NCBI GenBank assembly: GCA_021108295.1
Contig: JAIORF010000102.1
Span: forward strand, 391,041-455,040
Length of the DNA stretch: 64,000 nt
Direction: 5' to 3'
DNA from: a bacterium
GTDB lineage: Bacteria; Patescibacteriota; Dojkabacteria; SC72
Shown: positions 1-64,000 of the stretch, in pieces
Numbering within the stretch: the stretch's first letter is position 1
Layout of the letters: each line of letters starts with the position of its first letter
Position numbers and translations under genes: made by a program
The notes under the pieces: generated by a model
What the model saw: the letters and a program-made list of their open reading frames with translations, nothing else
Told to the model about the DNA's origin: nothing
Databases searched by the model: none

Positions 1-140
1 AAATTACAATATATGCTTTTGTCTAATGCTTAAAAATTCAGATTTTTAATGTTTGTGCTGTTTTTAAGACTTATACATCACAACAGTTAATATATTGTGA
101 TTACATACTACCCTTAATAGAGTGAAGTGTTGGTGAATGA

Positions 141-1208
141 TTATCTATCCTTAGTAAGAAGCCATGCGCTAATGTATGTAGATATCGGTACTACAAGAAG
201 AAGGGCAATACTAATCGCTAAGGTACGGACAATTTCTTCGCTAATGAGGTCAATACTTACCAATGTCGCCATATCTCTGTTACTCATGTACATGAGCATG
301 ACAAGGGAAAGACTAGAACCAGCGTAGACAATGAAGAGGGTATTTATCATTGAGGCTACATGCTCTCTTCCTACATTCATTGTTTTTCTATACAGCTCTT
401 TTGCTCCAATATTGATATTGGCAGTATGTATCTCATACATACTAGATACCTGTCCTACAGCTACATCGTCAAGTACACCTACAGCTCCTATGATTATGGA
501 TACAAAGAAGAGATGTCGTATATTGATAGCCCCATCCATATGAACTGAGAGCCAGAAGGCTGTTTCTTCTCCCATACCACTAAGGTGTAAGCTCCTCATC
601 AACATCCATGCCAATAGTGAGACTATCCCTATACCCATATATGTAGATACTAAAGCTACAGTTGTTTGCTTCTTTAAGCCGTGTGCCAAATACATACCAA
701 AAGTAAGAATGAGGAAGGCTGCAAGGTATCCTATGAAAACGGTGTTCGGAGATGAGAGCAATTGGGGTACAGTGAAAAAGTAGAGTATGATAAAGCTAAG
801 TACTAAACTTAGTATGGGGCCAGAGCTTCTCCTACCACAGACTACAAAGACTAACACTACAAAAACCATTGCCCAGAGGAGCATTGTCATAGCTCTATCA
901 TATCCCGTTATATTCCACGTATTATTACCCTCTAGATCTTGCATACGGGTGAGATATACTGCATCACCTTCAGAGAAGGGTATGTCTGTTTTCTCCATCA
1001 TAGATATCATCGTCACTACTTCTTCTTGGGTTTCTTTGAGATATACATCGTAGGTGTAGCATACATATTCTTCTCCAAGAGCTTCAATACATTCAACAAT
1101 ATTTACCTGTAATATTTTCCCCTTACGAGTTTCTTCTGATATCTCATCCGCAAGTATTGGAGAGATTGTTAAGAAGAGGATGAATAGTGATAGGAAAAGT
1201 TTCTTCAT
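141..1208 (-). CDS. Polytopic membrane protein, possibly YibE/F family (signal peptide, soluble N-domain, ~8 TM helices)
   Basis: 355-aa ORF. N-terminal hydrophobic signal (MKKLFLSLFILFLTISPILA), then a long hydrophobic core with multiple predicted TM segments. Family name is a guess from architecture. Confidence 0.4.
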   Translation of the reverse strand: MKKLFLSLFILFLTISPILADEISEETRKGKILQVNIVECIEALGEEYVCYTYDVYLKETQEEVVTMISMMEKTDIPFSEGDAVYLTRMQDLEGNNTWNITGYDRAMTMLLWAMVFVVLVFVVCGRRSSGPILSLVLSFIILYFFTVPQLLSSPNTVFIGYLAAFLILTFGMYLAHGLKKQTTVALVSTYMGIGIVSLLAWMLMRSLHLSGMGEETAFWLSVHMDGAINIRHLFFVSIIIGAVGVLDDVAVGQVSSMYEIHTANINIGAKELYRKTMNVGREHVASMINTLFIVYAGSSLSLVMLMYMSNRDMATLVSIDLISEEIVRTLAISIALLLVVPISTYISAWLLTKDR

Positions 1209-1251
1209 AGGTCTAATTATACTTGATATACTCCTAGTATGACAAATTGAT

Positions 1252-2163
1252 TTATACCTCTAATTTAGTTGGGTACACTCCCTTCTCTACTAGCTCTTTC
1301 AATCTTGCTCTCACTACTGGAGCATCTTCTGGGAATGTTACTCCAAACCATGGAGAAGGAGAATCAATTGCTTTCATTTTAATCTCACCTTTTGTCACTA
1401 AATCACTTAGTACTATAGGAAGTAGAAACTCACCAGCCATATCATCTTCATTACTCCTTAGAAAACTATCAAATTCTTTTTCAAACTTATCAAGTACATT
1501 ATTGTGTAAACAAAACATATTCGCATTCACTGAAGTATCCTCATCCAAATTCTTCATCTCTTTGCCATCCCAAGTAGTACCATTAATATTACCTTCTTTA
1601 TCCCTTTTAACTTCAAATGTCTCATCAATTCTTTCTAGATATCCTCCCTTGACTGTACAAACACCCCTCTTAACACCTCCCTCATCACTCAACATATTCT
1701 TTAATCTATACGTAGGAATCGCATAAGTACTTTTATCACATTCCTCTTTCAGAAACTTAGCTGCAAGTTCAAATGCCTCCCTACCATAGAAATCATCTCC
1801 GTTGATGACGATAAAGGGTTCGTTGATATATTCTTTTCCAACAAGTAGTGCATGTCCCGTTCCCCAAGGTTTTGTCCTTTCAGGATTCCTCTTGTACCAA
1901 CTTGGAACCATATCTACTGTTTGGAAGCAGTAACTAATATCTATCTTCTCTTCATATTTACTCAAAAAAACCTCTTTAAAAGCCTCTTCCATATCAGGCC
2001 TAATTACAAACACTATCCTATCAAACCCAGCCTTAATTGCATCATAGATAGAGTAATCTATCAAAGTTTCACCATTAGGACCAAAACCTTCCATCTGTTT
2101 AAGACCACCATATCTACTACCCATACCAGCAGCTAATACAAATACTGAAATCTTGGAGTTCAT
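1252..2163 (-). CDS. Sugar-phosphate nucleotidyltransferase family protein (NTP_transferase-like)
   Basis: 303 aa. N-terminal VFVLAAGMGSRYGGLKQ resembles the G-x-G-x-R nucleotide-binding loop of sugar-1-P nucleotidyltransferases. Exact substrate unknown. Confidence 0.5.
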   Translation of the reverse strand: MNSKISVFVLAAGMGSRYGGLKQMEGFGPNGETLIDYSIYDAIKAGFDRIVFVIRPDMEEAFKEVFLSKYEEKIDISYCFQTVDMVPSWYKRNPERTKPWGTGHALLVGKEYINEPFIVINGDDFYGREAFELAAKFLKEECDKSTYAIPTYRLKNMLSDEGGVKRGVCTVKGGYLERIDETFEVKRDKEGNINGTTWDGKEMKNLDEDTSVNANMFCLHNNVLDKFEKEFDSFLRSNEDDMAGEFLLPIVLSDLVTKGEIKMKAIDSPSPWFGVTFPEDAPVVRARLKELVEKGVYPTKLEV

Positions 2164-2194
2164 ATTTAAAAAGTAACAAGTTATTTACAATATC

Positions 2195-3217
2195 TTAAAA
2201 CATACTACCATGACTTAGCATTTCTTCAATCTTCTCAATTACACTCTCTGGCATTTTCTTTACAGAATTGTTTACAAAACCCTTTACTATTAAATCCTGT
2301 GCTTTCTTTTCATCCAACCCTTTACTCTGTAAATACTCTATCTCCTCCTTAGAAATTTTACCAATAGAAGCCTCATGAGACATCTGTACTGTACTATTCT
2401 TTGCCTTAAGTACTGGTACTACCTCTACACTACCAGACTTACTAAGAAGTACTGCATCACATTCAATATGTCCTCTACTGTTCTCTCCCTTACCCACTAT
2501 CTCACTCATCGATTTGTACTTACCACCTTGGGATACAACGTTAGAAAGAATCTCTCCACTACTACCACTACCTAGAAGAGATATCTTCCCTCCGATATCA
2601 AGCTTACTACCACTGTGAGAGCATATGAGGGATTGTATTACTGCTTTAGCTCCTCTATCTAGTGTAATCTTTGGATTACTCCTAATCTCCTCTACCTTAT
2701 CCCACACAACATAGTTAGAGGTAAAAGTACCACCCTCTTCTACATGTACTACTGTCTTGGGAAATACCTTAGATGTTTTTCCCCAGGAATGTATCATATT
2801 AAAAGTAAGTGTAGCGTTCTTACCAACAAAAAGGTCTGTAATTGCATTGTGCGTATTACTCTTAACATGATCATTAGAAAGACAACCCGTGAATATATCT
2901 AGATTGGCATCTTCCTCAACTACAATGACATTCCTTACATTCTGTTCAAATCCTGATTTGGAAGTAAGAAAGCATGTCTGTATGGAAGAGTGTGAGCCCT
3001 TAGCTAGGAGTATTAGATAGCCTGTGTAGTCCTTAAAGGTATTTTCCTGGAGTTTAAAACCTTTGAGATATTTCTCAACCAATTTGTTCTTAATATTTAA
3101 GATTTGTACATCCTTCTCTGTCGTTTCCATTAGTAACGGTGCGTTGTCATTAAGAACAATGTATGGGTTCATACCGACATTACTGTAGTTCTCTAAGAAG
3201 TCTTCCAACTGCATCAT
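2195..3217 (-). CDS. sufB: SufB/SufD-family Fe-S cluster assembly protein (short form)
   Basis: 340 aa. C-terminal beta-helix region RGHIECDAVLL...VQMSHEASIGKISKEEIEYLQSKGL...IVKGF matches the SufB/SufD conserved C-terminus. Overlaps the sufC stop by 4 nt (operon). Confidence 0.6.
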   Translation of the reverse strand: MMQLEDFLENYSNVGMNPYIVLNDNAPLLMETTEKDVQILNIKNKLVEKYLKGFKLQENTFKDYTGYLILLAKGSHSSIQTCFLTSKSGFEQNVRNVIVVEEDANLDIFTGCLSNDHVKSNTHNAITDLFVGKNATLTFNMIHSWGKTSKVFPKTVVHVEEGGTFTSNYVVWDKVEEIRSNPKITLDRGAKAVIQSLICSHSGSKLDIGGKISLLGSGSSGEILSNVVSQGGKYKSMSEIVGKGENSRGHIECDAVLLSKSGSVEVVPVLKAKNSTVQMSHEASIGKISKEEIEYLQSKGLDEKKAQDLIVKGFVNNSVKKMPESVIEKIEEMLSHGSMF

Positions 3218-3927
3218 TTCTTTCTCCTATCACAATTTACACACTTCTCATAGCCACCACTTTTAATACACTCCCATATCTCAATTGGATTACCTTCGCA
3301 TACAATCTTTCCATTGAGCATGACATATGCACTATCCATCTTAAATTCTTTGAGTATAGATCCTGTATGGGTTGTGATAATGAGACTTTTCTTTTTAGAG
3401 GTGTTTTTTAAGTACTTAGATATCCTATCTATATTTTCTAAATCAACACCAGAGTCTAGTTCATCTAGTAGGTAGGTACTAATATTTTTAAGAAGGGAGA
3501 GGGTAAAGAGTTCTAAACGCTTTGTCTCACCGCCTGATAGGTTGTAGTTAATGTCTCTATCTAAGAATTCTTCTATACCCAAGCTGTCAATCTTTTTCTT
3601 CACATCATCATACTCAATCTCATACTGTTCCATCAGGTCTTCAAGTTTAACTCCTTTAATACTTACTCCTTTTTGAGCAATATATCCAATACCTAAATCA
3701 ACTCTTTGATTAATTGTCTTTTTTAATATGCTTTTTCCATCAATCAAGATATCTCCTTTTACAATATTGTAGCTATTCATACCCATGATTACTCTAAAGA
3801 GGGTACTCTTTCCGCAACCGTTTGGACCGAAGAGTACTGCCTTCTCTCCATTCTTTATCTTAAGGTTAATATCTTCAAGTATTTTCTTTCCTTCTACTTC
3901 GACTGTAAGGTTTTTTATCGTTATCAT
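3214..3927 (-). CDS. sufC: Fe-S assembly ATPase SufC (ABC-type ATPase)
   Basis: 237 aa. Walker A GPNGCGKST, ABC signature LSGGETKR, Walker B LLDELDSGVD. Translationally coupled to the downstream SufB/D gene. Confidence 0.75.
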   Translation of the reverse strand: MITIKNLTVEVEGKKILEDINLKIKNGEKAVLFGPNGCGKSTLFRVIMGMNSYNIVKGDILIDGKSILKKTINQRVDLGIGYIAQKGVSIKGVKLEDLMEQYEIEYDDVKKKIDSLGIEEFLDRDINYNLSGGETKRLELFTLSLLKNISTYLLDELDSGVDLENIDRISKYLKNTSKKKSLIITTHTGSILKEFKMDSAYVMLNGKIVCEGNPIEIWECIKSGGYEKCVNCDRRKK

Positions 3928-3963
3928 CCCCCCATTATATTAAAATGGAGTATAATTAGCTAG

Positions 3964-4614
3964 ATGGATATTAAAAAGTTTGAAACATTAAAACAGTTAC
4001 ATGAATACTACAGTGAAAACAATAGGTGTGGTCTAAAAAAAGTTGCTACACAACCGGTATATGAGATACACCCTCCTACTTCTGGTATTGTATTCATTGG
4101 AGAAGCCCCTGGGAAGAATGAAGATTTAGAGGGCGAACCTTTTGTAGGTGCTGCTGGTAAGTTCTTAGATGAGATGCTAAAGAGCATAGGATACACAAGA
4201 AAGGATGTATATGTAAGCAATGTAGTTAAATACAGACCTCCTAGTAACAGAGATCCAACAGATATTGAAAAGAAGGATTGTAGAGTATGGTTGAATGCGG
4301 AGCTACTCTTTCTAAAACCTAAAGTAATCATACCTCTAGGTAGACACGCACTAGAGAGATTTGTAGAGGGTGCTAGAATATCCGCTTCTCATGGATCAGC
4401 TTTTTCTCACCCTTCCAATATCCCAATCTTTGCTATGTACCATCCTGCTGCTGCACTTTACAACCCTAATCTTAGAGCTGTCCTACTAGACGATTTTAAA
4501 AAACTCAAAACTTTTTTAGATGGAGGAGGGGAGGTGGGTAAAAAACAAGCTAAGAAACCTACTCCTACGAATCATGCAAAGAGGAAAGCTGTTAAAGATA
4601 TCCTAGACCTTTAA
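3964..4614 (+). CDS. Uracil-DNA glycosylase, family 4 type
   Basis: 216 aa. Motif A GEAPGKNEDLEGEPFVGAAG and motif B HPAAALYNP are typical of family 4/5 UDGs. Confidence 0.7.
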   Translation: MDIKKFETLKQLHEYYSENNRCGLKKVATQPVYEIHPPTSGIVFIGEAPGKNEDLEGEPFVGAAGKFLDEMLKSIGYTRKDVYVSNVVKYRPPSNRDPTDIEKKDCRVWLNAELLFLKPKVIIPLGRHALERFVEGARISASHGSAFSHPSNIPIFAMYHPAAALYNPNLRAVLLDDFKKLKTFLDGGGEVGKKQAKKPTPTNHAKRKAVKDILDL

Positions 4615-4713
4615 TTTTCACTAGCTTAATTAGTACAAGAATCTCTCTTTTAATATTTGCGAAGATTTCATTTCTAACCTATTACACTCTCCAATGCTAT
4701 ATAATATCTGCAT

Positions 4714-5937
4714 ATGAAGAAATACGATTTAATAATCATTGGTGGTGGTGCTTCTGGTCTAATGGCTGGGATATTTGCTAAGGATAGAGGTTTAAACTTT
4801 CTAATCATAGAGAAGAATGATAGGGTTGGAATGAAGTTGGGTATCACAGGTAAGGGTAGGTGCAATATTACCAACTACATTACCGATCTAGATGATTTAG
4901 TGAATAAATATACACACAATGGTAAGTTTCTTTACCATGCTTTCAATGAGTTTGGTGTACAAAATACTTTTGATTTCTTTGAGAAAAGATTAAACATACC
5001 TCTTAAGGTGGAGAGGGGTAAGAGGGTGTTTCCTAAGAGTGAGAAGTCGTTGGATATTGTAAATGCTTTTTACAATGAGCTTAAAGAAAACATACTTCTT
5101 GAAACAACGGTTAAGGAGATAAAGAAGGAAGGGAATAGAATATCGGAAGTAGTTACGGATAAGAGGGAGTATATTGCAGATCACTACATACTAGCTACAG
5201 GTGGCAAGACATACCCTGTTACTGGTTCTACAGGAGATGGTTATACTTTCGCAGAGAGTTTGGGTCATACACTACATCCTACCTACCCTGTACTTTTGGG
5301 TTTTAAGTGTAAGGAGTCTTTTGTAAAGGATTTAGCAGGTTTGTCTTTAAAGTTCGTAAATGTTTCTGTATTTAGGGATGGGAAGGTGTACAAGGAAGCG
5401 TTTGGGAGTATGTTATTTACACATGATGGTATTAGTGGTCCTACAATATTAAATCTTTCTCAGTATACCTCTGATATGTATGAGGAGGGTTTTGAGGTTA
5501 GTATTGATCTTAAACCAAGGGTAGAGTTTAGTGAATTGGATGGGAGAGTAAATGAGTTGTTGAGGGATAGTGGGGGTATACAAATTAAGAATGTGTTGGG
5601 TTATCTTATGCCTAAGTCCCTTATACCTGTAGTTTTAGAGCTTTCACTCCTTATTCCAGAGAGGGAGTGTTGTCATATTACTAGGGAGGAGAGGTTGAGG
5701 TTAGTGAATGTATTAAAGGGTATATCTCTTCGTGTTTATGGTCATGAGGGTTGGGAGAGGGCTGTAGTTAATACAGGGGGTGTTGATATTAAGGAGGTAG
5801 ACCCTAATACAATGGGTTCTAAGATTATTAAGAATTTGTCTTTTACTGGAGATGTTTTGGATGTTTTTGGTCCTACAGGTGGTTTTAATTTACAGATTGC
5901 TTGGAGTAGTTCATTTATTGCTGTGGAGGGGCTATAG
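4714..5937 (+). CDS. HI0933/YhiN-like FAD-dependent oxidoreductase (aminoacetone-oxidase family flavoprotein)
   Basis: 407 aa. N-terminal Rossmann dinucleotide fold YDLIIIGGGASGLMAG. Length and spacing of the GG motifs fit the HI0933-like family. Confidence 0.6.
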   Translation: MKKYDLIIIGGGASGLMAGIFAKDRGLNFLIIEKNDRVGMKLGITGKGRCNITNYITDLDDLVNKYTHNGKFLYHAFNEFGVQNTFDFFEKRLNIPLKVERGKRVFPKSEKSLDIVNAFYNELKENILLETTVKEIKKEGNRISEVVTDKREYIADHYILATGGKTYPVTGSTGDGYTFAESLGHTLHPTYPVLLGFKCKESFVKDLAGLSLKFVNVSVFRDGKVYKEAFGSMLFTHDGISGPTILNLSQYTSDMYEEGFEVSIDLKPRVEFSELDGRVNELLRDSGGIQIKNVLGYLMPKSLIPVVLELSLLIPERECCHITREERLRLVNVLKGISLRVYGHEGWERAVVNTGGVDIKEVDPNTMGSKIIKNLSFTGDVLDVFGPTGGFNLQIAWSSSFIAVEGL

Positions 5938-5962
5938 GAGAACAGATTAACTCATATTATTA

Positions 5963-6205
5963 TCATCTCTTTGTCCATCTACCCCAAGACTTTGTCCAAA
6001 CCTTTGTTTTCCATCTGTATATAATATGCATTATTGTTCCTGCAGTAGCTATTCCAATCACCCACACCCAAAACCATTTAGTTTCGTATAGTAAATAGCC
6101 AACACCAATAAACACCAACCATTTTGTAATTCTAAACCAGATAGGTTGTGTATCTTTTGAAAACATAACCTCCAGTTCTTTTTTAATAATTTCTCTGTTT
6201 TGCAT
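5963..6205 (-). CDS. Small hypothetical membrane protein (2 TM helices, W-rich)
   Basis: 80-aa ORF with two hydrophobic helices (WLVFIGVGYLLY, WVWVIGIATAGTIMHIIY). No recognisable family. Confidence 0.3.
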   Translation of the reverse strand: MQNREIIKKELEVMFSKDTQPIWFRITKWLVFIGVGYLLYETKWFWVWVIGIATAGTIMHIIYRWKTKVWTKSWGRWTKR

Positions 6206-6317
6206 ACTACTTCCTTTGAAGAAATTAGATGTTATGTTTATTGTATAAACTTTTCTTTCTTAAGTAAATAATTCATAGTAAAAACCGATACACTTCAAAG
6301 AACTGATATAATCACCT

Positions 6318-7922
6318 ATGAAAAACTCATTTGAAATATTCAACCAAATAAAAAACAAAAAGAGTTGGAAAGAAAACTCCCTCCAAAAAATCCTCAAACA
6401 ATACCCAAAAGAAGGAAAAGGACTCTACAGACATGACGAACTAGTACAAACATACAAAAGCTTAACCAAGGAAAAGAAAATTAAACCAAACAAGTTAATA
6501 GAACAAAGAATAAGGATGAAACCAACAAGAACCCAATCAGGAGTAACAATAGTAACCGTACTAATGAAACCATACCCCTGCCCAGGACAATGCATATTCT
6601 GTCCCAACGAAAAAAACATGCCCAAAAGCTACATATCCTCCGAGCCCGGAGCACAGAGAGCACTAACACACGACTTTGACCCATACGACCAAACAAGAAA
6701 CAGAATAGAAGCCTTGCAAAACATAGGACACAACACAGACAAGATAGAATTAATAATACTAGGAGGGACATGCTCCGTATACCCTGAGAACTACCAAATA
6801 TGGTTTGTAAAAAAATGCTTCGATGCAATGAACAGCTTTGATAAAGATTACAAAATAGAAAACATCTCTCAAAAAGACATTACATGGAAAGACCTCTACA
6901 AAACCCACACCTTCAACGAAACCACACTCTGTAGAAATGTAGGACTAGTACTTGAAACAAGACCAGACTACATCAATGAAGAAGAAATAGTGAGACTAAG
7001 AAAACTAGGCGCTACTAAAATACAGATAGGAGTACAATCACTAGATGATGAAATACTCAAACTAAACAAAAGAGGACATAGTGTAAAAGAAACTAAGGAA
7101 GCATTCAAACTTCTAAGACTAGCAGGCTTCAAAATACACTCCCATATTATGCCTAACCTCTATGGCTCTAACCTTAAGAAAGATATTAGAGATTACAAGA
7201 AACTCTGGACTAAACACTACTCCCCTGATGAACTTAAAATCTACCCTACCTCCATTATTCCAAACACTCAACTAGAACAGCTATACAAAGATGGTAAATA
7301 CCTCCCCTATACACACGAACAACTACTAAAATACTTCCTACATACACTCCCAATCACTCCTAGATATGCAAGACTAACTAGGATAGTGAGAGACATACCC
7401 TCAAATGAGATAGTAGCAGGAAACAAGTCTACCAACTTTAGACAGATAGCGGAGAAAGAGATAACAAAACGAAAACTTTCTATACAAGACATCAGAAGTA
7501 GAGAGATAAAGGAGAGAAATGTGAAGTGGGATGATATAGAAGAGGAAATTATTAAATACAAAACATCGGTAAGTACAGAGTACTTCATCTCTTACAAAAC
7601 AAAAGATACAGATCAAATATGTGGTTTCTTAAGACTTTCAATACCAAAGAAAAGATTAAGAAAGAAACACTTTATAAAAGAGTTAAGAAATTCTTCGATA
7701 ATAAGGGAGGTACATGTATATGGTTCTGTAGTAAACATTGGAGATAGTAGTAAGGGAGAACCACAACACTTAGGACTAGGTAAGAAGTTAATAGAGAGAG
7801 CAGAAGGTATATCAAGAAGAAAGAATTTTAAGAAAATCTCAGTAATTTCAGCAATAGGTACTACAAAGTATTATGAGAAAAGAGGGTATGTTAAAGATGA
7901 ACTATTTATGAACAAAGCATAA
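6318..7922 (+). CDS. elp3: Elp3-like radical-SAM / GNAT acetyltransferase (tRNA wobble-uridine modification enzyme homolog)
   Basis: 534 aa. RTQSGVTIVTVLMKPYPCPGQCIFCPN carries the CxxxCxxC radical-SAM cluster motif in the Elp3-typical context. The C-terminal GNAT fold carries the Q-H-x-G-x-G acetyl-CoA motif (QHLGLGKKLIERAE). Size matches Elp3. Confidence 0.7.
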   Translation: MKNSFEIFNQIKNKKSWKENSLQKILKQYPKEGKGLYRHDELVQTYKSLTKEKKIKPNKLIEQRIRMKPTRTQSGVTIVTVLMKPYPCPGQCIFCPNEKNMPKSYISSEPGAQRALTHDFDPYDQTRNRIEALQNIGHNTDKIELIILGGTCSVYPENYQIWFVKKCFDAMNSFDKDYKIENISQKDITWKDLYKTHTFNETTLCRNVGLVLETRPDYINEEEIVRLRKLGATKIQIGVQSLDDEILKLNKRGHSVKETKEAFKLLRLAGFKIHSHIMPNLYGSNLKKDIRDYKKLWTKHYSPDELKIYPTSIIPNTQLEQLYKDGKYLPYTHEQLLKYFLHTLPITPRYARLTRIVRDIPSNEIVAGNKSTNFRQIAEKEITKRKLSIQDIRSREIKERNVKWDDIEEEIIKYKTSVSTEYFISYKTKDTDQICGFLRLSIPKKRLRKKHFIKELRNSSIIREVHVYGSVVNIGDSSKGEPQHLGLGKKLIERAEGISRRKNFKKISVISAIGTTKYYEKRGYVKDELFMNKA

Positions 7923-7991
7923 TCTCTATTTGAAAACATCCTCTATTTAGAATATAATGACTTATTACCATGGAGGGACTACCAAAGAGCT

Positions 7992-8522
7992 TTATCTCGA
8001 GGGAACGCCCTCCTTTTTCTTCTCTACTTTTCTACGAGCAAACTCTATATTTACAATATATTTTAAAAACCTCTTAAGTAGTGTACTATAGCTATGATTA
8101 GGAACAATAATCTTATAAAGTTTATCCACTCTTAGAAGATACTCTATTAAAGAATAGAAATCCCCATCACCAGAAGCAATTATACACTTATCATAATTCT
8201 CTACCTCCAGCATAACACTAATCACTAACTCTACATCAACATTCCCCTTCACAACATATACACCATTCCTCTTATACCTAACCGTCGGCTTAAAAACTAA
8301 TTCATAACCAGAACCCCTAAGGTATTTATACAATTTCTCATTTGATTTTATATACCCAAGAAAAAGATAAGCCTTTTTAACATTATATTTATCCTTAAGA
8401 TATACCCTAAATCTCCCAAAATCCAACTCCCAACCAAGAGATCTAACCCCAAGATTAAGATTCTGACTATCAATAAAAGCATATACAACACTAGAGTGTC
8501 TATCCATAACAATATCATACAC
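7992..8522 (-). CDS. NYN/LabA-like (PIN-like) domain protein, putative RNase
   Basis: 176 aa. FIDSQNL...GNVDVELVISVM...ASGDGDF matches the conserved acidic residues of NYN/LabA domains. Confidence 0.6.
   Translation of the reverse strand: MYDIVMDRHSSVVYAFIDSQNLNLGVRSLGWELDFGRFRVYLKDKYNVKKAYLFLGYIKSNEKLYKYLRGSGYELVFKPTVRYKRNGVYVVKGNVDVELVISVMLEVENYDKCIIASGDGDFYSLIEYLLRVDKLYKIIVPNHSYSTLLKRFLKYIVNIEFARRKVEKKKEGVPSR
7999..8022 (+). terminator. Putative rho-independent terminator after elp3 (GAGGG-AACG-CCCTC + T-tract), overlapping the last codons of the convergent NYN gene
   Basis: A 5-bp GC-rich stem with a 4-nt loop, followed by CTTTTTCTTC on the + strand, about 75 nt downstream of the elp3 stop. 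Confidence 0.35.
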
Positions 8523-8555
8523 ACCAACTATGAATTTCTGATGAACAAATGGAAT

Positions 8556-8631
8556 ATGGTGGGTGTACAGGGACTCGAACCCTGAACCTAACGATTAAGA
8601 GTCGTTTGCTCTACCAGTTGAGCTATACACC
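8556..8631 (-). tRNA. tRNA-Lys (anticodon CUU), CCA encoded
   Basis: Reverse complement GGGTGTATAGCTCAACTGGTAGAGCAAACGACTCTTAATCGTTAGGTTCAGGGTTCGAGTCCCTGTACACCCACCA folds as a 76-nt cloverleaf: 7-bp acceptor GGGTGTA/TACACCC, anticodon loop CTCTTAA (anticodon CTT), T-loop TTCGAGT. Confidence 0.85.
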
Positions 8632-8662
8632 CAGAATGCTTGTAATCATACCAAGATAAAAT

Positions 8663-10777
8663 CTATTTTTCAACCACAATACGCTTTACAACCACATCTA
8701 AAGCAACTAATATTGCACCATCTGAGAGACTCTTTACATCCATTTCTTCAACACTTACAATCGTATACTCTGTATCCAAAACTTCAATACTGTAATTCCC
8801 CTCATCTACAACAAAACGATAACGCCCCTTACCATCAGTCACCCTCTTCCCCACTATCTTCTTATACTCAACATCTCGTAAACCAATCGCCACATTACTC
8901 AACACACCACCACCCTTCTCTCTAACAACACCATATGCAAGACCCTTCTTAAACAAAGCTTTCGTCACTAACAAGAATGAAGGAATATACAAAGCAATGA
9001 TTAAGAAGTTCAAGATATCAGGATTATTGTAATAAGCATAAAAACTAAACACTAAACCAAAGAGGAATAGAATTGGACTTAAAATCTTTATCAAAATCTT
9101 CATCCTACCACGCATCACAATCATGAACCTACCAAACCATTTGAGTTCCAAAGAATCAAGAGGGATAGAAAACTCTGGGATAATATCATTCTTTACACTA
9201 AATGTATCACCATGATAAATATCTCGTAAAGGATAATCCTCCTTACCAAAAATACTCTTAGATGGGAAACTATACATATTGGAAGACACCTCCAACCTAT
9301 ACTCTCCATCAGGCATAGCAAGATTAAAGAAACCCCTACTACCGGTAACATCCGTCCAAATTAATTTCTTCTCTAAATTGTAAACACGAACAACAGCCTG
9401 AGAGATTGGCTCCTTCGTACCACTATCATAAACATAACCAGAAAGAACACCTTTCTTTCTTAAACCTAACCATGACAACAAACCAAGAAACAATTCAAAC
9501 AGATATATTGGAATATATATCAACCCCCCCAGAAGCGAACCTAGACCAACAGTAAATGTCGCAACTGTAACTGCAGTATTAATACCCTCTAACTCATCAC
9601 CCTGGAAATCACCAAACGCATTCCACAAAACCCCTTTAGTAGTATCTATAATGTCCCTTATCACCCTAACTATAAACGTAGGAACGGGAGCTGGAGGGTC
9701 TGGATCATCAGGCTCAGTTGGATCTCCTGGATCACTCCATTCAGGTATTGATAATTCAATATCACACAATGAAGTCTGGTTACCCACCGTATCAAAAGCA
9801 TCTACACAGAAAGAATACTCAGAGAAAAGATAGGCAATACCATCCTTCTCCAATTCACTAAGCTGAATGACTGTAGTATACACCGAACCATTCGCAGTAG
9901 TAGTTCCACAAGCATATTTAGACCCATCTTGTCTTACACACAAGAATTCAACACTCTCCAAAGACAGATTATCCTCCACCCTATACACTATCTCTACCTC
10001 ATACCCAGATTCCCATTCAACAGTATTGTTCTCACCAATATCACCTACAGACATCAATTCTATTACAGGCCCCTCACTATCTTGCACACTATACACCACA
10101 TTTGACCAACCACCCTGTCCACCATAGCTATTACGTGCCCTCACTCGATAAAAATACATCACCTCATTCTCTAAACTATCAAACTCAAACATAGTACCAC
10201 TCAACCAACCACTAGACTGCTTTACAATACTGAAATCACTATACCTACTTACCTCAATATTGTATTGATAATTAGAACCCAAAGAGTTCCAAAACAAACT
10301 ATTACTATTCCCTTGTGTAAACGCAGGCTCAGCCACTAAAGTCGGTACTCCCACTGGAGTAACATACAATGTAGCACAATCAATTATACTAATCGTAAGC
10401 CCACTATCTGTAATATCATTCGCACATATGGTGTAGGTACCAGGAGTAGCAGCAGACACTTCCACAGTAATTCTACCCTGAGAATTAGACGGAGTGGTTG
10501 GTTGAGTGAAATCTAAACCACTAGCTAAAAGTTCGATATAATGGTTGGGTTGTGGAGCATAACTACTATTTAGAATAGTCACAATAACTGTAGTATCCTC
10601 CATTATCTCTACAGTACTAGGAAACACTTCTACAGTAGAAAATGTGTCTTCTGAAATAGTTGCACTAATATCCACATCACCCTCAAAAGTCACATACTCA
10701 TCTGCAAAAACAAACATTGGGGAAAACAAAAGACATAATAGAAAAACATATATTTTTACAATTCTAGGCAATATCAT
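8663..10777 (-). CDS. Secreted/membrane-anchored surface protein: signal peptide, Ig/FN3-like domains, Pro/Asp linker, C-terminal [TM / CarbopepD_reg-like / TM-TM / CarbopepD_reg-like] anchor module
   Basis: 704 aa. Signal peptide MILPRIVKIYVFLLCLLFSPMFVFA. FN3-like segment (YQYNIEVSRYSDFSIV...YFYRVRARNSYG). PDDPDPPAPVPT linker. The C-terminal ~300 aa are homologous to the C-terminus of the 2013-aa protein at 42594..48635. Confidence 0.6.
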   Translation of the reverse strand: MILPRIVKIYVFLLCLLFSPMFVFADEYVTFEGDVDISATISEDTFSTVEVFPSTVEIMEDTTVIVTILNSSYAPQPNHYIELLASGLDFTQPTTPSNSQGRITVEVSAATPGTYTICANDITDSGLTISIIDCATLYVTPVGVPTLVAEPAFTQGNSNSLFWNSLGSNYQYNIEVSRYSDFSIVKQSSGWLSGTMFEFDSLENEVMYFYRVRARNSYGGQGGWSNVVYSVQDSEGPVIELMSVGDIGENNTVEWESGYEVEIVYRVEDNLSLESVEFLCVRQDGSKYACGTTTANGSVYTTVIQLSELEKDGIAYLFSEYSFCVDAFDTVGNQTSLCDIELSIPEWSDPGDPTEPDDPDPPAPVPTFIVRVIRDIIDTTKGVLWNAFGDFQGDELEGINTAVTVATFTVGLGSLLGGLIYIPIYLFELFLGLLSWLGLRKKGVLSGYVYDSGTKEPISQAVVRVYNLEKKLIWTDVTGSRGFFNLAMPDGEYRLEVSSNMYSFPSKSIFGKEDYPLRDIYHGDTFSVKNDIIPEFSIPLDSLELKWFGRFMIVMRGRMKILIKILSPILFLFGLVFSFYAYYNNPDILNFLIIALYIPSFLLVTKALFKKGLAYGVVREKGGGVLSNVAIGLRDVEYKKIVGKRVTDGKGRYRFVVDEGNYSIEVLDTEYTIVSVEEMDVKSLSDGAILVALDVVVKRIVVEK

Positions 10778-11392
10778 TTATATCTCATCTACAATTTTTT
10801 TAATATATTTATCTAAAGACTCTGTAAAAACAGAATCCCTATAAATATTACTACTCAGTTTAACACCTTTACTACTCTTTGTGTAGCAAGACTTACAAAT
10901 TAGACCAAAAATATTTGAATCAAAGAATTCTAATTTATCTTCACCACCACAAGATTCACACTTATCAAATTCCTGCAGGAAACCAAGCTCTTTTAATAAC
11001 TGTACCCTAAACTTGTTAACTCTCTCTGTATCAATATCACTAGTCATAACACTCTGAAGTAATCGAAAAACTCTCTGATTTGAATCACCCTCCACCAGAA
11101 ATTTGTTTAATATATAAAGAATCCTCTCTATATTATCTGTATTCATCCTCGGAGTGAACTCTGGCATATGAATAAGCTGAGACTCCGTAAGAATAGGCAA
11201 CCCCTTCCCCTCGTAATATGAGATATCACTTGTAGAAAGAGTCTGCATATTACCCCTATTTTTACTCTTAATCTTTCTTATACCCTTCGCTATTATCGCA
11301 AATTTACCATTATACTTTCCAAATACAGTAAGTATCTTATCCGCTTCACTAAAATTCACGGATTTAATTACAGTTACAACATCTCTACTCAT
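10778..11392 (-). CDS. recO: DNA repair protein RecO
   Basis: 204 aa. N-terminal OB-fold region (VIKSVNFSEADKILTVFGKYNGKFAIIAKG) and C-terminal CxxC...CxxC zinc finger (CESCGG...CKSCY), typical of RecO. Confidence 0.6.
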   Translation of the reverse strand: MSRDVVTVIKSVNFSEADKILTVFGKYNGKFAIIAKGIRKIKSKNRGNMQTLSTSDISYYEGKGLPILTESQLIHMPEFTPRMNTDNIERILYILNKFLVEGDSNQRVFRLLQSVMTSDIDTERVNKFRVQLLKELGFLQEFDKCESCGGEDKLEFFDSNIFGLICKSCYTKSSKGVKLSSNIYRDSVFTESLDKYIKKIVDEI

Positions 11393-12021
11393 ATTCTACC
11401 TTTTCCAGTAAATAATACCTTTGGAGTTTTAAAAAGAATCTTGAAATCCAACCATATACTCCTATTCCTTGTATACATAGCTCCTAACTCCAACCTCTGT
11501 TTAAATTTTACACTATTTCTACCAGATATTTGCCAAAGTCCAGTAATACCCGGCTTAACTGTCTGAATTAATCTAATATTCTCCTTTGCAATGGGATCAT
11601 CTCCTCTAAGAATCTTTTCAACTTCCCATTTCATATATGGACGAGGACCAACAAGGGACATATTACCCAAGATTATATTTATAACCTGTGGTATTTCATC
11701 TAAATCTGTCTTTCTTAACAACTTACCCAACCAAGTTACACGAATATCCATATTAAGTGGAATCTTATTATTGTTATCCAGTATTACCTGTAACCCAGAA
11801 TTCTCTTTCAATATTTCTTCATTATTAATCTTCATCGTCCTAAATTTGTACATAAAGAAAGGTTTGAAGTGAGAAATACGCTTACTATCCGAAACAAAGA
11901 CAGGGCCTTTGCTAGAAAGTATGATTAGGATGGAAATCAGAAACATCAAAGGAGAAAAAACTATCCAAAGTATTACTGCAATAGAGATGTCTAAAAGACG
12001 TTTACTTGTTCTGTATAACAT
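11389..12021 (-). CDS. Small (PglC/WbaP C-terminal-type) initiating phosphoglycosyl transferase, bacterial sugar transferase family
   Basis: 210 aa. Single N-terminal TM helix. KRLLDISIAV start. Conserved motifs GPRP and KPGITGLWQISGRN of the Bac_transf family. Confidence 0.75.
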   Translation of the reverse strand: MLYRTSKRLLDISIAVILWIVFSPLMFLISILIILSSKGPVFVSDSKRISHFKPFFMYKFRTMKINNEEILKENSGLQVILDNNNKIPLNMDIRVTWLGKLLRKTDLDEIPQVINIILGNMSLVGPRPYMKWEVEKILRGDDPIAKENIRLIQTVKPGITGLWQISGRNSVKFKQRLELGAMYTRNRSIWLDFKILFKTPKVLFTGKGRI

Positions 12022-13198
12022 CTTCTATGTAATTTTTAAGTTTATACATAAATATTGAGGCAGTAAACTCTTGAGCATGGTTAATACAATTCCTACTATC
12101 GTATTCTTCTTCTTTGAAATTCTTTAATATTTTCGCTAACTCTTCTACCTTATACTTCCTAAAGAAAATACCAGTCTTGGGGTTACTTGATGATATTGTT
12201 TCAACTACCCCACCACTTCTGTAAGCAATCACTGCACTACCTGCAGCATTAGCTTCCACAGGGACTATACCAAAGTCTTCGCCCCTTACTGGAAATATTA
12301 AGGCTTTGCATCTTTGCATCATCTTTGCTTTCTTCGTATCTGAGATAAAACCCAAGAATTTTACTAAACCCTTAGCATTTAACTCTTTTACCAAATCCTT
12401 CATCCTTTGTTCATCGTCACCCTTACCTATGATCTTAAGAGGAACCTTAGCTTCTATACAAGCCCTAATTGCAAGTTCTACACCTTTATATGTTTCAATA
12501 CGACCTACATACAAAAACCAATGTTCTTTCTTATTCATAATTCTCTCTGGTCGCATATCCTCAACCTCAACAGGAGGATACATGACATCTGCATTTACAT
12601 CATAATATTTCTTAATACGTCTTTTGACAACCTTGGAGTTAGCGATCATATGGTCTACTCTTTGAGCAGCTTTAATATCCCAACTTTTCCAAATATCCTC
12701 AAGAAAGGTGTCCATAAAGAAGGAATAGAAATTAAATAACATCTTGTTAACCCCCTCTAACTGATCTTCTTTCTTTAGACTCCTATCATTCTTCTGCCAA
12801 AGAAACTTAGGAGGAGACATACAGTAGTTTACATGCTTCTTACCTCTTGGTGCTTTAGCAAATTTCGCAAAAGCTATTGAGAGAGAAAGTACTCCATCAA
12901 AATTCCTTAAGTTCAAACTTTTGAATGCTAACGGTTGTAAAAGAAGATAGAGGTATTTCAACCTATCCTTCCATGGTAGGTACTGCATAAAAGAGGAATG
13001 TATTTTTACATTAGGGAAATACTTCTTAACAAACTCTTTGTCGTAGTAAGGTACAAACAGTTCTGCATTAGGAAATGTTTGTAAGATATATTTTAAGTGC
13101 TTCTCTGCTCCACCTCGTTTATAGAGTGGGTCGAATACAACAGCAAGTTTTAAATCCGATTGGGGTAGTTCTTGTTTCAAAGATTTCTCTTTATGCAT
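12002..13198 (-). CDS. Glycosyltransferase family 4 (GT-B, retaining)
   Basis: 398 aa. C-terminal GT4 signature EDFGIVPVEANAAGSAVIAYRSGG (E-x7-E motif). Confidence 0.7.
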   Translation of the reverse strand: MHKEKSLKQELPQSDLKLAVVFDPLYKRGGAEKHLKYILQTFPNAELFVPYYDKEFVKKYFPNVKIHSSFMQYLPWKDRLKYLYLLLQPLAFKSLNLRNFDGVLSLSIAFAKFAKAPRGKKHVNYCMSPPKFLWQKNDRSLKKEDQLEGVNKMLFNFYSFFMDTFLEDIWKSWDIKAAQRVDHMIANSKVVKRRIKKYYDVNADVMYPPVEVEDMRPERIMNKKEHWFLYVGRIETYKGVELAIRACIEAKVPLKIIGKGDDEQRMKDLVKELNAKGLVKFLGFISDTKKAKMMQRCKALIFPVRGEDFGIVPVEANAAGSAVIAYRSGGVVETISSSNPKTGIFFRKYKVEELAKILKNFKEEEYDSRNCINHAQEFTASIFMYKLKNYIEDVIQNK

Positions 13199-14327
13199 TA
13201 ATTTGTTTAAGATATTGATTTATGTTCTCCAAGAATATACTTTCACTAAATTCTCTTGCCCTATCTATTATCTTGGCTCTATTATACCTCTTTTTATCAA
13301 AATCCTTAAGTAGGGAAGTTAATTCATCATTTGTTGAGAAAAACTTACCACATATATTATCACGTACAGTTTCAGTAACCCCTCCCTCATTGTAAGCTAA
13401 TATTGGTGTACCCTGTGCCATAGCTTCGACAGGAATTAGACCGAAGTCTTCTATACCACAGAAGAGTAGTACTTTAGCTTGCTTGTAGAGCATCCTTACC
13501 TCTCTATCACTATCTAAGAAGCCATTAAAGTAAATATTCCCGTGTCCTTTTGCTAATTTCTTAAGATATTTGTAATCAGGACCGTTACCTACAATTACTA
13601 AATTATCTCCAGTTTCTATACAAGACCTTATTGCCCTATCTACTCGTTTGTAGTCATAGAGTCTGGATACAACCAATACAAAGTCTTTAGGTACCTGATA
13701 TCTCAACAACACCTCATCTATCTCTTCTTGTTCGAATTCCTCGAAATATTGATTAGCAATTCCTGGATAGATTACTTTAGATTTAACACCATATCTTTTC
13801 TTAATCTTTTTTGCTATGAAGTGGGAGTTTGCTATCCAGTAGTCTACTCTTGGTACAAGACTGATATCCCAAAGTCTAAGGTAGTTATTCAAAACAACAG
13901 AAATGAGTTTGTAAATATTTTTAAATCTGCTTGCTCGTACATTCAATTCATAATCCCAAAGAGCTCTAGGTGGTGTCATGACCATAGCTATATGGGTTTG
14001 CCCTATGTTAGGGATTATACCTTTAGCTGGTCCTGCGGATATACTTATTACAGTATCGTACTTTCTTAGGTCAAATCCTTCATACACTATTGGATTTAAT
14101 ACCTTAAAATGTTTAGAGAATTTATACTTAAATGGGAGTTTTTGGACAACACTAGTATATATCTTGTGTTTAATTTTTACATTTGTGTATCCTTTTGGAT
14201 TAAAAAGGACTGTATAGACATGGGCGTTGGGTAGTAATTTAAGCAAAGAGAACATTTCTCTATCTGCACCACCAAAGGCAGTCATTTGATCTGCAATTAC
14301 AGCAACATTACCAAGATTTAGATTCAT
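13191..14327 (-). CDS. Glycosyltransferase family 4
   Basis: 378 aa. EDFGLIPVEAMAQGTPILAYNEGGVTE GT4 motif. Confidence 0.7.
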   Translation of the reverse strand: MNLNLGNVAVIADQMTAFGGADREMFSLLKLLPNAHVYTVLFNPKGYTNVKIKHKIYTSVVQKLPFKYKFSKHFKVLNPIVYEGFDLRKYDTVISISAGPAKGIIPNIGQTHIAMVMTPPRALWDYELNVRASRFKNIYKLISVVLNNYLRLWDISLVPRVDYWIANSHFIAKKIKKRYGVKSKVIYPGIANQYFEEFEQEEIDEVLLRYQVPKDFVLVVSRLYDYKRVDRAIRSCIETGDNLVIVGNGPDYKYLKKLAKGHGNIYFNGFLDSDREVRMLYKQAKVLLFCGIEDFGLIPVEAMAQGTPILAYNEGGVTETVRDNICGKFFSTNDELTSLLKDFDKKRYNRAKIIDRAREFSESIFLENINQYLKQINA

Positions 14328-14333
14328 GAAGCA

Positions 14334-14816
14334 TTATAGCGTTGGAAGGTCGTCAGGGTCTAGGCCTAGGTCGTCAAAAGTATTCTCTTCGTCATCTTCT
14401 TTATCCAACAAACCGGAGATATCAGCGATATTCTCTGATGAAGCAGGTGCATCTGTTTCTGTATTTTCAAAAATGTCTTCTAACTCTGTAACCTCTTCGG
14501 GAGTAATGGTATCTGCATCATCGTCTGCACCATTTACAACATTATTATCATCTTCTGAGATAATGATTATATTAGGCTCTTCTTCTTCATTCTTTTCAAT
14601 CTGGGAATTAACTATACTCTCTTTTAACTGCTCTATTAATTCTTGTGCTTCACTACCAAATTTCTCAACTACATCAATAACTCTCATCTCTTTTCCGCAC
14701 TTACCACAAAACTCTACATGTTCTTTCTCGTGTCCACAGTCAGGACATGAATAGAAAATGACATGAACATTTACTCTTTGGGTAACAACACCTTTTTTAT
14801 CACTAGCTTTTGCCAT
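14334..14816 (-). CDS. Hypothetical zinc-ribbon protein with highly acidic C-terminal tail, co-transcribed downstream of secA
   Basis: 160 aa. CPDCGHEKEHVEFCGKCGKEM is a CxxC-x10-CxxC zinc ribbon. The C-terminal half is D/E-rich (DDDADTITPEEVTELEDIFEN...DDLGLDPDDLPTL). Confidence 0.4.
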   Translation of the reverse strand: MAKASDKKGVVTQRVNVHVIFYSCPDCGHEKEHVEFCGKCGKEMRVIDVVEKFGSEAQELIEQLKESIVNSQIEKNEEEEPNIIIISEDDNNVVNGADDDADTITPEEVTELEDIFENTETDAPASSENIADISGLLDKEDDEENTFDDLGLDPDDLPTL

Positions 14817-14903
14817 GTTTAACGCTATAAGATTTGAACTATATGTTAATAAAGCATAGTATACAAATCTGTATTGGTCAATAACCTTATAGTCCTAGCT
14901 ATT

Positions 14904-17807
14904 TTACTCATACTTAGGATAGCAACACTTTTTATACTTCTTACCACTACCACAAGGACAAGGTTCGTTCCTTCCTACCTTAATCCCTTTTTGTACAGTA
15001 GTTTGTTTTGCAACTTTCCCAGGTCTATTATCACTCCCCTGTATCTGTGGTCTGCTTTGTTGCATTCTTTGAGGAAGCATAGGTGCATCTCTTTTTACAA
15101 TTCGGACCTTAAAGAACCTATTCACTATACTTGTATCAATACTCCCAAGCATACTATCAAACATTTCAAATCCTTCATTCTTGTATTCTACCAATGGATC
15201 TCTTTGTGCAAGATTACGAAGAGAGATACCTTCTCTTAAATCTCCCATATTATCCAAATGCTCCATCCAGTATCTATCGAAGGATTGTAAGACAAGTAGC
15301 TTACAAAGCTCTTTTAATGGTTCCTGATCAATTACTTGGGTATGGAGTATGAATGCAACAAAGATTAATCTTTTTAATTTGGTAGAACTAGCTAAGTCTT
15401 TTTCTGAGTATTTTAGTAACTTCATAATCTTCTCATAGATTTCTTCTGTAAGAAGATTTTCTGCTTGCATTACAACCCTACTTCTTTCTTCTTCATCAAT
15501 TTCCATATCATCAGACCTCTGAGAAGCCAAGAGGAAGTCTACCTGCTCCAATTCTTTCTTAAGTAACCATATTTCAAGTGGTGTATATCCGTAAGTAAAC
15601 TCAGAGAGTATTTCAATATCCCAAGTGTGAGATTGATTAAGGTTGAATGCGTCTAATTGGTCTTGTAATTTCTCAATATTGGTATCTAGTGCAAGCTTAG
15701 TATCCGCTTTAGCTTCAAACTTTAGTTCTTTCCTATCCCATTGAGAGGTTTTTAATATGTTTGTTCGTAGTCCATAGATAATATCTCTTTGTGTATTGAG
15801 TACATCATCATATTCAACTAGGTGCTTACGGATATCGTAGTTATGGGCTTCTACTTTCTTTTGAGCATTCTCTATGGTTTTACCAAGTACACCAAGAGAT
15901 ATTGGGATATCCTCTTCTAGTCCTACTTGAGACATAATCATTTGCATCTTGTCTCCTCCGAACAGTCTCATTAGATCGTCTTCAAAGGATACATAGAATT
16001 TTGTTTTACCTGGATCCCCCTGTCTTCCTGCTCTACCTCTTAGCTGATTGTCTATTCTCCTAGATTCGTGTCTTTCAGAAGCTATTACATAGAGTCCTCC
16101 CAAGTCTACTACTCCATCTCCTAGTGCAATGTCAGTACCTCGTCCTGCCATATTTGTAGCAATTGTGACAGCTCCTTTCTGCCCTGCTTTTGAGATGATC
16201 TTAGCTTCACGTTCATGGTATTTAGCATTAAGTACTTCGTGTGGTACTCCCTCTTTAGAAAGTAGGCTAGAGAGTAGTTCTGATTTCTCAACTGACGCTG
16301 TACCTACAAGCATTGGTTGTCCTTTCTTGTGATGTTCTTTGATATCTTCTACCACTGCATTGAATTTCCCTTCGTGTGTTTTGTAAACCACATCATTTGC
16401 ATCTTCTCTGATTACCGGACTATTGGTTGGTACTACAATTGTATCTAGTCCATAGATTGATGAGAACTCTTCTGCTTCTGTAATTGCGGTTGCTGTCATG
16501 CCTGAGAAGTATGAGTAGAGTCTAAAGTAGTTCTGAAGTGTAACAGTAGCCATCGTACGAGACTCTCTTTTGACTTCTACACCCTCTTTAGCCTCAATTG
16601 CTTGATGTAAGCCTTCGCTGTATCTTCTACCGCTCATAGCTCTTCCTGTGAATTCGTCTACTATTACTATTTCTCCATCTCTTATCATATATTTGTCATC
16701 TAAGTGGTAGAGTTCTTTTGCTTTAAGTGCATTGTCTAAATGGTATGCTAATTGGGCGTTTTCATATACATTGTCTACTTTAAGAATTTTCTCTACAGCA
16801 TCTATCCCACTATCAGTAAGTGATACTGCGTGTGCTTTTTCATCTATTACATAGTGTTTCTCTGGATTAAGGCTTCTAACTAGTGTAGAGAATTGTTTGT
16901 ACATATCGTTTGAGTCTTGAGCACTGGTAGAGATGATGAGGGGGGTTCTTGCTTCATCAATGAGGATGGAGTCTGCTTCGTCTACAATGGAAAAATATCT
17001 TGGTCCTTGAACTCTGTCATCCAGATTCCTTACCATATTATCTCTTAGGTAATCAAAGCCATATTCATTGTTAGTACCGTATACCACATCGCATGCATAT
17101 GCTTCTTTCTTAGTACATTCTACTAGGTTTACACCACTCATATGATCATATTTAAGTCTTCCAAAATCTTTCTCTTTCTTTTCTCTCTCTGCTATCAATT
17201 CCTTCGCTTCATCTCCTTTGAGTTTAAGAGCTTCTTTATCTGTGATATATCGGTACTGAGCTCCTGAGTTAATTGCGGCCACACTTATACCGAGTGATCC
17301 TAGTATATGTCCATTCCATTCTGCATCTCTTTTGGCTAGGTAATCATTTACTGTAACTAGGTGTGCTCCTCTTCCAGTTAGAGCATACAGATAGAGTGGC
17401 ATATTAGCAGCTAGAGTTTTTCCTTCTCCCGTGAAGAGTTCTGCAATTTTGTTGTCAAAGAGTACATATGCTGCTGTCATCTGTACATCGAAGTGTCTAT
17501 GGTTAGCTACTCTCTTAGACGCTTCTCTTACTGTAGCGAATGCTTCTGGTAATATTTCGTAGAGTTTCTCTTTCTCTCCTTCCAAAACTATATCCAATTG
17601 TTCTTTGTCTAGGATTGTAAAATCCTCTCTGGCTTTTATTAGATCTACACCTATCTTCTTCCGAAATTCTTTCGTCTTATTCTGAAGTTGTTCGTCAGAG
17701 AGATTAGAGTATTTGTCTTCTAACTCTTTTATCTCCTCCACTATTGGTTGTATTTTTAGTAATTGTTTTTCGTTTGAGTCGAAAAACTTACTTAGAAGTT
17801 GAAGCAT
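14904..17807 (-). CDS. secA: Preprotein translocase ATPase SecA
   Basis: 967 aa. DEAD-like motor motifs (GEGKTL, DEADSILIDEARTPLIIS, TNMAGRGTDI). C-terminal zinc-binding tail CPCGSGKKYKKCC. Confidence 0.95.
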   Translation of the reverse strand: MLQLLSKFFDSNEKQLLKIQPIVEEIKELEDKYSNLSDEQLQNKTKEFRKKIGVDLIKAREDFTILDKEQLDIVLEGEKEKLYEILPEAFATVREASKRVANHRHFDVQMTAAYVLFDNKIAELFTGEGKTLAANMPLYLYALTGRGAHLVTVNDYLAKRDAEWNGHILGSLGISVAAINSGAQYRYITDKEALKLKGDEAKELIAEREKKEKDFGRLKYDHMSGVNLVECTKKEAYACDVVYGTNNEYGFDYLRDNMVRNLDDRVQGPRYFSIVDEADSILIDEARTPLIISTSAQDSNDMYKQFSTLVRSLNPEKHYVIDEKAHAVSLTDSGIDAVEKILKVDNVYENAQLAYHLDNALKAKELYHLDDKYMIRDGEIVIVDEFTGRAMSGRRYSEGLHQAIEAKEGVEVKRESRTMATVTLQNYFRLYSYFSGMTATAITEAEEFSSIYGLDTIVVPTNSPVIREDANDVVYKTHEGKFNAVVEDIKEHHKKGQPMLVGTASVEKSELLSSLLSKEGVPHEVLNAKYHEREAKIISKAGQKGAVTIATNMAGRGTDIALGDGVVDLGGLYVIASERHESRRIDNQLRGRAGRQGDPGKTKFYVSFEDDLMRLFGGDKMQMIMSQVGLEEDIPISLGVLGKTIENAQKKVEAHNYDIRKHLVEYDDVLNTQRDIIYGLRTNILKTSQWDRKELKFEAKADTKLALDTNIEKLQDQLDAFNLNQSHTWDIEILSEFTYGYTPLEIWLLKKELEQVDFLLASQRSDDMEIDEEERSRVVMQAENLLTEEIYEKIMKLLKYSEKDLASSTKLKRLIFVAFILHTQVIDQEPLKELCKLLVLQSFDRYWMEHLDNMGDLREGISLRNLAQRDPLVEYKNEGFEMFDSMLGSIDTSIVNRFFKVRIVKRDAPMLPQRMQQSRPQIQGSDNRPGKVAKQTTVQKGIKVGRNEPCPCGSGKKYKKCCYPKYE

Positions 17808-17902
17808 GTTTGAATATATATTATTAAGTATTCATTAGCATATTATCATCTATGGTGCTAAATATCTAGAATCTGATACCCAATCTCCTTGTCGTTCATC
17901 TT

Positions 17903-19414
17903 TTGTTCATTTCTATAGTGCATAATGGAGGTATGGAACAAATATTAAAAATATTACTGCTTTTCTTAATACCAGTATCTGCACATAGTGATATTGTTGT
18001 GTTTAATGGTAATCCAGTAGATATTGTATGGAGTGAGTATGGGGAGGAGTATGAGTATATGGTGGAGATATATCAGTACAAGAGTGAGGAGGAGATACTT
18101 TTCTATACATCAGATTGGATGTTGGAGAGTAGTATACAGGTAGAGATTGAGGAAGAGGGTTCTTATATATGGAGGGTATATATTAAAGAGATTGGGAAGG
18201 TTTGTAGTGATGATCATCAGTGTTTTAATATTGAAACAGGATATTTTGATTTCTATTTCCCACCATCTATACCAGAAAAGCCTCCTTTAATTCCTGATGA
18301 GGAGATTGGGGAGAAGGTTGTAGATCTTAATCCTCCTGTTGGCGAAATTCTTGGAGCTACTACAGAGTATATTGCTAAAGAAGAGTTCAAACCGAAGAAA
18401 GAAGACAAAGAGGAGAGTATGGATGTTGAGAAAAGGAGTGGAGCAAATGAGTGTACTTATAGCTACATTATGTCAAAAAAGAAATATATTCTAGATGGGT
18501 GTAATATTGCTCTCCCATCAATTTCTGAATCTACCTACTCTAAATACAATGACCAGTATGTTGTGTCTTCCAAGGGTAAGTATCAAAACACTCTTACAAT
18601 TCATATCAATGATATTGTATGTAGTAAGTTTGATCTACTACACCCTTCTACATGGTTTGGGTGTGAGGAGAATGTGGTGAACAGGCATGAGTGTATGGTT
18701 GATTTAGATCATGAGGTATATTTCTTTAACAAGGGAGTTGTTTCTCCCACTAATTTTGTTTTTAATCGTGAGACTTTTGAGATATCTAAAGTCTTAAGTA
18801 ATTTACCTACAGCTTTAGTATTCAAAGGATATTTCTCACTAAGACACAGTGGTGAGTGGTTGGATCAGGAGTTAGTGTTTAAAAAGAAAACTTCTTTTAC
18901 AGAGATTGAGGCTCCTACAAGTGGAATATATTCATTTCCTTTCAAGAGATTGATTCCTGTAAACCAATGGCATGGGTGTACGAGGTATCAGTGTCCTCAT
19001 GCTGGTATAGATTTTGCGTCAGGGAAGGAGAAAATATATGCAAGTGGAGATGGTGTAGTTGTTTCTGCTAAGCAAAGTACTCCTTACAGTGAGTGTGGGA
19101 ATAGTGGGAAGGCTATAGTGCTCGAATTGGATACTGGTCAGTACATGTCTTACATGCATTTGAGTAATATTAGGGTTAGGAGTGGAGATATTGTAAAGAG
19201 GGGAGATTTGTTAGCTGTAAGTGGTAATACTGGGACATTTAACTGTCAACCGTTGGGATATCATCTTCATTTTGAGTTAAGGGAGGGTAGGTGGCAGGCT
19301 AGTCATATTGATCCAGTTCCATATATTGATATTGATTGGAATCTCATCCATACTAACAAGAAGGATATATTCCCTGGTAGGTTGAGTGGTGATAATCCTC
19401 ATCCTAGTTTTTAA
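17903..19414 (+). CDS. Secreted M23 (LytM-type) metallopeptidase with large N-terminal domain
   Basis: 503 aa. Signal peptide. C-terminal HAGIDFA ... SGNTG ... GYHLHFE gives the HxxxD and HxH zinc ligands of the M23 family. Confidence 0.7.
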   Translation: MFISIVHNGGMEQILKILLLFLIPVSAHSDIVVFNGNPVDIVWSEYGEEYEYMVEIYQYKSEEEILFYTSDWMLESSIQVEIEEEGSYIWRVYIKEIGKVCSDDHQCFNIETGYFDFYFPPSIPEKPPLIPDEEIGEKVVDLNPPVGEILGATTEYIAKEEFKPKKEDKEESMDVEKRSGANECTYSYIMSKKKYILDGCNIALPSISESTYSKYNDQYVVSSKGKYQNTLTIHINDIVCSKFDLLHPSTWFGCEENVVNRHECMVDLDHEVYFFNKGVVSPTNFVFNRETFEISKVLSNLPTALVFKGYFSLRHSGEWLDQELVFKKKTSFTEIEAPTSGIYSFPFKRLIPVNQWHGCTRYQCPHAGIDFASGKEKIYASGDGVVVSAKQSTPYSECGNSGKAIVLELDTGQYMSYMHLSNIRVRSGDIVKRGDLLAVSGNTGTFNCQPLGYHLHFELREGRWQASHIDPVPYIDIDWNLIHTNKKDIFPGRLSGDNPHPSF

Positions 19415-19438
19415 TATTTAACTTTACTATACATACCT

Positions 19439-19999
19439 ATGCATCTAGAGCAGTTAATTCTTTCCTTACTTTTCTTTTTGGTTAAAGTAGATGTTTTAAA
19501 AACAGAGAGGTATAGGTTGGATATTAGGCCTGTAGCTCCTGTGTATTGGGTTAGCAATGAGGATATATTGGTGAATGAGGGGGAGAGAGGTTATCTATAC
19601 AGTGTTGTAGAGAGAGAGGTGGTAGAAGAGTTTGAGAAAGAGGGGAATCAGATATTGGGATATTGTGATATGGATGTACTGATATGTGAATGGGAGAACA
19701 GGGAGATGGAGTCACCAGAGGAGTATTCTACACATTTAATACAGGAGGGTAGTGATGGTGAGAGGGTTGTAGATATTGAGCTAAAGCCTACAGTAGAGGT
19801 AGTAGAGTGTAAAGAAAAGATTATTCTTAGAACAGTAGCTCCTGTAGAGGAGAAGTTGTTTGAGTTTAGTGATGATTTGTATGAGGTAGAGGATTATCAA
19901 GAGGACATGTTTTCTCCAAACTTTAGGAAACTACTATCTAAAGATGATTTGGGGAGTTACTGGATTACAGAGTTTGGGTTTAATCTACACGCTTTCTAA
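19439..19999 (+). CDS. Hypothetical acidic protein downstream of M23 peptidase
   Basis: 186-aa ORF with an N-terminal hydrophobic segment and a Glu-rich body. No recognisable motif. Confidence 0.3.
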   Translation: MHLEQLILSLLFFLVKVDVLKTERYRLDIRPVAPVYWVSNEDILVNEGERGYLYSVVEREVVEEFEKEGNQILGYCDMDVLICEWENREMESPEEYSTHLIQEGSDGERVVDIELKPTVEVVECKEKIILRTVAPVEEKLFEFSDDLYEVEDYQEDMFSPNFRKLLSKDDLGSYWITEFGFNLHAF

Positions 20000-21157
20000 A
20001 ACCTTTATTGTTTCTTTTACTGTTTTCTCCCAAGAGAATAGTTTTACTCTGTCTAAACCTTCTTTTATTAAAGATTTTCTTAAGTCTTCATTCGTGTATA
20101 TATCAAACATGGCCTTACCAACTTCCTCCATATTTAAACCATCTACTAATATTCCTGCTCCTCCTAGTACTTCTGGGTAACAGGATCCATTATGAGCAAT
20201 GACTGGAGTTCCTGCTTTCATACCTCCAACAAGAATAATACCAAAGCCTTCATACAAGGAAAGATGTAGCATAGCGATAGAGTTAGATAGGAGTTGCTTT
20301 ACTTGATTGTCTTCGTAAAAGCCTGTGAGTATTATATGTTCCTCAAGCCCTTTGTTCTTTATATATTCTCTAAACTCCCTTGCAGAAGGATTGTCTTTAA
20401 CAAAATTCCCTCCAGCAATTATCATATATGGTACATTCTCTTTAGATGGTATTCTACTTAGGAAATCTTTATATCCATCCACTACTCCTTTAGAGTTTTT
20501 ATTTTCGTATACAGTACCTCCTATGTATATGTAATATCCTTTTTCTTTATAGTCTGGTGGTAACTTTTCATCCCATTGTGCGTCAGTTCCTTCTAACACG
20601 GCGTCTAAGTATATTGTTTTAACTTCTTCTTTGTTGTATTTAGGGAAATATTTAAGGAAATCCTTTTTAGTTTGATTGCTGTTGACCACTATATATTTAC
20701 AGTATTTAGCTTTTCTGAGTTCTAACCAGTAGAGGATCTTTTTTATAGAGTTGTTGATTTTGTTTTTTTCAGAATAGATATTAAAAAGAGGGAGAATCAT
20801 ATCGTGGATCATTAGTACTGTTGGGATATGTAGTGATGGTATTCCAGCCCAGAAGTATGGACAGAAGTATATGGAGTTTTTTTGTTTTATTTTTAGTATG
20901 TTTGGTAAGAGTTGTATTAGATACCAGAGGTAGTTTTTATAGTCTGATTTTCTTAGTTTTCCTATTCGAATAATTTCTACGTTTTCTCTTTCTTTTTCTA
21001 ATGTTTTGTCTAATGTACTTTGAGCATCAAAAAGGAGGATTGATATCTTTATATCTTTGTAATTAAGGAGTTCTTTAACAACATTCTTTGTATATTTACC
21101 AATACCGTGGTGTTTAAGTTCGTTTTGAGTTGTGGTACAGTCAATTATTAGGTGCAT
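19985..21157 (-). CDS. Glycosyltransferase family 4
   Basis: 390 aa. EGFGIILVGGMKAGTPVIAHNGSCYPEVLGGAG GT4 C-terminal motif. Confidence 0.65.
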   Translation of the reverse strand: MHLIIDCTTTQNELKHHGIGKYTKNVVKELLNYKDIKISILLFDAQSTLDKTLEKERENVEIIRIGKLRKSDYKNYLWYLIQLLPNILKIKQKNSIYFCPYFWAGIPSLHIPTVLMIHDMILPLFNIYSEKNKINNSIKKILYWLELRKAKYCKYIVVNSNQTKKDFLKYFPKYNKEEVKTIYLDAVLEGTDAQWDEKLPPDYKEKGYYIYIGGTVYENKNSKGVVDGYKDFLSRIPSKENVPYMIIAGGNFVKDNPSAREFREYIKNKGLEEHIILTGFYEDNQVKQLLSNSIAMLHLSLYEGFGIILVGGMKAGTPVIAHNGSCYPEVLGGAGILVDGLNMEEVGKAMFDIYTNEDLRKSLIKEGLDRVKLFSWEKTVKETIKVLESV

Positions 21158-21207
21158 TGTTTAGTAATCTCTATTTTATTAAACCATTTTACCACAGTCT
21201 ACATTTA

Positions 21208-23055
21208 CTAGTTGGCGTACTTAAATAGATGTATCGTCTTATGCTTCATATCAATCCTCTCCTCTAGATCCAAAACTGTACTATCCAACAATTCTTGCAG
21301 TCTGTCTTCATTTAGCAAAAGATCTTCCTCTTTTCCTTCATGTAAGGAAATATATACCAGTTCACTAACTCCAGTTTTTGCTAACATGTTCTCAAAATTC
21401 TCGAGGCCCCCTATTCTGAAATTGTATGTTTCAATATCGATATCCTGAACTAACAATTCTTTCTTAGGAATCCACTCTTTCAACTTCCACCTCCACTCAG
21501 GGTCTTGTACGTTTTCAGATCTTAAAACAAATGGGAGTCTATCCCAACCAATATTATTAATCCAGATGACCTCATCCTCGTCAACTAAAGATAGTATTTC
21601 TTCACATTCTCGATTATAACCATAAAGCAAATATGATTCTATTTGTCCATGCTTATATGACGCTAATAACGCTGTGCCTACCATAAAAATCGAGAGACTT
21701 ATTTCAATAATATATTTTATAACTCCTTTCTCGATATAATACATCATCAAGAAACCTACAATTATAAACAAACTAAAGACAACCTTAATCCAAACATAGC
21801 TATATTCAAAATACATACCCCCTATTACAAAAACGATTGTAACAAGAATCGTATTCCGGACAAAAATCTCCTTCTGTTTTATATTCTTTAAAAACAACAA
21901 GAAATATACAATTATAATTGGGGTTATTGGAATAAGATATCTACCAATTGAAGAATGAAATATGTAAATTAAAAGATAGGTAAACAAAAGAATAGGTAAA
22001 AACATTCTTTCGATATTTTTCTCTTTAAAGTACGATTTAAATGACTTCGTTAGATATGATAAAGATGGAACTAGCATTAGAAAAGGAATCGAGAAAAAAG
22101 AAAACGTCCTCGGATAAAAGATCTTTCCAATATATTGCAAAACTATATTAATTGATACATATAAATACCCTAGAAAAGGACTAACATTCTCTGGGATATT
22201 AATTAAAAACATTGCTCTTGCTACACCTACATTAGTGGCAATATCTCTATTGTACGTAGCCAGTTCAAGTCCAAAATTGCGAGTTAATTCTCTAGTACCA
22301 CGCTCTATCAAACCTAATATGTTTGCATTATAAATATTTAAAGGAATAATAGACGTTGTAAACATTAAGACTAAATATACTAGAGCAGGTAAGAATAGTT
22401 GGATACAACTTAGAACAGTACTCTCAAGAATCTTCTTCCAGTTACCTTTGTACATCATTAAAGATTCTATTATCACCCATATCACAAGAGCTGGGCCAAA
22501 AGTATAAAATACATGTTCTTTAGAATCTAATAATAGCAAAAGGAATACACCAGTCCACCATTTACTCTTTTTACTTAATATCGAATTAAAAATCAGTAGG
22601 ACGAAGAACAGAGCTTGGATGTCTCTGTAGAAGGTTGGCATATAAGTGACAAACTGATAACTGGAAAACAATAATGTGACACCAAGAAGAGAATATATCT
22701 GAGAGAGTTTAAAATGTCCATTTAATATCCTATAGAATACAATCCCACTTCCAATACCAAATAAAATATTGATAAGAGTTGCTATAAATACAGATGGCCC
22801 GGAAAATATAAAGATCACACCAACTAGTAGTTTACTTAAGAACCCATGTAGACCTACTCCATAGTTCCCAATCCATTGACCGTTTTTTAATAAATCTGCA
22901 ATAACAGCACTTTCTCCTAGATAAATGTTTTCATCTAATCGAACATCTCTAAAGAGGGATAAGATTATAAAGAAAACAAACCATAAGACAAAAAATACAA
23001 TAGGTAGATATTTACTACATAGGAATGATTTATAGATATTTTTAAATTTCGACAT
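21208..23055 (-). CDS. Polytopic membrane protein, GT-C fold (ArnT/PMT-like) glycosyltransferase candidate; paralog of 30935..32881
   Basis: 615 aa. >10 TM helices. First-loop motif LDENIYLGE (the DE-x-x-aromatic motif typical of GT-C enzymes). NYGVGLHGF...GPSVFIATL block is shared with the paralog. Confidence 0.5.
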   Translation of the reverse strand: MSKFKNIYKSFLCSKYLPIVFFVLWFVFFIILSLFRDVRLDENIYLGESAVIADLLKNGQWIGNYGVGLHGFLSKLLVGVIFIFSGPSVFIATLINILFGIGSGIVFYRILNGHFKLSQIYSLLGVTLLFSSYQFVTYMPTFYRDIQALFFVLLIFNSILSKKSKWWTGVFLLLLLDSKEHVFYTFGPALVIWVIIESLMMYKGNWKKILESTVLSCIQLFLPALVYLVLMFTTSIIPLNIYNANILGLIERGTRELTRNFGLELATYNRDIATNVGVARAMFLINIPENVSPFLGYLYVSINIVLQYIGKIFYPRTFSFFSIPFLMLVPSLSYLTKSFKSYFKEKNIERMFLPILLFTYLLIYIFHSSIGRYLIPITPIIIVYFLLFLKNIKQKEIFVRNTILVTIVFVIGGMYFEYSYVWIKVVFSLFIIVGFLMMYYIEKGVIKYIIEISLSIFMVGTALLASYKHGQIESYLLYGYNRECEEILSLVDEDEVIWINNIGWDRLPFVLRSENVQDPEWRWKLKEWIPKKELLVQDIDIETYNFRIGGLENFENMLAKTGVSELVYISLHEGKEEDLLLNEDRLQELLDSTVLDLEERIDMKHKTIHLFKYAN

Positions 23056-23084
23056 GATATATAACCTTATTTATTAGACCATCC

Positions 23085-24368
23085 TCAACTTGAGCCTTTG
23101 GAGAGTCTTAAGGAAGTTAAATATATAACTAAATAACATAATGTTGTAAGCAAAGACCAAATCATTAAAGTCATTTTCAAATTATGAGTATAATAGCCCA
23201 CTATGAAAGAAATTACTACAACAAAGAACTTAAGCCCTTGAAAAAATATGTTCATATTCTGCTTATTAACAATATATACAACATAGCTAACAGGGGTAAC
23301 AACAAATCTTGCAAAAAACATTATACAAAAGATTTGAATATATTGCCCTACAAGTACCCATTCATCACCCAACAAAAACGGTATTGTAGAAGGGACTAAC
23401 AGAAAAATAAGAAGGAAAGGAATAATCCCTAACAGAAAAAGGCTTTGAGATGTTTTTATAAAAATTTCCGAACAAGAACCTTTTTCCCGATATTGTTCCG
23501 AAGCCTCTTGTTTAAACACATCCCCTACAGAAGACGTCACAAACCATAATGGGGAACCCAAGATTTTATCTGACATTGCAAGATAACCCGCATTACTATT
23601 TCCAAAAACCATATTCATACCAATGTTTGGAAACATCTCTGCTAATCTACTTAATAGATCCGCAAGTAAAGAAAACTTTGGGAATTTAACATATCTCAAC
23701 AAGATTTTCTTGAACTTTATGCTTCTCATTATACCTTTAAATTTGATTTTAAGAGCCAAGAGAAGCAAGAAATATGCAACTATATAACCTATTAAAAACG
23801 AAACCATTAACCCTGATTCTGTAAATCCACTATATCCACCAAATAAACGGATAGTTATCAAGATAATCGCTTGGATAACAACATTCCTAGCAATTATCTT
23901 ATACTTTTTATTCCTTAAGGCATAATAGTAAATTGCTTCGTATAACGCCACAAACAAAACACTTAATCCTATCAATATTTTATATTCATTTAGCAAAGGG
24001 ACATTAAACAGAGAAAATATATACTCTCCTTTAAAAACAATAACCATAGTAAATATCAAAGACACAAGGAAACTACATACACTTGATATTATAACCAACT
24101 CTCGAGCTTCCGTATCCTTTTTTGGCAAAAGAATAGCTAAACAATATCTCCCATTTGATACCATTGAGAAAATAGTTACAATTGTAATGTATACACCAAA
24201 TATCCCAAAATCATTAGGTGAATAACATCTCGTTAGTAGTGGTGTTACTAATATTGGCAATAATTGAGCTATTATTCGTCCACTACCTAATACTAAAACA
24301 TTCCGTTTATATCGACTGTTTGTGAAATATTTCTTTAAAAAGACTTTTACTTCTTGAGACTTTCTCAT
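23085..24368 (-). CDS. Wzx-like polysaccharide/oligosaccharide flippase (MOP superfamily); paralog of 28346..29635
   Basis: 427 aa, ~12 TM helices. The N-terminus is alignable with the 429-aa paralog. Typical polysaccharide-biosynthesis-protein architecture. Confidence 0.6.
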   Translation of the reverse strand: MRKSQEVKVFLKKYFTNSRYKRNVLVLGSGRIIAQLLPILVTPLLTRCYSPNDFGIFGVYITIVTIFSMVSNGRYCLAILLPKKDTEARELVIISSVCSFLVSLIFTMVIVFKGEYIFSLFNVPLLNEYKILIGLSVLFVALYEAIYYYALRNKKYKIIARNVVIQAIILITIRLFGGYSGFTESGLMVSFLIGYIVAYFLLLLALKIKFKGIMRSIKFKKILLRYVKFPKFSLLADLLSRLAEMFPNIGMNMVFGNSNAGYLAMSDKILGSPLWFVTSSVGDVFKQEASEQYREKGSCSEIFIKTSQSLFLLGIIPFLLIFLLVPSTIPFLLGDEWVLVGQYIQIFCIMFFARFVVTPVSYVVYIVNKQNMNIFFQGLKFFVVVISFIVGYYTHNLKMTLMIWSLLTTLCYLVIYLTSLRLSKGSS

Positions 24369-24404
24369 ATACCCTCACTGTTAAAATTGTATACTCTAAA
24401 TATC

Positions 24405-25577
24405 TCAAAAAAGTTGTTCATATATTTCAAAAGTATCTTTAGCTATCTTGTCCCAACCGAATTCTTTAACATATCTTAAAATTTCTTTTATATCCCATTT
24501 TCTATTTAATGCCTCAAATATCTTCTCCGCCAAATCTTCAGGATCGGCAATATTACATAATAGACCATACTCATCAGACCTAATCACTTCAAGGCTACCA
24601 GAATTCTTAGTTGCTACAACGGGTTTTCCACAAGCAAATGCTTCTAATTGAACTATGCCGAAACTCTCTGACAAACTGGGTAGAACAAATAAATCACATG
24701 CGTTCATCCAAATCGGAACATCCTTGTGGAATCTCGCTCCAAGAAATTCAATATTATCAGACAATCCTAACTTTTTCGTTTCAGCTTCTAGCACATCCCT
24801 TTGAGTCCCATCTCCAATTAAAAAAAGTTTTAAATTTCCCATAGAATATTTATCTCTTAGAACTTTCATTGCCCGTACAAGATGAATATGTCCTTTGTAT
24901 TTCTCCAAATAACCTACAGTAAGCAACACCTTTTGTTTCTGCCCAATCTTTAATTCCTTACGAGCTTCAAACAAACTTTTAGGAATAAATAGACCACTAT
25001 TAAAGCCGTTTGACAAGAACATTACATTTTCATTATATTTTTTAAGATCTTTAATTGACTCTTTATTAACTCTTATTATCTGATCGGCATTCTCCCATGT
25101 ATAACTGATTTTTTTATTTGTATTACTCATTTCCTCTTCTAAGTAATGCTTGTCTTCGTGAACTGTTAAAACAAAGGGTTTGTTATACTTTTCTTTCAAC
25201 TTCGCACCAACATATCCTGCAGTCCATGTAAAATGACTATGTATTATATCGAATTTGATTTTTTCTTTTCTAATAATTTTATCAACAACTTTGAAATGCC
25301 AATCTCCAAGTACTCTATAAAAAATACTCATTGGTAAATACCACAATGGAACTAGGAAAATATGTACATTACTAGGCTTATCAAACTCTTGTACTACAAA
25401 TTCTTTTCTATGTTTAAGTAGTTGTTTTATTGGAATGATGTTGTAAATCTCTGCAAATGGTTTATATCTTACAAACACATAAACGTTTTCAAAGTTCTCA
25501 GCCATAGATTCAACAAAATCTTTTTGAAACGAATGATACGAATGCAATAAAAAGACTATGTTTTTCTTTTTCTCCAT
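24405..25577 (-). CDS. Glycosyltransferase family 4
   Basis: 390 aa. SLSESFGIVQLEAFACGKPVVATKNSGSLEVI GT4 motif. Confidence 0.7.
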   Translation of the reverse strand: MEKKKNIVFLLHSYHSFQKDFVESMAENFENVYVFVRYKPFAEIYNIIPIKQLLKHRKEFVVQEFDKPSNVHIFLVPLWYLPMSIFYRVLGDWHFKVVDKIIRKEKIKFDIIHSHFTWTAGYVGAKLKEKYNKPFVLTVHEDKHYLEEEMSNTNKKISYTWENADQIIRVNKESIKDLKKYNENVMFLSNGFNSGLFIPKSLFEARKELKIGQKQKVLLTVGYLEKYKGHIHLVRAMKVLRDKYSMGNLKLFLIGDGTQRDVLEAETKKLGLSDNIEFLGARFHKDVPIWMNACDLFVLPSLSESFGIVQLEAFACGKPVVATKNSGSLEVIRSDEYGLLCNIADPEDLAEKIFEALNRKWDIKEILRYVKEFGWDKIAKDTFEIYEQLF

Positions 25578-25636
25578 TTCATTAGTAATTAATAATTTAT
25601 ATTGTTAACTATATAAAAGATATTTGTCTTTGGATA

Positions 25637-26695
25637 TCATTTCTTTAACAATATCCCCGCTATTTTCTCCCCAGCATCACCATCTCCATAAATATTCTCA
25701 ACATATTTAAACTTCTTCTCTTTCTCTATATGTTCCATCAACTCGCCTGGCTCACTCAAAACATTCATACCAAAATCAACCAATTCATGCCATGCTGGAT
25801 CTGGCATAAACAAATAAGCTATTTTGTGAGAGAAGTAGGATTCTTTTTGAAGTCCTCCACTATCCGTAACTACATTCTTACAATTGCTCATTAGACCCAT
25901 TAAACTGAGATAATCTATAGGTTCAAGTATATCAAATTTCTCAGTATACTTTTCAAAACCAAATTCTTCGATTCTCTTTTTTGTTCTTGGATGCATAGGA
26001 AATACTACCCTATTAGAAGACGTCAATAACGCTAAATCTTTCAATATTTTCTCAAACCTTTCAGGCTCATCTACATTATAATCTCTATGTAACGTAACCA
26101 AAGTATAATCATTTCCCTTAAGATTCAACTCATTAAAAAGTCCAAAATCAAAATGTCCTTGCATATACAAAAACAGGTCATACATAACATCTCCTGTAAA
26201 ATACACACCTTCTGTAATACCTTCTTTCTTCAAATTCTCCACCGCTCTTTTAGAAGGACAGAAAAGATACTCTGCAATTCTATCAGTAAGCACTCTGTTA
26301 ATTTCCTCTGGCATATTTTTAGGCAACATACGAATACCCGCTTCTACATGAGAGACAGGAATCTTCAGTTTTGCAGCAACTAATGCTCCTGCAAGAGTTG
26401 TATTAGTATCACCATACACCAGTATTTGATCCGGTTTTATCTTAAACATTAATTTTTCAAATTCAACCATTATTTTTGCTGTCATCGCTGCATGAGTACC
26501 AGAACCTACTTCTAAATTGTACTCAGGTGCAGTTATACCTAATTTCTCAAAGAAACTATCTGCCATATTATAATCATAGTGTTGACCAGAGTTGATTATT
26601 ATCTCTTCAATTTGTGAATGTTTTTTAAACTCTCTATTTAAGACAGCTTCTTTAACAAACTGTGGTCTTGCACCAATCAAGGATACTATTTTCAT
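25637..26695 (-). CDS. UDP-N-acetylglucosamine 2-epimerase (non-hydrolysing; WecB/WbpI family)
   Basis: 352 aa. N-terminal MKIVSLIGARPQFVK and the internal GDTNTTLAGALVAAKLKIPVSHVEAG block are characteristic of UDP-GlcNAc 2-epimerases. Confidence 0.8.
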   Translation of the reverse strand: MKIVSLIGARPQFVKEAVLNREFKKHSQIEEIIINSGQHYDYNMADSFFEKLGITAPEYNLEVGSGTHAAMTAKIMVEFEKLMFKIKPDQILVYGDTNTTLAGALVAAKLKIPVSHVEAGIRMLPKNMPEEINRVLTDRIAEYLFCPSKRAVENLKKEGITEGVYFTGDVMYDLFLYMQGHFDFGLFNELNLKGNDYTLVTLHRDYNVDEPERFEKILKDLALLTSSNRVVFPMHPRTKKRIEEFGFEKYTEKFDILEPIDYLSLMGLMSNCKNVVTDSGGLQKESYFSHKIAYLFMPDPAWHELVDFGMNVLSEPGELMEHIEKEKKFKYVENIYGDGDAGEKIAGILLKK

Positions 26696-26696
26696 A

Positions 26697-27818
26697 TTAC
26701 AAATTTTTATAAATATTAATTAAGACTTTTTCTTGCTCTTCCCAACAGAATTTCTTTGCTACTTTTTCTAAATTAGGTAAATATTTCTTTTTCGTATCTT
26801 TGTCGATATCCCTTAGCACTTTCAATATTGAATCTTCATCTTCAGGGTTAATAAGATAGCCAACTTTGTTCTCTTCTACAAACTTAGACATTTCTTTTAG
26901 ATTCGAGACAACAATAGGGAGCCTACCCATAATATAGTCAAATATTTTATTAGGCAAAGCTAAGTCGTGGTTAAGACAGATATTCTCCATCAAGTATATC
27001 CCCCAATCTGCAGAAGATACATATTTCATATATTCAAATATGGACACTTTCTCATGCCAGAATATATTTCCTATACCCTTTATTTCCTCCTTCAACTTAT
27101 TTACACCTTCCCCGTACACTAGAAACACCAAAACTATGTTTTTATTGTCTTTCTCCATTTTCTTAAAAACATTTATAAGAGTCTCAATTCCACGACCACG
27201 AATATAAGCTCCTTGGAAAAGAAAAATCTCTTTATCTTCAGGAATACCCAATTCTTCTCTAAAAAGATTATACTTTCTGTTTTCCATATAAAGAGGATTA
27301 TTTAATACTAATACAGGTTTCTCAATTCCATACATTTGCTCATACTCCATTGCAATAGATTCACTTACAGTAATAACTGCATCCGCAGAAGAAATCATGT
27401 GCCTTTCAAAGATTTTTGCGATTCTTTTTATTATTGGTTTATTCAAATAGATCTTTGCTTCAGTCTCATGTTCATGACAGTCATAGACAATCTTTACATC
27501 TCTATTAAAGAATTTCTTTATCACGTATGCTGGAGGGAGTGCGTATAGATCATTAGCATGAAATATCCTCTCTTTTCTAAAGTTCTTGATAATTATGAAC
27601 CAAAAGAGAATCAAATTTAATGGTAACAGTTTTATTCTCCCTACATTAAATCTTTTTACATTTATTCCCTCTATACATTCTTCTTTAGACAGTTCCTTAT
27701 CGAAATGAGTTGCCACAAGTGTAACATCATATCCATTATTTACTAATGTTCTAGACTCCTTAAAGACTCTATTATCATTAGTGAAGTCATTGAAGAGAAG
27801 ATTGATGACTTTTTTCAT
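26697..27818 (-). CDS. Glycosyltransferase family 4
   Basis: 373 aa. GT-B architecture. Stop and start are adjacent to neighbouring genes (operon). Confidence 0.6.
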   Translation of the reverse strand: MKKVINLLFNDFTNDNRVFKESRTLVNNGYDVTLVATHFDKELSKEECIEGINVKRFNVGRIKLLPLNLILFWFIIIKNFRKERIFHANDLYALPPAYVIKKFFNRDVKIVYDCHEHETEAKIYLNKPIIKRIAKIFERHMISSADAVITVSESIAMEYEQMYGIEKPVLVLNNPLYMENRKYNLFREELGIPEDKEIFLFQGAYIRGRGIETLINVFKKMEKDNKNIVLVFLVYGEGVNKLKEEIKGIGNIFWHEKVSIFEYMKYVSSADWGIYLMENICLNHDLALPNKIFDYIMGRLPIVVSNLKEMSKFVEENKVGYLINPEDEDSILKVLRDIDKDTKKKYLPNLEKVAKKFCWEEQEKVLINIYKNL

Positions 27819-27822
27819 AAGC

Positions 27823-28362
27823 TCATGTGCTAATTTGATGTATATTTTTATAAGGGGTTTTCTTCTTTATTACCTTGCATGGATTCCCTACTGCTATTGA
27901 ATTAGATGGTATATCTCTTGTCACAATAGATCCTGCTCCAATTATAACATTTTCCCCAATTGTTACTTCTGGTAGAATTATAACATCTGCACCAATCCAC
28001 ACATTTGATCCTATGATAATTGGATCTCCTTTGATATGTTTTGTAAAATCCTCCATATCATGGTTAGCACTAATAATTTTAGACCCTGGTCCCATTAATA
28101 CATTATCTCCCATAATGATTCTGCTATTTGCTTGTATGTATTGACCAATATTCGAACCAGGAGAACACATTTTCCCTATCTTTATATTCTCTATCCCCGT
28201 TACATAGGAGGTAAAATGAACAGGCCATGGGGCTTTTGCATTAATTCTAAAAACCCTTTGCCAAATAAAAAAGCGGATATAACTTTGATGCACAAAATGC
28301 CCATCTTTATATTTATATGTTTTGCTCAGAAGACAACCTATCCAATTAAGAAAATTTTTCAT
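27823..28362 (-). CDS. Hexapeptide-repeat sugar O-acetyltransferase (WbbJ/maltose-acetyltransferase-like)
   Basis: 179 aa. Left-handed beta-helix hexapeptide repeats (IGSNVWIGADVIILPEVTIGENVIIGAGSIV). Confidence 0.7.
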   Translation of the reverse strand: MKNFLNWIGCLLSKTYKYKDGHFVHQSYIRFFIWQRVFRINAKAPWPVHFTSYVTGIENIKIGKMCSPGSNIGQYIQANSRIIMGDNVLMGPGSKIISANHDMEDFTKHIKGDPIIIGSNVWIGADVIILPEVTIGENVIIGAGSIVTRDIPSNSIAVGNPCKVIKKKTPYKNIHQIST

Positions 28363-29635
28363 TATTCTTTGAAAGTTTATATGAAATTAATAAGAAAAGT
28401 AAGTAAATAGATGAATAAGCAATTGAATATGCACCTACTGCCAGCATTGCATCACCCCTTTCTATCCCTAGCCAAACGGCGAAAGTTGTACAAGCGAATA
28501 GTAGAATCATAAGTAGTAAATTAAGATTCTGTTTTTCCGCAACTATAATCACATATGTTAATGGACTTACAGTAAACTTGAAGAGATACATTAATGACAA
28601 AGCTCGAATGTAAATTCCTGCAGTTACCCACTCAGCTCCAAAGACTATTGGTACTAACATAGGTGCAAACACAAAAATCAGAATAAAAGGTATTATAGAA
28701 ATCAGAAACAAGCTTTTGAATGTTTTAACAAATATTGCTTCACAATTACCCTTATTCCGATAATCACTACTTGCCCTTTCCCGAAATACATGGGATATAG
28801 ATGTTGAAAATAGTGTAACAGGACTCCCTAGAACCTTCTGGGATAATGCAAAGTTCCCAACAACCGCTTGGCCAAAAGTAATTAGTAATAGTTGTGGTAC
28901 TTGATTTGCAGAGAGATTTACAAACGTTGCAGGTAAATTAAATATCGGGAATTTCTTATATCTAACGAGTTGTTTCTTAATATCTGGAATAAGTGTATGA
29001 AACTTCTCTCCAATGTTTAACCTACTCTTATTTTTGTAATACAAAAGAATAGTTGCTATAAATGTCCCTCCCATGTACCCCACTATTAACCCGACATCTT
29101 TAAATTCAGTCCTGGATAAAAAGTACTGAAAAAGTATACTGAAACCAACATTAAAAATATTAATTACTGACAACCATTTAAAATATTTATTTCTTAGTGA
29201 TAAATAGAAACCTATTTGATATAAGGTATTTAATAGTATTGAAAAACCGAGAAATGCAATTAGTTCATATGAATTGAAATAGTTATATTTAGCTAATAAA
29301 GGTGCGGCTAAAAGAAGAGCTATTGTAATTACAATACTCATAATTCCAGTCAGTAGAATCACACCATACGTTAATAGCTTAAAGGAGCGTTCTTTCTTAG
29401 ACAGTAAAAGAGGGTGTTCATACTGCCCAGTAGCAATAACAGAAAGAATGGAGAGAAATGAAATAAAAATCGCATACTGACCAAAATTAGAAGTACTATA
29501 TATTCTTGTTAAAAACGGATAAAACAAGAGGTATACTGCTTGAGAAGCCACAGTGCCTGAAAACATCATTACAACGTTCTTCCGGAAAGTATTCGCTGGA
29601 AATAATTTATTGACCTTTTGAAAAATCTTTAACAT
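28346..29635 (-). CDS. Wzx-like flippase (MOP superfamily), paralog of 23085..24368
   Basis: 429 aa, ~12 TM. Shares a conserved N-terminal block with the other Wzx paralog. Confidence 0.6.
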   Translation of the reverse strand: MLKIFQKVNKLFPANTFRKNVVMMFSGTVASQAVYLLFYPFLTRIYSTSNFGQYAIFISFLSILSVIATGQYEHPLLLSKKERSFKLLTYGVILLTGIMSIVITIALLLAAPLLAKYNYFNSYELIAFLGFSILLNTLYQIGFYLSLRNKYFKWLSVINIFNVGFSILFQYFLSRTEFKDVGLIVGYMGGTFIATILLYYKNKSRLNIGEKFHTLIPDIKKQLVRYKKFPIFNLPATFVNLSANQVPQLLLITFGQAVVGNFALSQKVLGSPVTLFSTSISHVFRERASSDYRNKGNCEAIFVKTFKSLFLISIIPFILIFVFAPMLVPIVFGAEWVTAGIYIRALSLMYLFKFTVSPLTYVIIVAEKQNLNLLLMILLFACTTFAVWLGIERGDAMLAVGAYSIAYSSIYLLFLLISYKLSKNNEKFS

Positions 29636-30945
29636 CCTTTCAACAGTTCATTAATTACTTTAAATTCTCGATCTTGCTGTTCTGACAATTCTCTAACTTG
29701 ATGTTTATTATTCATATTCTTTTTCAGTTTATCATAGAATGCCTCATCCTTATACATCTTCTGAATTGCATTGGCCATGTTTTTATCAAATTCTGAGTCA
29801 AGCTTAATTAATAGTGAATTCACATTGTTAGTAACAAAACCTTCAAGACTTCCGTCGTCAATTGAAATGATAGGTGTTTTATAATAGATAGCTTCAAGTA
29901 TAGGATTTCCAAGATTACTAAAGTCATTTGTCATGATGACAAGATCAGCCTTTTGAATAATATAATTTGATTCAAAACTATCAATCTTTTCTACAAATAT
30001 CACATTCTCCTCTAATCCCTTTAATTGGACAAAATCTACAAGATCATTCTTGTTCTGAGCATGATAAGTAGTAACCAGAGAAATATTCTCAAGAATGTCT
30101 TTATCTAATTCTAACAAACTACGGATGACTCTGTCTGTTCTCTTCCACGTACTTCCACTAGCATTATTAAAAATTACAAACTTATTTTGTCTTTTAAGCT
30201 CGTCAACTATATTATTATCATAAGATCTTTCATGCGAATATTGAAACACCCCATGAGGCTCAAAGAAAATATTGTCACAACCTTTTAACCTAGCATAATA
30301 CTCACCATCAGTCCCATCCTGAACCATTAAACAAAGATCTGACTTGTTAATACTAAAGAAGTTGTTTGGGAAATACTTAAGTGCAAGAGATAAATTTCTA
30401 TTTGTAGCTTTGAGAATAGTCCCTTGATATTTATTAATATATTTTTTCCTAAATACTTTTGAGAGCCATCTCGAACACATAGTAAAACTTGCTTCATAAC
30501 CAACAATTACACAAGATTTTCTAATTGTTCTTGCTTGAAATAAGACAAGATAAAAAAACAAGATTATATTATCAGTTGTACGGAAGATAAGTTTCATCCA
30601 TTTATTAACTAAATTCATCAGATTATAGTTCCCATAAGGAGGGACTATATCTTCTGACTTTATTTGATCAAAATAATTCCCTGCTGTAGTACTACTTCCA
30701 TTCAATTTAGTTGCAAGACTATTTAAAAATGTAGTAAAGGAAATCTCAAGACTTTTAATTCTAAAAAATGTAAAATAAGGATTGCCTATTACATACTTCC
30801 CCTTACTATCACGACCTGCAGAATACATTGTAACACCAAATTCATGATTCAAGAACATATTCACAAATCTTATTAAGCTTTGATTTCCTTGTTTCCTAAA
30901 AGGTAATCCTGTTATTATAACAACTGGTTTTTCTTTAGACTTCAT
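29629..30945 (-). CDS. Glycosyltransferase (GT-B, GT4-like)
   Basis: 438 aa. C-terminal NPILEAIYYKTPIISIDDGSLEGFV resembles the GT4 E-x7-E region. Confidence 0.5.
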   Translation of the reverse strand: MKSKEKPVVIITGLPFRKQGNQSLIRFVNMFLNHEFGVTMYSAGRDSKGKYVIGNPYFTFFRIKSLEISFTTFLNSLATKLNGSSTTAGNYFDQIKSEDIVPPYGNYNLMNLVNKWMKLIFRTTDNIILFFYLVLFQARTIRKSCVIVGYEASFTMCSRWLSKVFRKKYINKYQGTILKATNRNLSLALKYFPNNFFSINKSDLCLMVQDGTDGEYYARLKGCDNIFFEPHGVFQYSHERSYDNNIVDELKRQNKFVIFNNASGSTWKRTDRVIRSLLELDKDILENISLVTTYHAQNKNDLVDFVQLKGLEENVIFVEKIDSFESNYIIQKADLVIMTNDFSNLGNPILEAIYYKTPIISIDDGSLEGFVTNNVNSLLIKLDSEFDKNMANAIQKMYKDEAFYDKLKKNMNNKHQVRELSEQQDREFKVINELLKGC

Positions 30946-32881
30946 TATCTATTACTTCAAAAATTAATACTTTCTTATTCTTCAGTTGTGTTACTGAATC
31001 AAGTGTTAACCATTCTTCTTCCTTGAAAACCTCTATATAATCCTCAAGTGGGAATTTCTCACCTTTAATATCAGATTTTAGCAGTATTAATTTATTAATT
31101 CCATTTTCTCTAATACAGGATTGAAACTCTTCCATATCCTCCATATCCCACATATAGTAGAAATTTTGTTTAATCTCAATCGCATCCAGCTCTCTACCTA
31201 TCTTCTGTTTATCAAGCATCCAATGCCATTCGATTGGCAAATAATTATTTGCCCTAAAGATATTTACCAAATACGTAAATTCCGAATTATCACTTGCTTG
31301 ACAATCGAAGTAAACAATATCTTCCGGTTCTAACAAGTTTGCAATCTTCTCTGTCTCTCCGTTAATACCCCAAAGTTGACTTTTGTATATCTGATTTTTT
31401 GTAAGTATTGCAAAAGATGTCAGAAATATTGAGGATCCTATTATGAAACCCGCTATTAAGCTTACAATTAGTTTCCTATACTTCTTAGTAACAAATAACA
31501 AGAACAGTAAGAATAAGAGTATGGCAAAGGACACCATATTAAACAGTTCCTTTATATTACCAAAATCCTGATAAATAAATGTTGCCACCATTAAAAAGCC
31601 CGATACAACCAAGACATATAAAAAATATTGTCTAAATGTCTTTTTGTTTTCTATCGTTTGAATCAAAAAATAAATCAAAAATATAATTGAAAATGGAATA
31701 ATAGTTAAAATATATCTTTGATGAGATGATCTAATCATATATATAACTAAATAAGACCAATAAAAGATATTTAGAAATAAAAGTTTCTTATCTTTTCTAT
31801 ACCATTCTTTAAAAAGGAAAATTGAAGAGACCAAGGACATTATAATAATAACAAGTGGAATTCCTTGAAATGAGAAATTTGTAATATACAAGAGCTTCTC
31901 TAAGTACGCCAAAGAGTAACCCACAACAGTGAGAACTAACATTTTTACTTCCTCAGAAAAAGACCTACCTCCATCAGTTATAGCCTCATCATCTGCTTCC
32001 TTCGTAAAATCTTTAATTAAATTATATGCAATATTGTGATTAGTATATGAACTCATATCAGATAAAGCACTTTCAGGTAATGTGTGCTTGGTTTGATAAC
32101 TAAATCCTGAGGTTGTTAAACCCAGTAAAGAGGCGTTGAACATATTAATAGGTATCAATGATGTATAAAACATTATAAAGAGATACATAACCGAAGGTAT
32201 TAGTAAAAGTAGAAACGTTCTAATTGTTTTAAATGCTGAAGAAAAGAAACTTCGAAATCCCGAGAAGTTGATTGTAAAGAAGTATATTATTAATGGTGGT
32301 AAAATTGCAAAGAACACATATTCCTTTGCTTCCAATATAAGCAAAAGGAGAAGTCCTTTAAGTAATAATTTCTTATCGTCTTTTATTAGAGTATAGGTAA
32401 ATAAAACCAGCGAGAACAAAACAGGAATCTCTCTATGAAATGTCGTTGTATAACTAAAAAAACCATAATTGGTTAATAACAGAATAACAGCAATAATAGA
32501 CCATCTTCCAATTTTAAGATTTTCACTAATCAAAAGATAAAATATCCAAGCTGTCACTGCAGCCAGTACTACATGAAATAATGTAGCAATATAAATATTA
32601 GGTCCCGTTACTATAAAAATTAGAGCTATTGGAAGTTTGAATATAAATCCATGAACCCCCACTCCATAATTTGCAATCCATTCTCCTTTCTTAAGAATCT
32701 CGCTCATCATCACAGTTTCGTGAAGAAAGAGTTTCTCGTCGAATACTGCAAATCTAAAATGAATAATTACCGCTATCAAAACTGAATATATTAGAATAAT
32801 ACCTAATACCAACTTTCTCTGATCTACTGTTTGCACAACGTTCTTGAATTTATCGAAGAACTGACTCAAAAGTTTTTGCAT
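30935..32881 (-). CDS. Polytopic membrane protein, GT-C fold (ArnT/PMT-like) glycosyltransferase candidate; paralog of 21208..23055
   Basis: 648 aa. >10 TM helices. First-loop FDEKLFLHE motif. NYGVGVHGF...GPNIYIATL block is conserved with the paralog. Confidence 0.5.
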   Translation of the reverse strand: MQKLLSQFFDKFKNVVQTVDQRKLVLGIILIYSVLIAVIIHFRFAVFDEKLFLHETVMMSEILKKGEWIANYGVGVHGFIFKLPIALIFIVTGPNIYIATLFHVVLAAVTAWIFYLLISENLKIGRWSIIAVILLLTNYGFFSYTTTFHREIPVLFSLVLFTYTLIKDDKKLLLKGLLLLLILEAKEYVFFAILPPLIIYFFTINFSGFRSFFSSAFKTIRTFLLLLIPSVMYLFIMFYTSLIPINMFNASLLGLTTSGFSYQTKHTLPESALSDMSSYTNHNIAYNLIKDFTKEADDEAITDGGRSFSEEVKMLVLTVVGYSLAYLEKLLYITNFSFQGIPLVIIIMSLVSSIFLFKEWYRKDKKLLFLNIFYWSYLVIYMIRSSHQRYILTIIPFSIIFLIYFLIQTIENKKTFRQYFLYVLVVSGFLMVATFIYQDFGNIKELFNMVSFAILLFLLFLLFVTKKYRKLIVSLIAGFIIGSSIFLTSFAILTKNQIYKSQLWGINGETEKIANLLEPEDIVYFDCQASDNSEFTYLVNIFRANNYLPIEWHWMLDKQKIGRELDAIEIKQNFYYMWDMEDMEEFQSCIRENGINKLILLKSDIKGEKFPLEDYIEVFKEEEWLTLDSVTQLKNKKVLIFEVIDNEV

Positions 32882-32901
32882 TGGAAGGGTTCGTGAAGAT
32901 A

Positions 32902-33996
32902 TTATTTCTGCAACCTTTCATTATCCATCATATCCATCCACATCGCAAAAACAAGGGCTTGAAAACCTGAAATGGCTAAAAAGATAAATGCAACAAAAGA
33001 ATTTGTTGAAATCTTATGACCACCGAAAACATCATTTACCACAGCTATTGTATACGGTATATTAGCTAAAAACAGTACAATTGATAAATGATACAGTAAG
33101 AAAAGAGGATGGAAATCCCTAAATAAATACTTCTTGTACATCCTAGTCCAAAACAACTTAAAAAGTAACCAACTAATCCTTGGGATAACTTTAAATACTC
33201 TCATTTTAGACTTCTCTCCTACATTATAAATAGGTTTAATAGGTATTTCTCTAATAGCAAAATTTGCAATATTTAACTTAACAAGAATATCATTAGGACA
33301 ACCGTAAGATTTATAAATGTTATAAATATTAATCCCTTGTAACGCATTTAATGATATTGATGTATATCCAGTTTGAGTATCTGAAATTTGCCAATAACCA
33401 CTAGCTATCTTTGTCATCAAAGATAGTACAGAGTTTCCAAAGAACCTTACCTTAGGAATAACCAAGCTTGCAGACCTATGTTTTAATCTATTACCCTTTA
33501 CATAATCAACCTCTTCATTTACAACAGGCATACAAATTTCCTCTAATTCACCCGGATCCATTTGCCCATCCCCTGCCATAACTGCAGTACAATCCAGGTT
33601 GTTATCCAAACACCATTTGTATCCTGTCGCAATGGCTGCTCCTACAGAGCCATTCTCCAAGTGATTAATCAAAATGATTCTTGAATTCTTAGGATCTTTG
33701 TTTACAACTTCAGATGGAATATAGTAGCCATTTTCGTCTTCTCTCATTTTCTCAACAACTATCTCTGCATAGTTATACTTATTAGGAACAATCTTCTTTC
33801 TATGATTTAAGTCTCTAACTTCTGATTTATCATTTTCTATATACTTTTTAACAACCTCTGCAGTCTTATCTTTAGAAAGATCATTAACTATTACTATCCT
33901 ATCAACATAGTCTGGCATACTTTCAATAACCATACCAATTTGTTCTTCTTCATTATATGCAGGTACAACTACTGCAATTGTTTTGTTTTTTAACAT
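32902..33996 (-). CDS. GT2 glycosyltransferase of polyprenol-phosphate-sugar synthase type (GtrB/DPM1/ArnC-like) with C-terminal TM helices
   Basis: 364 aa. N-terminal VVVPAYNEEEQIG...IVNDLSKDKT (GT-A DxD-type fold) plus two C-terminal TM helices, as in GtrB-like enzymes. Confidence 0.7.
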   Translation of the reverse strand: MLKNKTIAVVVPAYNEEEQIGMVIESMPDYVDRIVIVNDLSKDKTAEVVKKYIENDKSEVRDLNHRKKIVPNKYNYAEIVVEKMREDENGYYIPSEVVNKDPKNSRIILINHLENGSVGAAIATGYKWCLDNNLDCTAVMAGDGQMDPGELEEICMPVVNEEVDYVKGNRLKHRSASLVIPKVRFFGNSVLSLMTKIASGYWQISDTQTGYTSISLNALQGINIYNIYKSYGCPNDILVKLNIANFAIREIPIKPIYNVGEKSKMRVFKVIPRISWLLFKLFWTRMYKKYLFRDFHPLFLLYHLSIVLFLANIPYTIAVVNDVFGGHKISTNSFVAFIFLAISGFQALVFAMWMDMMDNERLQK

Positions 33997-34022
33997 TCCT
34001 GTTATTATATCAATTTACAAAA

Positions 34023-36080
34023 TTATTTCCAACGAAATAGAAAAGTACTATATGAACCATAATAAAATCTATTAGGAATAACCATATATTCACACAAAGG
34101 AATATCTTTTGTGTGATCAATCATCTCAAAATATTCATCTTCAGATCTAAGACAATGAACAAAGTAATTATGTCGGAAATCAAAAACTTTTACAAGTTCA
34201 AAGTCATCCCTGTTCAACCGTTCTAAATTTGAGACCGTTGTTAAAATGTAAACCTCATCATAATTCTCCTTCACACTCACAAATTCTTCCTTCTCAATAT
34301 AACTAAGGTAATACATTGGGAAAACATTCATATCATAGTAATATTTCATAGGTAGAACTATTTGATCAAAAGACTCAAAGCCATGATTCGCAACAAACAA
34401 AAGATCCTCTTCTCCTAAAATACTATCCAAATCCTCATAAACTCTCTTATCTGCTCCCTCATAGTCCCTTAACTGAAGAATTGAAAAGAAACCCATATAC
34501 AAAGTACTAGAAACAACAAACAATACCAATATCCATTTTCCTAACCTCTTCTTTGAAATATCCACTAAAAAGATAGAAATTGACACTAAACATAAAGGTA
34601 TTAATTCGCTAAATTGATATCTCGTAAAATAGTAATGATATTGTGTCAATCTTAATACTCCCCAACAATAGGTTAACAAAATCAATATAGCCATTATTAA
34701 TAAAGAAATAGTTATCTTTCTCTTTTTGATAAGGTGGGGAAAAGAAATTGGTAATAAGAGAAATCCTATTGGAGATAGATAAAGGACTGTAGTCAAAAAG
34801 CTTAGCTGTTTTAAATACGACAAACTATTGAATGAGAGAATACTGTTACTATTATCAACAAATATCTCTCTCACATAAAAGTAAACACTATATAGAATCA
34901 ATCCTATAAATAAGGATCTCGCGATTACAAAAAATTTATTATATAAAAATTTCATAACCTTCTTCATTATCATCCTAGGTTTTCTGAAAGATAATAACCC
35001 AGCAAAAAGCAAAGTTCCTAAAACAAAACTAACCTGAATAATGTAAGAATCAAAATAGCTCAGGAGTCTTTTCCCAACAACAAGATTAAATAGGTTTGGA
35101 ATAAAAATCTTATAATATAAAAAGGATAACATCATGGTCAAAATCCATATTGTTGAATAACCTGTTAGATGTTTTAAAAGAAGTTTATCCTTCTTAAAAA
35201 GATAATAGCTTATAGGAATCAATACGATAATTGGGATAAAGAATATTGCATTCATCCTCGTATAAAACAAAGCATTAATCGTTACTAAAGATAGAACTAG
35301 CGATAATATGTCTCTTTTTCTTTTTCCCCAATTTCTATAGAACCTCATCAGATAGTAAAATGAAAATAAAAAGAAAGTTAAAGAAACAATCTCAGTAAGA
35401 GGTACTCTAGAAAAATAAACATGCAATGGATTAATAGCTAACAAGAAAGATGCTAATAACCCTACCCTCTTATTCTTCCCTGATATCTCATAACTAAACA
35501 GATACATACCAACAATAGAGAGAATACTAAACATAGTTAAAGCATACACCCTATTATCACTACCAAACATTTCTCCAAAAGTTGCCATCCAAGATGGAAA
35601 AACAGGGTAGAAGGGCATTAAATATTCAGAATTATCGATATCAAACTCCTTAACTCCAGCAAACACATTCCCAATATCATAATAATATTTAGCATCTACT
35701 GACAAAGACTCCCTTAACTCATCCTTTATATATAAACTCTTGTTCTCCTGATACTGTTTAGATAAAGAAACATACGTTCCCTGATCCTGCCCACCCGTAA
35801 GATATAGATTAGGAGATAGTCTTAGAAATATAGCTATAAGAATAATTGGTAACAGGAATAAAGATAAACTTTTAACCTTTCTGATGTTTATCCTTAGTTT
35901 AAACAGTAAAAATATTAAACCACACACAATTACTCCCAATACTAAAGACAAAACAGGATAAAATATTTCAAATGAAAGTAATACAACATTAATAATACTT
36001 ACTATTGATACATACGCTACAATGATATCGATTAAGGATATATCTCTGCATGTTTTTACAAGCCTTTTGTCTACAGTCAT
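34023..36080 (-). CDS. Large polytopic membrane protein (candidate GT-C / YfhO-like partner of the adjacent GtrB-like GT2)
   Basis: 685 aa, >12 predicted TM helices, no soluble catalytic motif. Assignment is by architecture and neighbourhood only. Confidence 0.35.
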   Translation of the reverse strand: MTVDKRLVKTCRDISLIDIIVAYVSIVSIINVVLLSFEIFYPVLSLVLGVIVCGLIFLLFKLRINIRKVKSLSLFLLPIILIAIFLRLSPNLYLTGGQDQGTYVSLSKQYQENKSLYIKDELRESLSVDAKYYYDIGNVFAGVKEFDIDNSEYLMPFYPVFPSWMATFGEMFGSDNRVYALTMFSILSIVGMYLFSYEISGKNKRVGLLASFLLAINPLHVYFSRVPLTEIVSLTFFLFSFYYLMRFYRNWGKRKRDILSLVLSLVTINALFYTRMNAIFFIPIIVLIPISYYLFKKDKLLLKHLTGYSTIWILTMMLSFLYYKIFIPNLFNLVVGKRLLSYFDSYIIQVSFVLGTLLFAGLLSFRKPRMIMKKVMKFLYNKFFVIARSLFIGLILYSVYFYVREIFVDNSNSILSFNSLSYLKQLSFLTTVLYLSPIGFLLLPISFPHLIKKRKITISLLIMAILILLTYCWGVLRLTQYHYYFTRYQFSELIPLCLVSISIFLVDISKKRLGKWILVLFVVSSTLYMGFFSILQLRDYEGADKRVYEDLDSILGEEDLLFVANHGFESFDQIVLPMKYYYDMNVFPMYYLSYIEKEEFVSVKENYDEVYILTTVSNLERLNRDDFELVKVFDFRHNYFVHCLRSEDEYFEMIDHTKDIPLCEYMVIPNRFYYGSYSTFLFRWK

Positions 36081-36089
36081 TAGTAACTA

Positions 36090-37418
36090 CTATACATTAC
36101 CAATACCTTTATACACAAATCCCTTCTCTCTTGCTTCTTCTTTATCAAAAATGTTTCTACCATCTATAATTATTGGTCTATTACCCATTTGCTTTAACAT
36201 ATCATCATAGTTTAGTGCCTTATACTCATCATGCCCTGTCATCAAAATGACAGCATCTTTACCATCAAGCATCTTCCATATCTCCCCCTTATACTCTTTG
36301 ATAAATGAATCATGTACTTCAAATTTTACACCATTTTCCTTAAGTTTCTCCATTAAAGGTTCACTAGGAGTATTTCTATCATCATCTGAATTTGCATCAT
36401 ATGCATAACCCAAGACTAAAACATTTACATCTTTAATACTCTTACCACTTTCCTTTACTGCATCTTCAAAAAGCTCATACATATGTAAAGGCATAAAGTC
36501 GTTAATATGTCTTGCGATAGGTATAAGTTTAGGATTTACAATATCTCTAACCTCATGTATTAAGAGCCAGGAGTCTTTAGGTATACAGTGTCCTCCAACA
36601 CCAGCACCTGGGTAGTGCATCTGTCTTAGAGCCTCTGGTCTTGTATCTGTAACCTTCTTACAGTTATTAATAAACTCTCTCACCTTCCAAACATTCGCAC
36701 CATACGCTTCACACAATAAAGCCATTTCATTAGCAAATGCAATCTGTACATCCCTATATGTATTCTCTCCTGCTTTTACTATCTCTGCGGTAATACAATC
36801 TGTCTCTTGTAACTCTCCTTGTACAACATTCTTATATAATTCCTTAACCACTTTAGCAGACTCAGGAGTCCAACCACCAATCACTCTGTTGTAATATCTA
36901 ATATTCTCTAGTAAATGACCCGGCATCAATCTCTCTGGGCAATTAGCAAGATAGAAGTCTTTCCCTGCCTCCATACCTGATTCTTTTTCCAATACTGGCT
37001 TTACAACATGTTCCATTGTACCTGGAGCAATTGTAGATTCTATAATAACGGTTACGCCTTTCTTCATATTTTCCCCAACACTCTTTAATGCACTTTTAAG
37101 ATTTTCGTAAGTAGGTTTCTTATTTTCTTCTGCTACAGGTGTTTGTACAGCAACTATTATGTAATCTGCTAATTTGTACTCACTCATATCTGAAGTAGCT
37201 CTGAAATTCCCCTTTTCAAAAACCTTCTCTACTAATTCATCTAAACCAGGCTCTTGACCTTTTATTGGATTCTCTCCTTCATTTAATTTCTTAACTCTGT
37301 CTTCTAAAATATCAAATCCTATTACATCGAAACCTGCGTCAGCAAAAAGCATAGCTACAGGATATCCAACATATCCAAGACCACAAATACCAACAATTTT
37401 CTTACTGTTATCTGACAT
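36090..37418 (-). CDS. Nucleotide-sugar 6-dehydrogenase (WbpA/WecC-like UDP-GlcNAc/ManNAc dehydrogenase)
   Basis: 442 aa. N-terminal NAD fold IVGICGLGYVGYPVAMLFADAG. Catalytic-Cys region GGHCIPKD. Confidence 0.8.
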   Translation of the reverse strand: MSDNSKKIVGICGLGYVGYPVAMLFADAGFDVIGFDILEDRVKKLNEGENPIKGQEPGLDELVEKVFEKGNFRATSDMSEYKLADYIIVAVQTPVAEENKKPTYENLKSALKSVGENMKKGVTVIIESTIAPGTMEHVVKPVLEKESGMEAGKDFYLANCPERLMPGHLLENIRYYNRVIGGWTPESAKVVKELYKNVVQGELQETDCITAEIVKAGENTYRDVQIAFANEMALLCEAYGANVWKVREFINNCKKVTDTRPEALRQMHYPGAGVGGHCIPKDSWLLIHEVRDIVNPKLIPIARHINDFMPLHMYELFEDAVKESGKSIKDVNVLVLGYAYDANSDDDRNTPSEPLMEKLKENGVKFEVHDSFIKEYKGEIWKMLDGKDAVILMTGHDEYKALNYDDMLKQMGNRPIIIDGRNIFDKEEAREKGFVYKGIGNV

Positions 37419-37435
37419 ATATTTAAATATTTAAC

Positions 37436-38542
37436 TTATTTCTTGGAAAGCTCTACTATCTTATCTGCTATCAAGCTAACATCGTCTTCTGTAACAAAAG
37501 GATTCACAGGAAGTGATAATACTTGTTTAGACATCCTCTCTGAAACAGGAAAGTCTCCTTCCTTGTACCCCATCTTTCTAAAATGCTCATGTAGATGTAG
37601 AGGTTTAGGATAATACACACCACAGCCAATATCATTAGATTTCAAGAATTCCATTAACTCGTCTCGTGTATGACCAAACTCATCTACAACCCTAAGGGTA
37701 TATTGATGATAAACGTGCCTATTCCCTTTCAAAGCTTTAGGTAATATCAAACCTTTAACATTAGAAAGTGCTTCTGATAATAACTCTGCATTTCTAATCC
37801 TTGTCTTTGTAATGTAATCTTCCTTTTTCATTTGTTCAACACCTAGAGCAGCTACAATATCAGTCATTCTGTAATTATGACCTAACTCTAGGTATTCATA
37901 CCGTACAGAAGCATCTTGTCCATGATGTCTAAATATTCTCGCTTTCCTCGCTATTTCATCATCATTTGTAACTAACATTCCACCTTCTCCAGTTGCAATA
38001 TTTTTCGTTGCATAGAATGAGAAAGTTGCAACATCTCCAAAATTTCCTGCCTTTATACCACCTTGCTCAGCCCCAACTGCTTGACAGGCATCCTCTAATA
38101 TACCCAACCCATGAGTATCAGCGATTTTCTTAATCTTGTCATATTTATAAATCTGACCGTACAAATCTACAGGTATTATAGCTTTCGTCTTTTTACTAAT
38201 CTTTTCCTCTATTTTCGCAGGATCAATACAAAAATCGTCTTCAGCAATATCCACGAAAACCACCTTACCACCTTCCATAACGATAGGGTTAGCAGTAGCT
38301 ACAAATGTAAATGGTACAGTAATTACTTCATCACCTTGCTTAACACCAAGAGCTCTAACTCCACTATGTATTGCAGTCGTACCATTTGAAAAGGCAACAG
38401 CATGTTTTACACCACAGAATTTCGCAAACATTTCTTCAAACTCTTTTGTTTTAGGACCTTGTGCAATCATCCCAGATTTTAAAACTTCAACAACTGCATC
38501 TATTTCTTCTTGTCCAATTAGTGGTTTTGAAATTGGAATCAT
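37436..38542 (-). CDS. DegT/DnrJ/EryC1/StrS-family PLP-dependent sugar aminotransferase (WbpE-like)
   Basis: 368 aa. PLP-lysine region FSFYATKNIATGEGGMLVTND. Confidence 0.8.
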   Translation of the reverse strand: MIPISKPLIGQEEIDAVVEVLKSGMIAQGPKTKEFEEMFAKFCGVKHAVAFSNGTTAIHSGVRALGVKQGDEVITVPFTFVATANPIVMEGGKVVFVDIAEDDFCIDPAKIEEKISKKTKAIIPVDLYGQIYKYDKIKKIADTHGLGILEDACQAVGAEQGGIKAGNFGDVATFSFYATKNIATGEGGMLVTNDDEIARKARIFRHHGQDASVRYEYLELGHNYRMTDIVAALGVEQMKKEDYITKTRIRNAELLSEALSNVKGLILPKALKGNRHVYHQYTLRVVDEFGHTRDELMEFLKSNDIGCGVYYPKPLHLHEHFRKMGYKEGDFPVSERMSKQVLSLPVNPFVTEDDVSLIADKIVELSKK

Positions 38543-38560
38543 ATTTGTCTAAATAATAAA

Positions 38561-48500: not shown

Positions 48501-48635
48501 GGCATCATAACAACTTTGATGATAAGCCGCATAGGCTAGGTGTTTGTATGTCGAAAAGAAGGCAAAAGATACCACAAATGAGAAAGTAAGAACGGCTAAA
48601 GAGAGTATTTTAAAATCTAACTTGTCTTGTTTCAT
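42594..48635 (-). CDS. Giant (2013 aa) secreted surface protein: signal peptide, Cys-rich N-domain, 2x tandem ~300-aa [Ig-like + LamG/ConA-like lectin] repeats, Ig-like and beta-rich domains, CGNGxxDDGEECD Cys-rich repeat, C-terminal [TM / CarbopepD_reg-like / TM-TM / CarbopepD_reg-like] anchor
   Basis: Uninterrupted 6 kb ORF. N-terminal hydrophobic signal. 17 Cys in residues 40-130. Residues ~161-461 and ~462-762 are ~70% identical repeats containing a LamG-like core (WLLGT...YIDGVEDN...FAIGARPTGG). Myxococcus-type Cys repeat CGNGVLDDGEECD. C-terminus is homologous to the 8663..10777 product. Confidence 0.7.
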   Translation of the reverse strand: MKQDKLDFKILSLAVLTFSFVVSFAFFSTYKHLAYAAYHQSCYDACKADSAMPSDEDCGIACDTTNSFSECSISMRNVITTEGDAYGYCDSHSDYGKRECSDMCYSMQGETFFDCLDYCMAGCDPDCVDEYEIDYGVGFYAVFVMFDFCGELPMDGTYPTITLDQDFYFRSFTGSVNITGSVTDNVDIVAVNLYSVDSDSTTPCTLFGVFPTQTFSCDTENLLIDKSYKFEVKATDSVPYETIEDVLVELDVDNEEDLVALWRFDDDVNWMAEDINSMTPTNHGASQNSDGYTTDSLECSGGYITIDDSAELLSFDEADSSFKVEAMIKSNTYALSHSRIAGKYNAADNENSWLLGTDTTRVYCAIWIDGTQRSVNSTSALNIDEWYNVGCEWGAGDRQLRVYIDGVEDNVLDLSGVAGSLASSTNDFAIGARPTGGNRFDGLVDNVKVYSCETVDITDPVITLDQDFYFRSSTGSVTITGSVTDDTDIASVNLYSVDSNNTTSCTLFGVFPTQTFSCNTEVLSTDQSYKFEVKAMDAATNEAIEDVLVELDIDNDKDLVALWRFDDDLNWLAEDINSMSPTNHGATQNSDGYTTDSLDSSLGYMTVDDSAEVLSFDQDDSAFMVEAMIKHDSYAGDHVRIAGKYNATNSENTWLLGTHNTSQVYCAVWINGIHQGLYSTATLNVDQWYSVGCKWSAGDEQLRVYIDGVEDNTLDLSGAENPLASSTNDFAIGARPTGGSRFEGLIDNVKIYTYEIGDGHAPKIEFDPIDDPSAITDTTPTISGSITDPDLCEYAEYLVLDTSYLWAPDDIDDYTWTEFLPADGVWSTEEEDFSITLDEFTTEGGYHIYIRARDVYENASFYYHNGWIINYSIDSDYIMANRLFTLEFIDNSPPTIEPNEVQPNPSINKDLDILGYVEDYVSDTRSAIDTVEYSLDGGAWESVTILTSSGDGFEKEFMVDLSNLSIAEHSVRIKASDVEGNETADDYQVCYDDCMNTGLQDEEMCECSCDSHKKQSIQTVTFEIIEADVPDPELEEHTITFEDNSSVDSVNTSSIVGRSRIRLPLDYQFDLELELYTNKNDFGALYGEKLIGVDEALDGNLWLRFDDGTFGYYNVSTDALVRYPAVWAEAVKMIGITEFEHGGNKFLAIELENDYPLTIYSVGNTLTDTSDDSYDNYSILLGVNSSLLYVQIDTRGAYPCIYAIIANESIHGPSTAEMIWIDTQGTIDTIADDVATTWDAGDGIGGNHVSLLLDEARNRVVAGDYSADNVSYCDDNGTPSNKADDVCVVSSGDYTAGPIFDILVDDNGWYWFAGDDGVSATYVDDLATLNSDAYYPFFPKAELGSQRALKIAWIDNTEKGTEELLISTREGSIFAFDYNATYDDAFDDTVVSYTFPGELYGSYVAFDMIFDTPGADIAWLMMPGAGLYRLDIVRSFEPESDVIIWPEVQASEVNVDHFTLNSITGALVNNIDAFVSNDNGVNWYPVEIGGTVDFPTSDCQMKIKLVLDKVGEDTPVVLGISISYATYGEDPFLTSELNIDYPPTAPVGGDFDTEVLMLDELGLTPNWNGDIVVNAYRAVGGGDASYCFEFDIPTEIISGESVIGTTAWCSGTYNIRATIDDGRSVLGSNIVVSGFTSPEEEELCGNGVLDDGEECDPEMEGELPLCLEMDEKYVGGSVMCSNFCEYEYTECEEESILDPLIELITEVDEDGEVGLNVDAIVSLATTVAALSLLLVSLNTLPYYMLRALIGLLNLFRRKKAELEYGFVYDSLTKEPIARAIIRVIDMEGKVVETMVTGSFGEFYGDLEPGNYTLHVRKPGFDFPSSVITTSTDRNISNVYTGSLHISGTDVESVVAIPIDPIDASFGKKFVVGLLSRGSVWIMLLKFVVFVGLFVYSLVIYQQDASIINLLILVIYGLLSTLLVINSFEKRIRYGVVMDGQGNVLEGVKVVIKEREFEETVGERITDVKGRYRFVIKPGDYSLSIVSNGESLSGGAIEKTEKSPMIVNMDVVLK
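46350..48155 (-). repeat. Intragenic tandem duplication, 2 x ~903 bp (codons ~161-461 and ~462-762 of the giant protein)
   Basis: The two protein repeat units align end-to-end at ~70% identity. On the + strand the two ORF-track shadow ORFs (46393..46578, 47299..47640) are near-identical copies offset by ~906 nt. Confidence 0.8.
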
Positions 48636-48780
48636 TATTATTACATAATTGTATATTAATATATACTATTATGAATTTAGGAAGCTTGCAAATCCTTTTT
48701 ATATCTCATAGCACATAAAGCACTTAATTATCTTTCGTTTTTCTGCTAATATTAATTATATAAGTTCATACATTAATAAT

Positions 48781-49962
48781 ATGATTAAACATAAATTAAG
48801 GATATTAGGCATCTTACCTATACTTTCCATACTTCTTCTCTGTGGTTTTATAACCCAAAGTAGTGCTGCACAATTTGAAGCAGGAGACTACACACTAGAA
48901 CAATCAGAGATAATAGAAGAAAACCTCTATATTTCTGAAGCACAAACCATCACAATTGATGGAGTAGTAGATGGAGACCTCTTCGCAGCAGCAGAGAATT
49001 TAACAATTTCTGGAACAATTACAGGAGATATCTATGCAGCTGGTCGTATTATAGATATTTCAGGTAATGTCTATGGTAATGTGTTTTTAGCAGCACAGGC
49101 TGTAGATATTAGTGGAAGTATTGCACAAAACACTACTATTGCTACTGCGTTCTCAGATGTTTCCGGTACTATTGGAAGGGATTTATTGGTTTTTGCATCT
49201 GAAAGTGATATCTCTGGAAAAGTTATGGAAGATGTACGAGTGTTTACTTCTATATCTACCATTTCAGGAGCAATTAAGGGTGAGAGTATGATATTTGCTT
49301 CTACATCTACAATAGACAAGAATTTAGCTGTTGGAGAAATATATGAAAATATTGGTAGTGAGATAGAAGAAGAAGTACTTCTAAATGTCGAGAAGGATTC
49401 AAAGAATGGTTTCTTTGATTTCAATCCAGTTGGTGCAATCATGGGTTTTATTGCCATGTATATTGTAGGTATAGTGTTAATTTACGTAGCACCTGTTAAG
49501 GCTCTTAAGATTGAGAAAAAGGTAAATGGTTCTCTATCTGAATTCTTCTATAGCTTCTTGATAGGTCTCGCTGTTGTATTATTTCTTCCATTCCCATTAA
49601 TAATTCTCTCCTTTACAGTAATTGGTGCTCCCTTAGCTTTGATAATAAGTGCAGGATTAGTCTTTGTATTAATCTTTGGTAAACTTTGGGTTGAGAGTGC
49701 TATTGGTTACAAAATACTAGGAAGTGCGAGTAAAAAGGATGATAAGAGATTCCTGTCATTGCTAGTAGGTAGAAGTTTAACTACAATTATTAACTTCATA
49801 CCTTTAATCAGAACTTTTTACAAATGGACTCTTGGTTTAGTTGCAGTTGGAGCAGTAGTGAGAATGAAGTATGATTGTTTCAAAGATAGGAAGACAAAAA
49901 AGGTAGCTACAAAGAAGAAGGTTACTAAAAAGAAAGCTCCCAAGAAGAGTAGCAAGAAATAG
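48781..49962 (+). CDS. Membrane protein with N-terminal bactofilin-like (DUF583/CcmA-type) beta-helix repeat domain, C-terminal polytopic TM region and Lys-rich tail
   Basis: 393 aa. Signal/TM, then degenerate repeats (...ISGTITGDIYAAGRIIDISGNVYGNVFLAAQAVDISGSIAQNTTIATAFSDVSGTIGRDLLVFASESDISGKVMEDVRVF...) typical of bactofilin beta-helices. Then ~5 TM helices and KKKVATKKKVTKKKAPKKSSKK. Confidence 0.5.
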   Translation: MIKHKLRILGILPILSILLLCGFITQSSAAQFEAGDYTLEQSEIIEENLYISEAQTITIDGVVDGDLFAAAENLTISGTITGDIYAAGRIIDISGNVYGNVFLAAQAVDISGSIAQNTTIATAFSDVSGTIGRDLLVFASESDISGKVMEDVRVFTSISTISGAIKGESMIFASTSTIDKNLAVGEIYENIGSEIEEEVLLNVEKDSKNGFFDFNPVGAIMGFIAMYIVGIVLIYVAPVKALKIEKKVNGSLSEFFYSFLIGLAVVLFLPFPLIILSFTVIGAPLALIISAGLVFVLIFGKLWVESAIGYKILGSASKKDDKRFLSLLVGRSLTTIINFIPLIRTFYKWTLGLVAVGAVVRMKYDCFKDRKTKKVATKKKVTKKKAPKKSSKK

Positions 49963-49979
49963 TTTGGGTTATAAGAATG

Positions 49980-50005
49980 TGGGAGCTAAGGCTCCCATGT
50001 TTTAT
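49980..50005. terminator. Bidirectional hairpin terminator between convergent genes (TGGGAGC-TAAG-GCTCCCA, followed by TGTTTTAT)
   Basis: Perfect 7-bp stem with a 4-nt loop at 49980..49997 and a T-rich tract after it. It sits 18 nt after the bactofilin-like gene stop and overlaps the last codons of the dCMP-deaminase gene. Confidence 0.45.
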
Positions 50006-50528
50006 CATTAAACAAGGATTTACAATCCCCTATCTTTCCTAAAAACACATCTACTTGTATACCTGCTTCAAGAAGCATAAGGATGGATTCACTAAGATCT
50101 TTCTTCCAATCAGATTGTGTTCGAATAGCTTTTTCATAATGGAACACCACCCTTTTTATACCTGAGTTTATAATCCCATTTGTACAGGCAGGACATGGTA
50201 CCCATGTAGCATATATCGTACTGTCCTGAAGTGCTTTTCCAATCTTTGCTGCATTGTATATTGCATTTCTTTCTGAATGATCTTGGTATATGTATTTAGC
50301 AGGAGAAGAACTTCTCATTTTTGTAATCTCTACACCTTCTGGGAAAATGTTTGTACCTCTTGAGAGCAATTTTTCATCTTTGGTAATTACAGCACCAGCC
50401 CAAGTACTTTGATCTGTGGAATTAGCCTCTGCATAAAGGTATGCCTCTCTAAGCATGTTTCTCCCAAAGCCAGAGTTCACTACACCAATACTGCCTTCTT
50501 CAATTAGTATATCTAAAAAGTGTTTCAT
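49986..50528 (-). CDS. dCMP/cytidine deaminase-family zinc enzyme (ComEB/dCMP deaminase-like)
   Basis: 180 aa. HSERNAI (H-x-E) and PCPACTNGI (PCxxC) zinc-binding motifs. Confidence 0.7.
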   Translation of the reverse strand: MKHFLDILIEEGSIGVVNSGFGRNMLREAYLYAEANSTDQSTWAGAVITKDEKLLSRGTNIFPEGVEITKMRSSSPAKYIYQDHSERNAIYNAAKIGKALQDSTIYATWVPCPACTNGIINSGIKRVVFHYEKAIRTQSDWKKDLSESILMLLEAGIQVDVFLGKIGDCKSLFNDKTWEP

Positions 50529-50550
50529 ACTTCATTGTATACAAAATGCT

Positions 50551-51300
50551 TTATTCTGCCAAGAGAGAATTTATTACCTCTTCGAATGCATCAAAAGGAT
50601 ATGCTCCAGCAATTAATTTGCCTACCACATTACCATCTTCATCCAATATTCCTACTACAAAACCTGGAGTACCTTCTACGCCTGCATCTGCACCTGCTTG
50701 GTAGTCTGTATCTATTGCATCTCTATACTTATCGCTTTCTACACACTCTTGTATATTAGCACCAAGACCATTTGCTACATCGTATAGGGCTTCTATACTA
50801 TCTAGCATGAATGCTTCCTTGTGATATTTAAGATATGTTTCTAACCCTTCTTGTTCAAATACACACTTACCTCCCATAGCTTGAGCATCGGCTAATTCAC
50901 CATGGATTGAATATTCTCTATACACATATATTGCTTCTCCAGTCTCTATATATTTTTCAACTATGGCAGGATATTCTTCATCTACATGTCTTTGACAGTA
51001 ACCACAAAGGTAATCACTGTATTCTACAATAGCTATCTTAGCAGTTTCTTTGTCCCCAGAGTATGGAGCATCTCCAATATCTGTACTTGCACTTGGGAAT
51101 TGATATTGACCATCAGAATCCATTTCTTCACCTGCTACACTCCCAATATTGTCAGTATTTATACTGTCGTTATTATCCTTACTTGCAAAGAATATTGTAA
51201 TTGCAATTATTACTCCTGCTATTATTATTGCTCCTGGTATTGCAAATTGATCTAGACTGATGACTATTTCATCATTGTTGATTTTCTTTTTCTTGGACAT
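50551..51300 (-). CDS. Membrane-anchored DsbA-like thiol:disulfide oxidoreductase (thioredoxin fold)
   Basis: 249 aa. N-terminal TM helix. CxxC active site in YSDYLCGYCQRH. Confidence 0.65.
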   Translation of the reverse strand: MSKKKKINNDEIVISLDQFAIPGAIIIAGVIIAITIFFASKDNNDSINTDNIGSVAGEEMDSDGQYQFPSASTDIGDAPYSGDKETAKIAIVEYSDYLCGYCQRHVDEEYPAIVEKYIETGEAIYVYREYSIHGELADAQAMGGKCVFEQEGLETYLKYHKEAFMLDSIEALYDVANGLGANIQECVESDKYRDAIDTDYQAGADAGVEGTPGFVVGILDEDGNVVGKLIAGAYPFDAFEEVINSLLAE

Positions 51301-51366
51301 GTTATAAGCCTGTAAATTTATTTAATCAGTCATTATACCATCTTTTAAAAAATGGTATACTAAATT

Positions 51367-52212
51367 GTGGAGAGAGATGTAATTGACAAAAAAGAAGATT
51401 CTACTGCTCTACATATATTCACACTTTTTGTTGTTGTGTTAATTGTCGGCTTACCTATTTACGGGTATTTCAAACTTAAGCCAGATACTGTTGTTAATCA
51501 AGAAGAAAGAATTGAAGAAGAAAAGAGTATAGATGGGGAGGTTTTAGATGAGGAGAGCACTCCTCTTGTCGGGAAGGGATACATAGAAGAGATAGTTGAG
51601 ATAGAGGGGCAGTGGGCATATATTGTTGTTCCTGCATATATTGATATTGAGAACTTACCTACACTTGTGATTTACAATCATGGTTCTCTTACCTTTGTAG
51701 AGGAGGAGATGGATGAGGAGTTTAAGTGTAAGCTTTTGGAGTATGGGGAGGCTTTCACTGTACATAATTATACATTTGCTGTTTCTAATGCTCATGGTGT
51801 TAATTGGGGAAGCCTAGATTCGATTAATGATAATTATAGTATGTATGAATATATCAAGGAGAAGTATGGGATACAGGAGGGGATATATGAGATAGGGTTT
51901 AGTATGGGGGGACTACCTGCTATGAATTTTGCTACTACCTATCCTGAATTAGTCGATAAAATTGTACTACTAGCTCCTACTACAAGAACTGGAGAGTGGG
52001 ACAAAGATAGGGTTGAGAAGATAGAGGGTATAGATATTAAGATATGGCATGGGGATAGTGATATTAATGTTGGTTTAGTATATACACAGAATTGGGTAAA
52101 TAAAATAGAAAGTTTTGGAAAGGATATAGACTTAGTCATTCTTGAGGGTCAAACTCATTGGGATATAGATACAGAGTATATTGATGAAATACTAGAGTTT
52201 TTCTCTGATTAG
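51367..52212 (+). CDS. Alpha/beta-hydrolase-fold esterase/lipase-like protein
   Basis: 281 aa. N-terminal TM. Nucleophile elbow GFSMGG (G-x-S-x-G). Confidence 0.55.
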   Translation: MERDVIDKKEDSTALHIFTLFVVVLIVGLPIYGYFKLKPDTVVNQEERIEEEKSIDGEVLDEESTPLVGKGYIEEIVEIEGQWAYIVVPAYIDIENLPTLVIYNHGSLTFVEEEMDEEFKCKLLEYGEAFTVHNYTFAVSNAHGVNWGSLDSINDNYSMYEYIKEKYGIQEGIYEIGFSMGGLPAMNFATTYPELVDKIVLLAPTTRTGEWDKDRVEKIEGIDIKIWHGDSDINVGLVYTQNWVNKIESFGKDIDLVILEGQTHWDIDTEYIDEILEFFSD

Positions 52213-52626
52213 TTTTGCAATATTTGACAAACACAGATCTTCTTTCCTATTCCTGACTTCCTCATCTGATAGTATAGGTCCATTCCCCAGACAGAGTTTA
52301 AATTCATCGTATCTTGGAATAATATGAATATGGTAGTGAAAAACACTCTGTCCAGCTTTAGTTCCATTGTTTTGTAAGATATTGAAGTCTTCCACTTTGA
52401 ATGTTTTAGATATAGTTTTCGTAATCTTTTGAGCAACACCATACATATCTTTTATTAAGTCTTCAGGAACATCAAAGATATTCTCGTAATGTTCTTTAGG
52501 TATTACTAGGATATGACCTTTTTCAATTGGAAAATTATCTAGAAATGCGAAAATATCCTCATCTTCATATATCTTATGAGAGGGTACTTCCCCATTAGCC
52601 ATTTTACAAAAGATACAGTCTTCCAT
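52192..52626 (-). CDS. HIT-family nucleotide hydrolase/transferase
   Basis: 144 aa. Histidine triad HYHIHIIPR and N-terminal CIFCKM. Confidence 0.8.
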   Translation of the reverse strand: MEDCIFCKMANGEVPSHKIYEDEDIFAFLDNFPIEKGHILVIPKEHYENIFDVPEDLIKDMYGVAQKITKTISKTFKVEDFNILQNNGTKAGQSVFHYHIHIIPRYDEFKLCLGNGPILSDEEVRNRKEDLCLSNIAKLIREKL

Positions 52627-52627
52627 A

Positions 52628-52831
52628 TTACTCCTCTATGACAATTGCACTTACAGGGCATATACTTTGTGATTCTTTTACCTTACTTTCTAATTCCTTA
52701 GGAATATCCTTACCTTTTAATTCTTCTTTTACATCTACACTACCATTTGCCTTCATCTCAAATACTTCTGGACATACTGCTACACAGGATGCACATACTA
52801 CACATTTTGCTTGGTCTATTGAAACTTTCAT
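52628..52831 (-). CDS. Small single-cluster [4Fe-4S]/[3Fe-4S] ferredoxin
   Basis: 67 aa. CVVCASCVAVCP ... CP motif, as in Pyrococcus/Desulfovibrio-type monocluster ferredoxins. Confidence 0.7.
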   Translation of the reverse strand: MKVSIDQAKCVVCASCVAVCPEVFEMKANGSVDVKEELKGKDIPKELESKVKESQSICPVSAIVIEE

Positions 52832-52887
52832 CCTTCATGAGTTAAAAATTATCTATATATTCTTACAAATATTTGCAAACTTATCAA

Positions 52888-53400
52888 TTACCACACCTCC
52901 CTATGAATCTTTTCCTCTTGATATGCTTTCTCACTATGTGGAATTACTTCATTCTTAGGATAACCAATTGCCATAATACAAAGAACTCTGTAATCCTCTG
53001 GAATATTTAAAATCTTTTTTACAGACTTCTCCTTCCTACCTTCCTTAGAATCTTTACCTTTTACATTCCCCCAACAACAACCTAAACCTTGATTAGTAGA
53101 CTCTAAATAGATATGACCTGCAGCTAAACTACAATCCTGTACCCACATATCACTATCTGATGGCTTAGCAGTGATCACAATAGAGATAGAAGATGTTGAG
53201 ACAAACCTAGTCCACATTCCAACCTTACTCAACTTCTTCAAAACTTCTTTATCTTTCACAACCACAAATTCCCAAGGACATTTATGATTACCACTAGGAG
53301 CTACCATTGCAGCATTGAGTATTTCCTTAATCTGTTGATCTGAGACCTCTTGCTCTGTAAATTTTCTTACACTTCTTCGTTTTTTGAAAAGTTCATTCAT
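52888..53400 (-). CDS. Nitroreductase-family flavoprotein
   Basis: 170 aa. N-terminal KRRSVRKF...APSGNHKCPWEFVVV, typical of the nitroreductase fold. Confidence 0.7.
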   Translation of the reverse strand: MNELFKKRRSVRKFTEQEVSDQQIKEILNAAMVAPSGNHKCPWEFVVVKDKEVLKKLSKVGMWTRFVSTSSISIVITAKPSDSDMWVQDCSLAAGHIYLESTNQGLGCCWGNVKGKDSKEGRKEKSVKKILNIPEDYRVLCIMAIGYPKNEVIPHSEKAYQEEKIHREVW

Positions 53401-53444
53401 ACCTATATCTTTACAAATATGTATATAAATTGCAATTACTCTTT

Positions 53445-53717
53445 CTAGTTAGGTATACGTATTGCATCACCATTGATTATTGCATTTGTAATCTTTCGTA
53501 GAGTACTAACCAAATCTCTTTGATATTGACTCTGTGAAAGACCCATTCTTTTTGCAGCATTAGTCTGAGAAAGGTTCTCTACATATCTAAGCCTCATGGT
53601 TTCCAACTCTTCAGTAGTGACAACTACCTCATTTAACTTCCTAAGTGGAACACCATGAGGTTTATAGTATATATTGTTATAACCAAATTTTACTCTTCTT
53701 CTATGTCTTTTTCTCAT
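53445..53717 (-). CDS. DUF134 (UPF0251) family predicted DNA-binding protein
   Basis: 90 aa. MRKRHRRRVKFGYNNIYYKPHGVPLRKLNEVVVTTEELETMRLRYVENLSQ...GDAIRI follows the family pattern of a basic N-terminus, a GxPLREL-like segment, an HTH and a C-terminal GxAIRI. Confidence 0.7.
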   Translation of the reverse strand: MRKRHRRRVKFGYNNIYYKPHGVPLRKLNEVVVTTEELETMRLRYVENLSQTNAAKRMGLSQSQYQRDLVSTLRKITNAIINGDAIRIPN

Positions 53718-53723
53718 AATTGA

Positions 53724-53933
53724 TTATAAACAAAGTTTACCTTTCATTGTCATACCACACTTAGGGCATTTCTTTTCTGTACAAGGAATTCCTCTCTCGG
53801 AATTTTCTGTGTGTCCACATTCTGGACATGTACAAACTTTGAGGGTATTTCCTTTTCCTCTTGCTCTTCCTCTGCCTCTGCCTCTACCACAACCTCTTCC
53901 AAAGAATCCTTTTCTTAAAAATCTTCTTCTCAT
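53724..53933 (-). CDS. Small Arg/Gly-rich zinc-ribbon protein (resembles DUF5320-type proteins that accompany DUF134 genes)
   Basis: I trimmed the track ORF (53724..54008) to start at MRRRFLRKGFFGRGCGRGRGRGRARGKGN. The trimmed-off 5' part is a palindrome-rich intergenic region. C-terminal CTCPECG...CPKCG four-Cys zinc ribbon. Confidence 0.45.
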   Translation of the reverse strand: MRRRFLRKGFFGRGCGRGRGRGRARGKGNTLKVCTCPECGHTENSERGIPCTEKKCPKCGMTMKGKLCL

Positions 53934-53952
53934 ATTTTTATATATTAATTTA

Positions 53953-54012
53953 ATTGGGTATTTACCCAATACAATATACCACGCCACCCCATATGGGTCA
54001 ATACCCATATGG
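53953..54012. promoter_or_regulatory. Divergent promoter/operator region with inverted repeat ATTGGGTA-TT-TACCCAAT and two copies of the palindrome CCCATATGG(G) spaced 16 nt centre-to-centre
   Basis: Read directly from the sequence: 53953..53970 is an 8+8 inverted repeat. 53988..53997 (CCCATATGGG) and 54004..54012 (CCCATATGG) are self-complementary. They lie between the divergently transcribed Zn-ribbon/DUF134 operon and the CsoR-like/thioredoxin operon. Confidence 0.4.
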
Positions 54013-54055
54013 CATATTTGACAAACTCACCATATATGCTATACTCCAGTACAGT

Positions 54056-54292
54056 ATGAGTAAAAATGAAGAACTACAAAATCGAATATCAAAGATTGAA
54101 GGACAAATAAAAGGAATCCAGAAGATGATCGATAGAGGTAGAAATTCTTTGGATATCGTACAACAGATAGTGGCTGTCAACTCTGCTCTTAAAAAGGTCG
54201 GTATTGAAATACTTAAAGAGGAAACAGCTACTTGTGTCAATGACAAGAAGAAGTTTGAAACATTACTTGAGTCATTATTTAGGTTAAAATAG
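54056..54292 (+). CDS. CsoR/RcnR/FrmR-family (DUF156) small helical transcriptional repressor, atypical (lacks first-position Cys)
   Basis: I trimmed the track ORF (53954..) to MSKNEELQNRISKIEGQIKGIQKMIDRGRNSLDIVQQIVAVNSALKKVGIEILKEETATCV. This matches the R-x-x-RIEGQ-x-x-G...D-x-Q-x-A-x-ALD-KV signature of the family. Confidence 0.55.
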   Translation: MSKNEELQNRISKIEGQIKGIQKMIDRGRNSLDIVQQIVAVNSALKKVGIEILKEETATCVNDKKKFETLLESLFRLK

Positions 54293-54325
54293 TTAATAAT
54301 ATATTTTATTTTTTATTCAATAAAC

Positions 54326-54634
54326 ATGGAAACAATATTAACAGACTCAAATTTTAAAGAAGAAATATCTTCTGGATTAGTATTAGTAGACTTCTGGGCA
54401 CCTTGGTGCGGACCTTGTAGAATGCTTACTCCTATTATCAAGGAAGTAGCAAAAGAGGTTGAGGGTGTAAAGGTTGGTAAGCTTAATGTAGATGAGAACC
54501 CACAGACTGCACAAGAGTTTCAGATTATGAGTATACCTGCTGTTATGCTTTTTAAGGACGGAAAGGTTGTAGAAACCCTAATTGGTTTGAGACCTAAAGA
54601 GGCATACCTAGAGGCTATAGAGAGTCATAAGTAG
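54326..54634 (+). CDS. trxA: Thioredoxin
   Basis: 102 aa. WCGPC active site. Thioredoxin-typical length and FKDGKVV motif. Confidence 0.85.
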   Translation: METILTDSNFKEEISSGLVLVDFWAPWCGPCRMLTPIIKEVAKEVEGVKVGKLNVDENPQTAQEFQIMSIPAVMLFKDGKVVETLIGLRPKEAYLEAIESHK

Positions 54635-54639
54635 ACTAC

Positions 54640-55281
54640 TTACCTCCAAATTGTAATATTTTGCATAAAAAATGGGAAGACATTCTCTATCTCATACTTC
54701 CTTACACCTATTGTATCTAGCATTTCTCTAATCTCCCTTGGTCTATACGCAGCCCTTATAGATTTAAAAAGACCATTTTGTACGGGTACCCAATGCAACC
54801 ACCATACTCTTTTAAGGTCAGATATAAGTAATACCCCATCATCATTCAAATATTGCATTAGGTTCTCAATCATCTCTTTTGAATCTTCCCAATGGTGTAG
54901 CGAGAATGTTGAGTAGATTAAATCAAATTTACCCAGACTTTTTAACAACCCCTCACTTCCAATATCACCCTTAACAAAACGTACCTGAGATTCTACCCCA
55001 TTCTCTTTTATATATTCCTCTCCCACTATAATCATATCGGTAGACACCTCTATTGCTGTGATATCTATATTTGCATTCTGTTTCGCGATTATAGTAGCTA
55101 AGGTTCCGGTACCAGCCCCTATCTCTAAATATCTTCCTTCTACATCAAGAGTAGTTAGCTTATTCATAAATCCACGGAATCTCATCTTTGCAGAGTTCTC
55201 TGCTTCTTTTGCATATTTTCTTGCACCTTCAATATTGAAGAAAGTTTCATTTTGGTCCTTTTCTACTATTCTTTTAAACAT
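54640..55281 (-). CDS. Class I SAM-dependent methyltransferase (Methyltransf_11/25-like, small-molecule or RNA MTase)
   Basis: 213 aa. Motif I LEIGAGTGTLA. Acidic residue after beta2. No DNA-MTase DPPY/FxGxG motifs. Confidence 0.7.
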   Translation of the reverse strand: MFKRIVEKDQNETFFNIEGARKYAKEAENSAKMRFRGFMNKLTTLDVEGRYLEIGAGTGTLATIIAKQNANIDITAIEVSTDMIIVGEEYIKENGVESQVRFVKGDIGSEGLLKSLGKFDLIYSTFSLHHWEDSKEMIENLMQYLNDDGVLLISDLKRVWWLHWVPVQNGLFKSIRAAYRPREIREMLDTIGVRKYEIENVFPFFMQNITIWR

Positions 55282-55299
55282 ACTTCTTAATTAAAGATT

Positions 55300-55827
55300 T
55301 TATTTTGTTGAAGATAACAATTCTCCTATTTTACGTTCTAGTTCTTGAAAGTAGATGCCTTCTTGATGCTTAATATGGAGAATCTCTATTCCCACTACCT
55401 CCAAAGCTCTGTTTACAAACCTATCCCTTGTCTGCCTGTCTTTCCTGTTATGTGTTTTCCCATCATATTCAATAGCAATAACTGGTTTCAAATATTGTTT
55501 TTCAAAAACAACAAAATCAACTGTTTTCCTATTAATCTTATTCCAATATGCGAAAGATTCCTTTCTTGAAGAACTAACTTTTATAATCTTACTCAACAAG
55601 ACCTGTGGAAAAACAATATAACCCGCAGGAATAATTGGTTGCAAACTCTCAAAAAACTCTCTTTCGGGAGTATTTAGTAAAAAGTCTTTTCTCTTGTATG
55701 GGAACCTCTCCCTCTCTTGTGGAAGAGATTTTAAATTAGAGAATTCCTTCTTGAGAAAAGTTATTACAAATACAGCAACTATGATACCAATTATCATTAA
55801 CCATGCTTTTTGCATATATTGCAGCAA
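55300..55827 (-). CDS. Membrane-anchored DUF2726-like (restriction-endonuclease-fold) protein
   Basis: 175 aa. N-terminal TM. VDFVVFEK...PVIAIEYDGKTH resembles the conserved D...E-x-D-G/K core of DUF2726 nuclease-like domains. Confidence 0.4.
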   Translation of the reverse strand: MLQYMQKAWLMIIGIIVAVFVITFLKKEFSNLKSLPQERERFPYKRKDFLLNTPEREFFESLQPIIPAGYIVFPQVLLSKIIKVSSSRKESFAYWNKINRKTVDFVVFEKQYLKPVIAIEYDGKTHNRKDRQTRDRFVNRALEVVGIEILHIKHQEGIYFQELERKIGELLSSTK

Positions 55828-55888
55828 TTATTTTATATAACACTAAGAACAATAAGACTTTCTCTCCCATCATCAATATCTCTTCATA

Positions 55889-57364
55889 TTATTCCCCCAA
55901 GTTCCCTCTGTTCGTTCTTAAGACATTCCCTACTAACAAAATAAGAAATAATGTATTAAGATAAATAAACCAATCTCCAAGAAAGGTATAAATTGTTCCC
56001 CTCCCTTCTATAGGGACATCAACCACCATAATCTTCTCTTCTGTTGTATAGAAATCTTGAGACGCAAGAACATTCCCTCTATAATCAGAAGCCACAGAGA
56101 TTCCATTACTTACCTGAGCAACCGTTGAAAAACCACCCTCAACCCCTCTAAACAATCCTGAATATGTATGCCCTGGGGTAATAGCTTTTGCATCAATCTT
56201 AGGAAGGATTAATATATCTATATTCTCCTTTGCCACCTGCCTTATAAATCTTGGGAAATCTGCATCAAAACATATTACACTGGCTAACTTCCCATAAGGA
56301 GTTTCTAAAGTGTCAATAATACCATCTGATTCTGAAGGATACCAAGAAACAGTTTTTTCGTACTCATACTCAATCTCACCTTTAGGATTTATCATAATTA
56401 TTTTATTCTCAGCAGAAAATGTGTCATACCTCAATACTAATACTGTTGGAGCAAAATATACCCCATGCTCTACAGCTAAAGCCTTTGCCCTTTCTACAAA
56501 CTCTTCCTTATTACCCTCATAGATTACACCATTTGCCTCCGACCAAAATATTATTTTCGCTCCAAACCTTGCTACCTTTTCACTCTTCAGAAACAACTCG
56601 TCGTTAAGTTCTTTAATTTCATCTACATATTTCTCTACTTCACTCTCAGGAGTTTCCATATCTATGATGTTCCAATAGTTACTTTTATGCTCTACTGTAA
56701 TTCCCGCAATTCTTACTGTTTCACCAGTAGGAATTGATACAGCAAAATATATTCCACCAAGGATTGTGATTGTCAGAAAGATTGATACAAAAAATTTTAC
56801 TAATCTCTTTTCTTTATTTAAATCAAAGTTACTTTCCCACAATGTTGACATTGTACTTGAAAACCACAATACCACAAAAGAAACTCCTCCAAGTCCAGCT
56901 ACAGTAGCTAGTTGAAGAAGAGGTTTAAAACCAAATTGAGTTATAGCGATTGAAGAAAAAGTCCCAAATTGAGAAAGGCCCAAGAGAAAACTCACAAGAA
57001 TATAGGTTGCAGGGAAAACAAGAGTGGAAATAACACTGCTTGTCTTTTTATAAAAGTACTTATCAACCAAAAGCGCTATTGTAAGTGGTGCTATAGCAAA
57101 AAACACACCAAATATTTCTAAAACTAATGGCATATCCCATCCACCATGTACAGCAAAAAACTTTGGGATAAATAATAATGTCATCATAATCAGATATTCG
57201 TACCACTTATTTTCTTTCCTAAAATAATATATGAAGAATATCATTGGTATCCATGCTGCTAAGAAAAAAGTAATTCTAAGTCCTGTGAAAGACAACAAAA
57301 AACTGCCCAACAATAGAAACGAATACTTTAAAAGAAGTTGTTTTTTCATACCTAATACCCTCAC
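55889..57364 (-). CDS. lnt: Apolipoprotein N-acyltransferase (Lnt)-like protein: polytopic N-terminal membrane domain + C-terminal carbon-nitrogen hydrolase domain
   Basis: 491 aa. ~8 TM helices. CN-hydrolase domain with Glu (FWSEANG) and Cys (SVICFDADF) positioned as in Lnt. Confidence 0.55.
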   Translation of the reverse strand: MRVLGMKKQLLLKYSFLLLGSFLLSFTGLRITFFLAAWIPMIFFIYYFRKENKWYEYLIMMTLLFIPKFFAVHGGWDMPLVLEIFGVFFAIAPLTIALLVDKYFYKKTSSVISTLVFPATYILVSFLLGLSQFGTFSSIAITQFGFKPLLQLATVAGLGGVSFVVLWFSSTMSTLWESNFDLNKEKRLVKFFVSIFLTITILGGIYFAVSIPTGETVRIAGITVEHKSNYWNIIDMETPESEVEKYVDEIKELNDELFLKSEKVARFGAKIIFWSEANGVIYEGNKEEFVERAKALAVEHGVYFAPTVLVLRYDTFSAENKIIMINPKGEIEYEYEKTVSWYPSESDGIIDTLETPYGKLASVICFDADFPRFIRQVAKENIDILILPKIDAKAITPGHTYSGLFRGVEGGFSTVAQVSNGISVASDYRGNVLASQDFYTTEEKIMVVDVPIEGRGTIYTFLGDWFIYLNTLFLILLVGNVLRTNRGNLGE

Positions 57365-57367
57365 AAT

Positions 57368-57772
57368 TTATATATCCCCCAACACCTCCCTAACTCTCTC
57401 CAAACTCTCCTCTCCCTCATATTTAACACACAATATACCTAACTCACTAGCAGTAAGAATATTCTCATCACTATCATCCACCAAAAGTATCTCCTCTGGT
57501 AGAAAACCTAATATCTCAACCATATACTCAAAAAACTCCCTACTAGGCTTTCTAATACCAATATCTGAGGAAATAACTCTACCATCAAAAATGTTCATCA
57601 AACCAAACTTCCTACTCCTCCACTCAAAACTACCCTTAGAAGCATTAGAAGCAACAACAGTCATAAAGCCCAACTCCTTACACTCCTTTACAAACTCTAA
57701 AACTGTATGATTAATCTTCCTAGGAGTAGGAAACAAAACCCCATTAAGATCAAAAGCAATTACTTTAATCAT
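57368..57772 (-). CDS. HAD-superfamily hydrolase (small, C1-cap type)
   Basis: 134 aa. Motif I FDLNGVLF (DxD-like D-L-N). C-terminal LLVDDSDENI (motif IV). Confidence 0.55.
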   Translation of the reverse strand: MIKVIAFDLNGVLFPTPRKINHTVLEFVKECKELGFMTVVASNASKGSFEWRSRKFGLMNIFDGRVISSDIGIRKPSREFFEYMVEILGFLPEEILLVDDSDENILTASELGILCVKYEGEESLERVREVLGDI

Positions 57773-58773
57773 TGAGTCATATCAATAACAACTTGGTTAG
57801 GACTACCCTCTCCAAAAACACGATAACTCTTTATTCCAGAAAAAGTATATGTACTCTCACTACCACCCCTTGAAATCTCCAACACAACCCCCATGGGCAA
57901 CTCAATTGTACTACCCCACGAATACACCGAATCAGAAACTAAAGAAGGAAATACCACACTCAAAACCCCATCCTTCAACTCACTCTCAAAAGAAGGAATG
58001 ACGGTACTCGACTCTGAAGAAACTTGAAGATTAAACTTCAAAGAACCACTACTATAGATATAATCATAATCAAAAATCTTTGCCCCACCATCCACACCAT
58101 TACCATCAAAAGACAAACTCTCACTCCCAAACTCCTTCGAGCCACTCTCCATCCCACTCATCTCTCCACCAGGATACTCAACAAACACCTTAACCACTAC
58201 ACTACCATCAGTATCACTAACTAAATCCGACACAAAAAACTCAATCTCCCCACTACAACCAAGATAGAAACGCTCTTCTAACTCTACACTCTCAATGACT
58301 TTTGTGAAGCTTGAAATACCATCATAATCAACATCCAACTTACCACCATATGTAAGATCCGCATTGTACTCACCCACACCTTTCACCCTCATCTCCAACA
58401 CATCTAATCTTGCATTGTTAGATACACTCACCTCAAACTCTCCACTCTCCTCATCATCACTACTAAGTACAAAGACAATCTCTACATACTCAGAACCCTT
58501 CTTTACAGAAATATCGTCCAAGGAGTACAAAACGTCAGAGACACTACCCACAGTTTGGGACTCTGATGAAAACGATATATCACCCTCATCAATATCATCA
58601 AAAACAACCTCTTCCTCCTGCTCCAGTTCTACTTCCTCCTCAACAACAGTACTACCCTGATCTGAAATACTTTCCTCCAACTCTACACCACCACTAAATA
58701 GCCATATTAAGCCCCCCACTATTCCAATTAACAAAGCTACAGTAATTACCAACCATATCGTATCCTTCTTCAT
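57769..58773 (-). CDS. Membrane-anchored extracytoplasmic hypothetical protein (Glu/Ser/Val-rich, beta-rich)
   Basis: 334 aa. N-terminal TM (WLVITVALLIGIVGGLIWLF), then a low-complexity acidic region and a beta-strand-like body. Overlaps the HAD gene start by 4 nt. Confidence 0.35.
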   Translation of the reverse strand: MKKDTIWLVITVALLIGIVGGLIWLFSGGVELEESISDQGSTVVEEEVELEQEEEVVFDDIDEGDISFSSESQTVGSVSDVLYSLDDISVKKGSEYVEIVFVLSSDDEESGEFEVSVSNNARLDVLEMRVKGVGEYNADLTYGGKLDVDYDGISSFTKVIESVELEERFYLGCSGEIEFFVSDLVSDTDGSVVVKVFVEYPGGEMSGMESGSKEFGSESLSFDGNGVDGGAKIFDYDYIYSSGSLKFNLQVSSESSTVIPSFESELKDGVLSVVFPSLVSDSVYSWGSTIELPMGVVLEISRGGSESTYTFSGIKSYRVFGEGSPNQVVIDMTQ

Positions 58774-58858
58774 ACCTTCTCCAACTTAATTTACATAATA
58801 TTAGTTTAGCACAAATTGGGGACTTGATAAAAACTCTCAGTAATCCTAGTATATATAT

Positions 58859-60178
58859 ATGAAAGAAATAAACATTTCTGACAACAATATCAAGAAGACA
58901 AAAAACACCCCAACCCCCGAGGCTAATATACAACCAAAGAAAGAGACATCACCACCTACCCCTGACCAAACCAAAAGTATAGCTAAACCAACAAAACCAA
59001 AAACTAATCAAACTCCAAAAGAAATCAGTAAAAGAAAAGGGCTACTAATACTCTCACTCATAGGGCTACTCTTTGTACTCGGCATTGCCTCCTTCTACTA
59101 CTTCGGTATATACAAATACAACCCAAACCCACCTGAAAATGACATTGTGAAAATTACAGGAAACTACATCCCGACTAAGATACTTTCTAACATATTCCCC
59201 AATATTCTCTTCGACAACCCACAAGAACCACGAACAGAAGAGAGTCCAATAAATGGGCTACTCTTTACACAAAGTGAGATGAACGAGCTTAAAGAAAAAA
59301 GACCAATTGCAGTAATGATAAATAACCATGCACTAGCAAGACCACAATCAGGATTAAATAGTGCTGATGTTGTTTACGAATCCCTAGCAGAAAGTGGCAT
59401 TACAAGACATCTCGCTATCTTCTGGAGTCAGACCCCAGCCAAAGTAGGACCAATACGGAGTATAAGGCAGTACCATCTAGAATGGTTAAGCCCATACGAC
59501 CCAATTCTAATACACGACGGATGCGCAGCTTCTGAAGACCCTCGATTAAATGCTTGTGGGAACACCTTTTTCTACAATATAAAAGACATATCTACAATAG
59601 GATCATGGAGATGGAATGATGGTATAAGATATGCCCCACACAACGAATACAACTCACTCCTCACAGCATGGGAATACGCAGAAGACAGAGGATGGGATGA
59701 GTTCCCTTCCAACTTTGAGTCCTGGAAATTTAAAAATGATGAAACAATCGATCAAAGAGGAGATGGATATAGATATGATATTACATTCCATACTCAAATG
59801 AATAATGCAGGACTCTATGACTCCATATGGCAATACGACCCATCCACCAACTCCTACAATAGATGGATAGGAGGAAGAGTAGATATAGACCAAGAAACAA
59901 ATACTCAAGTAAATGCAAAGGTTGTAATTATACAAGAAACTGATATAACTCCCTCATACGATGATAGTGCCCGCCTCATTGTAGACACCATAGGACAAGG
60001 AGATGCAATCATCCTCATGGATGGGAAAAAGATAGACGGGACATGGAAGAAGACCAGCAGAACAGACAGAACTACCTTCTTTGATTCTACCAACAAAGAG
60101 CTAGAATTTAACCGCGGAAGAGTCTGGATATCTATTATTGCACAATCTACTGGGAAATTTGATATAATTGAGCAATAA
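58859..60178 (+). CDS. DUF3048 (YerB-like) extracytoplasmic protein with Pro/Thr/Lys-rich linker
   Basis: 439 aa. N-terminal low-complexity PTPEANIQPKKETSPPTPDQTK, a TM segment, then MINNHALARPQSGLNSADVVYESLAESGITRHLAIFWSQ resembling the DUF3048 N-domain. Confidence 0.5.
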   Translation: MKEINISDNNIKKTKNTPTPEANIQPKKETSPPTPDQTKSIAKPTKPKTNQTPKEISKRKGLLILSLIGLLFVLGIASFYYFGIYKYNPNPPENDIVKITGNYIPTKILSNIFPNILFDNPQEPRTEESPINGLLFTQSEMNELKEKRPIAVMINNHALARPQSGLNSADVVYESLAESGITRHLAIFWSQTPAKVGPIRSIRQYHLEWLSPYDPILIHDGCAASEDPRLNACGNTFFYNIKDISTIGSWRWNDGIRYAPHNEYNSLLTAWEYAEDRGWDEFPSNFESWKFKNDETIDQRGDGYRYDITFHTQMNNAGLYDSIWQYDPSTNSYNRWIGGRVDIDQETNTQVNAKVVIIQETDITPSYDDSARLIVDTIGQGDAIILMDGKKIDGTWKKTSRTDRTTFFDSTNKELEFNRGRVWISIIAQSTGKFDIIEQ

Positions 60179-60195
60179 TATCAAACAGAATATCT

Positions 60196-60771
60196 ATGTT
60201 GTTAAAAAAACTCTTCATTTCAAAAGTTCGTATCCGAATCTTAGAAAAATATTTACTCAACCCACCTATTACATTCCATGTACGAGGACTTGTAAGAGAA
60301 CTCAACGAAGAAATTAATGCGGTACGAAGAGAACTCATCAATCTAGAAAATATTGGGATATTAAAATCCAAACGAGATAAGAACAAATTGGTATATAGTT
60401 TAATAAAAGACTGTCCTGTTGTTCCAGCATTACAGACAATGTTTCTAAAGGATTCTAAACTAGGCCAAACCATCTTAAGTAGAGTTCAAGACATCGAAGG
60501 ACTGGATGTAGTGTTAATAACAGAGAACTTCCTTACACAGCGACATAATTCACAAGACGATATAGACATTCTCTTCCTTGGTAATTCTAAAATTAGAGAT
60601 ATAAAACATGCAATCAACGAACTTGAAAAAGATTTAGATAGAGAGCTCAAGGCCTCCGCGATGAAAAGAGAAGACTTTGACTTCGCTAAGAAGAAGAAAG
60701 ATCCTGTTGTAATGAACTTACTGAATCAAGATATCATACTTTTATACGGAGAACTTAACTCCCTACTCTAA
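60196..60771 (+). CDS. Hypothetical protein, possible winged-helix N-terminus
   Basis: 191 aa. N-terminal VRIRILEKYLLNPPITFHVRGLVRELN looks like a wHTH recognition region. No firm family. Confidence 0.3.
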   Translation: MLLKKLFISKVRIRILEKYLLNPPITFHVRGLVRELNEEINAVRRELINLENIGILKSKRDKNKLVYSLIKDCPVVPALQTMFLKDSKLGQTILSRVQDIEGLDVVLITENFLTQRHNSQDDIDILFLGNSKIRDIKHAINELEKDLDRELKASAMKREDFDFAKKKKDPVVMNLLNQDIILLYGELNSLL

Positions 60772-61982
60772 TGAGAAAAATTAGATTTCAGAAGAAAACC
60801 ATTAATTGGAAAGGCCTTCTTGACTATATACTTTTAATTCTGCTCTCCTCCCTTCTCTTCTTAAACATATTAATAGCATTACCTCTTACTGAGAAATTGA
60901 CTGATATAATTGCCTTTGACCTCAATGTCTCAAAAGACTACTGGAGTAAAGAATATATCCTAGAACTCGAGAGTGAAGAGTCTACAGACTTAAGTAAAAC
61001 TCGTGATGTACTCTTTCGAAGATTGAACGAGTATGGCGTAGAAGAGGCCTCTATCTACAAAGAGGATGGGGATTTACGAATAGTAGTAAGTACTACACTC
61101 CCACAAATGTATGTGGAGGAATTAATAAGGAACCCATATCAATATCGTATTGTAACTAGAAATGAGGACGTCAATTTTGAAGATGTAGAGAATCCATACG
61201 CTCAATATATGGGTGAGAACTATGACGAGACAGAATTCGATGCGTCCACCTTCAGAAACATTTTTTTAACAAACCTTCCAGACAGCAATGGTACTGATTC
61301 ATATTTCGGTATTGCTAAGACATGGCCAAACAAATCACAAAGTTTTAAGAACTTCCTCAACAATCATATAGGAGACTCTATTGGTGTAGACATAGACGGT
61401 TTTGTAACTCCTATGTATATTTCAGACAGCTCAATATTTGCAATACCTCTAAATGTTACAGATGAGAGTATCAAGGCAGTAGATATCCTTTATAATAGTG
61501 GAAGTATTCCAACCTCTTACACAATATCTGAACAAACCGATCTTGAGAGCAAAACAATTAATATTGATTACATCGAAGTAAGTATTGCTATCTTCATTGT
61601 AATAATCATAATCTATGCATATCTCTTTTATACCAAAATTTACACAACACCACTACTTACTACATCCCTCTTTGCTACACTACTCAGCATGGCTTCTATG
61701 TTAACCATTCTTAAGATTACATTCTTACCTATAAATCCTTTCATCCTTATCATCAGCGTAATTTTTATCATCATCCTAACAAGAGTAATCATCACAAACC
61801 CAGAATCCAAATACCTCATTACAACCTCCGTCTTCATCCTTGCCTTTATCTTCAAGCTCTTAGGAATAGGATACTTGAGAATGGTTGGTAATGATCTACT
61901 CACACATTCTTTACTTGTACTTCTTTGCGTATCATTTTCAGAATATTACATTACTAAAATATCAATATACTTTAAAAAATGA
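60771..61982 (+). CDS. Membrane protein: N-terminal TM, ~230-aa extracytoplasmic domain, C-terminal 4-5 TM bundle
   Basis: 403 aa. The topology is reminiscent of SecD/SecF-type or ABC-permease-like proteins, but no diagnostic motif was seen. Start overlaps the previous stop (ATGA). Confidence 0.35.
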   Translation: MRKIRFQKKTINWKGLLDYILLILLSSLLFLNILIALPLTEKLTDIIAFDLNVSKDYWSKEYILELESEESTDLSKTRDVLFRRLNEYGVEEASIYKEDGDLRIVVSTTLPQMYVEELIRNPYQYRIVTRNEDVNFEDVENPYAQYMGENYDETEFDASTFRNIFLTNLPDSNGTDSYFGIAKTWPNKSQSFKNFLNNHIGDSIGVDIDGFVTPMYISDSSIFAIPLNVTDESIKAVDILYNSGSIPTSYTISEQTDLESKTINIDYIEVSIAIFIVIIIIYAYLFYTKIYTTPLLTTSLFATLLSMASMLTILKITFLPINPFILIISVIFIIILTRVIITNPESKYLITTSVFILAFIFKLLGIGYLRMVGNDLLTHSLLVLLCVSFSEYYITKISIYFKK

Positions 61983-62494
61983 GCATTTTCATAAACATTT
62001 ACAACGGATGGACTCTATATGAATGGACAATGGTAGGAGGCTCTTTACTTTCCATATTCATACTAATCAACCTTACAACATATTTCCTCACCAGAAAGAT
62101 TAAGTTCTCCCTCCCTATTTCCCTTACTTTCCTCTCTTCTCTTCTACTCATAATATTTTCTGTTTTTATCTACACCTCTCTTTTCCATATTGAAGTTTCA
62201 AACATATCTCTCATCTCTATACTAATCACTACCTGTTTGATAACTGTGAACTGGTTCTCCTTCATTGGTTTTTACATTAGAACACGAGACTACAAGAAGT
62301 TCTCCATTACACAACTCTTCAATGAGTACAGAGGGGATAGTATTAGATTAATAATCTTCATCACACTATCCATTCTCGCAGTATCTGTATTTCTTACTGG
62401 AGAATATCTAGCTATGCTAGTTTCTACACTACTGATATCAACCCTATCAATATATCTCAATACGATATTAGTTAGAAGATTCATCAATGATTAA
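61979..62494 (+). CDS. Small polytopic membrane protein (5 TM)
   Basis: 171 aa, hydrophobic throughout. 4-nt overlap upstream and 8-nt overlap with miaA downstream indicate an operon. Confidence 0.35.
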   Translation: MSIFINIYNGWTLYEWTMVGGSLLSIFILINLTTYFLTRKIKFSLPISLTFLSSLLLIIFSVFIYTSLFHIEVSNISLISILITTCLITVNWFSFIGFYIRTRDYKKFSITQLFNEYRGDSIRLIIFITLSILAVSVFLTGEYLAMLVSTLLISTLSIYLNTILVRRFIND

Positions 62495-63380
62495 TTACAC
62501 AAAGCCTATTGTTGTCATAGCTGGACCCACAGCTTCTGGCAAATCTTCACTTGCAATCAAGCTTGCAAAAGAGATAAATGGGTACATCATCAACGCAGAT
62601 TGTAGACAGATATACAAAGAATTAAAGATTGGAACTGCACAACCAATACCAGAAAAGGTAGAGGGGGATATTTGGTATATAGACGATATTGCTCACTTTC
62701 TATACGGACATATTAAAGCCACAGATCATTACAACATCTATAAATATCAAAGAGATGTACAGAAGGTACTAGACAGTAATCCCGATCAAGTACCAATACT
62801 TGTCGGTGGTACAGGGCTCTACATTGATAGTATTGTTTACAATTATGATATCGGAAGTAAAAAAAGGAGTAACTCTGAGTACTCTCGTAAGCAGTTAGAT
62901 TCCATGGGTTTAAATTCTTTACAATCACTCATACCATCAGATATTTTAGAAAGTCTTAATGATAGTGACAGAAAGAATCCTGTACGTCTAATTCGTACCA
63001 TTGAAAAGGGGACTCATACTCACAGTAAAGGCTCTCCACTTAATTTTACATATTTCGTACTAGATATTAATCAGGAAGAGTTAGAGAACAGAATAGAGAA
63101 ACGGATTGATGAAATGTTTGTAATGGGATTAGAGAAAGAAAACCGAGGGCTTTTGGGTATGGGACTTACATACGAAGTACAATCAATGAGGAGTATAGGG
63201 TATAGAGAGTTTGAGAGATACTTCAAAGGGGAAATAACTCTTTCAGAATTAAAACTAGATATTCTTACTCATACTCTTCAATATGCCAAGAGACAGAAGA
63301 CTTGGTTTAAGAGAAACAAGGAAGTAATAAATATTAAACCTTCAGTTTCTTCCATGCTCAATTCAATATCACAGCTGTGA
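62487..63380 (+). CDS. miaA: tRNA dimethylallyltransferase MiaA
   Basis: 297 aa. P-loop IVVIAGPTASGKSSLAIKLAK, then INADCRQIYKELKIGTAQP, characteristic of MiaA/IPT. Confidence 0.8.
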   Translation: MINYTKPIVVIAGPTASGKSSLAIKLAKEINGYIINADCRQIYKELKIGTAQPIPEKVEGDIWYIDDIAHFLYGHIKATDHYNIYKYQRDVQKVLDSNPDQVPILVGGTGLYIDSIVYNYDIGSKKRSNSEYSRKQLDSMGLNSLQSLIPSDILESLNDSDRKNPVRLIRTIEKGTHTHSKGSPLNFTYFVLDINQEELENRIEKRIDEMFVMGLEKENRGLLGMGLTYEVQSMRSIGYREFERYFKGEITLSELKLDILTHTLQYAKRQKTWFKRNKEVINIKPSVSSMLNSISQL

Positions 63381-63416
63381 TATACTAACACAGTTAACTT
63401 ATCATACTGCTATACC

Positions 63417-64000: not shown

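What the first reader, a model, noticed from the sequence alone, without database searches (positions are those of the whole stretch)
6318..7922. Elp3 homolog (radical-SAM + GNAT) in a bacterial context, with coding-strand composition unlike its neighbours
The protein carries the Elp3-specific radical-SAM context (RTQSGVTIVTVLMKPYPCPGQCIFCPN) and a C-terminal GNAT motif (QHLGLGKKL). Elp3 is universal in archaea and eukaryotes for U34 tRNA modification, and rare in bacteria. The gene is a compositional outlier: its coding strand is extremely A-rich (about 50% A in sampled stretches) with C>G. Most other genes here have G>C coding strands whatever their orientation (e.g. 4714..5937, 17903..19414, 51367..52212 on +, and all minus-strand genes). 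That contrast suggests horizontal acquisition, possibly from an archaeon, or a recent inversion. It is a monocistronic unit flanked by a divergent promoter and a hairpin terminator.
Basis: partly seen in the sequence, partly recalled or inferred. Interest (0 to 1): 0.65.

Follow-up and report, generated by a model that had tools for sequence, protein, structure and literature searches.

The report
Native Elp3 gene with odd codons
This is an ordinary, already annotated tRNA-modifying enzyme gene (Elp3) that a group of tiny uncultured bacteria has carried at the same chromosomal spot for a long time; its odd A-rich codon usage is real but is not a sign of recent foreign origin.

Summary
ORF 6318-7922 (+) encodes a 534-aa Elp3. 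It scores 496 bits on NCBIfam TIGR01211 (cutoff 350). All catalytic residues are present and the AF2 model matches solved Elp3 structures. The identical protein is already in NCBI, annotated as Elp3.

The compositional anomaly is real. The gene is 44.6% A. At 4-fold sites it is A .56, C .20, G .05, T .19. Its synonymous chi2/df of 7.0 is the highest of 57 ORFs. It is the extreme of a continuum shared by about six other ORFs, and its GC content is normal.

Recent transfer or inversion is not supported. Elp3 sits at the same site and in the same orientation (UDG ... Elp3 ... 704-aa protein-RecO-Bac_transf-GT4-GT4-SecA) in eight related Dojkabacteria-like CPR genomes with 58-84% identical Elp3. 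The window's identities track those of its flanking genes.

In an NJ tree the gene falls in a 14-member clade (bootstrap 94). That clade lies inside a larger group (bootstrap 74) whose identifiable members are bacterial, mostly lacking the Zn-Cys triad, and which excludes the archaeal, Dehalococcoides and human references.

The codon bias is strongest in the window and its closest relative, and falls from 5' to 3' along the gene. Its cause is unexplained. Interest is low to moderate.

The parts
6304..6312 (+). Extended -10 promoter element TGaTATAAT, ending 5 nt before the ATG. This implies a leaderless or near-leaderless Elp3 mRNA.
   Evidence: Read from the sequence. The same element at the same 5-nt spacing occurs in orthologous loci L001 (TGATATAAT) and L002 (TGGTATAAT). 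L003 has the element further upstream, followed by AAGGAG. No -35 match was reported. Function is inferred.
6318..7922 (+). Elp3 gene, 534 aa: tRNA wobble-uridine (U34) C5 carboxymethyl-type modification enzyme, radical SAM + KAT/GNAT.
   Evidence: TIGR01211 E=9.6e-149, 496 bits against a cutoff of 350. PDB hits: MinElp3 8e-99, DmcElp3 1.6e-87, human and yeast Elp3 about 4e-84. The identical protein is in NCBI as MCD4811892.1, annotated Elp3. AF2 model pLDDT 89.9; Foldseek TM 0.86 to human ELP3 8ptx_C.
6318..6518 (+). N-terminal extension (aa 1-67), basic (18 K/R against 7 D/E), predicted helical. Equivalent to the tRNA-binding N-terminus of archaeal and eukaryotic Elp3, which DmcElp3 lacks.
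   Evidence: Composition. Helices 4-13, 21-27, 39-51 and 59-65 at pLDDT 84-92. The alignment to DmcElp3 starts at query residue 68. The role of the N-terminus in MinElp3 is described in PMC6367351.
6579..7178 (+). Radical SAM core with the [4Fe-4S] cysteines C88, C92 and C95 (CPGQCIFC, Cx3Cx2C) and the catalytic Lys K142 (TDK).
   Evidence: PF04055 E=5e-18. Residue mapping onto Dmc K77 / Min K150. The spacing matches DmcElp3 and differs from the archaeal Cx4Cx2C and the human Cx9Cx2C.
6837..6878 (+). About 14 aa of insertion relative to Min, Dmc and human Elp3, at a length-variable loop of the radical SAM domain.
   Evidence: HMMER alignments show a 14-residue gap in all PDB Elp3s. The segment is 25 aa here against 11 in the references, with a median of 63 aa in the surrounding 67-member clade.
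7224..7463 (+). Radical_SAM_C domain (aa 303-382).
   Evidence: PF16199 E=6e-19.
7476..7505 (+). Position of the Zn-binding Cys triad of archaeal and Dehalococcoides Elp3 (CRCIRCRE). Here it reads LSIQDIRSRE, with no cysteine.
   Evidence: Alignments. 58 of 67 sequences in the surrounding clade also lack all three Cys. The description of the Zn motif is from PMC6367351.
7509..7919 (+). KAT/GNAT domain with E464, H466, Q483-HLGLG-488 (acetyl-CoA binding) and Y518. [quoted passage not shown]
   Evidence: Weak Pfam GNAT hits (PF13673 E=6e-4, below the gathering score), but full-length alignment to the Elp3 KAT domains. Residue mapping to Dmc E386/H388/Y441 and Min Q461/H463/Y517. pLDDT.
7999..8022 (+). 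Terminator-like hairpin GAGGG-AACG-CCCTC followed by CTTTTTCTTC. It lies 77 nt after the Elp3 stop and overlaps the last codons of the convergent NYN-domain gene.
   Evidence: It is a consensus match only, not enriched over shuffles.

Best explanation
The ORF is a functional, vertically inherited Elp3 of a Dojkabacteria-like (WS6, CPR/Patescibacteria) bacterium.

Mechanism (inferred from the family, not tested here). The stand-alone enzyme binds tRNA through its basic N-terminal extension and the cleft between its two domains. It cleaves SAM at the C88/C92/C95 [4Fe-4S] cluster to make a 5'-deoxyadenosyl radical. It takes the acetyl group of acetyl-CoA bound in the KAT domain and attaches a carboxymethyl group to C5 of wobble uridine 34.

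Evolution and expression. The gene has sat at one chromosomal site, head-on to its neighbours, throughout this clade. It is probably transcribed as a leaderless monocistronic mRNA.

Composition. The A/C-rich coding strand is a bias at synonymous sites that arose in place. It is strongest in the window and its closest relative. It is not a trace of recent foreign origin or of an inversion. Which force keeps it is not established.
For: Identity.
- TIGR01211 scores 496 bits against a cutoff of 350, and full-length hits cover all solved Elp3s.
- C88/C92/C95, K142, K272, E464, H466, Y518 and QxxGxG are all conserved.
- The AF2 model has pLDDT 89.9 and TM 0.86-0.92 to human, yeast, archaeal and Dehalococcoides Elp3.

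Vertical descent.
- More than 100 clusters share 57-84% identity and the same length.
- The named relatives are Dojkabacteria or CPR MAGs.
- Gene order and orientation are conserved in L001, L002, L003, L005 and L021-L024, and partly in L004 and L006.
- The window's Elp3 identity (84/73/70/68/66/60/60%) ranks like that of RecO, Bac_transf and the 704-aa protein (Spearman 0.88-0.99).
- The 14-member clade has NJ bootstrap 94/100. It lies within a 67-member clade (74/100) that excludes the Min, Dmc and human references.
- That clade shares derived characters: Cx3Cx2C, no Zn triad, and a long variable loop.
- GC content is normal.

Bias arose in place.
- Against L001, 140 synonymous third-position differences give the window a net A+35, C+23, G-13, T-45. 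The adjacent HI0933-like gene went the other way.
- The bias varies among orthologues at the same site.

Leaderless mRNA. TGnTATAAT lies 5 nt before the ATG in the window, L001 and L002.
Against: - No enzymatic or tRNA-modification data exist for any CPR Elp3.
- The deep topology of the NJ tree is poorly resolved. Named CPR Elp3s fall into three separate clades, so the gene may have entered CPR lineages laterally in the distant past.
- Within the clade, L003 shows Elp3 and its right flank with discordant relatives. Exchange between related lineages, or an assembly chimera, therefore occurs at this locus.
- The cause of the codon bias is not identified. The strand effect alone is weak (medians 0.48 for + and 0.43 for - strand genes, p=0.11).
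- Only 64 kb of the genome could be analysed, and it holds no ribosomal-protein genes to serve as a reference.
Confidence: 0.85

Rival explanations
1. Recent horizontal acquisition, possibly from an archaeon. The deviant composition would be the donor's signature.
For: The codon usage is the most deviant in the window (chi2/df 7.0). The best PDB hit is archaeal MinElp3. A tRNA-Lys gene lies 635 nt downstream.
Against: - The site and orientation are the same in eight relatives with 58-84% identical Elp3.
- Divergence tracks the flanking genes.
- GC content equals that of the window.
- The archaeal reference ranks 66th of 169 in distance to the window.
- It differs in Fe-S motif spacing and has a Zn triad.
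- The orthologue in L001 shares the bias only in part, and the difference is made of many individual synonymous changes.
Confidence: 0.02
2. Recent inversion. The gene recently switched replication strand and still carries the skew of the other strand.
For: The gene's coding strand has C>G and A>T, roughly the mirror image of most genes here.
Against: - The orientation relative to RecO...SecA and to UDG is conserved in all eight full syntenic loci.
- An inversion carries the coding strand with it. A gene that had had the usual G/T-rich coding strand would keep it.
- The bias (4-fold A .56, C .20) is stronger than the mirror of the average gene (A .45, C .12).
- The bias is graded along the gene.
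Confidence: 0.01
3. Long residence on the lagging strand. The gene is head-on to replication, and a replication-strand mutation bias (C->T and A->G on the - strand) drives its coding strand to A/C, unopposed because the gene is weakly transcribed.
For: - 43 of 57 ORFs are on the - strand, which is G/T-rich throughout.
- A + strand block at 58859-62494 shows the same A/C bias.
- In L011 every + strand gene is C/A-rich at third positions and every - strand gene is G/T-rich.
- The excess changes against L001 are T->C (34 against 10) and G->A (31 against 15) on the + strand.
Against: - The + strand genes next door (HI0933-like at 4714-5937; M23 peptidase at 17903-19414; 51367-52212) are strongly G/T-ending although equally syntenic.
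- The + against - difference in the window is small and not significant (0.48 against 0.43, p=0.11).
- Some - strand genes (19985-21157, SecA) are also A/C-leaning.
- A uniform strand effect does not give the 0.89 -> 0.57 gradient within the gene.
Confidence: 0.3
4. Selection on codon choice. A- and C-ending codons are the Watson-Crick matches of U34 and G34 anticodons, and they are favoured in this gene for speed or accuracy of translation, above all in the conserved radical SAM part or at the start of a leaderless mRNA.
For: - The bias affects all codon classes in the cognate direction.
- It is strongest in the 5' two thirds, which encode the radical SAM domain.
- All nine orthologues have the first third at least as biased as the last third.
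- 25 of 31 long genes in the window show a weaker 5'>3' decline.
Against: - The other genes sharing the bias (a DUF3048 protein, hypothetical proteins, a GT4 glycosyltransferase, YibE/F) are not obvious highly expressed genes.
- No ribosomal-protein or EF-Tu genes are in the window to define preferred codons.
- L002 has the opposite third-position skew in the same gene.
Confidence: 0.2
5. Ancient lateral origin. Elp3 entered several CPR and other bacterial lineages separately in the distant past, ultimately from archaea, and has since been inherited vertically in the Dojkabacteria-type clade. This is compatible with the best explanation.
For: - Named CPR Elp3s fall into three well-supported but separate clades: the Dojkabacteria type (94), a Moranbacteria/Patescibacteria type (98) and a Gracilibacteria/Peribacteria type (100).
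- DmcElp3 groups with the archaeal reference.
- The Elp3 literature treats bacterial Elp3 as exceptional (PMC7663514).
Against: - Deep branches of the NJ tree are very short and weakly supported (11-45%).
- Most sequences have no taxon label.
- The tree has no outgroup.
Confidence: 0.4

Closest known systems
Methanocaldococcus infernus Elp3 (MinElp3; PDB 6IA8, 6IAZ, 6IAD), stand-alone archaeal Elp3
   Same: - Best sequence match among solved structures (E=8e-99, aligned over residues 55-533).
- Same two-domain fold (TM 0.91 normalised to the target).
- Same stand-alone enzyme with an extended basic N-terminus, which in MinElp3 gives high-affinity tRNA binding (PMC6367351).
- Catalytic K150, K266 and Y517 are conserved as K142, K272 and Y518.
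   Different: - The Fe-S motif is Cx3Cx2C (CPGQC) here, not Cx4Cx2C (CPHGKC).
- The Zn-binding CRCIRC triad is absent here.
- This protein has a 14-aa insertion in a radical SAM loop.
- It has E464 where Min has Q461.
Dehalococcoides mccartyi Elp3 (DmcElp3; PDB 5L7J, 5L7L, 6IA6), the bacterial Elp3 studied so far
   Same: Bacterial host. Same Cx3Cx2C spacing (CPGKCIYC). E386, H388, Y441, K77 and K193 are all conserved here. Same fold (TM 0.89-0.91 to the target).
   Different: - DmcElp3 lacks the N-terminal extension (its alignment starts at query residue 68) and binds tRNA weakly.
- It keeps the Zn triad.
- In the tree it groups with the archaeal reference, not with the window's clade.
Eukaryotic Elp3 (human 8PTX, yeast 6QK7 and 8ASW), catalytic subunit of Elongator
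   Same: Best structural match of the whole model including the N-terminus (8ptx_C, TMq 0.86). Like this protein, it lacks the Zn-Cys triad. Same catalytic residues.
   Different: Eukaryotic Elp3 works inside the six-subunit Elongator complex. Its Fe-S motif is Cx9Cx2C. It is the most distant of the three references in sequence (rank 164 of 169).
MnmE/MnmG, the usual bacterial route to xm5U34
   Same: Acts on the same atom (C5 of wobble U34) of tRNAs that read NNA/NNG codons (PMC7663514).
   Different: Unrelated proteins and chemistry (GTP, FAD and methylene-THF with glycine, giving cmnm5U). Whether this genome also encodes MnmE/MnmG could not be tested. None is in the 64-kb window among the ORFs annotated.

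Membership tests
Elp3 (NCBIfam TIGR01211) | Full-length match to the curated family model above its cutoff | tested here: met
   496.2 bits against a cutoff of 350, E=9.6e-149, covering residues 9-533 of 534 and model positions 4-520 of 522.
Elp3 (NCBIfam TIGR01211) | Radical SAM domain with three cysteines for the [4Fe-4S] cluster | tested here: met
   C88, C92 and C95 in CPGQCIFCP. PF04055 E=5e-18. The cysteines are invariant in 45 close homologues.
Elp3 (NCBIfam TIGR01211) | C-terminal KAT/GNAT domain with an acetyl-CoA site (QxxGxG) fused to the radical SAM domain | tested here: met
   Q483-HLGLG-488. Full alignment to the KAT domains of Min, Dmc and human Elp3. The Pfam GNAT models alone are below their gathering scores (20.2 against 23.6).
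Elp3 (NCBIfam TIGR01211) | Active-site residues shown by mutagenesis (Min K150, K266, Q461, Y517; Dmc K77, K193, E386, Y441) | tested here: met
   K142, K272, E464 and Y518 sit at the aligned positions and are invariant in the 45-sequence alignment.
Elp3 (NCBIfam TIGR01211) | Elp3 fold: radical SAM and KAT domains packed around a cleft | tested here: met
   Predicted only. AF2 pLDDT 89.9, pTM 0.88. The Foldseek top 11 hits are all Elp3, with TM 0.85-0.92 normalised to the target. The next hit is at E=2e-7 and TM 0.3.
Elp3 (NCBIfam TIGR01211) | [quoted passage not shown] | tested here: not met
   LSIQDIRSRE in place of CRCIRCRE. The triad is absent from 58 of 67 sequences in the surrounding clade. 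It does not define the family as a whole, since eukaryotic Elp3 lacks it.
Elp3 (NCBIfam TIGR01211) | Basic N-terminal extension used for tRNA binding (archaeal and eukaryotic type) | tested here: met
   67 residues before the core, with 18 K/R against 7 D/E, predicted helical.
Elp3 (NCBIfam TIGR01211) | Catalyses cm5U34 formation on tRNA with SAM and acetyl-CoA | not testable with these tools
   Needs biochemistry. Only one tRNA gene (Lys-CTT, not a U34 tRNA) is in the window.
Recently acquired foreign gene (genomic islet) | Absent from the same site in related genomes | tested here: not met
   Present at the same site in L001, L002, L003, L005 and L021-L024, and with the right-hand junction in L004 and L006.
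Recently acquired foreign gene (genomic islet) | Atypical G+C content or flanking mobility genes | tested here: not met
   GC 0.351 against 0.347. The neighbours are UDG, an HI0933-like flavoprotein, a small membrane protein and an NYN-domain protein. No integrase or transposase is present.
Recently acquired foreign gene (genomic islet) | Atypical codon usage | tested here: met
   Chi2/df 7.0, the highest of 57 ORFs. It is a matter of skew, not of GC, it is shared in part by orthologues, and other native-looking genes show it too.
Recently acquired foreign gene (genomic islet) | Phylogeny discordant with the flanking genes | tested here: not met
   For pairs that involve the window, Elp3 identity ranks like RecO, Bac_transf and the 704-aa protein (Spearman 0.99, 0.93 and 0.88 without L003). 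L003, not the window, is discordant.

The most novel reading that the evidence does not exclude
Dojkabacteria-type CPR bacteria, and many other bacteria in the same clade, may use a distinct bacterial Elp3 subfamily as their route to C5-modified wobble uridine, perhaps in place of MnmE/MnmG. This subfamily has no Zn triad, uses Cx3Cx2C, has a long variable loop and keeps the basic N-terminus. In addition, the extreme and 5'-weighted A/C-ending codon usage of the gene may be held by selection, for example through translation of a leaderless mRNA or decoding by the very U34 tRNAs that the enzyme modifies, rather than by mutation bias.
Probability: 0.12. Interest if true: 0.55.

Novelty: already known. 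Interest (0 to 1): 0.22.

Why it matters
The gene itself is routine. The exact protein is already annotated as Elp3 in NCBI.

Two points have modest value.

1. The structural and biochemical Elp3 literature that I could search still describes bacterial Elp3 as confined to Dehalococcoides (PMC7663514). Here Elp3 turns out to be a stable, syntenic gene of a whole CPR clade. It belongs to a large group whose identifiable members are bacterial and which has its own sequence characters. That bears on how small-genome bacteria modify wobble uridines, and on choosing a better bacterial model enzyme than the weakly active DmcElp3.

2. The case is a caution. A strong deviation in skew and codon usage, with normal GC, was not a mark of horizontal transfer.

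Tried and rejected
- Rfam and tRNA scans of the window found only tRNA-Lys(CTT) at 8557-8632. U34 substrates could not be examined.
- Literature searches for Elp3 together with Patescibacteria, candidate phyla radiation or Dojkabacteria found nothing relevant. Glatt et al. 2016 (PMC5018218) is not held.
- Polarising the window/L001 synonymous differences with L002 and L003 as outgroups was inconclusive. There were 30 against 15 assignable changes, 51 ambiguous ones, and a parsimony bias towards T/A ancestors.
- An antisense promoter inside Elp3, as a cause of the 5' bias, was not found. Only weak 5/6 extended -10-like matches lacking the first T turned up, and they coincide with conserved codons. 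Rejected as evidence.
- The antisense ORFs inside the gene (6481-6828, 7307-7588 and others) are low-complexity mirror images of a K/E-rich gene. They are not in phase with its third positions. Rejected as genes (and my own frame arithmetic).
- The class-I methyltransferase in the window (54640-55281) is not related to the methyltransferase that sits beside Elp3 in other bacterial lineages. That methyltransferase has no diagnostic match to Trm9 (E=0.02 among many class-I methyltransferases).
- Cluster names gave little taxonomy because the long product names are cut before the organism name.
- The apparent unannotated gap at 39236-40158 is simply a second GFO/IDH/MocA gene (39216-40244, -) that my greedy ORF filter dropped.
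Full report
1. WHAT IS THERE

ORF 6318..7922 on the + strand encodes 534 aa from an ATG. It matches NCBIfam TIGR01211 (Elp3) over its whole length at 496 bits, against a curated cutoff of 350. The next family, MnmL/YtqA, scores 63 bits. Pfam finds Radical_SAM, Radical_SAM_C and weak GNAT matches.

Among solved structures the best sequence matches are:
- archaeal MinElp3 (E=8e-99);
- Dehalococcoides DmcElp3 (1.6e-87);
- human, yeast and mouse Elp3 (about 1e-83).

The three Fe-S cysteines are C88, C92 and C95. The residues shown by mutagenesis to matter in MinElp3 and DmcElp3 (PMC6367351) are all present, as K142, K272, E464, H466 and Y518, together with Q483-HLGLG. They are invariant in 45 close homologues.

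An AlphaFold2 model built on that alignment has pLDDT 89.9 and pTM 0.88. [quoted passage not shown] The eleven best Foldseek hits in the PDB are all Elp3. The best is human ELP3 bound to tRNA (TM 0.86 over the whole model, N-terminus included).

The identical protein is already in NCBI (MCD4811892.1, on a 472-kb contig), annotated as Elp3.

2. THE COMPOSITIONAL OBSERVATION IS REAL

The coding strand is 44.6% A and reaches 52-54% in the first 300 nt. It is the most single-base-rich 1.6-kb stretch of the window.

The bias lies at synonymous sites:
- 4-fold sites are A .56, C .20, G .05, T .19, against about .35, .07, .12, .45 in typical genes;
- C/(C+T) in two-fold pyrimidine codons is 0.60 against about 0.2;
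- the synonymous chi-square per degree of freedom against the rest of the window is 7.0, the highest of 57 ORFs;
- the A/C fraction at synonymous third positions is 0.72, against 0.43 +/- 0.11 for the other ORFs.

Three qualifications apply.

- GC content is normal (0.351 against 0.347).
- The gene is one end of a continuum. A DUF3048 gene (58859-60178; 0.68, chi2/df 5.8), three hypothetical genes after it, a GT4 glycosyltransferase on the - strand (19985-21157; 0.65), SecA and YibE/F all lean the same way. Other genes are as extreme in the opposite direction (57368-57772: 0.15; NYN: 0.23; the 704-aa protein: 0.25).
- The bias is not uniform along the gene. It falls from 0.89 in codons 1-134 to 0.57 in codons 403-534.

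3. CONTEXT AND TRANSCRIPTION UNIT

The neighbours are SufBD and SufC (-), UDG (+), an HI0933-like FAD protein (+, TIGR00275), an 80-aa membrane ORF (-), Elp3 (+), an NYN-domain protein (-), tRNA-Lys(CTT) (-), a 704-aa surface protein (-), RecO, a Bac_transf sugar transferase, two GT4 glycosyltransferases, a hypothetical gene and SecA (all -). Elp3 is therefore a lone + strand gene between - strand genes.

An extended -10 element (TGaTATAAT, 6304-6312) ends 5 nt before the ATG, and there is no Shine-Dalgarno sequence. The same element at the same spacing is present in L001 and L002. This points to a leaderless mRNA, which is an inference.

A small GC hairpin with a T-run lies 77 nt after the stop, inside the end of the convergent gene. 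Such matches are not enriched in this region.

4. THE TEST OF 'FOREIGN OR INVERTED'

A scan of one genome per GTDB species found 15 loci encoding an Elp3 relative, plus one distant radical-SAM match in a Bacteroidales MAG. Those at 60-84% identity come from MAGs labelled Dojkabacteria, 'bacterium' or, in one submitter's series, Saccharibacteria. Those at 38-47% come from Moranbacteria, Gracilibacteria, Peribacteria and other Patescibacteria.

- Synteny. In L001 (84%), L002 (73%), L003 (Dojkabacteria UBA4813, 73%) and L005 (60%), and in four further genomes fetched through their proteins (L021 Dojkabacteria, L022, L023, L024; 58-70%), Elp3 lies between UDG (with or without the HI0933-like gene or NDK) and the 704-aa-protein-RecO-Bac_transf-GT4-GT4-hyp-SecA block. 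It always points towards that block. The truncated contigs L004 and L006 (60-63%) keep the Elp3/704-aa-protein junction.
- Divergence. The window's Elp3 identities to these genomes rank like those of RecO, Bac_transf and the 704-aa protein (Spearman 0.99, 0.93 and 0.88 when L003 is left out).
- Exception. L003 is discordant. Its Elp3 resembles the L002 group, while its right flank resembles the L005 group. This indicates recombination between related lineages or an assembly chimera in that MAG, not in the window.

The conserved site and orientation exclude a recent acquisition and a recent inversion.

5. PHYLOGENY AND SUBFAMILY CHARACTERS

A search of 1.84 billion representative proteins gave 987 clusters at E<=1e-30. 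I aligned 169 sequences: the best representatives, close homologues, translations from the named CPR loci, and the MinElp3, DmcElp3 and human sequences recovered from the PDB alignments. I built an NJ tree on 501 columns with 100 bootstraps.

- The window falls in a 14-member Dojkabacteria-type clade (94/100).
- That clade lies inside a 67-member clade (74/100) that contains Candidatus Amarolinea dominans (Chloroflexota) and a GC-rich bacterium whose Elp3 neighbourhood includes a sigma-54 activator.
- The three reference sequences lie outside this clade and group together.
- The Moranbacteria-type (98/100) and Gracilibacteria/Peribacteria-type (100/100) CPR clades also lie outside it.

Deep branches are short and weakly supported, so the ultimate origin of bacterial Elp3s is open.

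Sequence characters agree with the tree.
- In the 67-member clade, 58 sequences lack all three Zn-binding cysteines. Here CRCIRCRE is replaced by IQDIRSRE.
- All 65 of its sequences that cover the motif use Cx3Cx2C.
- The radical SAM loop that is 11 aa long in the references is long and variable (25 aa here, median 63).
- The archaeal type around MinElp3 has CPHG(K/R)C (Cx4Cx2C), and human Elp3 has Cx9Cx2C.

Unlike DmcElp3, the window's protein keeps a 67-aa basic N-terminal extension. In MinElp3 this region provides most of the tRNA affinity.

6. WHAT THE CODON BIAS IS, AS FAR AS IT CAN BE TAKEN

Synonymous sites between the window and L001 are not saturated: 65% of codons are identical at conserved residues. 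The 140 third-position differences are strongly directional, with the window at a net A+35, C+23, G-13, T-45. They are mainly T->C (34 against 10) and G->A (31 against 15). The adjacent HI0933-like gene differs in the opposite direction, and most other neighbours are balanced. Polarisation with outgroups was inconclusive.

The orthologues at the same site vary. Third-position GC and AT skews are -0.08/+0.26 in L001, -0.13/+0.16 in L003 and +0.39/-0.08 in L002.

A 5'>3' decline in A/C-ending codons is seen in all nine Dojkabacteria-type orthologues, but not in the Elp3 genes of six more distant loci (L009-L012, L019, L020). A weaker decline is seen in 25 of 31 long genes of the window.

So the bias is a property that evolves in place and is strongest in the window/L001 lineage. 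Two candidate causes remain:
- a replication-strand bias acting on a weakly transcribed head-on gene;
- selection for A- and C-ending (cognate) codons.

The strand effect alone is weak in this window (p=0.11), and no reference set of highly expressed genes is available here. I could not decide between the two.

7. MECHANISM

Shown here: family membership, catalytic residues, predicted fold, stand-alone gene, conserved locus.

Inferred from the family (PMC6367351, PMC7663514): tRNA binds through the basic N-terminus and the inter-domain cleft. tRNA binding triggers use of acetyl-CoA in the KAT domain. SAM is cleaved at the Fe-S cluster, and a carboxymethyl group is transferred by a radical mechanism to C5 of U34.

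Not tested: activity, the substrate tRNAs, later steps of the pathway, and whether MnmE/MnmG are also present.

8. COMPARISON, NOVELTY AND VERDICT

The gene is a member of the Elp3 family by every defining feature that could be tested. It is already annotated as such in the public record.

It differs from the two prokaryotic model enzymes in lacking the Zn triad. It also differs from DmcElp3 in having the N-terminal extension and from MinElp3 in its Fe-S motif spacing.

The reviews I could read still describe bacterial Elp3 as restricted to Dehalococcoides, and no paper in the library links Elp3 with CPR bacteria. The breadth seen here is therefore under-described, but it is not surprising given the database annotation.

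Its explanation by horizontal transfer or inversion is refuted by one of its own stated criteria. Interest is low to moderate. What remains unexplained is the strong, graded synonymous bias.

Noticed in passing
window 6304-6320; L001 about 9583-9599; L002 about 9987-10003: An extended -10 element (TGnTATAAT) lies exactly 5 nt before the Elp3 ATG in three orthologous loci, with no Shine-Dalgarno sequence. This suggests a leaderless mRNA. L003 instead has the element further upstream, followed by AAGGAG.
   Followed up: partly
window 6318-7922, and orthologues in L001, L002, L003, L005, L021-L024: The A/C-ending codon bias falls from 0.89 (codons 1-134) to 0.57 (codons 403-534). All nine Dojkabacteria-type orthologues have the first third at least as biased as the last third, whereas the Elp3 genes of six more distant loci (L009-L012, L019, L020) do not. 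25 of 31 long genes in the window show a weaker decline of the same kind. The cause is unknown.
   Followed up: partly
window 58859-62494 (+): A block of four + strand ORFs (a DUF3048 protein and three with no Pfam match) has the same A/C-ending codon usage as Elp3 (chi2/df up to 5.8). The next ORF (MiaA, 62487-63380) is ordinary.
   Followed up: partly
window 57368-58773 (-), 7992-8522 (-), 8663-10777 (-): These ORFs are extreme in the opposite direction. G/T-ending codons make up 75-85% of synonymous sites in a HAD hydrolase, an unknown 334-aa protein, the NYN protein and the 704-aa surface protein. Codon usage in this genome is unusually heterogeneous from gene to gene.
   Followed up: no
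L020 5037-5696, L019 4690-5448, L011 about 9206-9832, L008 about 3419-4030: A class-I SAM methyltransferase (27% identical between L019 and L020, E=3e-24) lies beside or near Elp3 in four distant bacterial lineages. These are two Moranbacteria, the sister group of the Dojkabacteria-type clade, and a GC-rich bacterium. It is absent from the window and from the Dojkabacteria-type loci held here. It could be the enzyme for a later step such as cm5U methylation, but the match to Trm9 is not diagnostic.
   Followed up: partly
protein P0132 (850 aa), residues about 190-500: One Elp3 homologue carries an insert of about 300 aa in the variable radical SAM loop. The insert looks by eye like a DUF559/Vsr-type endonuclease domain flanked by repeated TPPLAKGAGGNLE peptides, as if a mobile element had inserted in frame. 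Many other homologues have inserts of 50-200 aa at the same site.
   Followed up: no
L003 (DHFX01000016.1, Dojkabacteria UBA4813): Its Elp3 is closest to L002 (81%). Its RecO, Bac_transf, GT4 and 704-aa-protein genes, on the right of Elp3, are closest to L005, L021 and L024 (66-79%). This indicates a recombination breakpoint next to Elp3 or a chimeric MAG contig.
   Followed up: partly
window 4714-5937 (+); L001 6903-8126; L002 8223-9449; L022 8769-9989: An HI0933-like FAD protein (TIGR00275, 'aminoacetone oxidase family') lies just upstream of Elp3 on the same strand in several genomes. In L022 it ends only 11 nt before the Elp3 start, so the two may be co-transcribed there. A functional link was not examined.
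   Followed up: no
window about 21200-42500 (-): A long same-strand glycan-synthesis cluster. It holds two Wzx-like flippases, several GT4 and GT2 transferases, a UDP-GlcNAc 2-epimerase, a DegT aminotransferase, hexapeptide acyltransferases, a UDP-glucose dehydrogenase, two GFO/IDH/MocA oxidoreductases and a PMT_2-like protein. Its 21-36 kb part has lower GC (0.29-0.33) than the rest of the window (0.35-0.40).
   Followed up: no
window 42594-48635 (-) and 8663-10777 (-): A 2013-aa protein (Laminin_G_3, Ig-like and CarboxypepD_reg domains) and the 704-aa protein beside Elp3 both end in CarboxypepD_reg-type domains and are strongly G/T-ending. They are probably cell-surface proteins.
   Followed up: no

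What the first reader, a model, noticed from the sequence alone, without database searches (positions are those of the whole stretch)
8663..9560. Shared C-terminal anchor module [TM / carboxypeptidase-regulatory-like beta-sandwich / TM-TM / second beta-sandwich] on two otherwise unrelated surface proteins
The last ~300 residues of the 704-aa protein (8663..~9560) and of the 2013-aa protein (42594..~43600) are clearly homologous and collinear. Each has a hydrophobic helix, then a basic patch (LRKKG / FRRKKAE), then G(Y/F)VYDS(G/L)TKEPI...RV...TGS(R/F)G(F/E)F, about 55 residues of beta-strand, two back-to-back TM helices, and a second unit GVV...G.VL..V......E....VG.R.TD.KGRYRFV...G.YS. The soluble units look like CarbopepD_reg/transthyretin-like beta-sandwiches. 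As far as I know, no named anchoring or sorting signal has this exact arrangement of a three-pass membrane insertion with one beta-sandwich on each side. It may be a lineage-specific cell-surface anchoring or export-sorting module for large adhesins in a cell lacking an outer membrane, used in place of an LPXTG anchor.
Basis: seen in the sequence. Interest (0 to 1): 0.75.

Follow-up and report, generated by a model that had tools for sequence, protein, structure and literature searches.

The report
Shared membrane anchor on Dojkabacteria surface proteins
Two unrelated surface proteins in this window end in the same ~300-residue membrane-anchoring module (membrane helices alternating with two small beta-sandwich domains), and this unnamed module ends more than a hundred different surface proteins of the uncultured Dojkabacteria (WS6), probably with both sandwich domains inside the cell.

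Summary
The last ~300 residues of the 704-aa protein (8663..10777, minus strand) and the 2013-aa protein (42594..48635, minus strand) are homologous and collinear (35% identity over 286 aa, E=2e-43). Nothing else in the two proteins matches. Both soluble units score above threshold as CarboxypepD_reg (transthyretin-like) beta-sandwiches.

The module recurs widely. Among the top 150 hits of an exhaustive profile search, 128 database proteins of 268-4258 aa carry exactly one copy, always at the extreme C-terminus. The N-terminal regions form about 19 groups (fn3, Laminin-G, cadherin-like, FG-GAP, InlB-repeat, DUF2341). Every named source is Candidatus Dojkabacteria. The 704-aa protein is a syntenic core gene there (SecA-GT4-GT4-Bac_transf-RecO-A).

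Pfam and NCBIfam have no model of the whole module, no solved structure shares the arrangement, and I found no paper on it.

Flank charges and lysine-rich composition put both in the cytoplasm (about 65-70% confidence).

My reading is a lineage-specific three-pass anchor for Sec-exported adhesin-like proteins, with a conserved intracellular beta-sandwich pair. Anchoring, topology and any intracellular partner are inferred, not shown.

The parts
8663..10777 (-). Gene A, 704 aa: signal peptide, Big_1-like/fn3 ectodomain, acidic Pro-rich linker, then the C-terminal module. It is a conserved core gene of Dojkabacteria.
   Evidence: ORF. Pfam gives sub-threshold Big_1 and fn3 hits plus CarboxypepD_reg. 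It is syntenic (SecA-orf160-GT4-GT4-Bac_transf-RecO-A): 58 of the genome loci hold the A ectodomain and 55 hold RecO.
9593..10777 (-). A ectodomain (residues 1-395), including the signal peptide at residues 1-~25 (10703..10777)
   Evidence: N-terminal hydrophobic stretch in residues 1-27. K+R 3.6% and D+E 15.3%, typical of the family's exported regions.
9461..9589 (-). A: first hydrophobic stretch (residues 397-439), H1 - conserved Pro423 - H2. Inferred to cross the membrane once.
   Evidence: Hydropathy. AF2 helices 2-24 and 27-41 of the module. Family profile columns 21-60.
9452..9460 (-). A: basic triplet RKK (residues 440-442)
   Evidence: About 80% K/R in each of three consecutive family columns.
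9152..9448 (-). A: beta-sandwich 1 (residues ~444-542): CarboxypepD_reg core plus a family-specific ~45-residue extension (FPS ... DYP..IYHG ... SIPLD)
8954..9139 (-). A: basic juxtamembrane helix plus the H3-H4 transmembrane hairpin (residues 547-608)
   Evidence: Hydropathy segments 558-583 and 586-610. AF2 helices 152-189 and 193-213. Best 19-residue insertion energies about -0.1 and -0.7 kcal/mol.
8681..8932 (-). A: beta-sandwich 2 (residues ~616-699), lysine-rich
   Evidence: Second PF13620 stretch and SdrD_B hit over residues 626-674. AF2 strands 221-304. K+R 15.9%.
42594..48635 (-). Gene B, 2013 aa: signal peptide/anchor, Cys-rich N-terminus, two [Ig-like + Laminin_G_3] repeats, a large region without annotation, a Cys-rich segment, then the C-terminal module
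   Evidence: ORF. Pfam Laminin_G_3 at 111.5 bits in two stretches, DUF5581, Big_7, CarboxypepD_reg.
43371..43493 (-). B: first hydrophobic stretch (residues 1715-1755) with Pro1741
   Evidence: Hydropathy. AF2 models one continuous helix at module residues 7-42, with low pLDDT.
43359..43370 (-). B: basic patch RRKK (residues 1756-1759)
   Evidence: Read from the sequence; aligned with RKK of A.
43053..43349 (-). B: beta-sandwich 1 (residues ~1763-1861)
   Evidence: Pfam PF13620 over residues 1765-1824. AF2 strands 53-150.
42852..43040 (-). B: H3-H4 transmembrane hairpin (residues ~1866-1928)
   Evidence: Hydropathy segments 1869-1902 and 1903-1928. AF2 helices 155-192 and 196-222.
42597..42839 (-). 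B: beta-sandwich 2 (residues ~1933-2013)
   Evidence: Pfam CarbopepD_reg_2 / PF13620 over residues 1934-1986. AF2 strands 224-302.

Best explanation
The two C-termini are copies of one ~300-residue membrane-anchor module that is characteristic of Candidatus Dojkabacteria (WS6, Patescibacteria/CPR).

Layout: an acidic juxtamembrane lead-in; a ~40-residue hydrophobic stretch with a central conserved Pro (H1-P-H2); a conserved RKK triplet; transthyretin-like sandwich S1; a basic amphipathic helix running into a strongly hydrophobic helical hairpin (H3-H4); a basic linker; transthyretin-like sandwich S2; then the end of the protein.

Proposed mechanism: the variable N-terminal part has an ordinary signal peptide and is exported by Sec. 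The H1-P-H2 stretch stops transfer and crosses the membrane once. S1 folds in the cytoplasm. H3-H4 inserts as a hairpin with both ends inside. S2 folds in the cytoplasm. The result is a three-pass anchor whose two compact, lysine-rich beta-sandwiches sit on the inner face. There they would resist extraction of the adhesin under load, like rivet heads, and could offer a conserved docking surface for an intracellular partner.

Shown:
- homology and collinearity;
- the fold of the soluble units;
- strict C-terminal position with one copy per protein;
- recurrence on many unrelated ectodomains;
- the lineage of every source that carries an organism name;
- internal duplication.

Inferred:
- the topology (about 65-70% confidence);
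- the anchoring role;
- the mechanical or docking role of S1 and S2.
For: Homology: E=2e-43, collinear across helices and sandwiches.

Recurrence: the exhaustive profile search gave 1659 proteins at E<=1e-30. The median C-terminal tail is 2 residues and the longest is 32. Protein lengths run from 268 to 4258 aa.

Diverse cargo: the N-regions form 19 groups. They contain DUF2341+fn3, cadherin-like, InlB-type, FG-GAP, Laminin_G_3 and Big_1 domains. 80 of the 95 that start with Met have an N-terminal hydrophobic stretch.

Lineage: nearly all of the 63 genome loci with an informative label, and every protein that NCBI names with an organism, are Candidatus Dojkabacteria/WS6.

Topology, line 1 (flank charges over 129 sequences): N-flank -1.2, after H2 +3.2, before H3 +2.3, H3-H4 loop +0.2, after H4 +1.9. 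All four positions fit N-out with S1 and S2 inside.

Topology, line 2 (composition): the family's ectodomains have K+R 4.9% (K 2.7%) and 14 cytoplasmic proteins of the window have 14.7% (K 10.3%). S1 has 10.6% and S2 16.9%. A cytoplasm-versus-ectodomain log-odds score classes 99% of S2 and 64% of S1 as cytoplasm-like. Tandem-repeat CarboxypepD_reg proteins from the same search, presumed extracellular, mostly have only 1-5% K+R, so the fold does not dictate lysine richness.

Topology, line 3 (helix count): a distant standalone homologue (P0182) has a single N-terminal TM helix where A has H1-P-H2. AF2 models this region of B as one continuous helix.

Duplication: hhalign of the two module halves gives probability 98%, E=2.3e-13, 100 gapless columns covering helix + basic linker + YG + sandwich.
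Against: - No experiment bears on topology or function.
- All well-studied CarboxypepD_reg / CnaB / SdrD-B domains that I know of are extracytoplasmic (own knowledge). A cytoplasmic pair would be unusual.
- H1 and H2 are each only marginally hydrophobic (best 19-residue windows +2.7 and +5.8 kcal/mol, on a scale quoted from memory).
- A ~40-residue hydrophobic stretch with a central Pro can form a hairpin. The internal duplication aligns part of H1-H2 with the H3-H4 hairpin.
- S1 is only intermediate in composition.
- AF2 confidence for H1 is low, with pLDDT 50-57 in A and 33-67 in B.
- No cytoplasmic partner has been identified.
Confidence: 0.6

Rival explanations
1. Four-pass anchor with both sandwiches outside. 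H1-H2 and H3-H4 are both helical hairpins, so the ectodomain, S1 and S2 are all extracellular. S1 and S2 then form a membrane-proximal pedestal, and their lysine-rich surfaces might bind anionic lipids or wall polymers.
For: - The internal duplication aligns the two helix-plus-sandwich halves.
- The ~40-residue hydrophobic stretch has a conserved central Pro preceded by polar residues.
- AF2 breaks the helix at that Pro in A.
- Known CarboxypepD_reg / CnaB / SdrD-B domains are extracytoplasmic stalk domains (own knowledge; structural matches).
Against: - It violates the positive-inside rule at three flanks: +3.2, +2.3 and +1.9 would lie outside, against about 0 on the two would-be cytoplasmic turns.
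- S2 and the C-terminal tails have cytoplasm-like composition, unlike the K-poor ectodomains on the same polypeptides.
- H2 is only ~17 residues long with a polar stripe.
- The distant homologue P0182 has a single first TM helix.
- AF2 gives one continuous helix in B.
Confidence: 0.25
2. Cleavable sorting signal. The module would be recognised by a dedicated processing enzyme (sortase-, exosortase- or rhombosortase-like), removed, and the ectodomain transferred to the wall or released.
For: - The hydrophobic stretch followed by a conserved basic cluster (RKK) recalls the tripartite sorting signals.
- The module is strictly C-terminal.
Against: - There is no LPXTG, PEP or PGF motif at the anchor.
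- No NCBIfam sorting-signal model hits at E<=1.
- Only weak conservation precedes H1.
- About 260 well-conserved residues with two folded domains follow the basic cluster. That is hard to explain for a discarded signal.
- No candidate processing enzyme lies next to either gene.
Confidence: 0.05
3. Transmembrane coupling or signalling device. Ectodomain binding or pulling would be passed through the three helices to the cytoplasmic sandwiches. These would engage a cytoskeletal, secretion or regulatory partner, in the manner of integrins or mycoplasma adhesins. This extends the best explanation rather than excluding it.
For: - S1 and S2 are the best-conserved part of otherwise fast-diverging proteins.
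- Some cargo is integrin-like FG-GAP.
- The topology evidence is the same as for the best explanation.
Against: - There is no enzymatic or known signalling domain.
- No conserved cytoplasmic neighbour gene was found. The only recurring neighbour, seen twice, is itself an exported beta-helix membrane protein.
Confidence: 0.1
4. Chance or generic resemblance: two proteins that each happen to contain CarboxypepD_reg domains and hydrophobic helices.
For: CarboxypepD_reg domains are very common. The profile picked up 11233 proteins at E<=1e-3, including tandem-repeat proteins that lack the module.
Against: - The match is one collinear alignment through helices, linkers and both domains, E=2e-43.
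- 130 proteins match the whole 325-position profile in a single stretch at the C-terminus.
Confidence: 0.01

Closest known systems
CarboxypepD_reg (PF13620) / transthyretin-like (prealbumin-like) beta-sandwich domains, e.g. the TTL domain of carboxypeptidase D, the N-terminal extension of SusC/TonB receptors, NOMO repeats
   Different: Known examples are soluble extracytoplasmic domains, often in tandem. Here exactly two copies alternate with membrane helices at a protein's C-terminus. They are lysine-rich and probably cytoplasmic. S1 also carries a family-specific ~45-residue extension.
LPXTG / sortase cell-wall anchors of monoderm bacteria
   Same: A C-terminal element shared by many otherwise unrelated surface proteins, made of a hydrophobic segment followed by a basic cluster.
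   Different: There is no LPXTG motif. The module is ten times longer and has three membrane passes and two folded domains. Nothing suggests cleavage or covalent attachment to the wall.
Short C-terminal sorting signals (PEP-CTERM/exosortase, PGF-CTERM/archaeosortase, GlyGly-CTERM/rhombosortase) and the T9SS C-terminal beta-sandwich domain
   Same: Lineage-restricted C-terminal tags found in many copies per genome on diverse exported proteins. The T9SS tag is also a beta-sandwich.
   Different: No signature motif and no NCBIfam hit. The T9SS tag has no membrane helices and needs an outer membrane. No partner-enzyme gene lies next to either window gene.
C-terminal transmembrane anchors with cytoplasmic tails in wall-less or monoderm adhesins (mycoplasma P1/Gli-type adhesins) and eukaryotic integrins
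   Same: A large variable ectodomain, a C-terminal membrane passage and a conserved intracellular part. FG-GAP cargo occurs in the family.
   Different: Those use one helix and a short unstructured tail. This module has three passes and two folded beta-sandwiches. The resemblance is by analogy only, with no sequence relationship.
SlaB (Sulfolobus S-layer anchor) and NOMO (BOS complex)
   Different: In both, the sandwiches lie on the non-cytoplasmic side, before a single helix. Neither has sandwiches alternating with helices.

Membership tests
CarboxypepD_reg (Pfam PF13620) | Sequence match to the family HMM above the gathering score (32.3 bits) | tested here: met
   A scores 57.8 bits and B 63.8 bits, with two stretches each. 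Nine other family members scanned also hit PF13620.
CarboxypepD_reg (Pfam PF13620) | Seven-stranded transthyretin-like beta-sandwich fold | tested here: met
SdrD_B / CnaB stalk domains | HMM match above threshold (29.7 bits) | tested here: inconclusive
   S2 of A scores 27.9 bits, just below the cutoff. Structural similarity is present. Ca-binding and isopeptide residues were not examined.
LPXTG sortase signal | LPXTG-type motif just before the C-terminal hydrophobic segment | tested here: not met
   A regex for LP.[TSA][GANS] finds nothing in A or B. No NCBIfam LPXTG model hits.
LPXTG sortase signal | One hydrophobic segment plus a short basic tail ending the protein | tested here: not met
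   About 260 residues, including two domains and two further helices, follow the basic cluster.
LPXTG sortase signal | Sortase encoded in the genome | not tested
   No sortase appeared among the window ORFs I scanned. Whole genomes could not be scanned.
PEP-CTERM / PGF-CTERM / GlyGly-CTERM type signals | Signature motif + TM + basic cluster within about 35 C-terminal residues, matching the NCBIfam/TIGRFAM models | tested here: not met
   No NCBIfam hit at E<=1. There is no PEP motif, and the only PGF (B1818) lies inside S1, not at an anchor.
T9SS C-terminal domain | C-terminal beta-sandwich without membrane helices, in an organism with an outer membrane and T9SS | tested here: not met
   No Por_Secre_tail hit in NCBIfam or Pfam. 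The module contains strongly hydrophobic helices. The host lineage is Patescibacteria.
The module family itself (unnamed; defined here) | A single full-length match to the 325-position profile, ending at the protein's C-terminus | tested here: met
   A matches profile positions 4-308 and B positions 8-308. 130 proteins, including A and B, have a median C-terminal tail of 2 residues.

The most novel reading that the evidence does not exclude
Dojkabacteria attach a whole repertoire of giant, fast-evolving adhesins and one core surface protein to a common transmembrane coupling unit. Its two cytoplasmic transthyretin-like domains would dock onto an intracellular structure that has not been identified. 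This would be a bacterial counterpart of integrin-cytoskeleton coupling, linking host attachment to the inside of an ultrasmall episymbiont. It would also be the first case of CarboxypepD_reg domains working in the cytoplasm.
Probability: 0.15. Interest if true: 0.8.

Novelty: new variant of a known kind. Interest (0 to 1): 0.55.

Why it matters
How CPR/Patescibacteria fix their large surface proteins to the cell, and so how they hold on to hosts, is largely unknown. These organisms are mostly uncultured, and public annotation calls these proteins 'hypothetical' or 'carboxypeptidase regulatory-like domain-containing'.

A recognisable C-terminal module gives three practical things:
1. A simple HMM handle to list the surface-protein repertoire of a whole class of CPR bacteria.
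2. A defined and testable membrane topology problem.
3. If the sandwiches are cytoplasmic, a conserved intracellular surface to use as bait for partners.

It would also extend the known settings of a very common domain family. The finding is bioinformatic and confined to one lineage, so its interest is moderate.

Tried and rejected
- Foldseek against afdb50 was unavailable.
- The word-index protein search found only 9 relatives of module A, none of module B, and 10 with a diverse alignment. It therefore gave little on taxonomic breadth. The exhaustive representative search was the informative one.
- Both the genome and metagenome pattern scans used one motif (D[YF]P[LI]x[ND][VI]YHG) that is specific to A-type orthologues. 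They over-sample that subfamily and say little about B-type genes.
- The diverse alignment had no stretch conserved enough for a pattern scan.
- The viral contig scan found none.
- Six literature searches found nothing on this module.
- I considered coevolution-based contact prediction and dropped it, because about 150 effective sequences are too few.
- I looked for a conserved partner gene. A bactofilin-like-repeat membrane protein neighbours a module gene in two unrelated loci but in none of the other ~125 loci, so I report it only as a side observation.
- I rejected the reading 'one sandwich on each side of the membrane' on topological grounds.
Full report
**1. What is there**

The window has 34.7% G+C. 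Its gene content is typical of a reduced CPR genome: SecA, RecO, SufBCD, Elp3-like radical SAM, many glycosyltransferases and one tRNA.

Gene A (8663..10777, minus strand) encodes 704 aa. Gene B (42594..48635, minus strand) encodes 2013 aa.

BLASTP aligns A422-698 with B1740-2013 at 35% identity over 286 columns, E=2e-43. No other segment pair reaches E<0.3, so the proteins are related only in their C-termini. tblastn of either module against the six frames of the window finds just these two copies.

Pfam finds CarboxypepD_reg (PF13620) twice in each protein, above threshold. A also has weak Big_1 and fn3 signals in its N-terminal part. B has two strong Laminin_G_3 domains and Ig-like domains. 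NCBIfam has nothing for either protein.

**2. Anatomy of the module**

AlphaFold2 on the module of A (mean pLDDT 78, pTM 0.66) gives:
- helices at module residues 2-24 and 27-41;
- a beta-sandwich at 49-147;
- helices at 152-189 and 193-213;
- a second sandwich at 221-304.

The model of B's module is weaker (pLDDT 68). It has the same order of elements, except that the first hydrophobic region is one continuous helix at residues 7-42.

A 129-sequence family profile shows, in order:
- an acidic lead-in;
- a ~40-residue hydrophobic stretch with a conserved Pro in its middle;
- a basic triplet with about 80% K/R in each of three columns;
- S1, with G[YF]VYDS.TKEPI ... TD..G.F plus a family-specific extension (FPS ... 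D.P..NVY.G ... IP.DP);
- a basic amphipathic segment;
- two strongly hydrophobic helices joined by a short Pro-containing loop;
- a basic linker;
- S2 (YG.V.D..G ... KRVTD..G.YRF), after which the protein ends.

hhalign of the first against the second half of the module gives probability 98%, E=2.3e-13, over 100 gapless columns. These cover the helix before each sandwich, the basic linker, a YG dipeptide and the sandwich. The module is therefore an ancient internal duplication of a [membrane helix/helices + basic linker + sandwich] unit.

**3. Recurrence**

An exhaustive HMMER search of 1.84 billion representative proteins, using a profile of A, B and nine relatives, returned 1659 proteins at E<=1e-30.

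Of these, 130 carry exactly one full-length copy. That is 128 database proteins plus A and B.
- The copy always ends the protein. The median tail after the match is 2 residues and the longest is 32.
- Protein lengths run from 268 to 4258 aa.
- The other top hits are tandem-repeat CarboxypepD_reg proteins without the module.

The N-terminal regions of the module-bearing proteins fall into 19 similarity groups. Three are large: a 45-member group of 500-2600-aa proteins, the ~700-aa A type, and the B type. Pfam finds DUF2341+fn3, cadherin-like, InlB-type B-repeats and FG-GAP repeats in members of different groups. Of the 95 that start with Met, 80 have an N-terminal hydrophobic stretch.

These are exported, adhesin-like proteins with a common C-terminal end.

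**4. Lineage and context**

A pattern scan of one genome per GTDB species gave 63 loci. Almost all are in MAGs named Candidatus Dojkabacteria or WS6. Some are auto-labelled 'uncultured Saccharibacteria', and one is labelled Microgenomates.

Every homologue for which NCBI gives an organism is Dojkabacteria. NCBI names them 'hypothetical protein', 'carboxypeptidase regulatory-like domain-containing protein' or 'tandem-95 repeat protein'. Two family members (WKZ31160.1 and WKZ31380.1) lie on the same 1.04-Mb genome.

Protein A is a core gene. 58 of the genome loci hold its ectodomain and 55 hold RecO. Wherever the contig reaches far enough, the order is SecA - small ORF - GT4 - (GT4 - Bac_transf) - RecO - A, often with overlapping stop and start codons. 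Sixty further metagenome loci hold the same type of gene.

Other giant module-bearing genes (>=2200 aa) sit near UDG/HI0933/Elp3 in four loci (L020, L051, L054, L056). One contig carries two module genes about 20 kb apart. B heads a ~23-kb co-directional run of surface-glycan synthesis genes. No copy was found in viral contigs.

**5. Topology**

Two membrane helices (H3, H4) separate the sandwiches, so both must lie on the same side of the membrane. The phrase 'one on each side' cannot hold for membrane sides.

Which side they lie on depends on whether the first hydrophobic stretch crosses once or twice. Three independent lines favour one crossing, with both sandwiches in the cytoplasm.

(a) Charges. 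Mean net charge over 129 sequences is:

| Region | Net charge |
|---|---|
| before H1 | -1.2 |
| H1-H2 turn | -0.15 |
| after H2 | +3.2 |
| before H3 | +2.3 |
| H3-H4 loop | +0.2 |
| after H4 | +1.9 |

This is the positive-inside pattern for N-out/S1-in/S2-in at every flank. It is the opposite of what a four-pass, all-outside form needs.

(b) Composition. The family's ectodomains are strikingly poor in lysine (K 2.7%, K+R 4.9%). Fourteen cytoplasmic proteins of the window have K 10.3% and K+R 14.7%. S2 has K 10.6% and K+R 16.9%. S1 has K+R 10.6%.

A per-residue log-odds score separates cytoplasmic from ectodomain windows with 97% accuracy on each side. It% of S2 and 64% of S1 cytoplasm-like.

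The tandem-repeat CarboxypepD_reg proteins from the same search, presumed extracellular, mostly have only 1-5% K+R. The fold therefore does not impose the lysine richness. The short tails after S2 are K/E-rich as well (output).

(c) Helix count. A distant standalone homologue (P0182, 310 aa) has one 22-residue helix in place of H1-P-H2. AF2 models one helix in B.

Evidence against one crossing:
- H1 and H2 are each only marginally hydrophobic (the scale values are quoted from memory).
- H2 has a small/polar stripe typical of helix packing.
- The duplication aligns part of H1-H2 with the H3-H4 hairpin.
- AF2 breaks the helix at the Pro in A.
- The domain family is otherwise extracytoplasmic (own knowledge).

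I put the three-pass, sandwiches-inside form at 65-70% and the four-pass, all-outside form at about 25%.

**6. Mechanism proposed**

1. The signal peptide directs Sec export of the variable part (inferred).
2. The first hydrophobic stretch, followed by RKK, stops transfer.
3. H3-H4 inserts as a hairpin.
4. S1 and S2 fold on the inner face.

The simplest function is permanent anchoring of adhesin-like proteins in the cytoplasmic membrane of a cell without an outer membrane.

Three passes plus two compact domains on the far side would make the anchor much harder to pull out than a single helix. The strong conservation of S1 and S2, compared with the ectodomains, also suggests a conserved intracellular contact. 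None of this has been tested.

A cleavable sorting-signal role is unlikely:
- there is no signature motif;
- no sorting-signal model hits;
- 260 conserved residues lie beyond the basic cluster;
- no partner enzyme lies nearby.

**7. Comparison with known systems**

The soluble units are true CarboxypepD_reg / transthyretin-like domains. The whole arrangement matches nothing in the PDB by fold (best TM-score to the query 0.25, single domains only) or by sequence. Pfam and NCBIfam have no model for the whole module, and I found no paper on it.

In function it belongs with the C-terminal anchoring or sorting elements shared by many surface proteins of one lineage: LPXTG, PEP-CTERM, PGF-CTERM and the T9SS CTD. 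It fails the defining features of each one. In architecture, if the sandwiches are inside, it is closer to adhesins with a transmembrane anchor and an intracellular part.

I class it as a new variant of a known kind.

**8. Verdict**

- It is wrong or ambiguous on the sidedness of the sandwiches.
- It is untested on function and on the relation to LPXTG.
- Interest is moderate at 0.55. This is a clean, widespread, unannotated module in a poorly known lineage with a concrete testable topology question, but it is built from a common domain and its role is most likely simple anchoring.

Noticed in passing
window 48781..49962 (+); locus L066 6747..7949 and 8001..8933: A 393-aa protein is transcribed divergently from B. 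It has a signal peptide, bactofilin-like beta-helix repeats (Pfam Bactofilin E=1.4e-4, below threshold), 4-5 membrane helices and a Lys-rich tail. A homologue (31% identity over 117 aa, E=6e-12; pre-annotated DUF8173) lies directly upstream of a standalone 310-aa module gene (P0182) in an unrelated 579-kb contig, followed by a Band_7/SPFH gene. That makes two independent adjacencies. None was found in the other loci.
   Followed up: partly
window 19985..42505 (-): B is the first gene of a ~23-kb co-directional run of surface-glycan genes: five GT4, one GT2, two tandem GFO/IDH/MocA oxidoreductases, two hexapeptide acyltransferases, a DegT aminotransferase, UDP-glucose dehydrogenase, UDP-GlcNAc 2-epimerase, two Polysacc_synt_3 flippases, and three proteins of 615-685 aa with no Pfam match. 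A likewise follows GT4-GT4-Bac_transf-RecO. This hints at a link between these surface proteins and glycan assembly.
   Followed up: partly
window 10778..17807 (-) and the genome loci (L003-L065): The gene order SecA - 160-aa ORF - GT4 - GT4 - Bac_transf - RecO - protein A is conserved across Dojkabacteria species, often with overlapping stop and start codons between recO and gene A. This is an odd and stable pairing of a recombination gene with envelope genes.
   Followed up: yes
locus L002 7980..7982; also L019, L028, L065: In one JGI contig the A orthologue is split by a single in-frame TGA just before the first membrane helix (..DDTI*KLDPTG..). This gives separate 374-aa ectodomain and 308-aa module gene calls. 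Three other loci show frameshift-like splits. The cause could be sequencing error, pseudogenisation or read-through, and was not resolved.
   Followed up: partly
family-wide; window 9593..10777 and 43506..48635: The exported regions are extremely depleted in lysine (K 1-3%, K+R 3.6-4.9%), against 10.3% K in cytoplasmic proteins of the same window. This compositional signature is strong enough to serve as a localisation predictor in this lineage.
   Followed up: partly
window 8557..8632 (-): A tRNA-Lys (CTT) lies 30 bp downstream of gene A. It is the only tRNA in the 64-kb window.
   Followed up: no
protein P0150 (WKZ31380.1, 4258 aa): This module-bearing giant protein, annotated 'tandem-95 repeat protein', begins with a sequence that looks like a response-regulator receiver domain (..LKIVIIDDDFVVRQVLG..DIIILDTTLP..). 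It may be a gene fusion or a mis-called start.
   Followed up: no
window 50551..51300 (-): A DsbA/thioredoxin-like protein is encoded about 2 kb from the Cys-rich giant protein B, whose ectodomain is 2.5% Cys. The shared module itself is almost free of Cys (0.13%).
   Followed up: no

What the first reader, a model, noticed from the sequence alone, without database searches (positions are those of the whole stretch)
52192..54634. Compact redox/regulatory island: [RG-rich Zn-ribbon / DUF134 / nitroreductase / ferredoxin / HIT] divergent from [CsoR-like repressor / thioredoxin], with palindromic operator-like sites in between
One minus-strand operon encodes, in order, an Arg/Gly-rich zinc-ribbon protein, a DUF134 DNA-binding protein, a nitroreductase-family flavoprotein, a monocluster ferredoxin and a HIT hydrolase. 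It is transcribed divergently from a CsoR/FrmR-family repressor and a thioredoxin. The 122-nt intergenic region (53934..54055) contains a perfect 8-bp inverted repeat (ATTGGGTA-TT-TACCCAAT) and two copies of the self-complementary CCCATATGG(G) spaced 16 nt centre-to-centre. These are plausible binding sites for the DUF134 protein and/or the CsoR-like repressor. DUF134 has no established function, so a small defined regulon (Fd + nitroreductase + Trx) with clear operators is a tractable place to study it. The CsoR-like protein has N-S-L-D where canonical metal sensors have the x-C-H-C ligands, which suggests a non-metal signal (FrmR/CstR-like persulfide or aldehyde sensing).
Basis: partly seen in the sequence, partly recalled or inferred. 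Interest (0 to 1): 0.6.

Follow-up and report, generated by a model that had tools for sequence, protein, structure and literature searches.

The report
Two back-to-back self-regulated redox gene switches
In an uncultured candidate-phylum (Dojkabacteria-like) bacterium, two small regulator modules sit back to back, each with its own conserved DNA site: an uncharacterised DUF134 protein with a cysteine-rich partner, and a one-cysteine CsoR-type repressor with thioredoxin; this gives the unstudied DUF134 family a concrete, testable DNA target.

Summary
Comparison with about 20 related loci changes how the intergenic region should be read.

- **Conserved unit.** Only four genes are conserved: [Cys-rich small protein + DUF134] divergent from [CsoR-family protein + thioredoxin]. 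Nitroreductase, ferredoxin and HIT are lineage-specific additions.
- **CCCATATGG copies.** They are not conserved, even in a relative whose CsoR-like protein is 94% identical. They are the outer arms of one dyad whose conserved core is TGGGT-CAAT-ACCCA (O2).
- **O1 and O2.** O2 carries the -35 (TTGACC) of the DUF134-operon promoter.
- **Which gene the dyads follow.** O1 and O2 go with DUF134. They are present in three loci that have no adjacent CsoR-like gene and absent from a CsoR/Trx-only locus.
TGCTATACTCCAGTACAGTA (54037-54056) overlaps the csoR -10 and start codon. It matches 11 of 12 specified positions of the experimentally defined TTHA1953 (CsoR-family) site and goes with the CsoR-like gene.
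- **CsoR-like residues.** The protein has Ser31/Glu56/Cys60. It is therefore not a CsoR, RcnR, FrmR or dithiol CstR by ligand residues.

Most likely these are two autoregulated thiol/redox modules. The operator-protein assignments are inferred from co-occurrence, and the signals are unknown.

The parts
53724..53933 (-). Small Cys-rich protein (69 aa). It has an Arg/Gly-rich N-terminus and two rubredoxin/Zn-ribbon CPxCG knuckles, with six family-invariant Cys (CxCPxC...PC...CPxC). It is the first gene of the DUF134 unit. The real start is ATG 53933, not 54008.
   Evidence: - No significant Pfam hit for the window protein.
- In 30 aligned homologues C34, C36, C39, C51, C56 and C59 are invariant.
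- Several homologues hit PF17253 (DUF5320).
- All relatives start with MR(R/K/N)F(L/F)R.
- AF2 confidence is low (pLDDT 61.7), and the fold search gave only non-significant zinc-ribbon/rubredoxin-type matches.
53445..53717 (-). DUF134 (UPF0251) protein, 90 aa. It is a sigma-70 region-4-like helix-turn-helix with a basic N-terminal arm. It starts 6 nt after the small-protein gene ends.
   Evidence: - PF02001, 50.4 bits against a cut-off of 27.
- AF2 pLDDT 87.4. Helices 35-82 superpose on sigma region 4 at 0.7-0.8 A over about 48 residues.
- The recognition-helix segment SQSQYQRDL is invariant in 33 homologues.
- No solved structure matched the DUF134 profile beyond weak sigma region-4 hits.
53994..54007 (.). 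O2: dyad TGGGT-CAAT-ACCCA. On the minus strand its spacer and arm carry the -35 hexamer TTGACC (54001-53996) of the DUF134-operon promoter.
   Evidence: - Position and sequence.
- The core is conserved in 11 of 13 clade loci and in the CsoR-less loci L021, L029 and L030.
- The outer arms are not conserved.
53955..53968 (.). It starts 4 nt downstream of the -10 of the DUF134-operon promoter and so covers the predicted transcription start.
   Evidence: - Position.
- GGGT and ACCC are kept while the 4-nt spacer varies in 15 of 16 loci; L022 has one mismatch.
- The O2-to-O1 start-to-start distance is 39 bp in most loci, with a range of 34-40.
53973..54001 (-). P(-): sigma-70-type promoter of the small-protein/DUF134 unit, TTGACC-17 nt-TATATT with TGn before the -10.
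   Evidence: - Promoter scan: 10 of 12 positions plus TG.
- The same TTGACC-17-TAnnnT geometry is present in 13 of 14 loci examined; L008 lacks the TTGAC.
54018..54045 (+). P(+): sigma-70-type promoter of the CsoR-like/thioredoxin unit, TTGACA-16 nt-TATACT with TG. The -10 ends 10 nt before the ATG, so the leader is very short or absent.
   Evidence: - Best promoter-like match in the scanned region, 11 of 12.
- TTGACA and TATACT are invariant in 13 of 13 loci.
54037..54056 (.). Predicted operator of the CsoR-like repressor: TGC-TA-TAC-TCCA-GTA-CA-GTA. It spans the extended -10, the start region and the first base of the start codon.
   Evidence: - 11 of 12 match to the REPSA-defined TTHA1953 site TACNNTACNNNNGTANNGTA (PMC10318464).
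- It is the only hit in 64 kb at up to 1 mismatch, against 0.14 expected.
- It is present at up to 1 mismatch in 12 of 13 clade loci, including the DUF134-less L012. The match is perfect in L011, L014, L017 and in the distant homologue L018.
- It is absent from the DUF134-only loci.
- Variable columns: 2 of 12 specified positions against 4 of 8 N positions.
54056..54292 (+). CsoR/RcnR-family (PF02583) protein, 78 aa, with W-X-Y-Z = N-S-E-C (Ser31, Glu56, Cys60).
   Evidence: -.
- Cys60 is invariant in 19 aligned clade members. Position 31 is Ser in 16, Thr in one and Cys in two.
- The nearest representatives are mostly x-C-E/D-C or x-C-H-C.
54326..54634 (+). Thioredoxin (WCGPC motif), 33 nt downstream of the CsoR-like gene.
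   Evidence: - Pfam E 1.3e-29; TIGR01068 123.8 bits against 96.8.
- It is paired with the CsoR-like gene in every locus where the downstream sequence is available.
52888..53400 (-). Nitroreductase-family flavoprotein (170 aa). It is lineage-specific cargo, 44 nt after DUF134, and is preceded by its own promoter-like element (53435-53407).
   Evidence: - Pfam.
- It follows DUF134 only in the window and L007.
- Upstream element TTGCAA-17-AAAGAT, sharing an ATATTTGTAA block with the Fd upstream region.
52628..52831 (-). Single-cluster 4Fe-4S ferredoxin (67 aa), preceded by the promoter-like TTGATA-17-AAGAAT (52887-52859).
   Evidence: - Best Pfam matches Fer4_15 and Fer4_13.
- Promoter scan.
- The upstream element is conserved in L007.
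52192..52626 (-). HIT-family hydrolase (144 aa), 1 nt after the ferredoxin gene. Its 3' end overlaps the convergent gene 51367-52212 by 21 nt.

Best explanation
The locus is two separable, self-regulated modules placed back to back. It is not one regulon with shared operators.

**Module A (minus strand)**
- The promoter is TTGACC-17-TATATT. It is bracketed by two copies of the dyad GGGT-N4-ACCC: O2 sits on the -35 and O1 on the transcription start.
- Most likely a dimer of the DUF134 protein binds both copies. DUF134 is a stand-alone sigma-region-4-like HTH.
- Binding at both sites would shut off its own operon.
- The co-encoded Cys6-7 rubredoxin/Zn-ribbon protein is DUF5320-related. It is proposed to be the sensing partner, responding to thiol oxidation or to metal/Fe-S status, by analogy with a zinc anti-sigma factor on sigma region 4.
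- The downstream cargo is interchangeable. It is nitroreductase here, then ferredoxin-HIT, which probably have their own promoters.

**Module B (plus strand)**
- The promoter is TTGACA-16-TATACT. A TTHA1953-type 20-bp site, TGCTATACTCCAGTACAGTA, overlaps it.
- Most likely the CsoR-family tetramer binds this site and represses its own gene and trxA.
- The protein has lost the attacking Cys and the His, and keeps only Cys60.
- I infer a one-cysteine thiol switch. Modification of Cys60 by an oxidant, an electrophile or a persulfide would release the DNA, and thioredoxin would reset it.

**Shown and inferred**
- Shown: gene families, promoter and dyad conservation, and which dyad accompanies which gene.
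- Inferred: which protein binds which site, repression as the mode of action, and the signals.
For: **The four-gene core is conserved**
- It recurs where sequence on both sides is available, while the downstream genes vary.

**Double dissociation of the two sites**
- L012 has the CsoR-like/Trx pair behind an unrelated same-strand gene and no DUF134. GGGT-N4-ACCC is absent there, while the promoter and the 20-bp site are kept.
- L021, L029 and L030 have small protein + DUF134 with no adjacent CsoR-like/Trx pair. O2(-35)-17-(-10)-O1 has the same geometry there, and the 20-bp site is absent.

**Site specificity**
- In the window and fetched loci, every exact GGGT-N4-ACCC listed lies at a DUF134-operon promoter.

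**Substitution pattern and geometry**
- In O1, GGGT and ACCC are fixed while the spacer varies.
- The DUF134 recognition helix is invariant across the same loci.
- A 5-4-5 dyad puts the half-site centres about one helical turn apart, as expected for an HTH dimer.

**DUF134 fold**
- The model matches sigma region 4. Many of the best matches are sigma4:anti-sigma complexes.

**The CsoR-like site**
- 11 of 12 match to the experimentally defined TTHA1953 consensus (PMC10318464) and unique in 64 kb.
- 12 of 13 loci match at up to 1 mismatch.
- Variation is concentrated in the consensus N positions.
- More distant CsoR-like homologues carry textbook family sites at the same place: TATACT-G7-AGTATA in L010 and one mismatch from it in L020. 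Site typing follows PMC3902906.

**Residue assignment**
-.
Against: - No binding or expression data exist. The assignments rest on co-occurrence.
- The CsoR-like protein could be encoded elsewhere in the L021, L029 and L030 genomes and still bind O1/O2.
- L023/L024 carry a DUF134 with the same recognition helix but no GGGT-N4-ACCC upstream.
- L008 lacks O2.
- O2 conservation is partly explained by its carrying the -35.
- The 20-bp site overlaps the -10, the extended -10 and the start codon, so part of its conservation is promoter or leader constraint.
- The small protein's metal, its interaction with DUF134 and any redox role are untested, and its model is poor.
- A single Cys per protomer has no characterised switching mechanism in this family.
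Confidence: 0.55

Rival explanations
1. First reader's model. The two CCCATATGG(G) copies and the 8-bp inverted repeat are operators through which DUF134 and/or the CsoR-like repressor control one small regulon (ferredoxin + nitroreductase + thioredoxin). The CsoR-like protein would sense persulfide or aldehyde as CstR or FrmR do.
For: - Exact copies of both motifs occur only here in 64 kb.
- ACCC-CATATG-GGT has the C-tract-then-G-tract order of classical CsoR type 2 sites (PMC3902906).
Against: - The outer CCCATA/TATGG arms are not conserved even in L007 (94% identical CsoR-like protein) or in any other locus.
- With one mismatch the motif is at the chance rate.
- Nitroreductase, Fd and HIT follow DUF134 in only one sub-lineage. 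In the window and L007 the nitroreductase and Fd genes have their own promoter-like elements.
- The X Cys needed for both the CstR and FrmR mechanisms is Ser, and there is no Pro2.
Confidence: 0.07
2. Cross-regulation. The CsoR-like repressor binds O1/O2 as well as, or instead of, the 20-bp site. It would thereby control the divergent DUF134 operon, and DUF134 would act elsewhere in the genome.
For: - The divergent arrangement with a shared 122-bp control region is conserved in about 12 loci.
- O1 contains a GTA/TAC inverted repeat next to G/C runs, elements used by CsoR-family sites (PMC3902906).
- O2 abuts the csoR -35, with a spacer of 1-2 or 10-11 nt that keeps helical phase.
Against: - O1/O2 persist with identical geometry in three loci with no adjacent CsoR-like gene, and vanish from the CsoR/Trx-only locus.
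- A better family-typical site exists over the csoR -10.
Confidence: 0.13
3. O1/O2 are bound by something other than DUF134: the Cys-rich small protein itself, a DUF134/small-protein heteromer only, or an unlinked factor. Alternatively DUF134 activates rather than represses.
For: - The small protein always accompanies DUF134 wherever O1/O2 are present.
- L023/L024 have DUF134 without the small protein and without the dyads.
- Zinc ribbons with basic tails can bind nucleic acids.
Against: - DUF134 has the only recognisable DNA-binding fold.
- Its recognition helix is invariant across the loci that share the dyad.
- Sites on the -35 and on the transcription start are typical of repression, not activation.
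Confidence: 0.2
4. The palindromes are not protein sites. O1 is an RNA hairpin in the 5' leader, O2 is simply the -35 context, and the 20-bp element is only promoter and leader sequence.
For: - O1 lies between the -10 and the ATG.
- O2 contains the -35.
- The 20-bp element contains the -10 and the start codon.
Against: - O1 starts 4 nt after the -10, so a normal start site falls inside its left arm and the RNA would lack a full stem (inference).
- O1 and O2 share the same GGGT-N4-ACCC dyad although O2 is upstream of the start.
- The GGGT/ACCC arms are not needed for a -35.
- The GTA-NN-GTA half downstream of the -10 is conserved and matches an experimentally defined protein site (PMC10318464).
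- No Rfam family matches the region.
Confidence: 0.05

Closest known systems
TTHA1953 of Thermus thermophilus HB8 (CsoR-family, CstR-like repressor of the sox genes; PMC10318464)
   Same: - PF02583 family.
- The predicted operator matches its REPSA consensus TACNNTACNNNNGTANNGTA at 11 of 12 positions here, and perfectly in three relatives and in L018.
- The site has no long G-tract.
- Its most strongly regulated gene is a thioredoxin (SoxW).
- Its two Cys are spaced 29 residues apart (C39/C68), the same spacing as positions 31 and 60 here.
   Different: - The window protein has Ser at the first Cys position, so the disulfide-linked form that lowers TTHA1953 DNA binding cannot form in the same way.
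- The target is adjacent (autoregulated csoR-trxA), not remote.
- There are no sox genes nearby.
CstR (persulfide-sensing CsoR-family repressors; PMC8643695)
   Same: - Non-metal, thiol-based branch of the family.
- The nearest representative homologues are x-C-E/D-C.
- E. faecalis-type CstR structures are among the best PDB sequence matches.
   Different: - CstR needs the N-terminal attacking Cys plus the resolving Cys. Here the attacking Cys is Ser in 16 of 19 aligned clade members.
- There are no sulfurtransferase, SQR or TauE genes nearby.
CsoR / RcnR / InrS / FrmR
   Same: The four-helix-bundle family profile. The repressor gene lies next to its target, with a dyad operator over the promoter.
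   Different: Cu ligands C-H-C, Ni/Co ligands H-C-H-H or H-C-H-C, and the FrmR Pro2 + Cys are all missing. The operator has no G/C tract.
DUF134 (PF02001, UPF0251, COG1342) with DUF5320 partners, as in orp-type metallocluster gene clusters (Desulfovibrio ORP complex; PMC6345978)
   Same: - DUF134 profile match.
- In relatives L021 and L030 the upstream small protein hits DUF5320.
- Distant homologues of the small protein sit with Nitro_FeMo-Co, ParA/Mrp-Fer4 and ferredoxin genes.
   Different: - The small protein here has lost the MPxxDGTGP start and does not reach the DUF5320 profile.
- Its C-terminal half is a Cys6 double knuckle. From my own recollection of the Pfam entry (not checked here), typical DUF5320 has a coiled coil there instead.
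- There are no Nitro_FeMo-Co or Mrp genes here.
- I found no paper describing a DNA target or function for DUF134.
Zinc-associated anti-sigma factor / ECF sigma pairs such as RsrA-SigR, which control thioredoxin genes
   Same: - Working analogy only.
- A sigma-region-4-like HTH is co-encoded with a small Cys-rich metal-binding protein, next to a thioredoxin gene.
- The best structural matches of DUF134 include sigma4:anti-sigma complexes.
   Different: - DUF134 has no sigma region 2, so it cannot be a sigma factor.
- The partner lacks the HxxxCxxC motif.
- The DNA sites are dyads at repressor positions.

Membership tests
CsoR/RcnR family (PF02583, DUF156) | Profile match above the curated threshold | tested here: met
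   76.8 bits against a cut-off of 22.8. PDB sequence matches to CsoR, CstR and InrS down to E 3.4e-11.
Cu(I)-sensing CsoR | x-C-H-C ligand set (Cys36, His61, Cys65 in M. tuberculosis numbering) | tested here: not met
   Aligned residues are Ser31, Glu56 and Cys60.
CstR (persulfide sensor) | x-C-x-C dithiol pair, with the N-terminal Cys as attacking nucleophile (PMC8643695) | tested here: not met
   Position 31 is Ser in the window protein and in 16 of 19 aligned clade members (Thr in one); only P0006 and L016 have Cys. Cys60 is invariant in the alignment.
FrmR (formaldehyde sensor) | Pro2 N-terminal amine plus the X-position Cys, which form the methylene bridge | tested here: not met
   The N-terminus is MSKNEE and X is Ser31. 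The NCBIfam FrmR model scores 23.9 bits against a cut-off of 133.
RcnR / InrS (Ni/Co sensors) | H-C-H-H or H-C-H-C ligand set | tested here: not met
   The fingerprint is N-S-E-C. The RcnR model scores 35.2 bits against 138.
TTHA1953-type CsoR-family repressors | Operator TACNNTAC-N4-GTANNGTA at the regulated promoter | tested here: met
   54037-54056 matches 11 of 12 and is the only hit in 64 kb. 12 of 13 clade loci match at up to 1 mismatch.
TTHA1953-type CsoR-family repressors | Redox control through two Cys (C39/C68) | tested here: not met
   Only the second Cys is present.
CsoR/RcnR family (PF02583, DUF156) | Binds the operator as a tetramer and represses; an inducer releases it | not testable with these tools
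   Needs EMSA, footprinting or reporter assays.
DUF134 (PF02001 / UPF0251) | Profile match above the curated threshold | tested here: met
   50.4 bits against 27. The NCBIfam equivalog PRK04217 scores 42.2 bits against 115, which is not met.
DUF134 (PF02001 / UPF0251) | Sigma-70 region-4-like helix-turn-helix fold | tested here: met
   AF2 pLDDT 87.4. The model superposes on sigma region 4 at 0.7-0.8 A over about 48 residues. Foldseek probability is 1.0, but E is only about 0.015.
DUF5320 (PF17253) | Profile match | tested here: not met
   The window protein has no DUF5320 hit even at E 10. Homologues P0103, P0105, P0107, P0109, P0113 and P0120 do hit it. I therefore treat it as a related, N-terminally reduced variant.
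Zinc-ribbon / rubredoxin-type metal site | Two CPxCG knuckles positioned to bind one metal | tested here: inconclusive
   The motifs are present and invariant. The model is low-confidence and the fold matches are not significant. The metal identity is untestable here.
ZAS anti-sigma factor | HxxxCxxC zinc motif and binding to a cognate sigma factor | tested here: not met
   No such motif in the sequence. This is an analogy only.
Thioredoxin | Equivalog-level profile match and the WCGPC active site | tested here: met
   TIGR01068 123.8 bits against 96.8. WCGPC is in the translation.

The most novel reading that the evidence does not exclude
DUF134 and its Cys6 DUF5320-related partner form a previously undescribed two-protein transcription switch. 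A stand-alone sigma-region-4-like repressor binds GGGT-N4-ACCC dyads placed on the -35 and on the start site of its own promoter. A small rubredoxin/Zn-ribbon protein that senses thiol-redox or Fe-S/metal status gates this repressor. The same logic would then apply to the DUF134/DUF5320 genes in other lineages. From my own recollection, not checked here, these are widespread in anaerobic bacteria and archaea next to orp/NifX-like/Mrp cluster genes.
Probability: 0.3. Interest if true: 0.7.

Novelty: new variant of a known kind. Interest (0 to 1): 0.5.

Why it matters
- DUF134 (UPF0251) has no paper on its function in the library I searched. From my own knowledge, not tested here, it is a widespread family.
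- This locus supplies a specific 14-bp dyad, a promoter geometry and an obligate-looking partner protein. All three are supported by a natural double dissociation across genomes, so a few EMSA and reporter experiments could assign DUF134 a first function.
- The locus also shows a CsoR-family lineage that keeps only the resolving Cys. It appears to use the recently described G-tract-free TTHA1953-type operator to control thioredoxin.
- That extends the TTHA1953-type site class to candidate-phylum (Dojkabacteria-like) bacteria. It also raises the question of how a one-Cys member switches.

Tried and rejected
- **Inner palindrome ATACT-NN-AGTAT as the CsoR-like site.** It occurs at the chance rate in the window. 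I replaced it first with TATACT-N7-AGTATA and then with the experimentally grounded 20-bp TTHA1953 pattern.
- **Structure of the small protein.** Confidence is low (pLDDT 61.7), and the PDB fold search gave only non-significant zinc-ribbon/rubredoxin hits. No functional inference was drawn.
- **PDB sequence and profile searches for DUF134.** They returned only weak sigma region-4 matches and no solved family member.
- **Literature searches for DUF134, UPF0251, PF02001 and DUF5320.** Nothing on function.
- **Rfam over the whole window.** One tRNA only, and nothing in the intergenic region.
- **Looking in the window for the cargo genes of relatives.** Neither the polysaccharide-deacetylase-like gene nor G6PD is present.
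- **Regulon search for the two dyads in the window.** There are no further good sites, so within 64 kb both systems look purely autoregulatory.
- **Wider collection scans with the CsoR-like alignment.** They gave only 4 + 10 loci.

Full report
**1. What is in the sequence**

Pfam confirms the following:

| Gene | Coordinates (strand) | Evidence |
|---|---|---|
| HIT hydrolase | 52192-52626 (-) | Pfam E 3.5e-32 |
| Single-cluster 4Fe-4S ferredoxin | 52628-52831 (-) | Best Pfam hits Fer4_15 and Fer4_13 |
| Nitroreductase | 52888-53400 (-) | Pfam E 5.6e-25 |
| DUF134 | 53445-53717 (-) | 50.4 bits, cut-off 27 |
| CsoR/RcnR-family protein | 54056-54292 (+) | PF02583, 76.8 bits, cut-off 22.8 |
| Thioredoxin | 54326-54634 (+) | Also TIGR01068, 123.8 bits against 96.8 |

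The 69-aa Arg/Gly-rich, Cys-rich ORF (53724-53933, -) matches no family significantly.

- The perfect 8-bp inverted repeat is at 53953-53970.
- The two exact CCCATATGG copies are at 53988 and 54004.
- Homologues carry source names such as 'bacterium', 'candidate division WS6' and 'Candidatus Dojkabacteria'. The organism is therefore an uncultured Dojkabacteria-like member of the candidate phyla radiation.

**2. Only four genes are conserved**

Context look-ups, collection scans and ORF reading of the fetched loci give the same picture.
- Every related locus with sequence on both sides has [small Cys-rich protein, then DUF134] divergent from [CsoR-like, then thioredoxin].
- The two units are about 120-135 bp apart.
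- Downstream of DUF134, most relatives carry a 410-430-aa membrane-anchored polysaccharide-deacetylase-like protein, or first an ArsR-type gene.
- Downstream of thioredoxin, L001 and L004 carry glucose-6-phosphate dehydrogenase.
- Nitroreductase-ferredoxin-HIT follows DUF134 only in the window and in its closest relative L007.
- In both of those genomes the nitroreductase and ferredoxin genes are each preceded by a similar promoter-like element: TTGnnA, 17 nt, then A(A)AGAT or AAGAAT, with a shared ATATTTGTAA block.
- The 'five-gene operon' and the 'Fd + nitroreductase + Trx regulon' are therefore not supported as a conserved unit.

**3. Re-reading the intergenic region**

I aligned 13 intergenic regions.

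*Promoters*
- The plus-strand promoter TTGACA-16/18-TATACT is invariant.
- A minus-strand promoter TTGACC-17-TAnnnT, usually with an extended -10 TG, is present in 13 of 14 loci examined.
- These two are also the best sigma-70-type matches in the scanned region of the window.

*The CCCATATGG copies*
- They are not conserved, even in L007.
- What is conserved is the sequence between them, TGGGT-CAAT-ACCCA (O2, 53994-54007). On the minus strand it reads GGGTA[TTGACC]C, so it carries the -35 of P(-).
- In the window O2 happens to extend to a perfect 10-4-10 palindrome. That extension produces the two 'copies'.

*The 8-bp inverted repeat*
- Its core, TGGGT-ATTT-ACCCA (O1, 53955-53968), is the same dyad, GGGT-N4-ACCC.
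- O1 begins 0-5 nt after the -10 of P(-), so it covers the predicted start site.
- In O1 the arms are fixed and the 4-nt spacer varies.
- O2 and O1 are 39 bp apart start to start in most loci.
- Exact GGGT-N4-ACCC occurs twice in the 64-kb window, both times here, against 0.31 expected.
- In the fetched loci every exact GGGT-N4-ACCC listed lies at a DUF134 promoter.

**4. Which dyad belongs to which gene**

| Locus type | Loci | GGGT-N4-ACCC (O1/O2) | 20-bp TTHA1953-type site |
|---|---|---|---|
| CsoR-like + Trx only, no DUF134 | L012 | Both absent | Kept, with the promoter |
| Small protein + DUF134 only, no adjacent CsoR-like/Trx | L021, L029, L030 | Both present, same geometry | Absent |
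| As above, degenerate | L022 | O1 with one mismatch, half of O2 | Absent |

- In L012 the pair sits behind an unrelated same-strand gene.
- In L021, L029 and L030 the neighbours differ: an ECF sigma factor, a glutaredoxin, and a tRNA with ArgRS. The O2(-35)-17-(-10)-O1 arrangement is nevertheless the same.
- O1/O2 therefore belong to the DUF134 unit and not to the CsoR-like gene.

*Why DUF134 is the likely binder*
- A 5-4-5 dyad fits a dimeric helix-turn-helix protein.
- DUF134 is the only such protein in the unit.
- Its AlphaFold model (pLDDT 87.4) superposes on sigma-70 region 4 at 0.7-0.8 A over about 48 residues.
- Its recognition-helix segment SQSQYQRDL is invariant in 33 homologues.
- Sites on the -35 and on the start point indicate autorepression.

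**5. The CsoR-like operator**

- Downstream of the -35 of P(+), about 25 nt are nearly invariant up to the ATG.
- The literature gave the key. TTHA1953, a CsoR-family repressor of T. thermophilus, has an experimentally selected and validated site, TACNNTACNNNNGTANNGTA. Unusually for the family it has no G-tract (PMC10318464).
- Window 54037-54056, TGC-TA-TAC-TCCA-GTA-CA-GTA, matches 11 of 12 specified positions.
- It is the only hit in 64 kb at up to one mismatch, against 0.14 expected.
- Matches at up to 1 mismatch occur in 12 of 13 clade loci, always just before the CsoR-like start.
- L011, L014 and L017 match perfectly, and so does L018, a 47%-identical homologue.
- Across loci, 2 of the 12 specified columns vary, against 4 of the 8 N columns.
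- The one deviating triplet (TGC for TAC) doubles as the extended -10 TG.
- Two more distant homologues carry TATACT-G7-AGTATA at the same place (L010 exact, L020 one mismatch). That is a classical type 1 RcnR-like site (PMC3902906), which shows that operators of this family sit there.
- The site is absent from the DUF134-only loci.

**6. The CsoR-like protein's sensing residues**

- Alignment to solved CsoR, CstR and InrS chains places Ser31 at the first Cys, Glu56 at the His and Cys60 at the last Cys.
- Cys60 is invariant in 19 aligned clade members. Position 31 is Ser in 16, Thr in one and Cys in two.
- Among the 150 nearest representatives from a full HMMER scan:
  - 64 are C-H-C;
  - 22 are C-E-C;
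  - 11 are C-D-C;
  - about 20 lack the first Cys.
- The lineage therefore looks derived from dithiol (CstR/TTHA1953-like) ancestors. One-Cys variants recur in the family.
- The protein fails the residue tests for CsoR, RcnR/InrS, FrmR (no Pro2, no X Cys) and CstR, where the N-terminal Cys is the attacking residue (PMC8643695).
- A one-Cys thiol switch reset by the co-transcribed thioredoxin is my inference, not a shown fact.

**7. The small protein**

- Thirty homologues share six invariant Cys (CxCPxC...PC...CPxC), that is, two rubredoxin/zinc-ribbon CPxCG knuckles plus two extra Cys. They also share a Gly/Arg-rich N-terminus.
- Several homologues, including the L021 and L030 partners of DUF134, hit DUF5320.
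- The window protein has lost the MPxxDGTGP start and does not reach the profile.
- More distant homologues lie in gene clusters with Nitro_FeMo-Co (NifX-like) proteins, ParA/Mrp-type ATPases with Fe-S domains, small ferredoxins, a sigma-54 activator or Fur.
- That content resembles the Desulfovibrio orp clusters (PMC6345978).
- I therefore propose a metal/Fe-S or thiol-redox sensing role as partner of DUF134. The analogy is a zinc anti-sigma factor acting on sigma region 4.
- This is inference. The structure model is poor and the fold search is uninformative.

**8. Model, rivals and verdict**

- The best-supported reading is two separable autoregulated modules whose -35 elements lie 16 bp apart.
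- The spacer between O2 and the csoR -35 is either 1-2 nt or 10-11 nt, through two independent insertions. Helical phase is kept, which hints at some coupling between the modules. With two events this is weak evidence.
- The rivals cannot be excluded without binding experiments:
  - the CsoR-like protein also binds O1/O2;
  - the small protein or another factor binds them;
  - the sites act at the RNA level or are only promoter sequence.
- The rivals fit the cross-genome pattern less well.
One operator was parsed in the wrong register, one was missed, the regulon is not conserved, and the ligand statement was imprecise.
- The locus remains a good entry point for DUF134, now with a sharper hypothesis.

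Noticed in passing
window 53407-53435 (-) and 52859-52887 (-): The nitroreductase and ferredoxin genes are each preceded by a similar promoter-like element (TTGCAA/TTGATA, 17 nt, AAAGAT/AAGAAT) with a shared ATATTTGTAA(G)A block. The element is conserved in L007. It may be a pair of internal promoters or a shared regulatory site.
   Followed up: partly
window 54008-54017; L011, L014 and L017 at the same place: The spacer between O2 and the -35 of the csoR promoter is 1-2 nt in six loci and 10-11 nt in two separate lineages. The insertions are about one helical turn long, which hints at face-of-helix coupling between the two promoters.
   Followed up: partly
L025-L028, L031-L032: Distant homologues of the Cys-rich small protein lie in orp-like clusters, with Nitro_FeMo-Co (NifX-like) proteins, ParA/Mrp ATPases carrying Fe-S domains, small ferredoxins, a PAS/sigma-54 activator, Fur, and canonical DUF5320.
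   Followed up: partly
L001, L004, L008, L009, L011, L013, L014, L017, L022, L029, L030: The usual gene after DUF134 is a 410-430-aa membrane-anchored protein with weak polysaccharide-deacetylase similarity. It is absent from the 64-kb window. Why a DUF134 unit would control it is unexplained.
   Followed up: no
L023 / L024: A DUF134 with the same SQSQYQRDL recognition helix stands alone, divergent from an XRE-type HTH gene. It has no small partner and no GGGT-N4-ACCC dyad upstream.
   Followed up: no
window 52192-52212: The 3' end of the HIT gene overlaps the convergent alpha/beta-hydrolase gene (51367-52212) by 21 nt. The thioredoxin gene ends 5 nt from a convergent SAM-methyltransferase gene (54640-55281). 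No terminator-like hairpins were found at these gene ends.
   Followed up: no
window 54040-54058: The csoR -10 ends only 10 nt before the ATG, and no Shine-Dalgarno-like sequence precedes the small-protein, csoR or trx start codons. The mRNAs may be leaderless or have very short leaders.
   Followed up: no
representatives P0146, P0151, P0152, P0156, P0185, P0247, P0276 and others: About 20 of the 150 nearest PF02583 cluster representatives lack the first (attacking) Cys but keep E/D and the last Cys (S/Y/P/V/A-E-C). One-Cys CsoR-family proteins therefore recur, and I know of no characterised member.
   Followed up: partly
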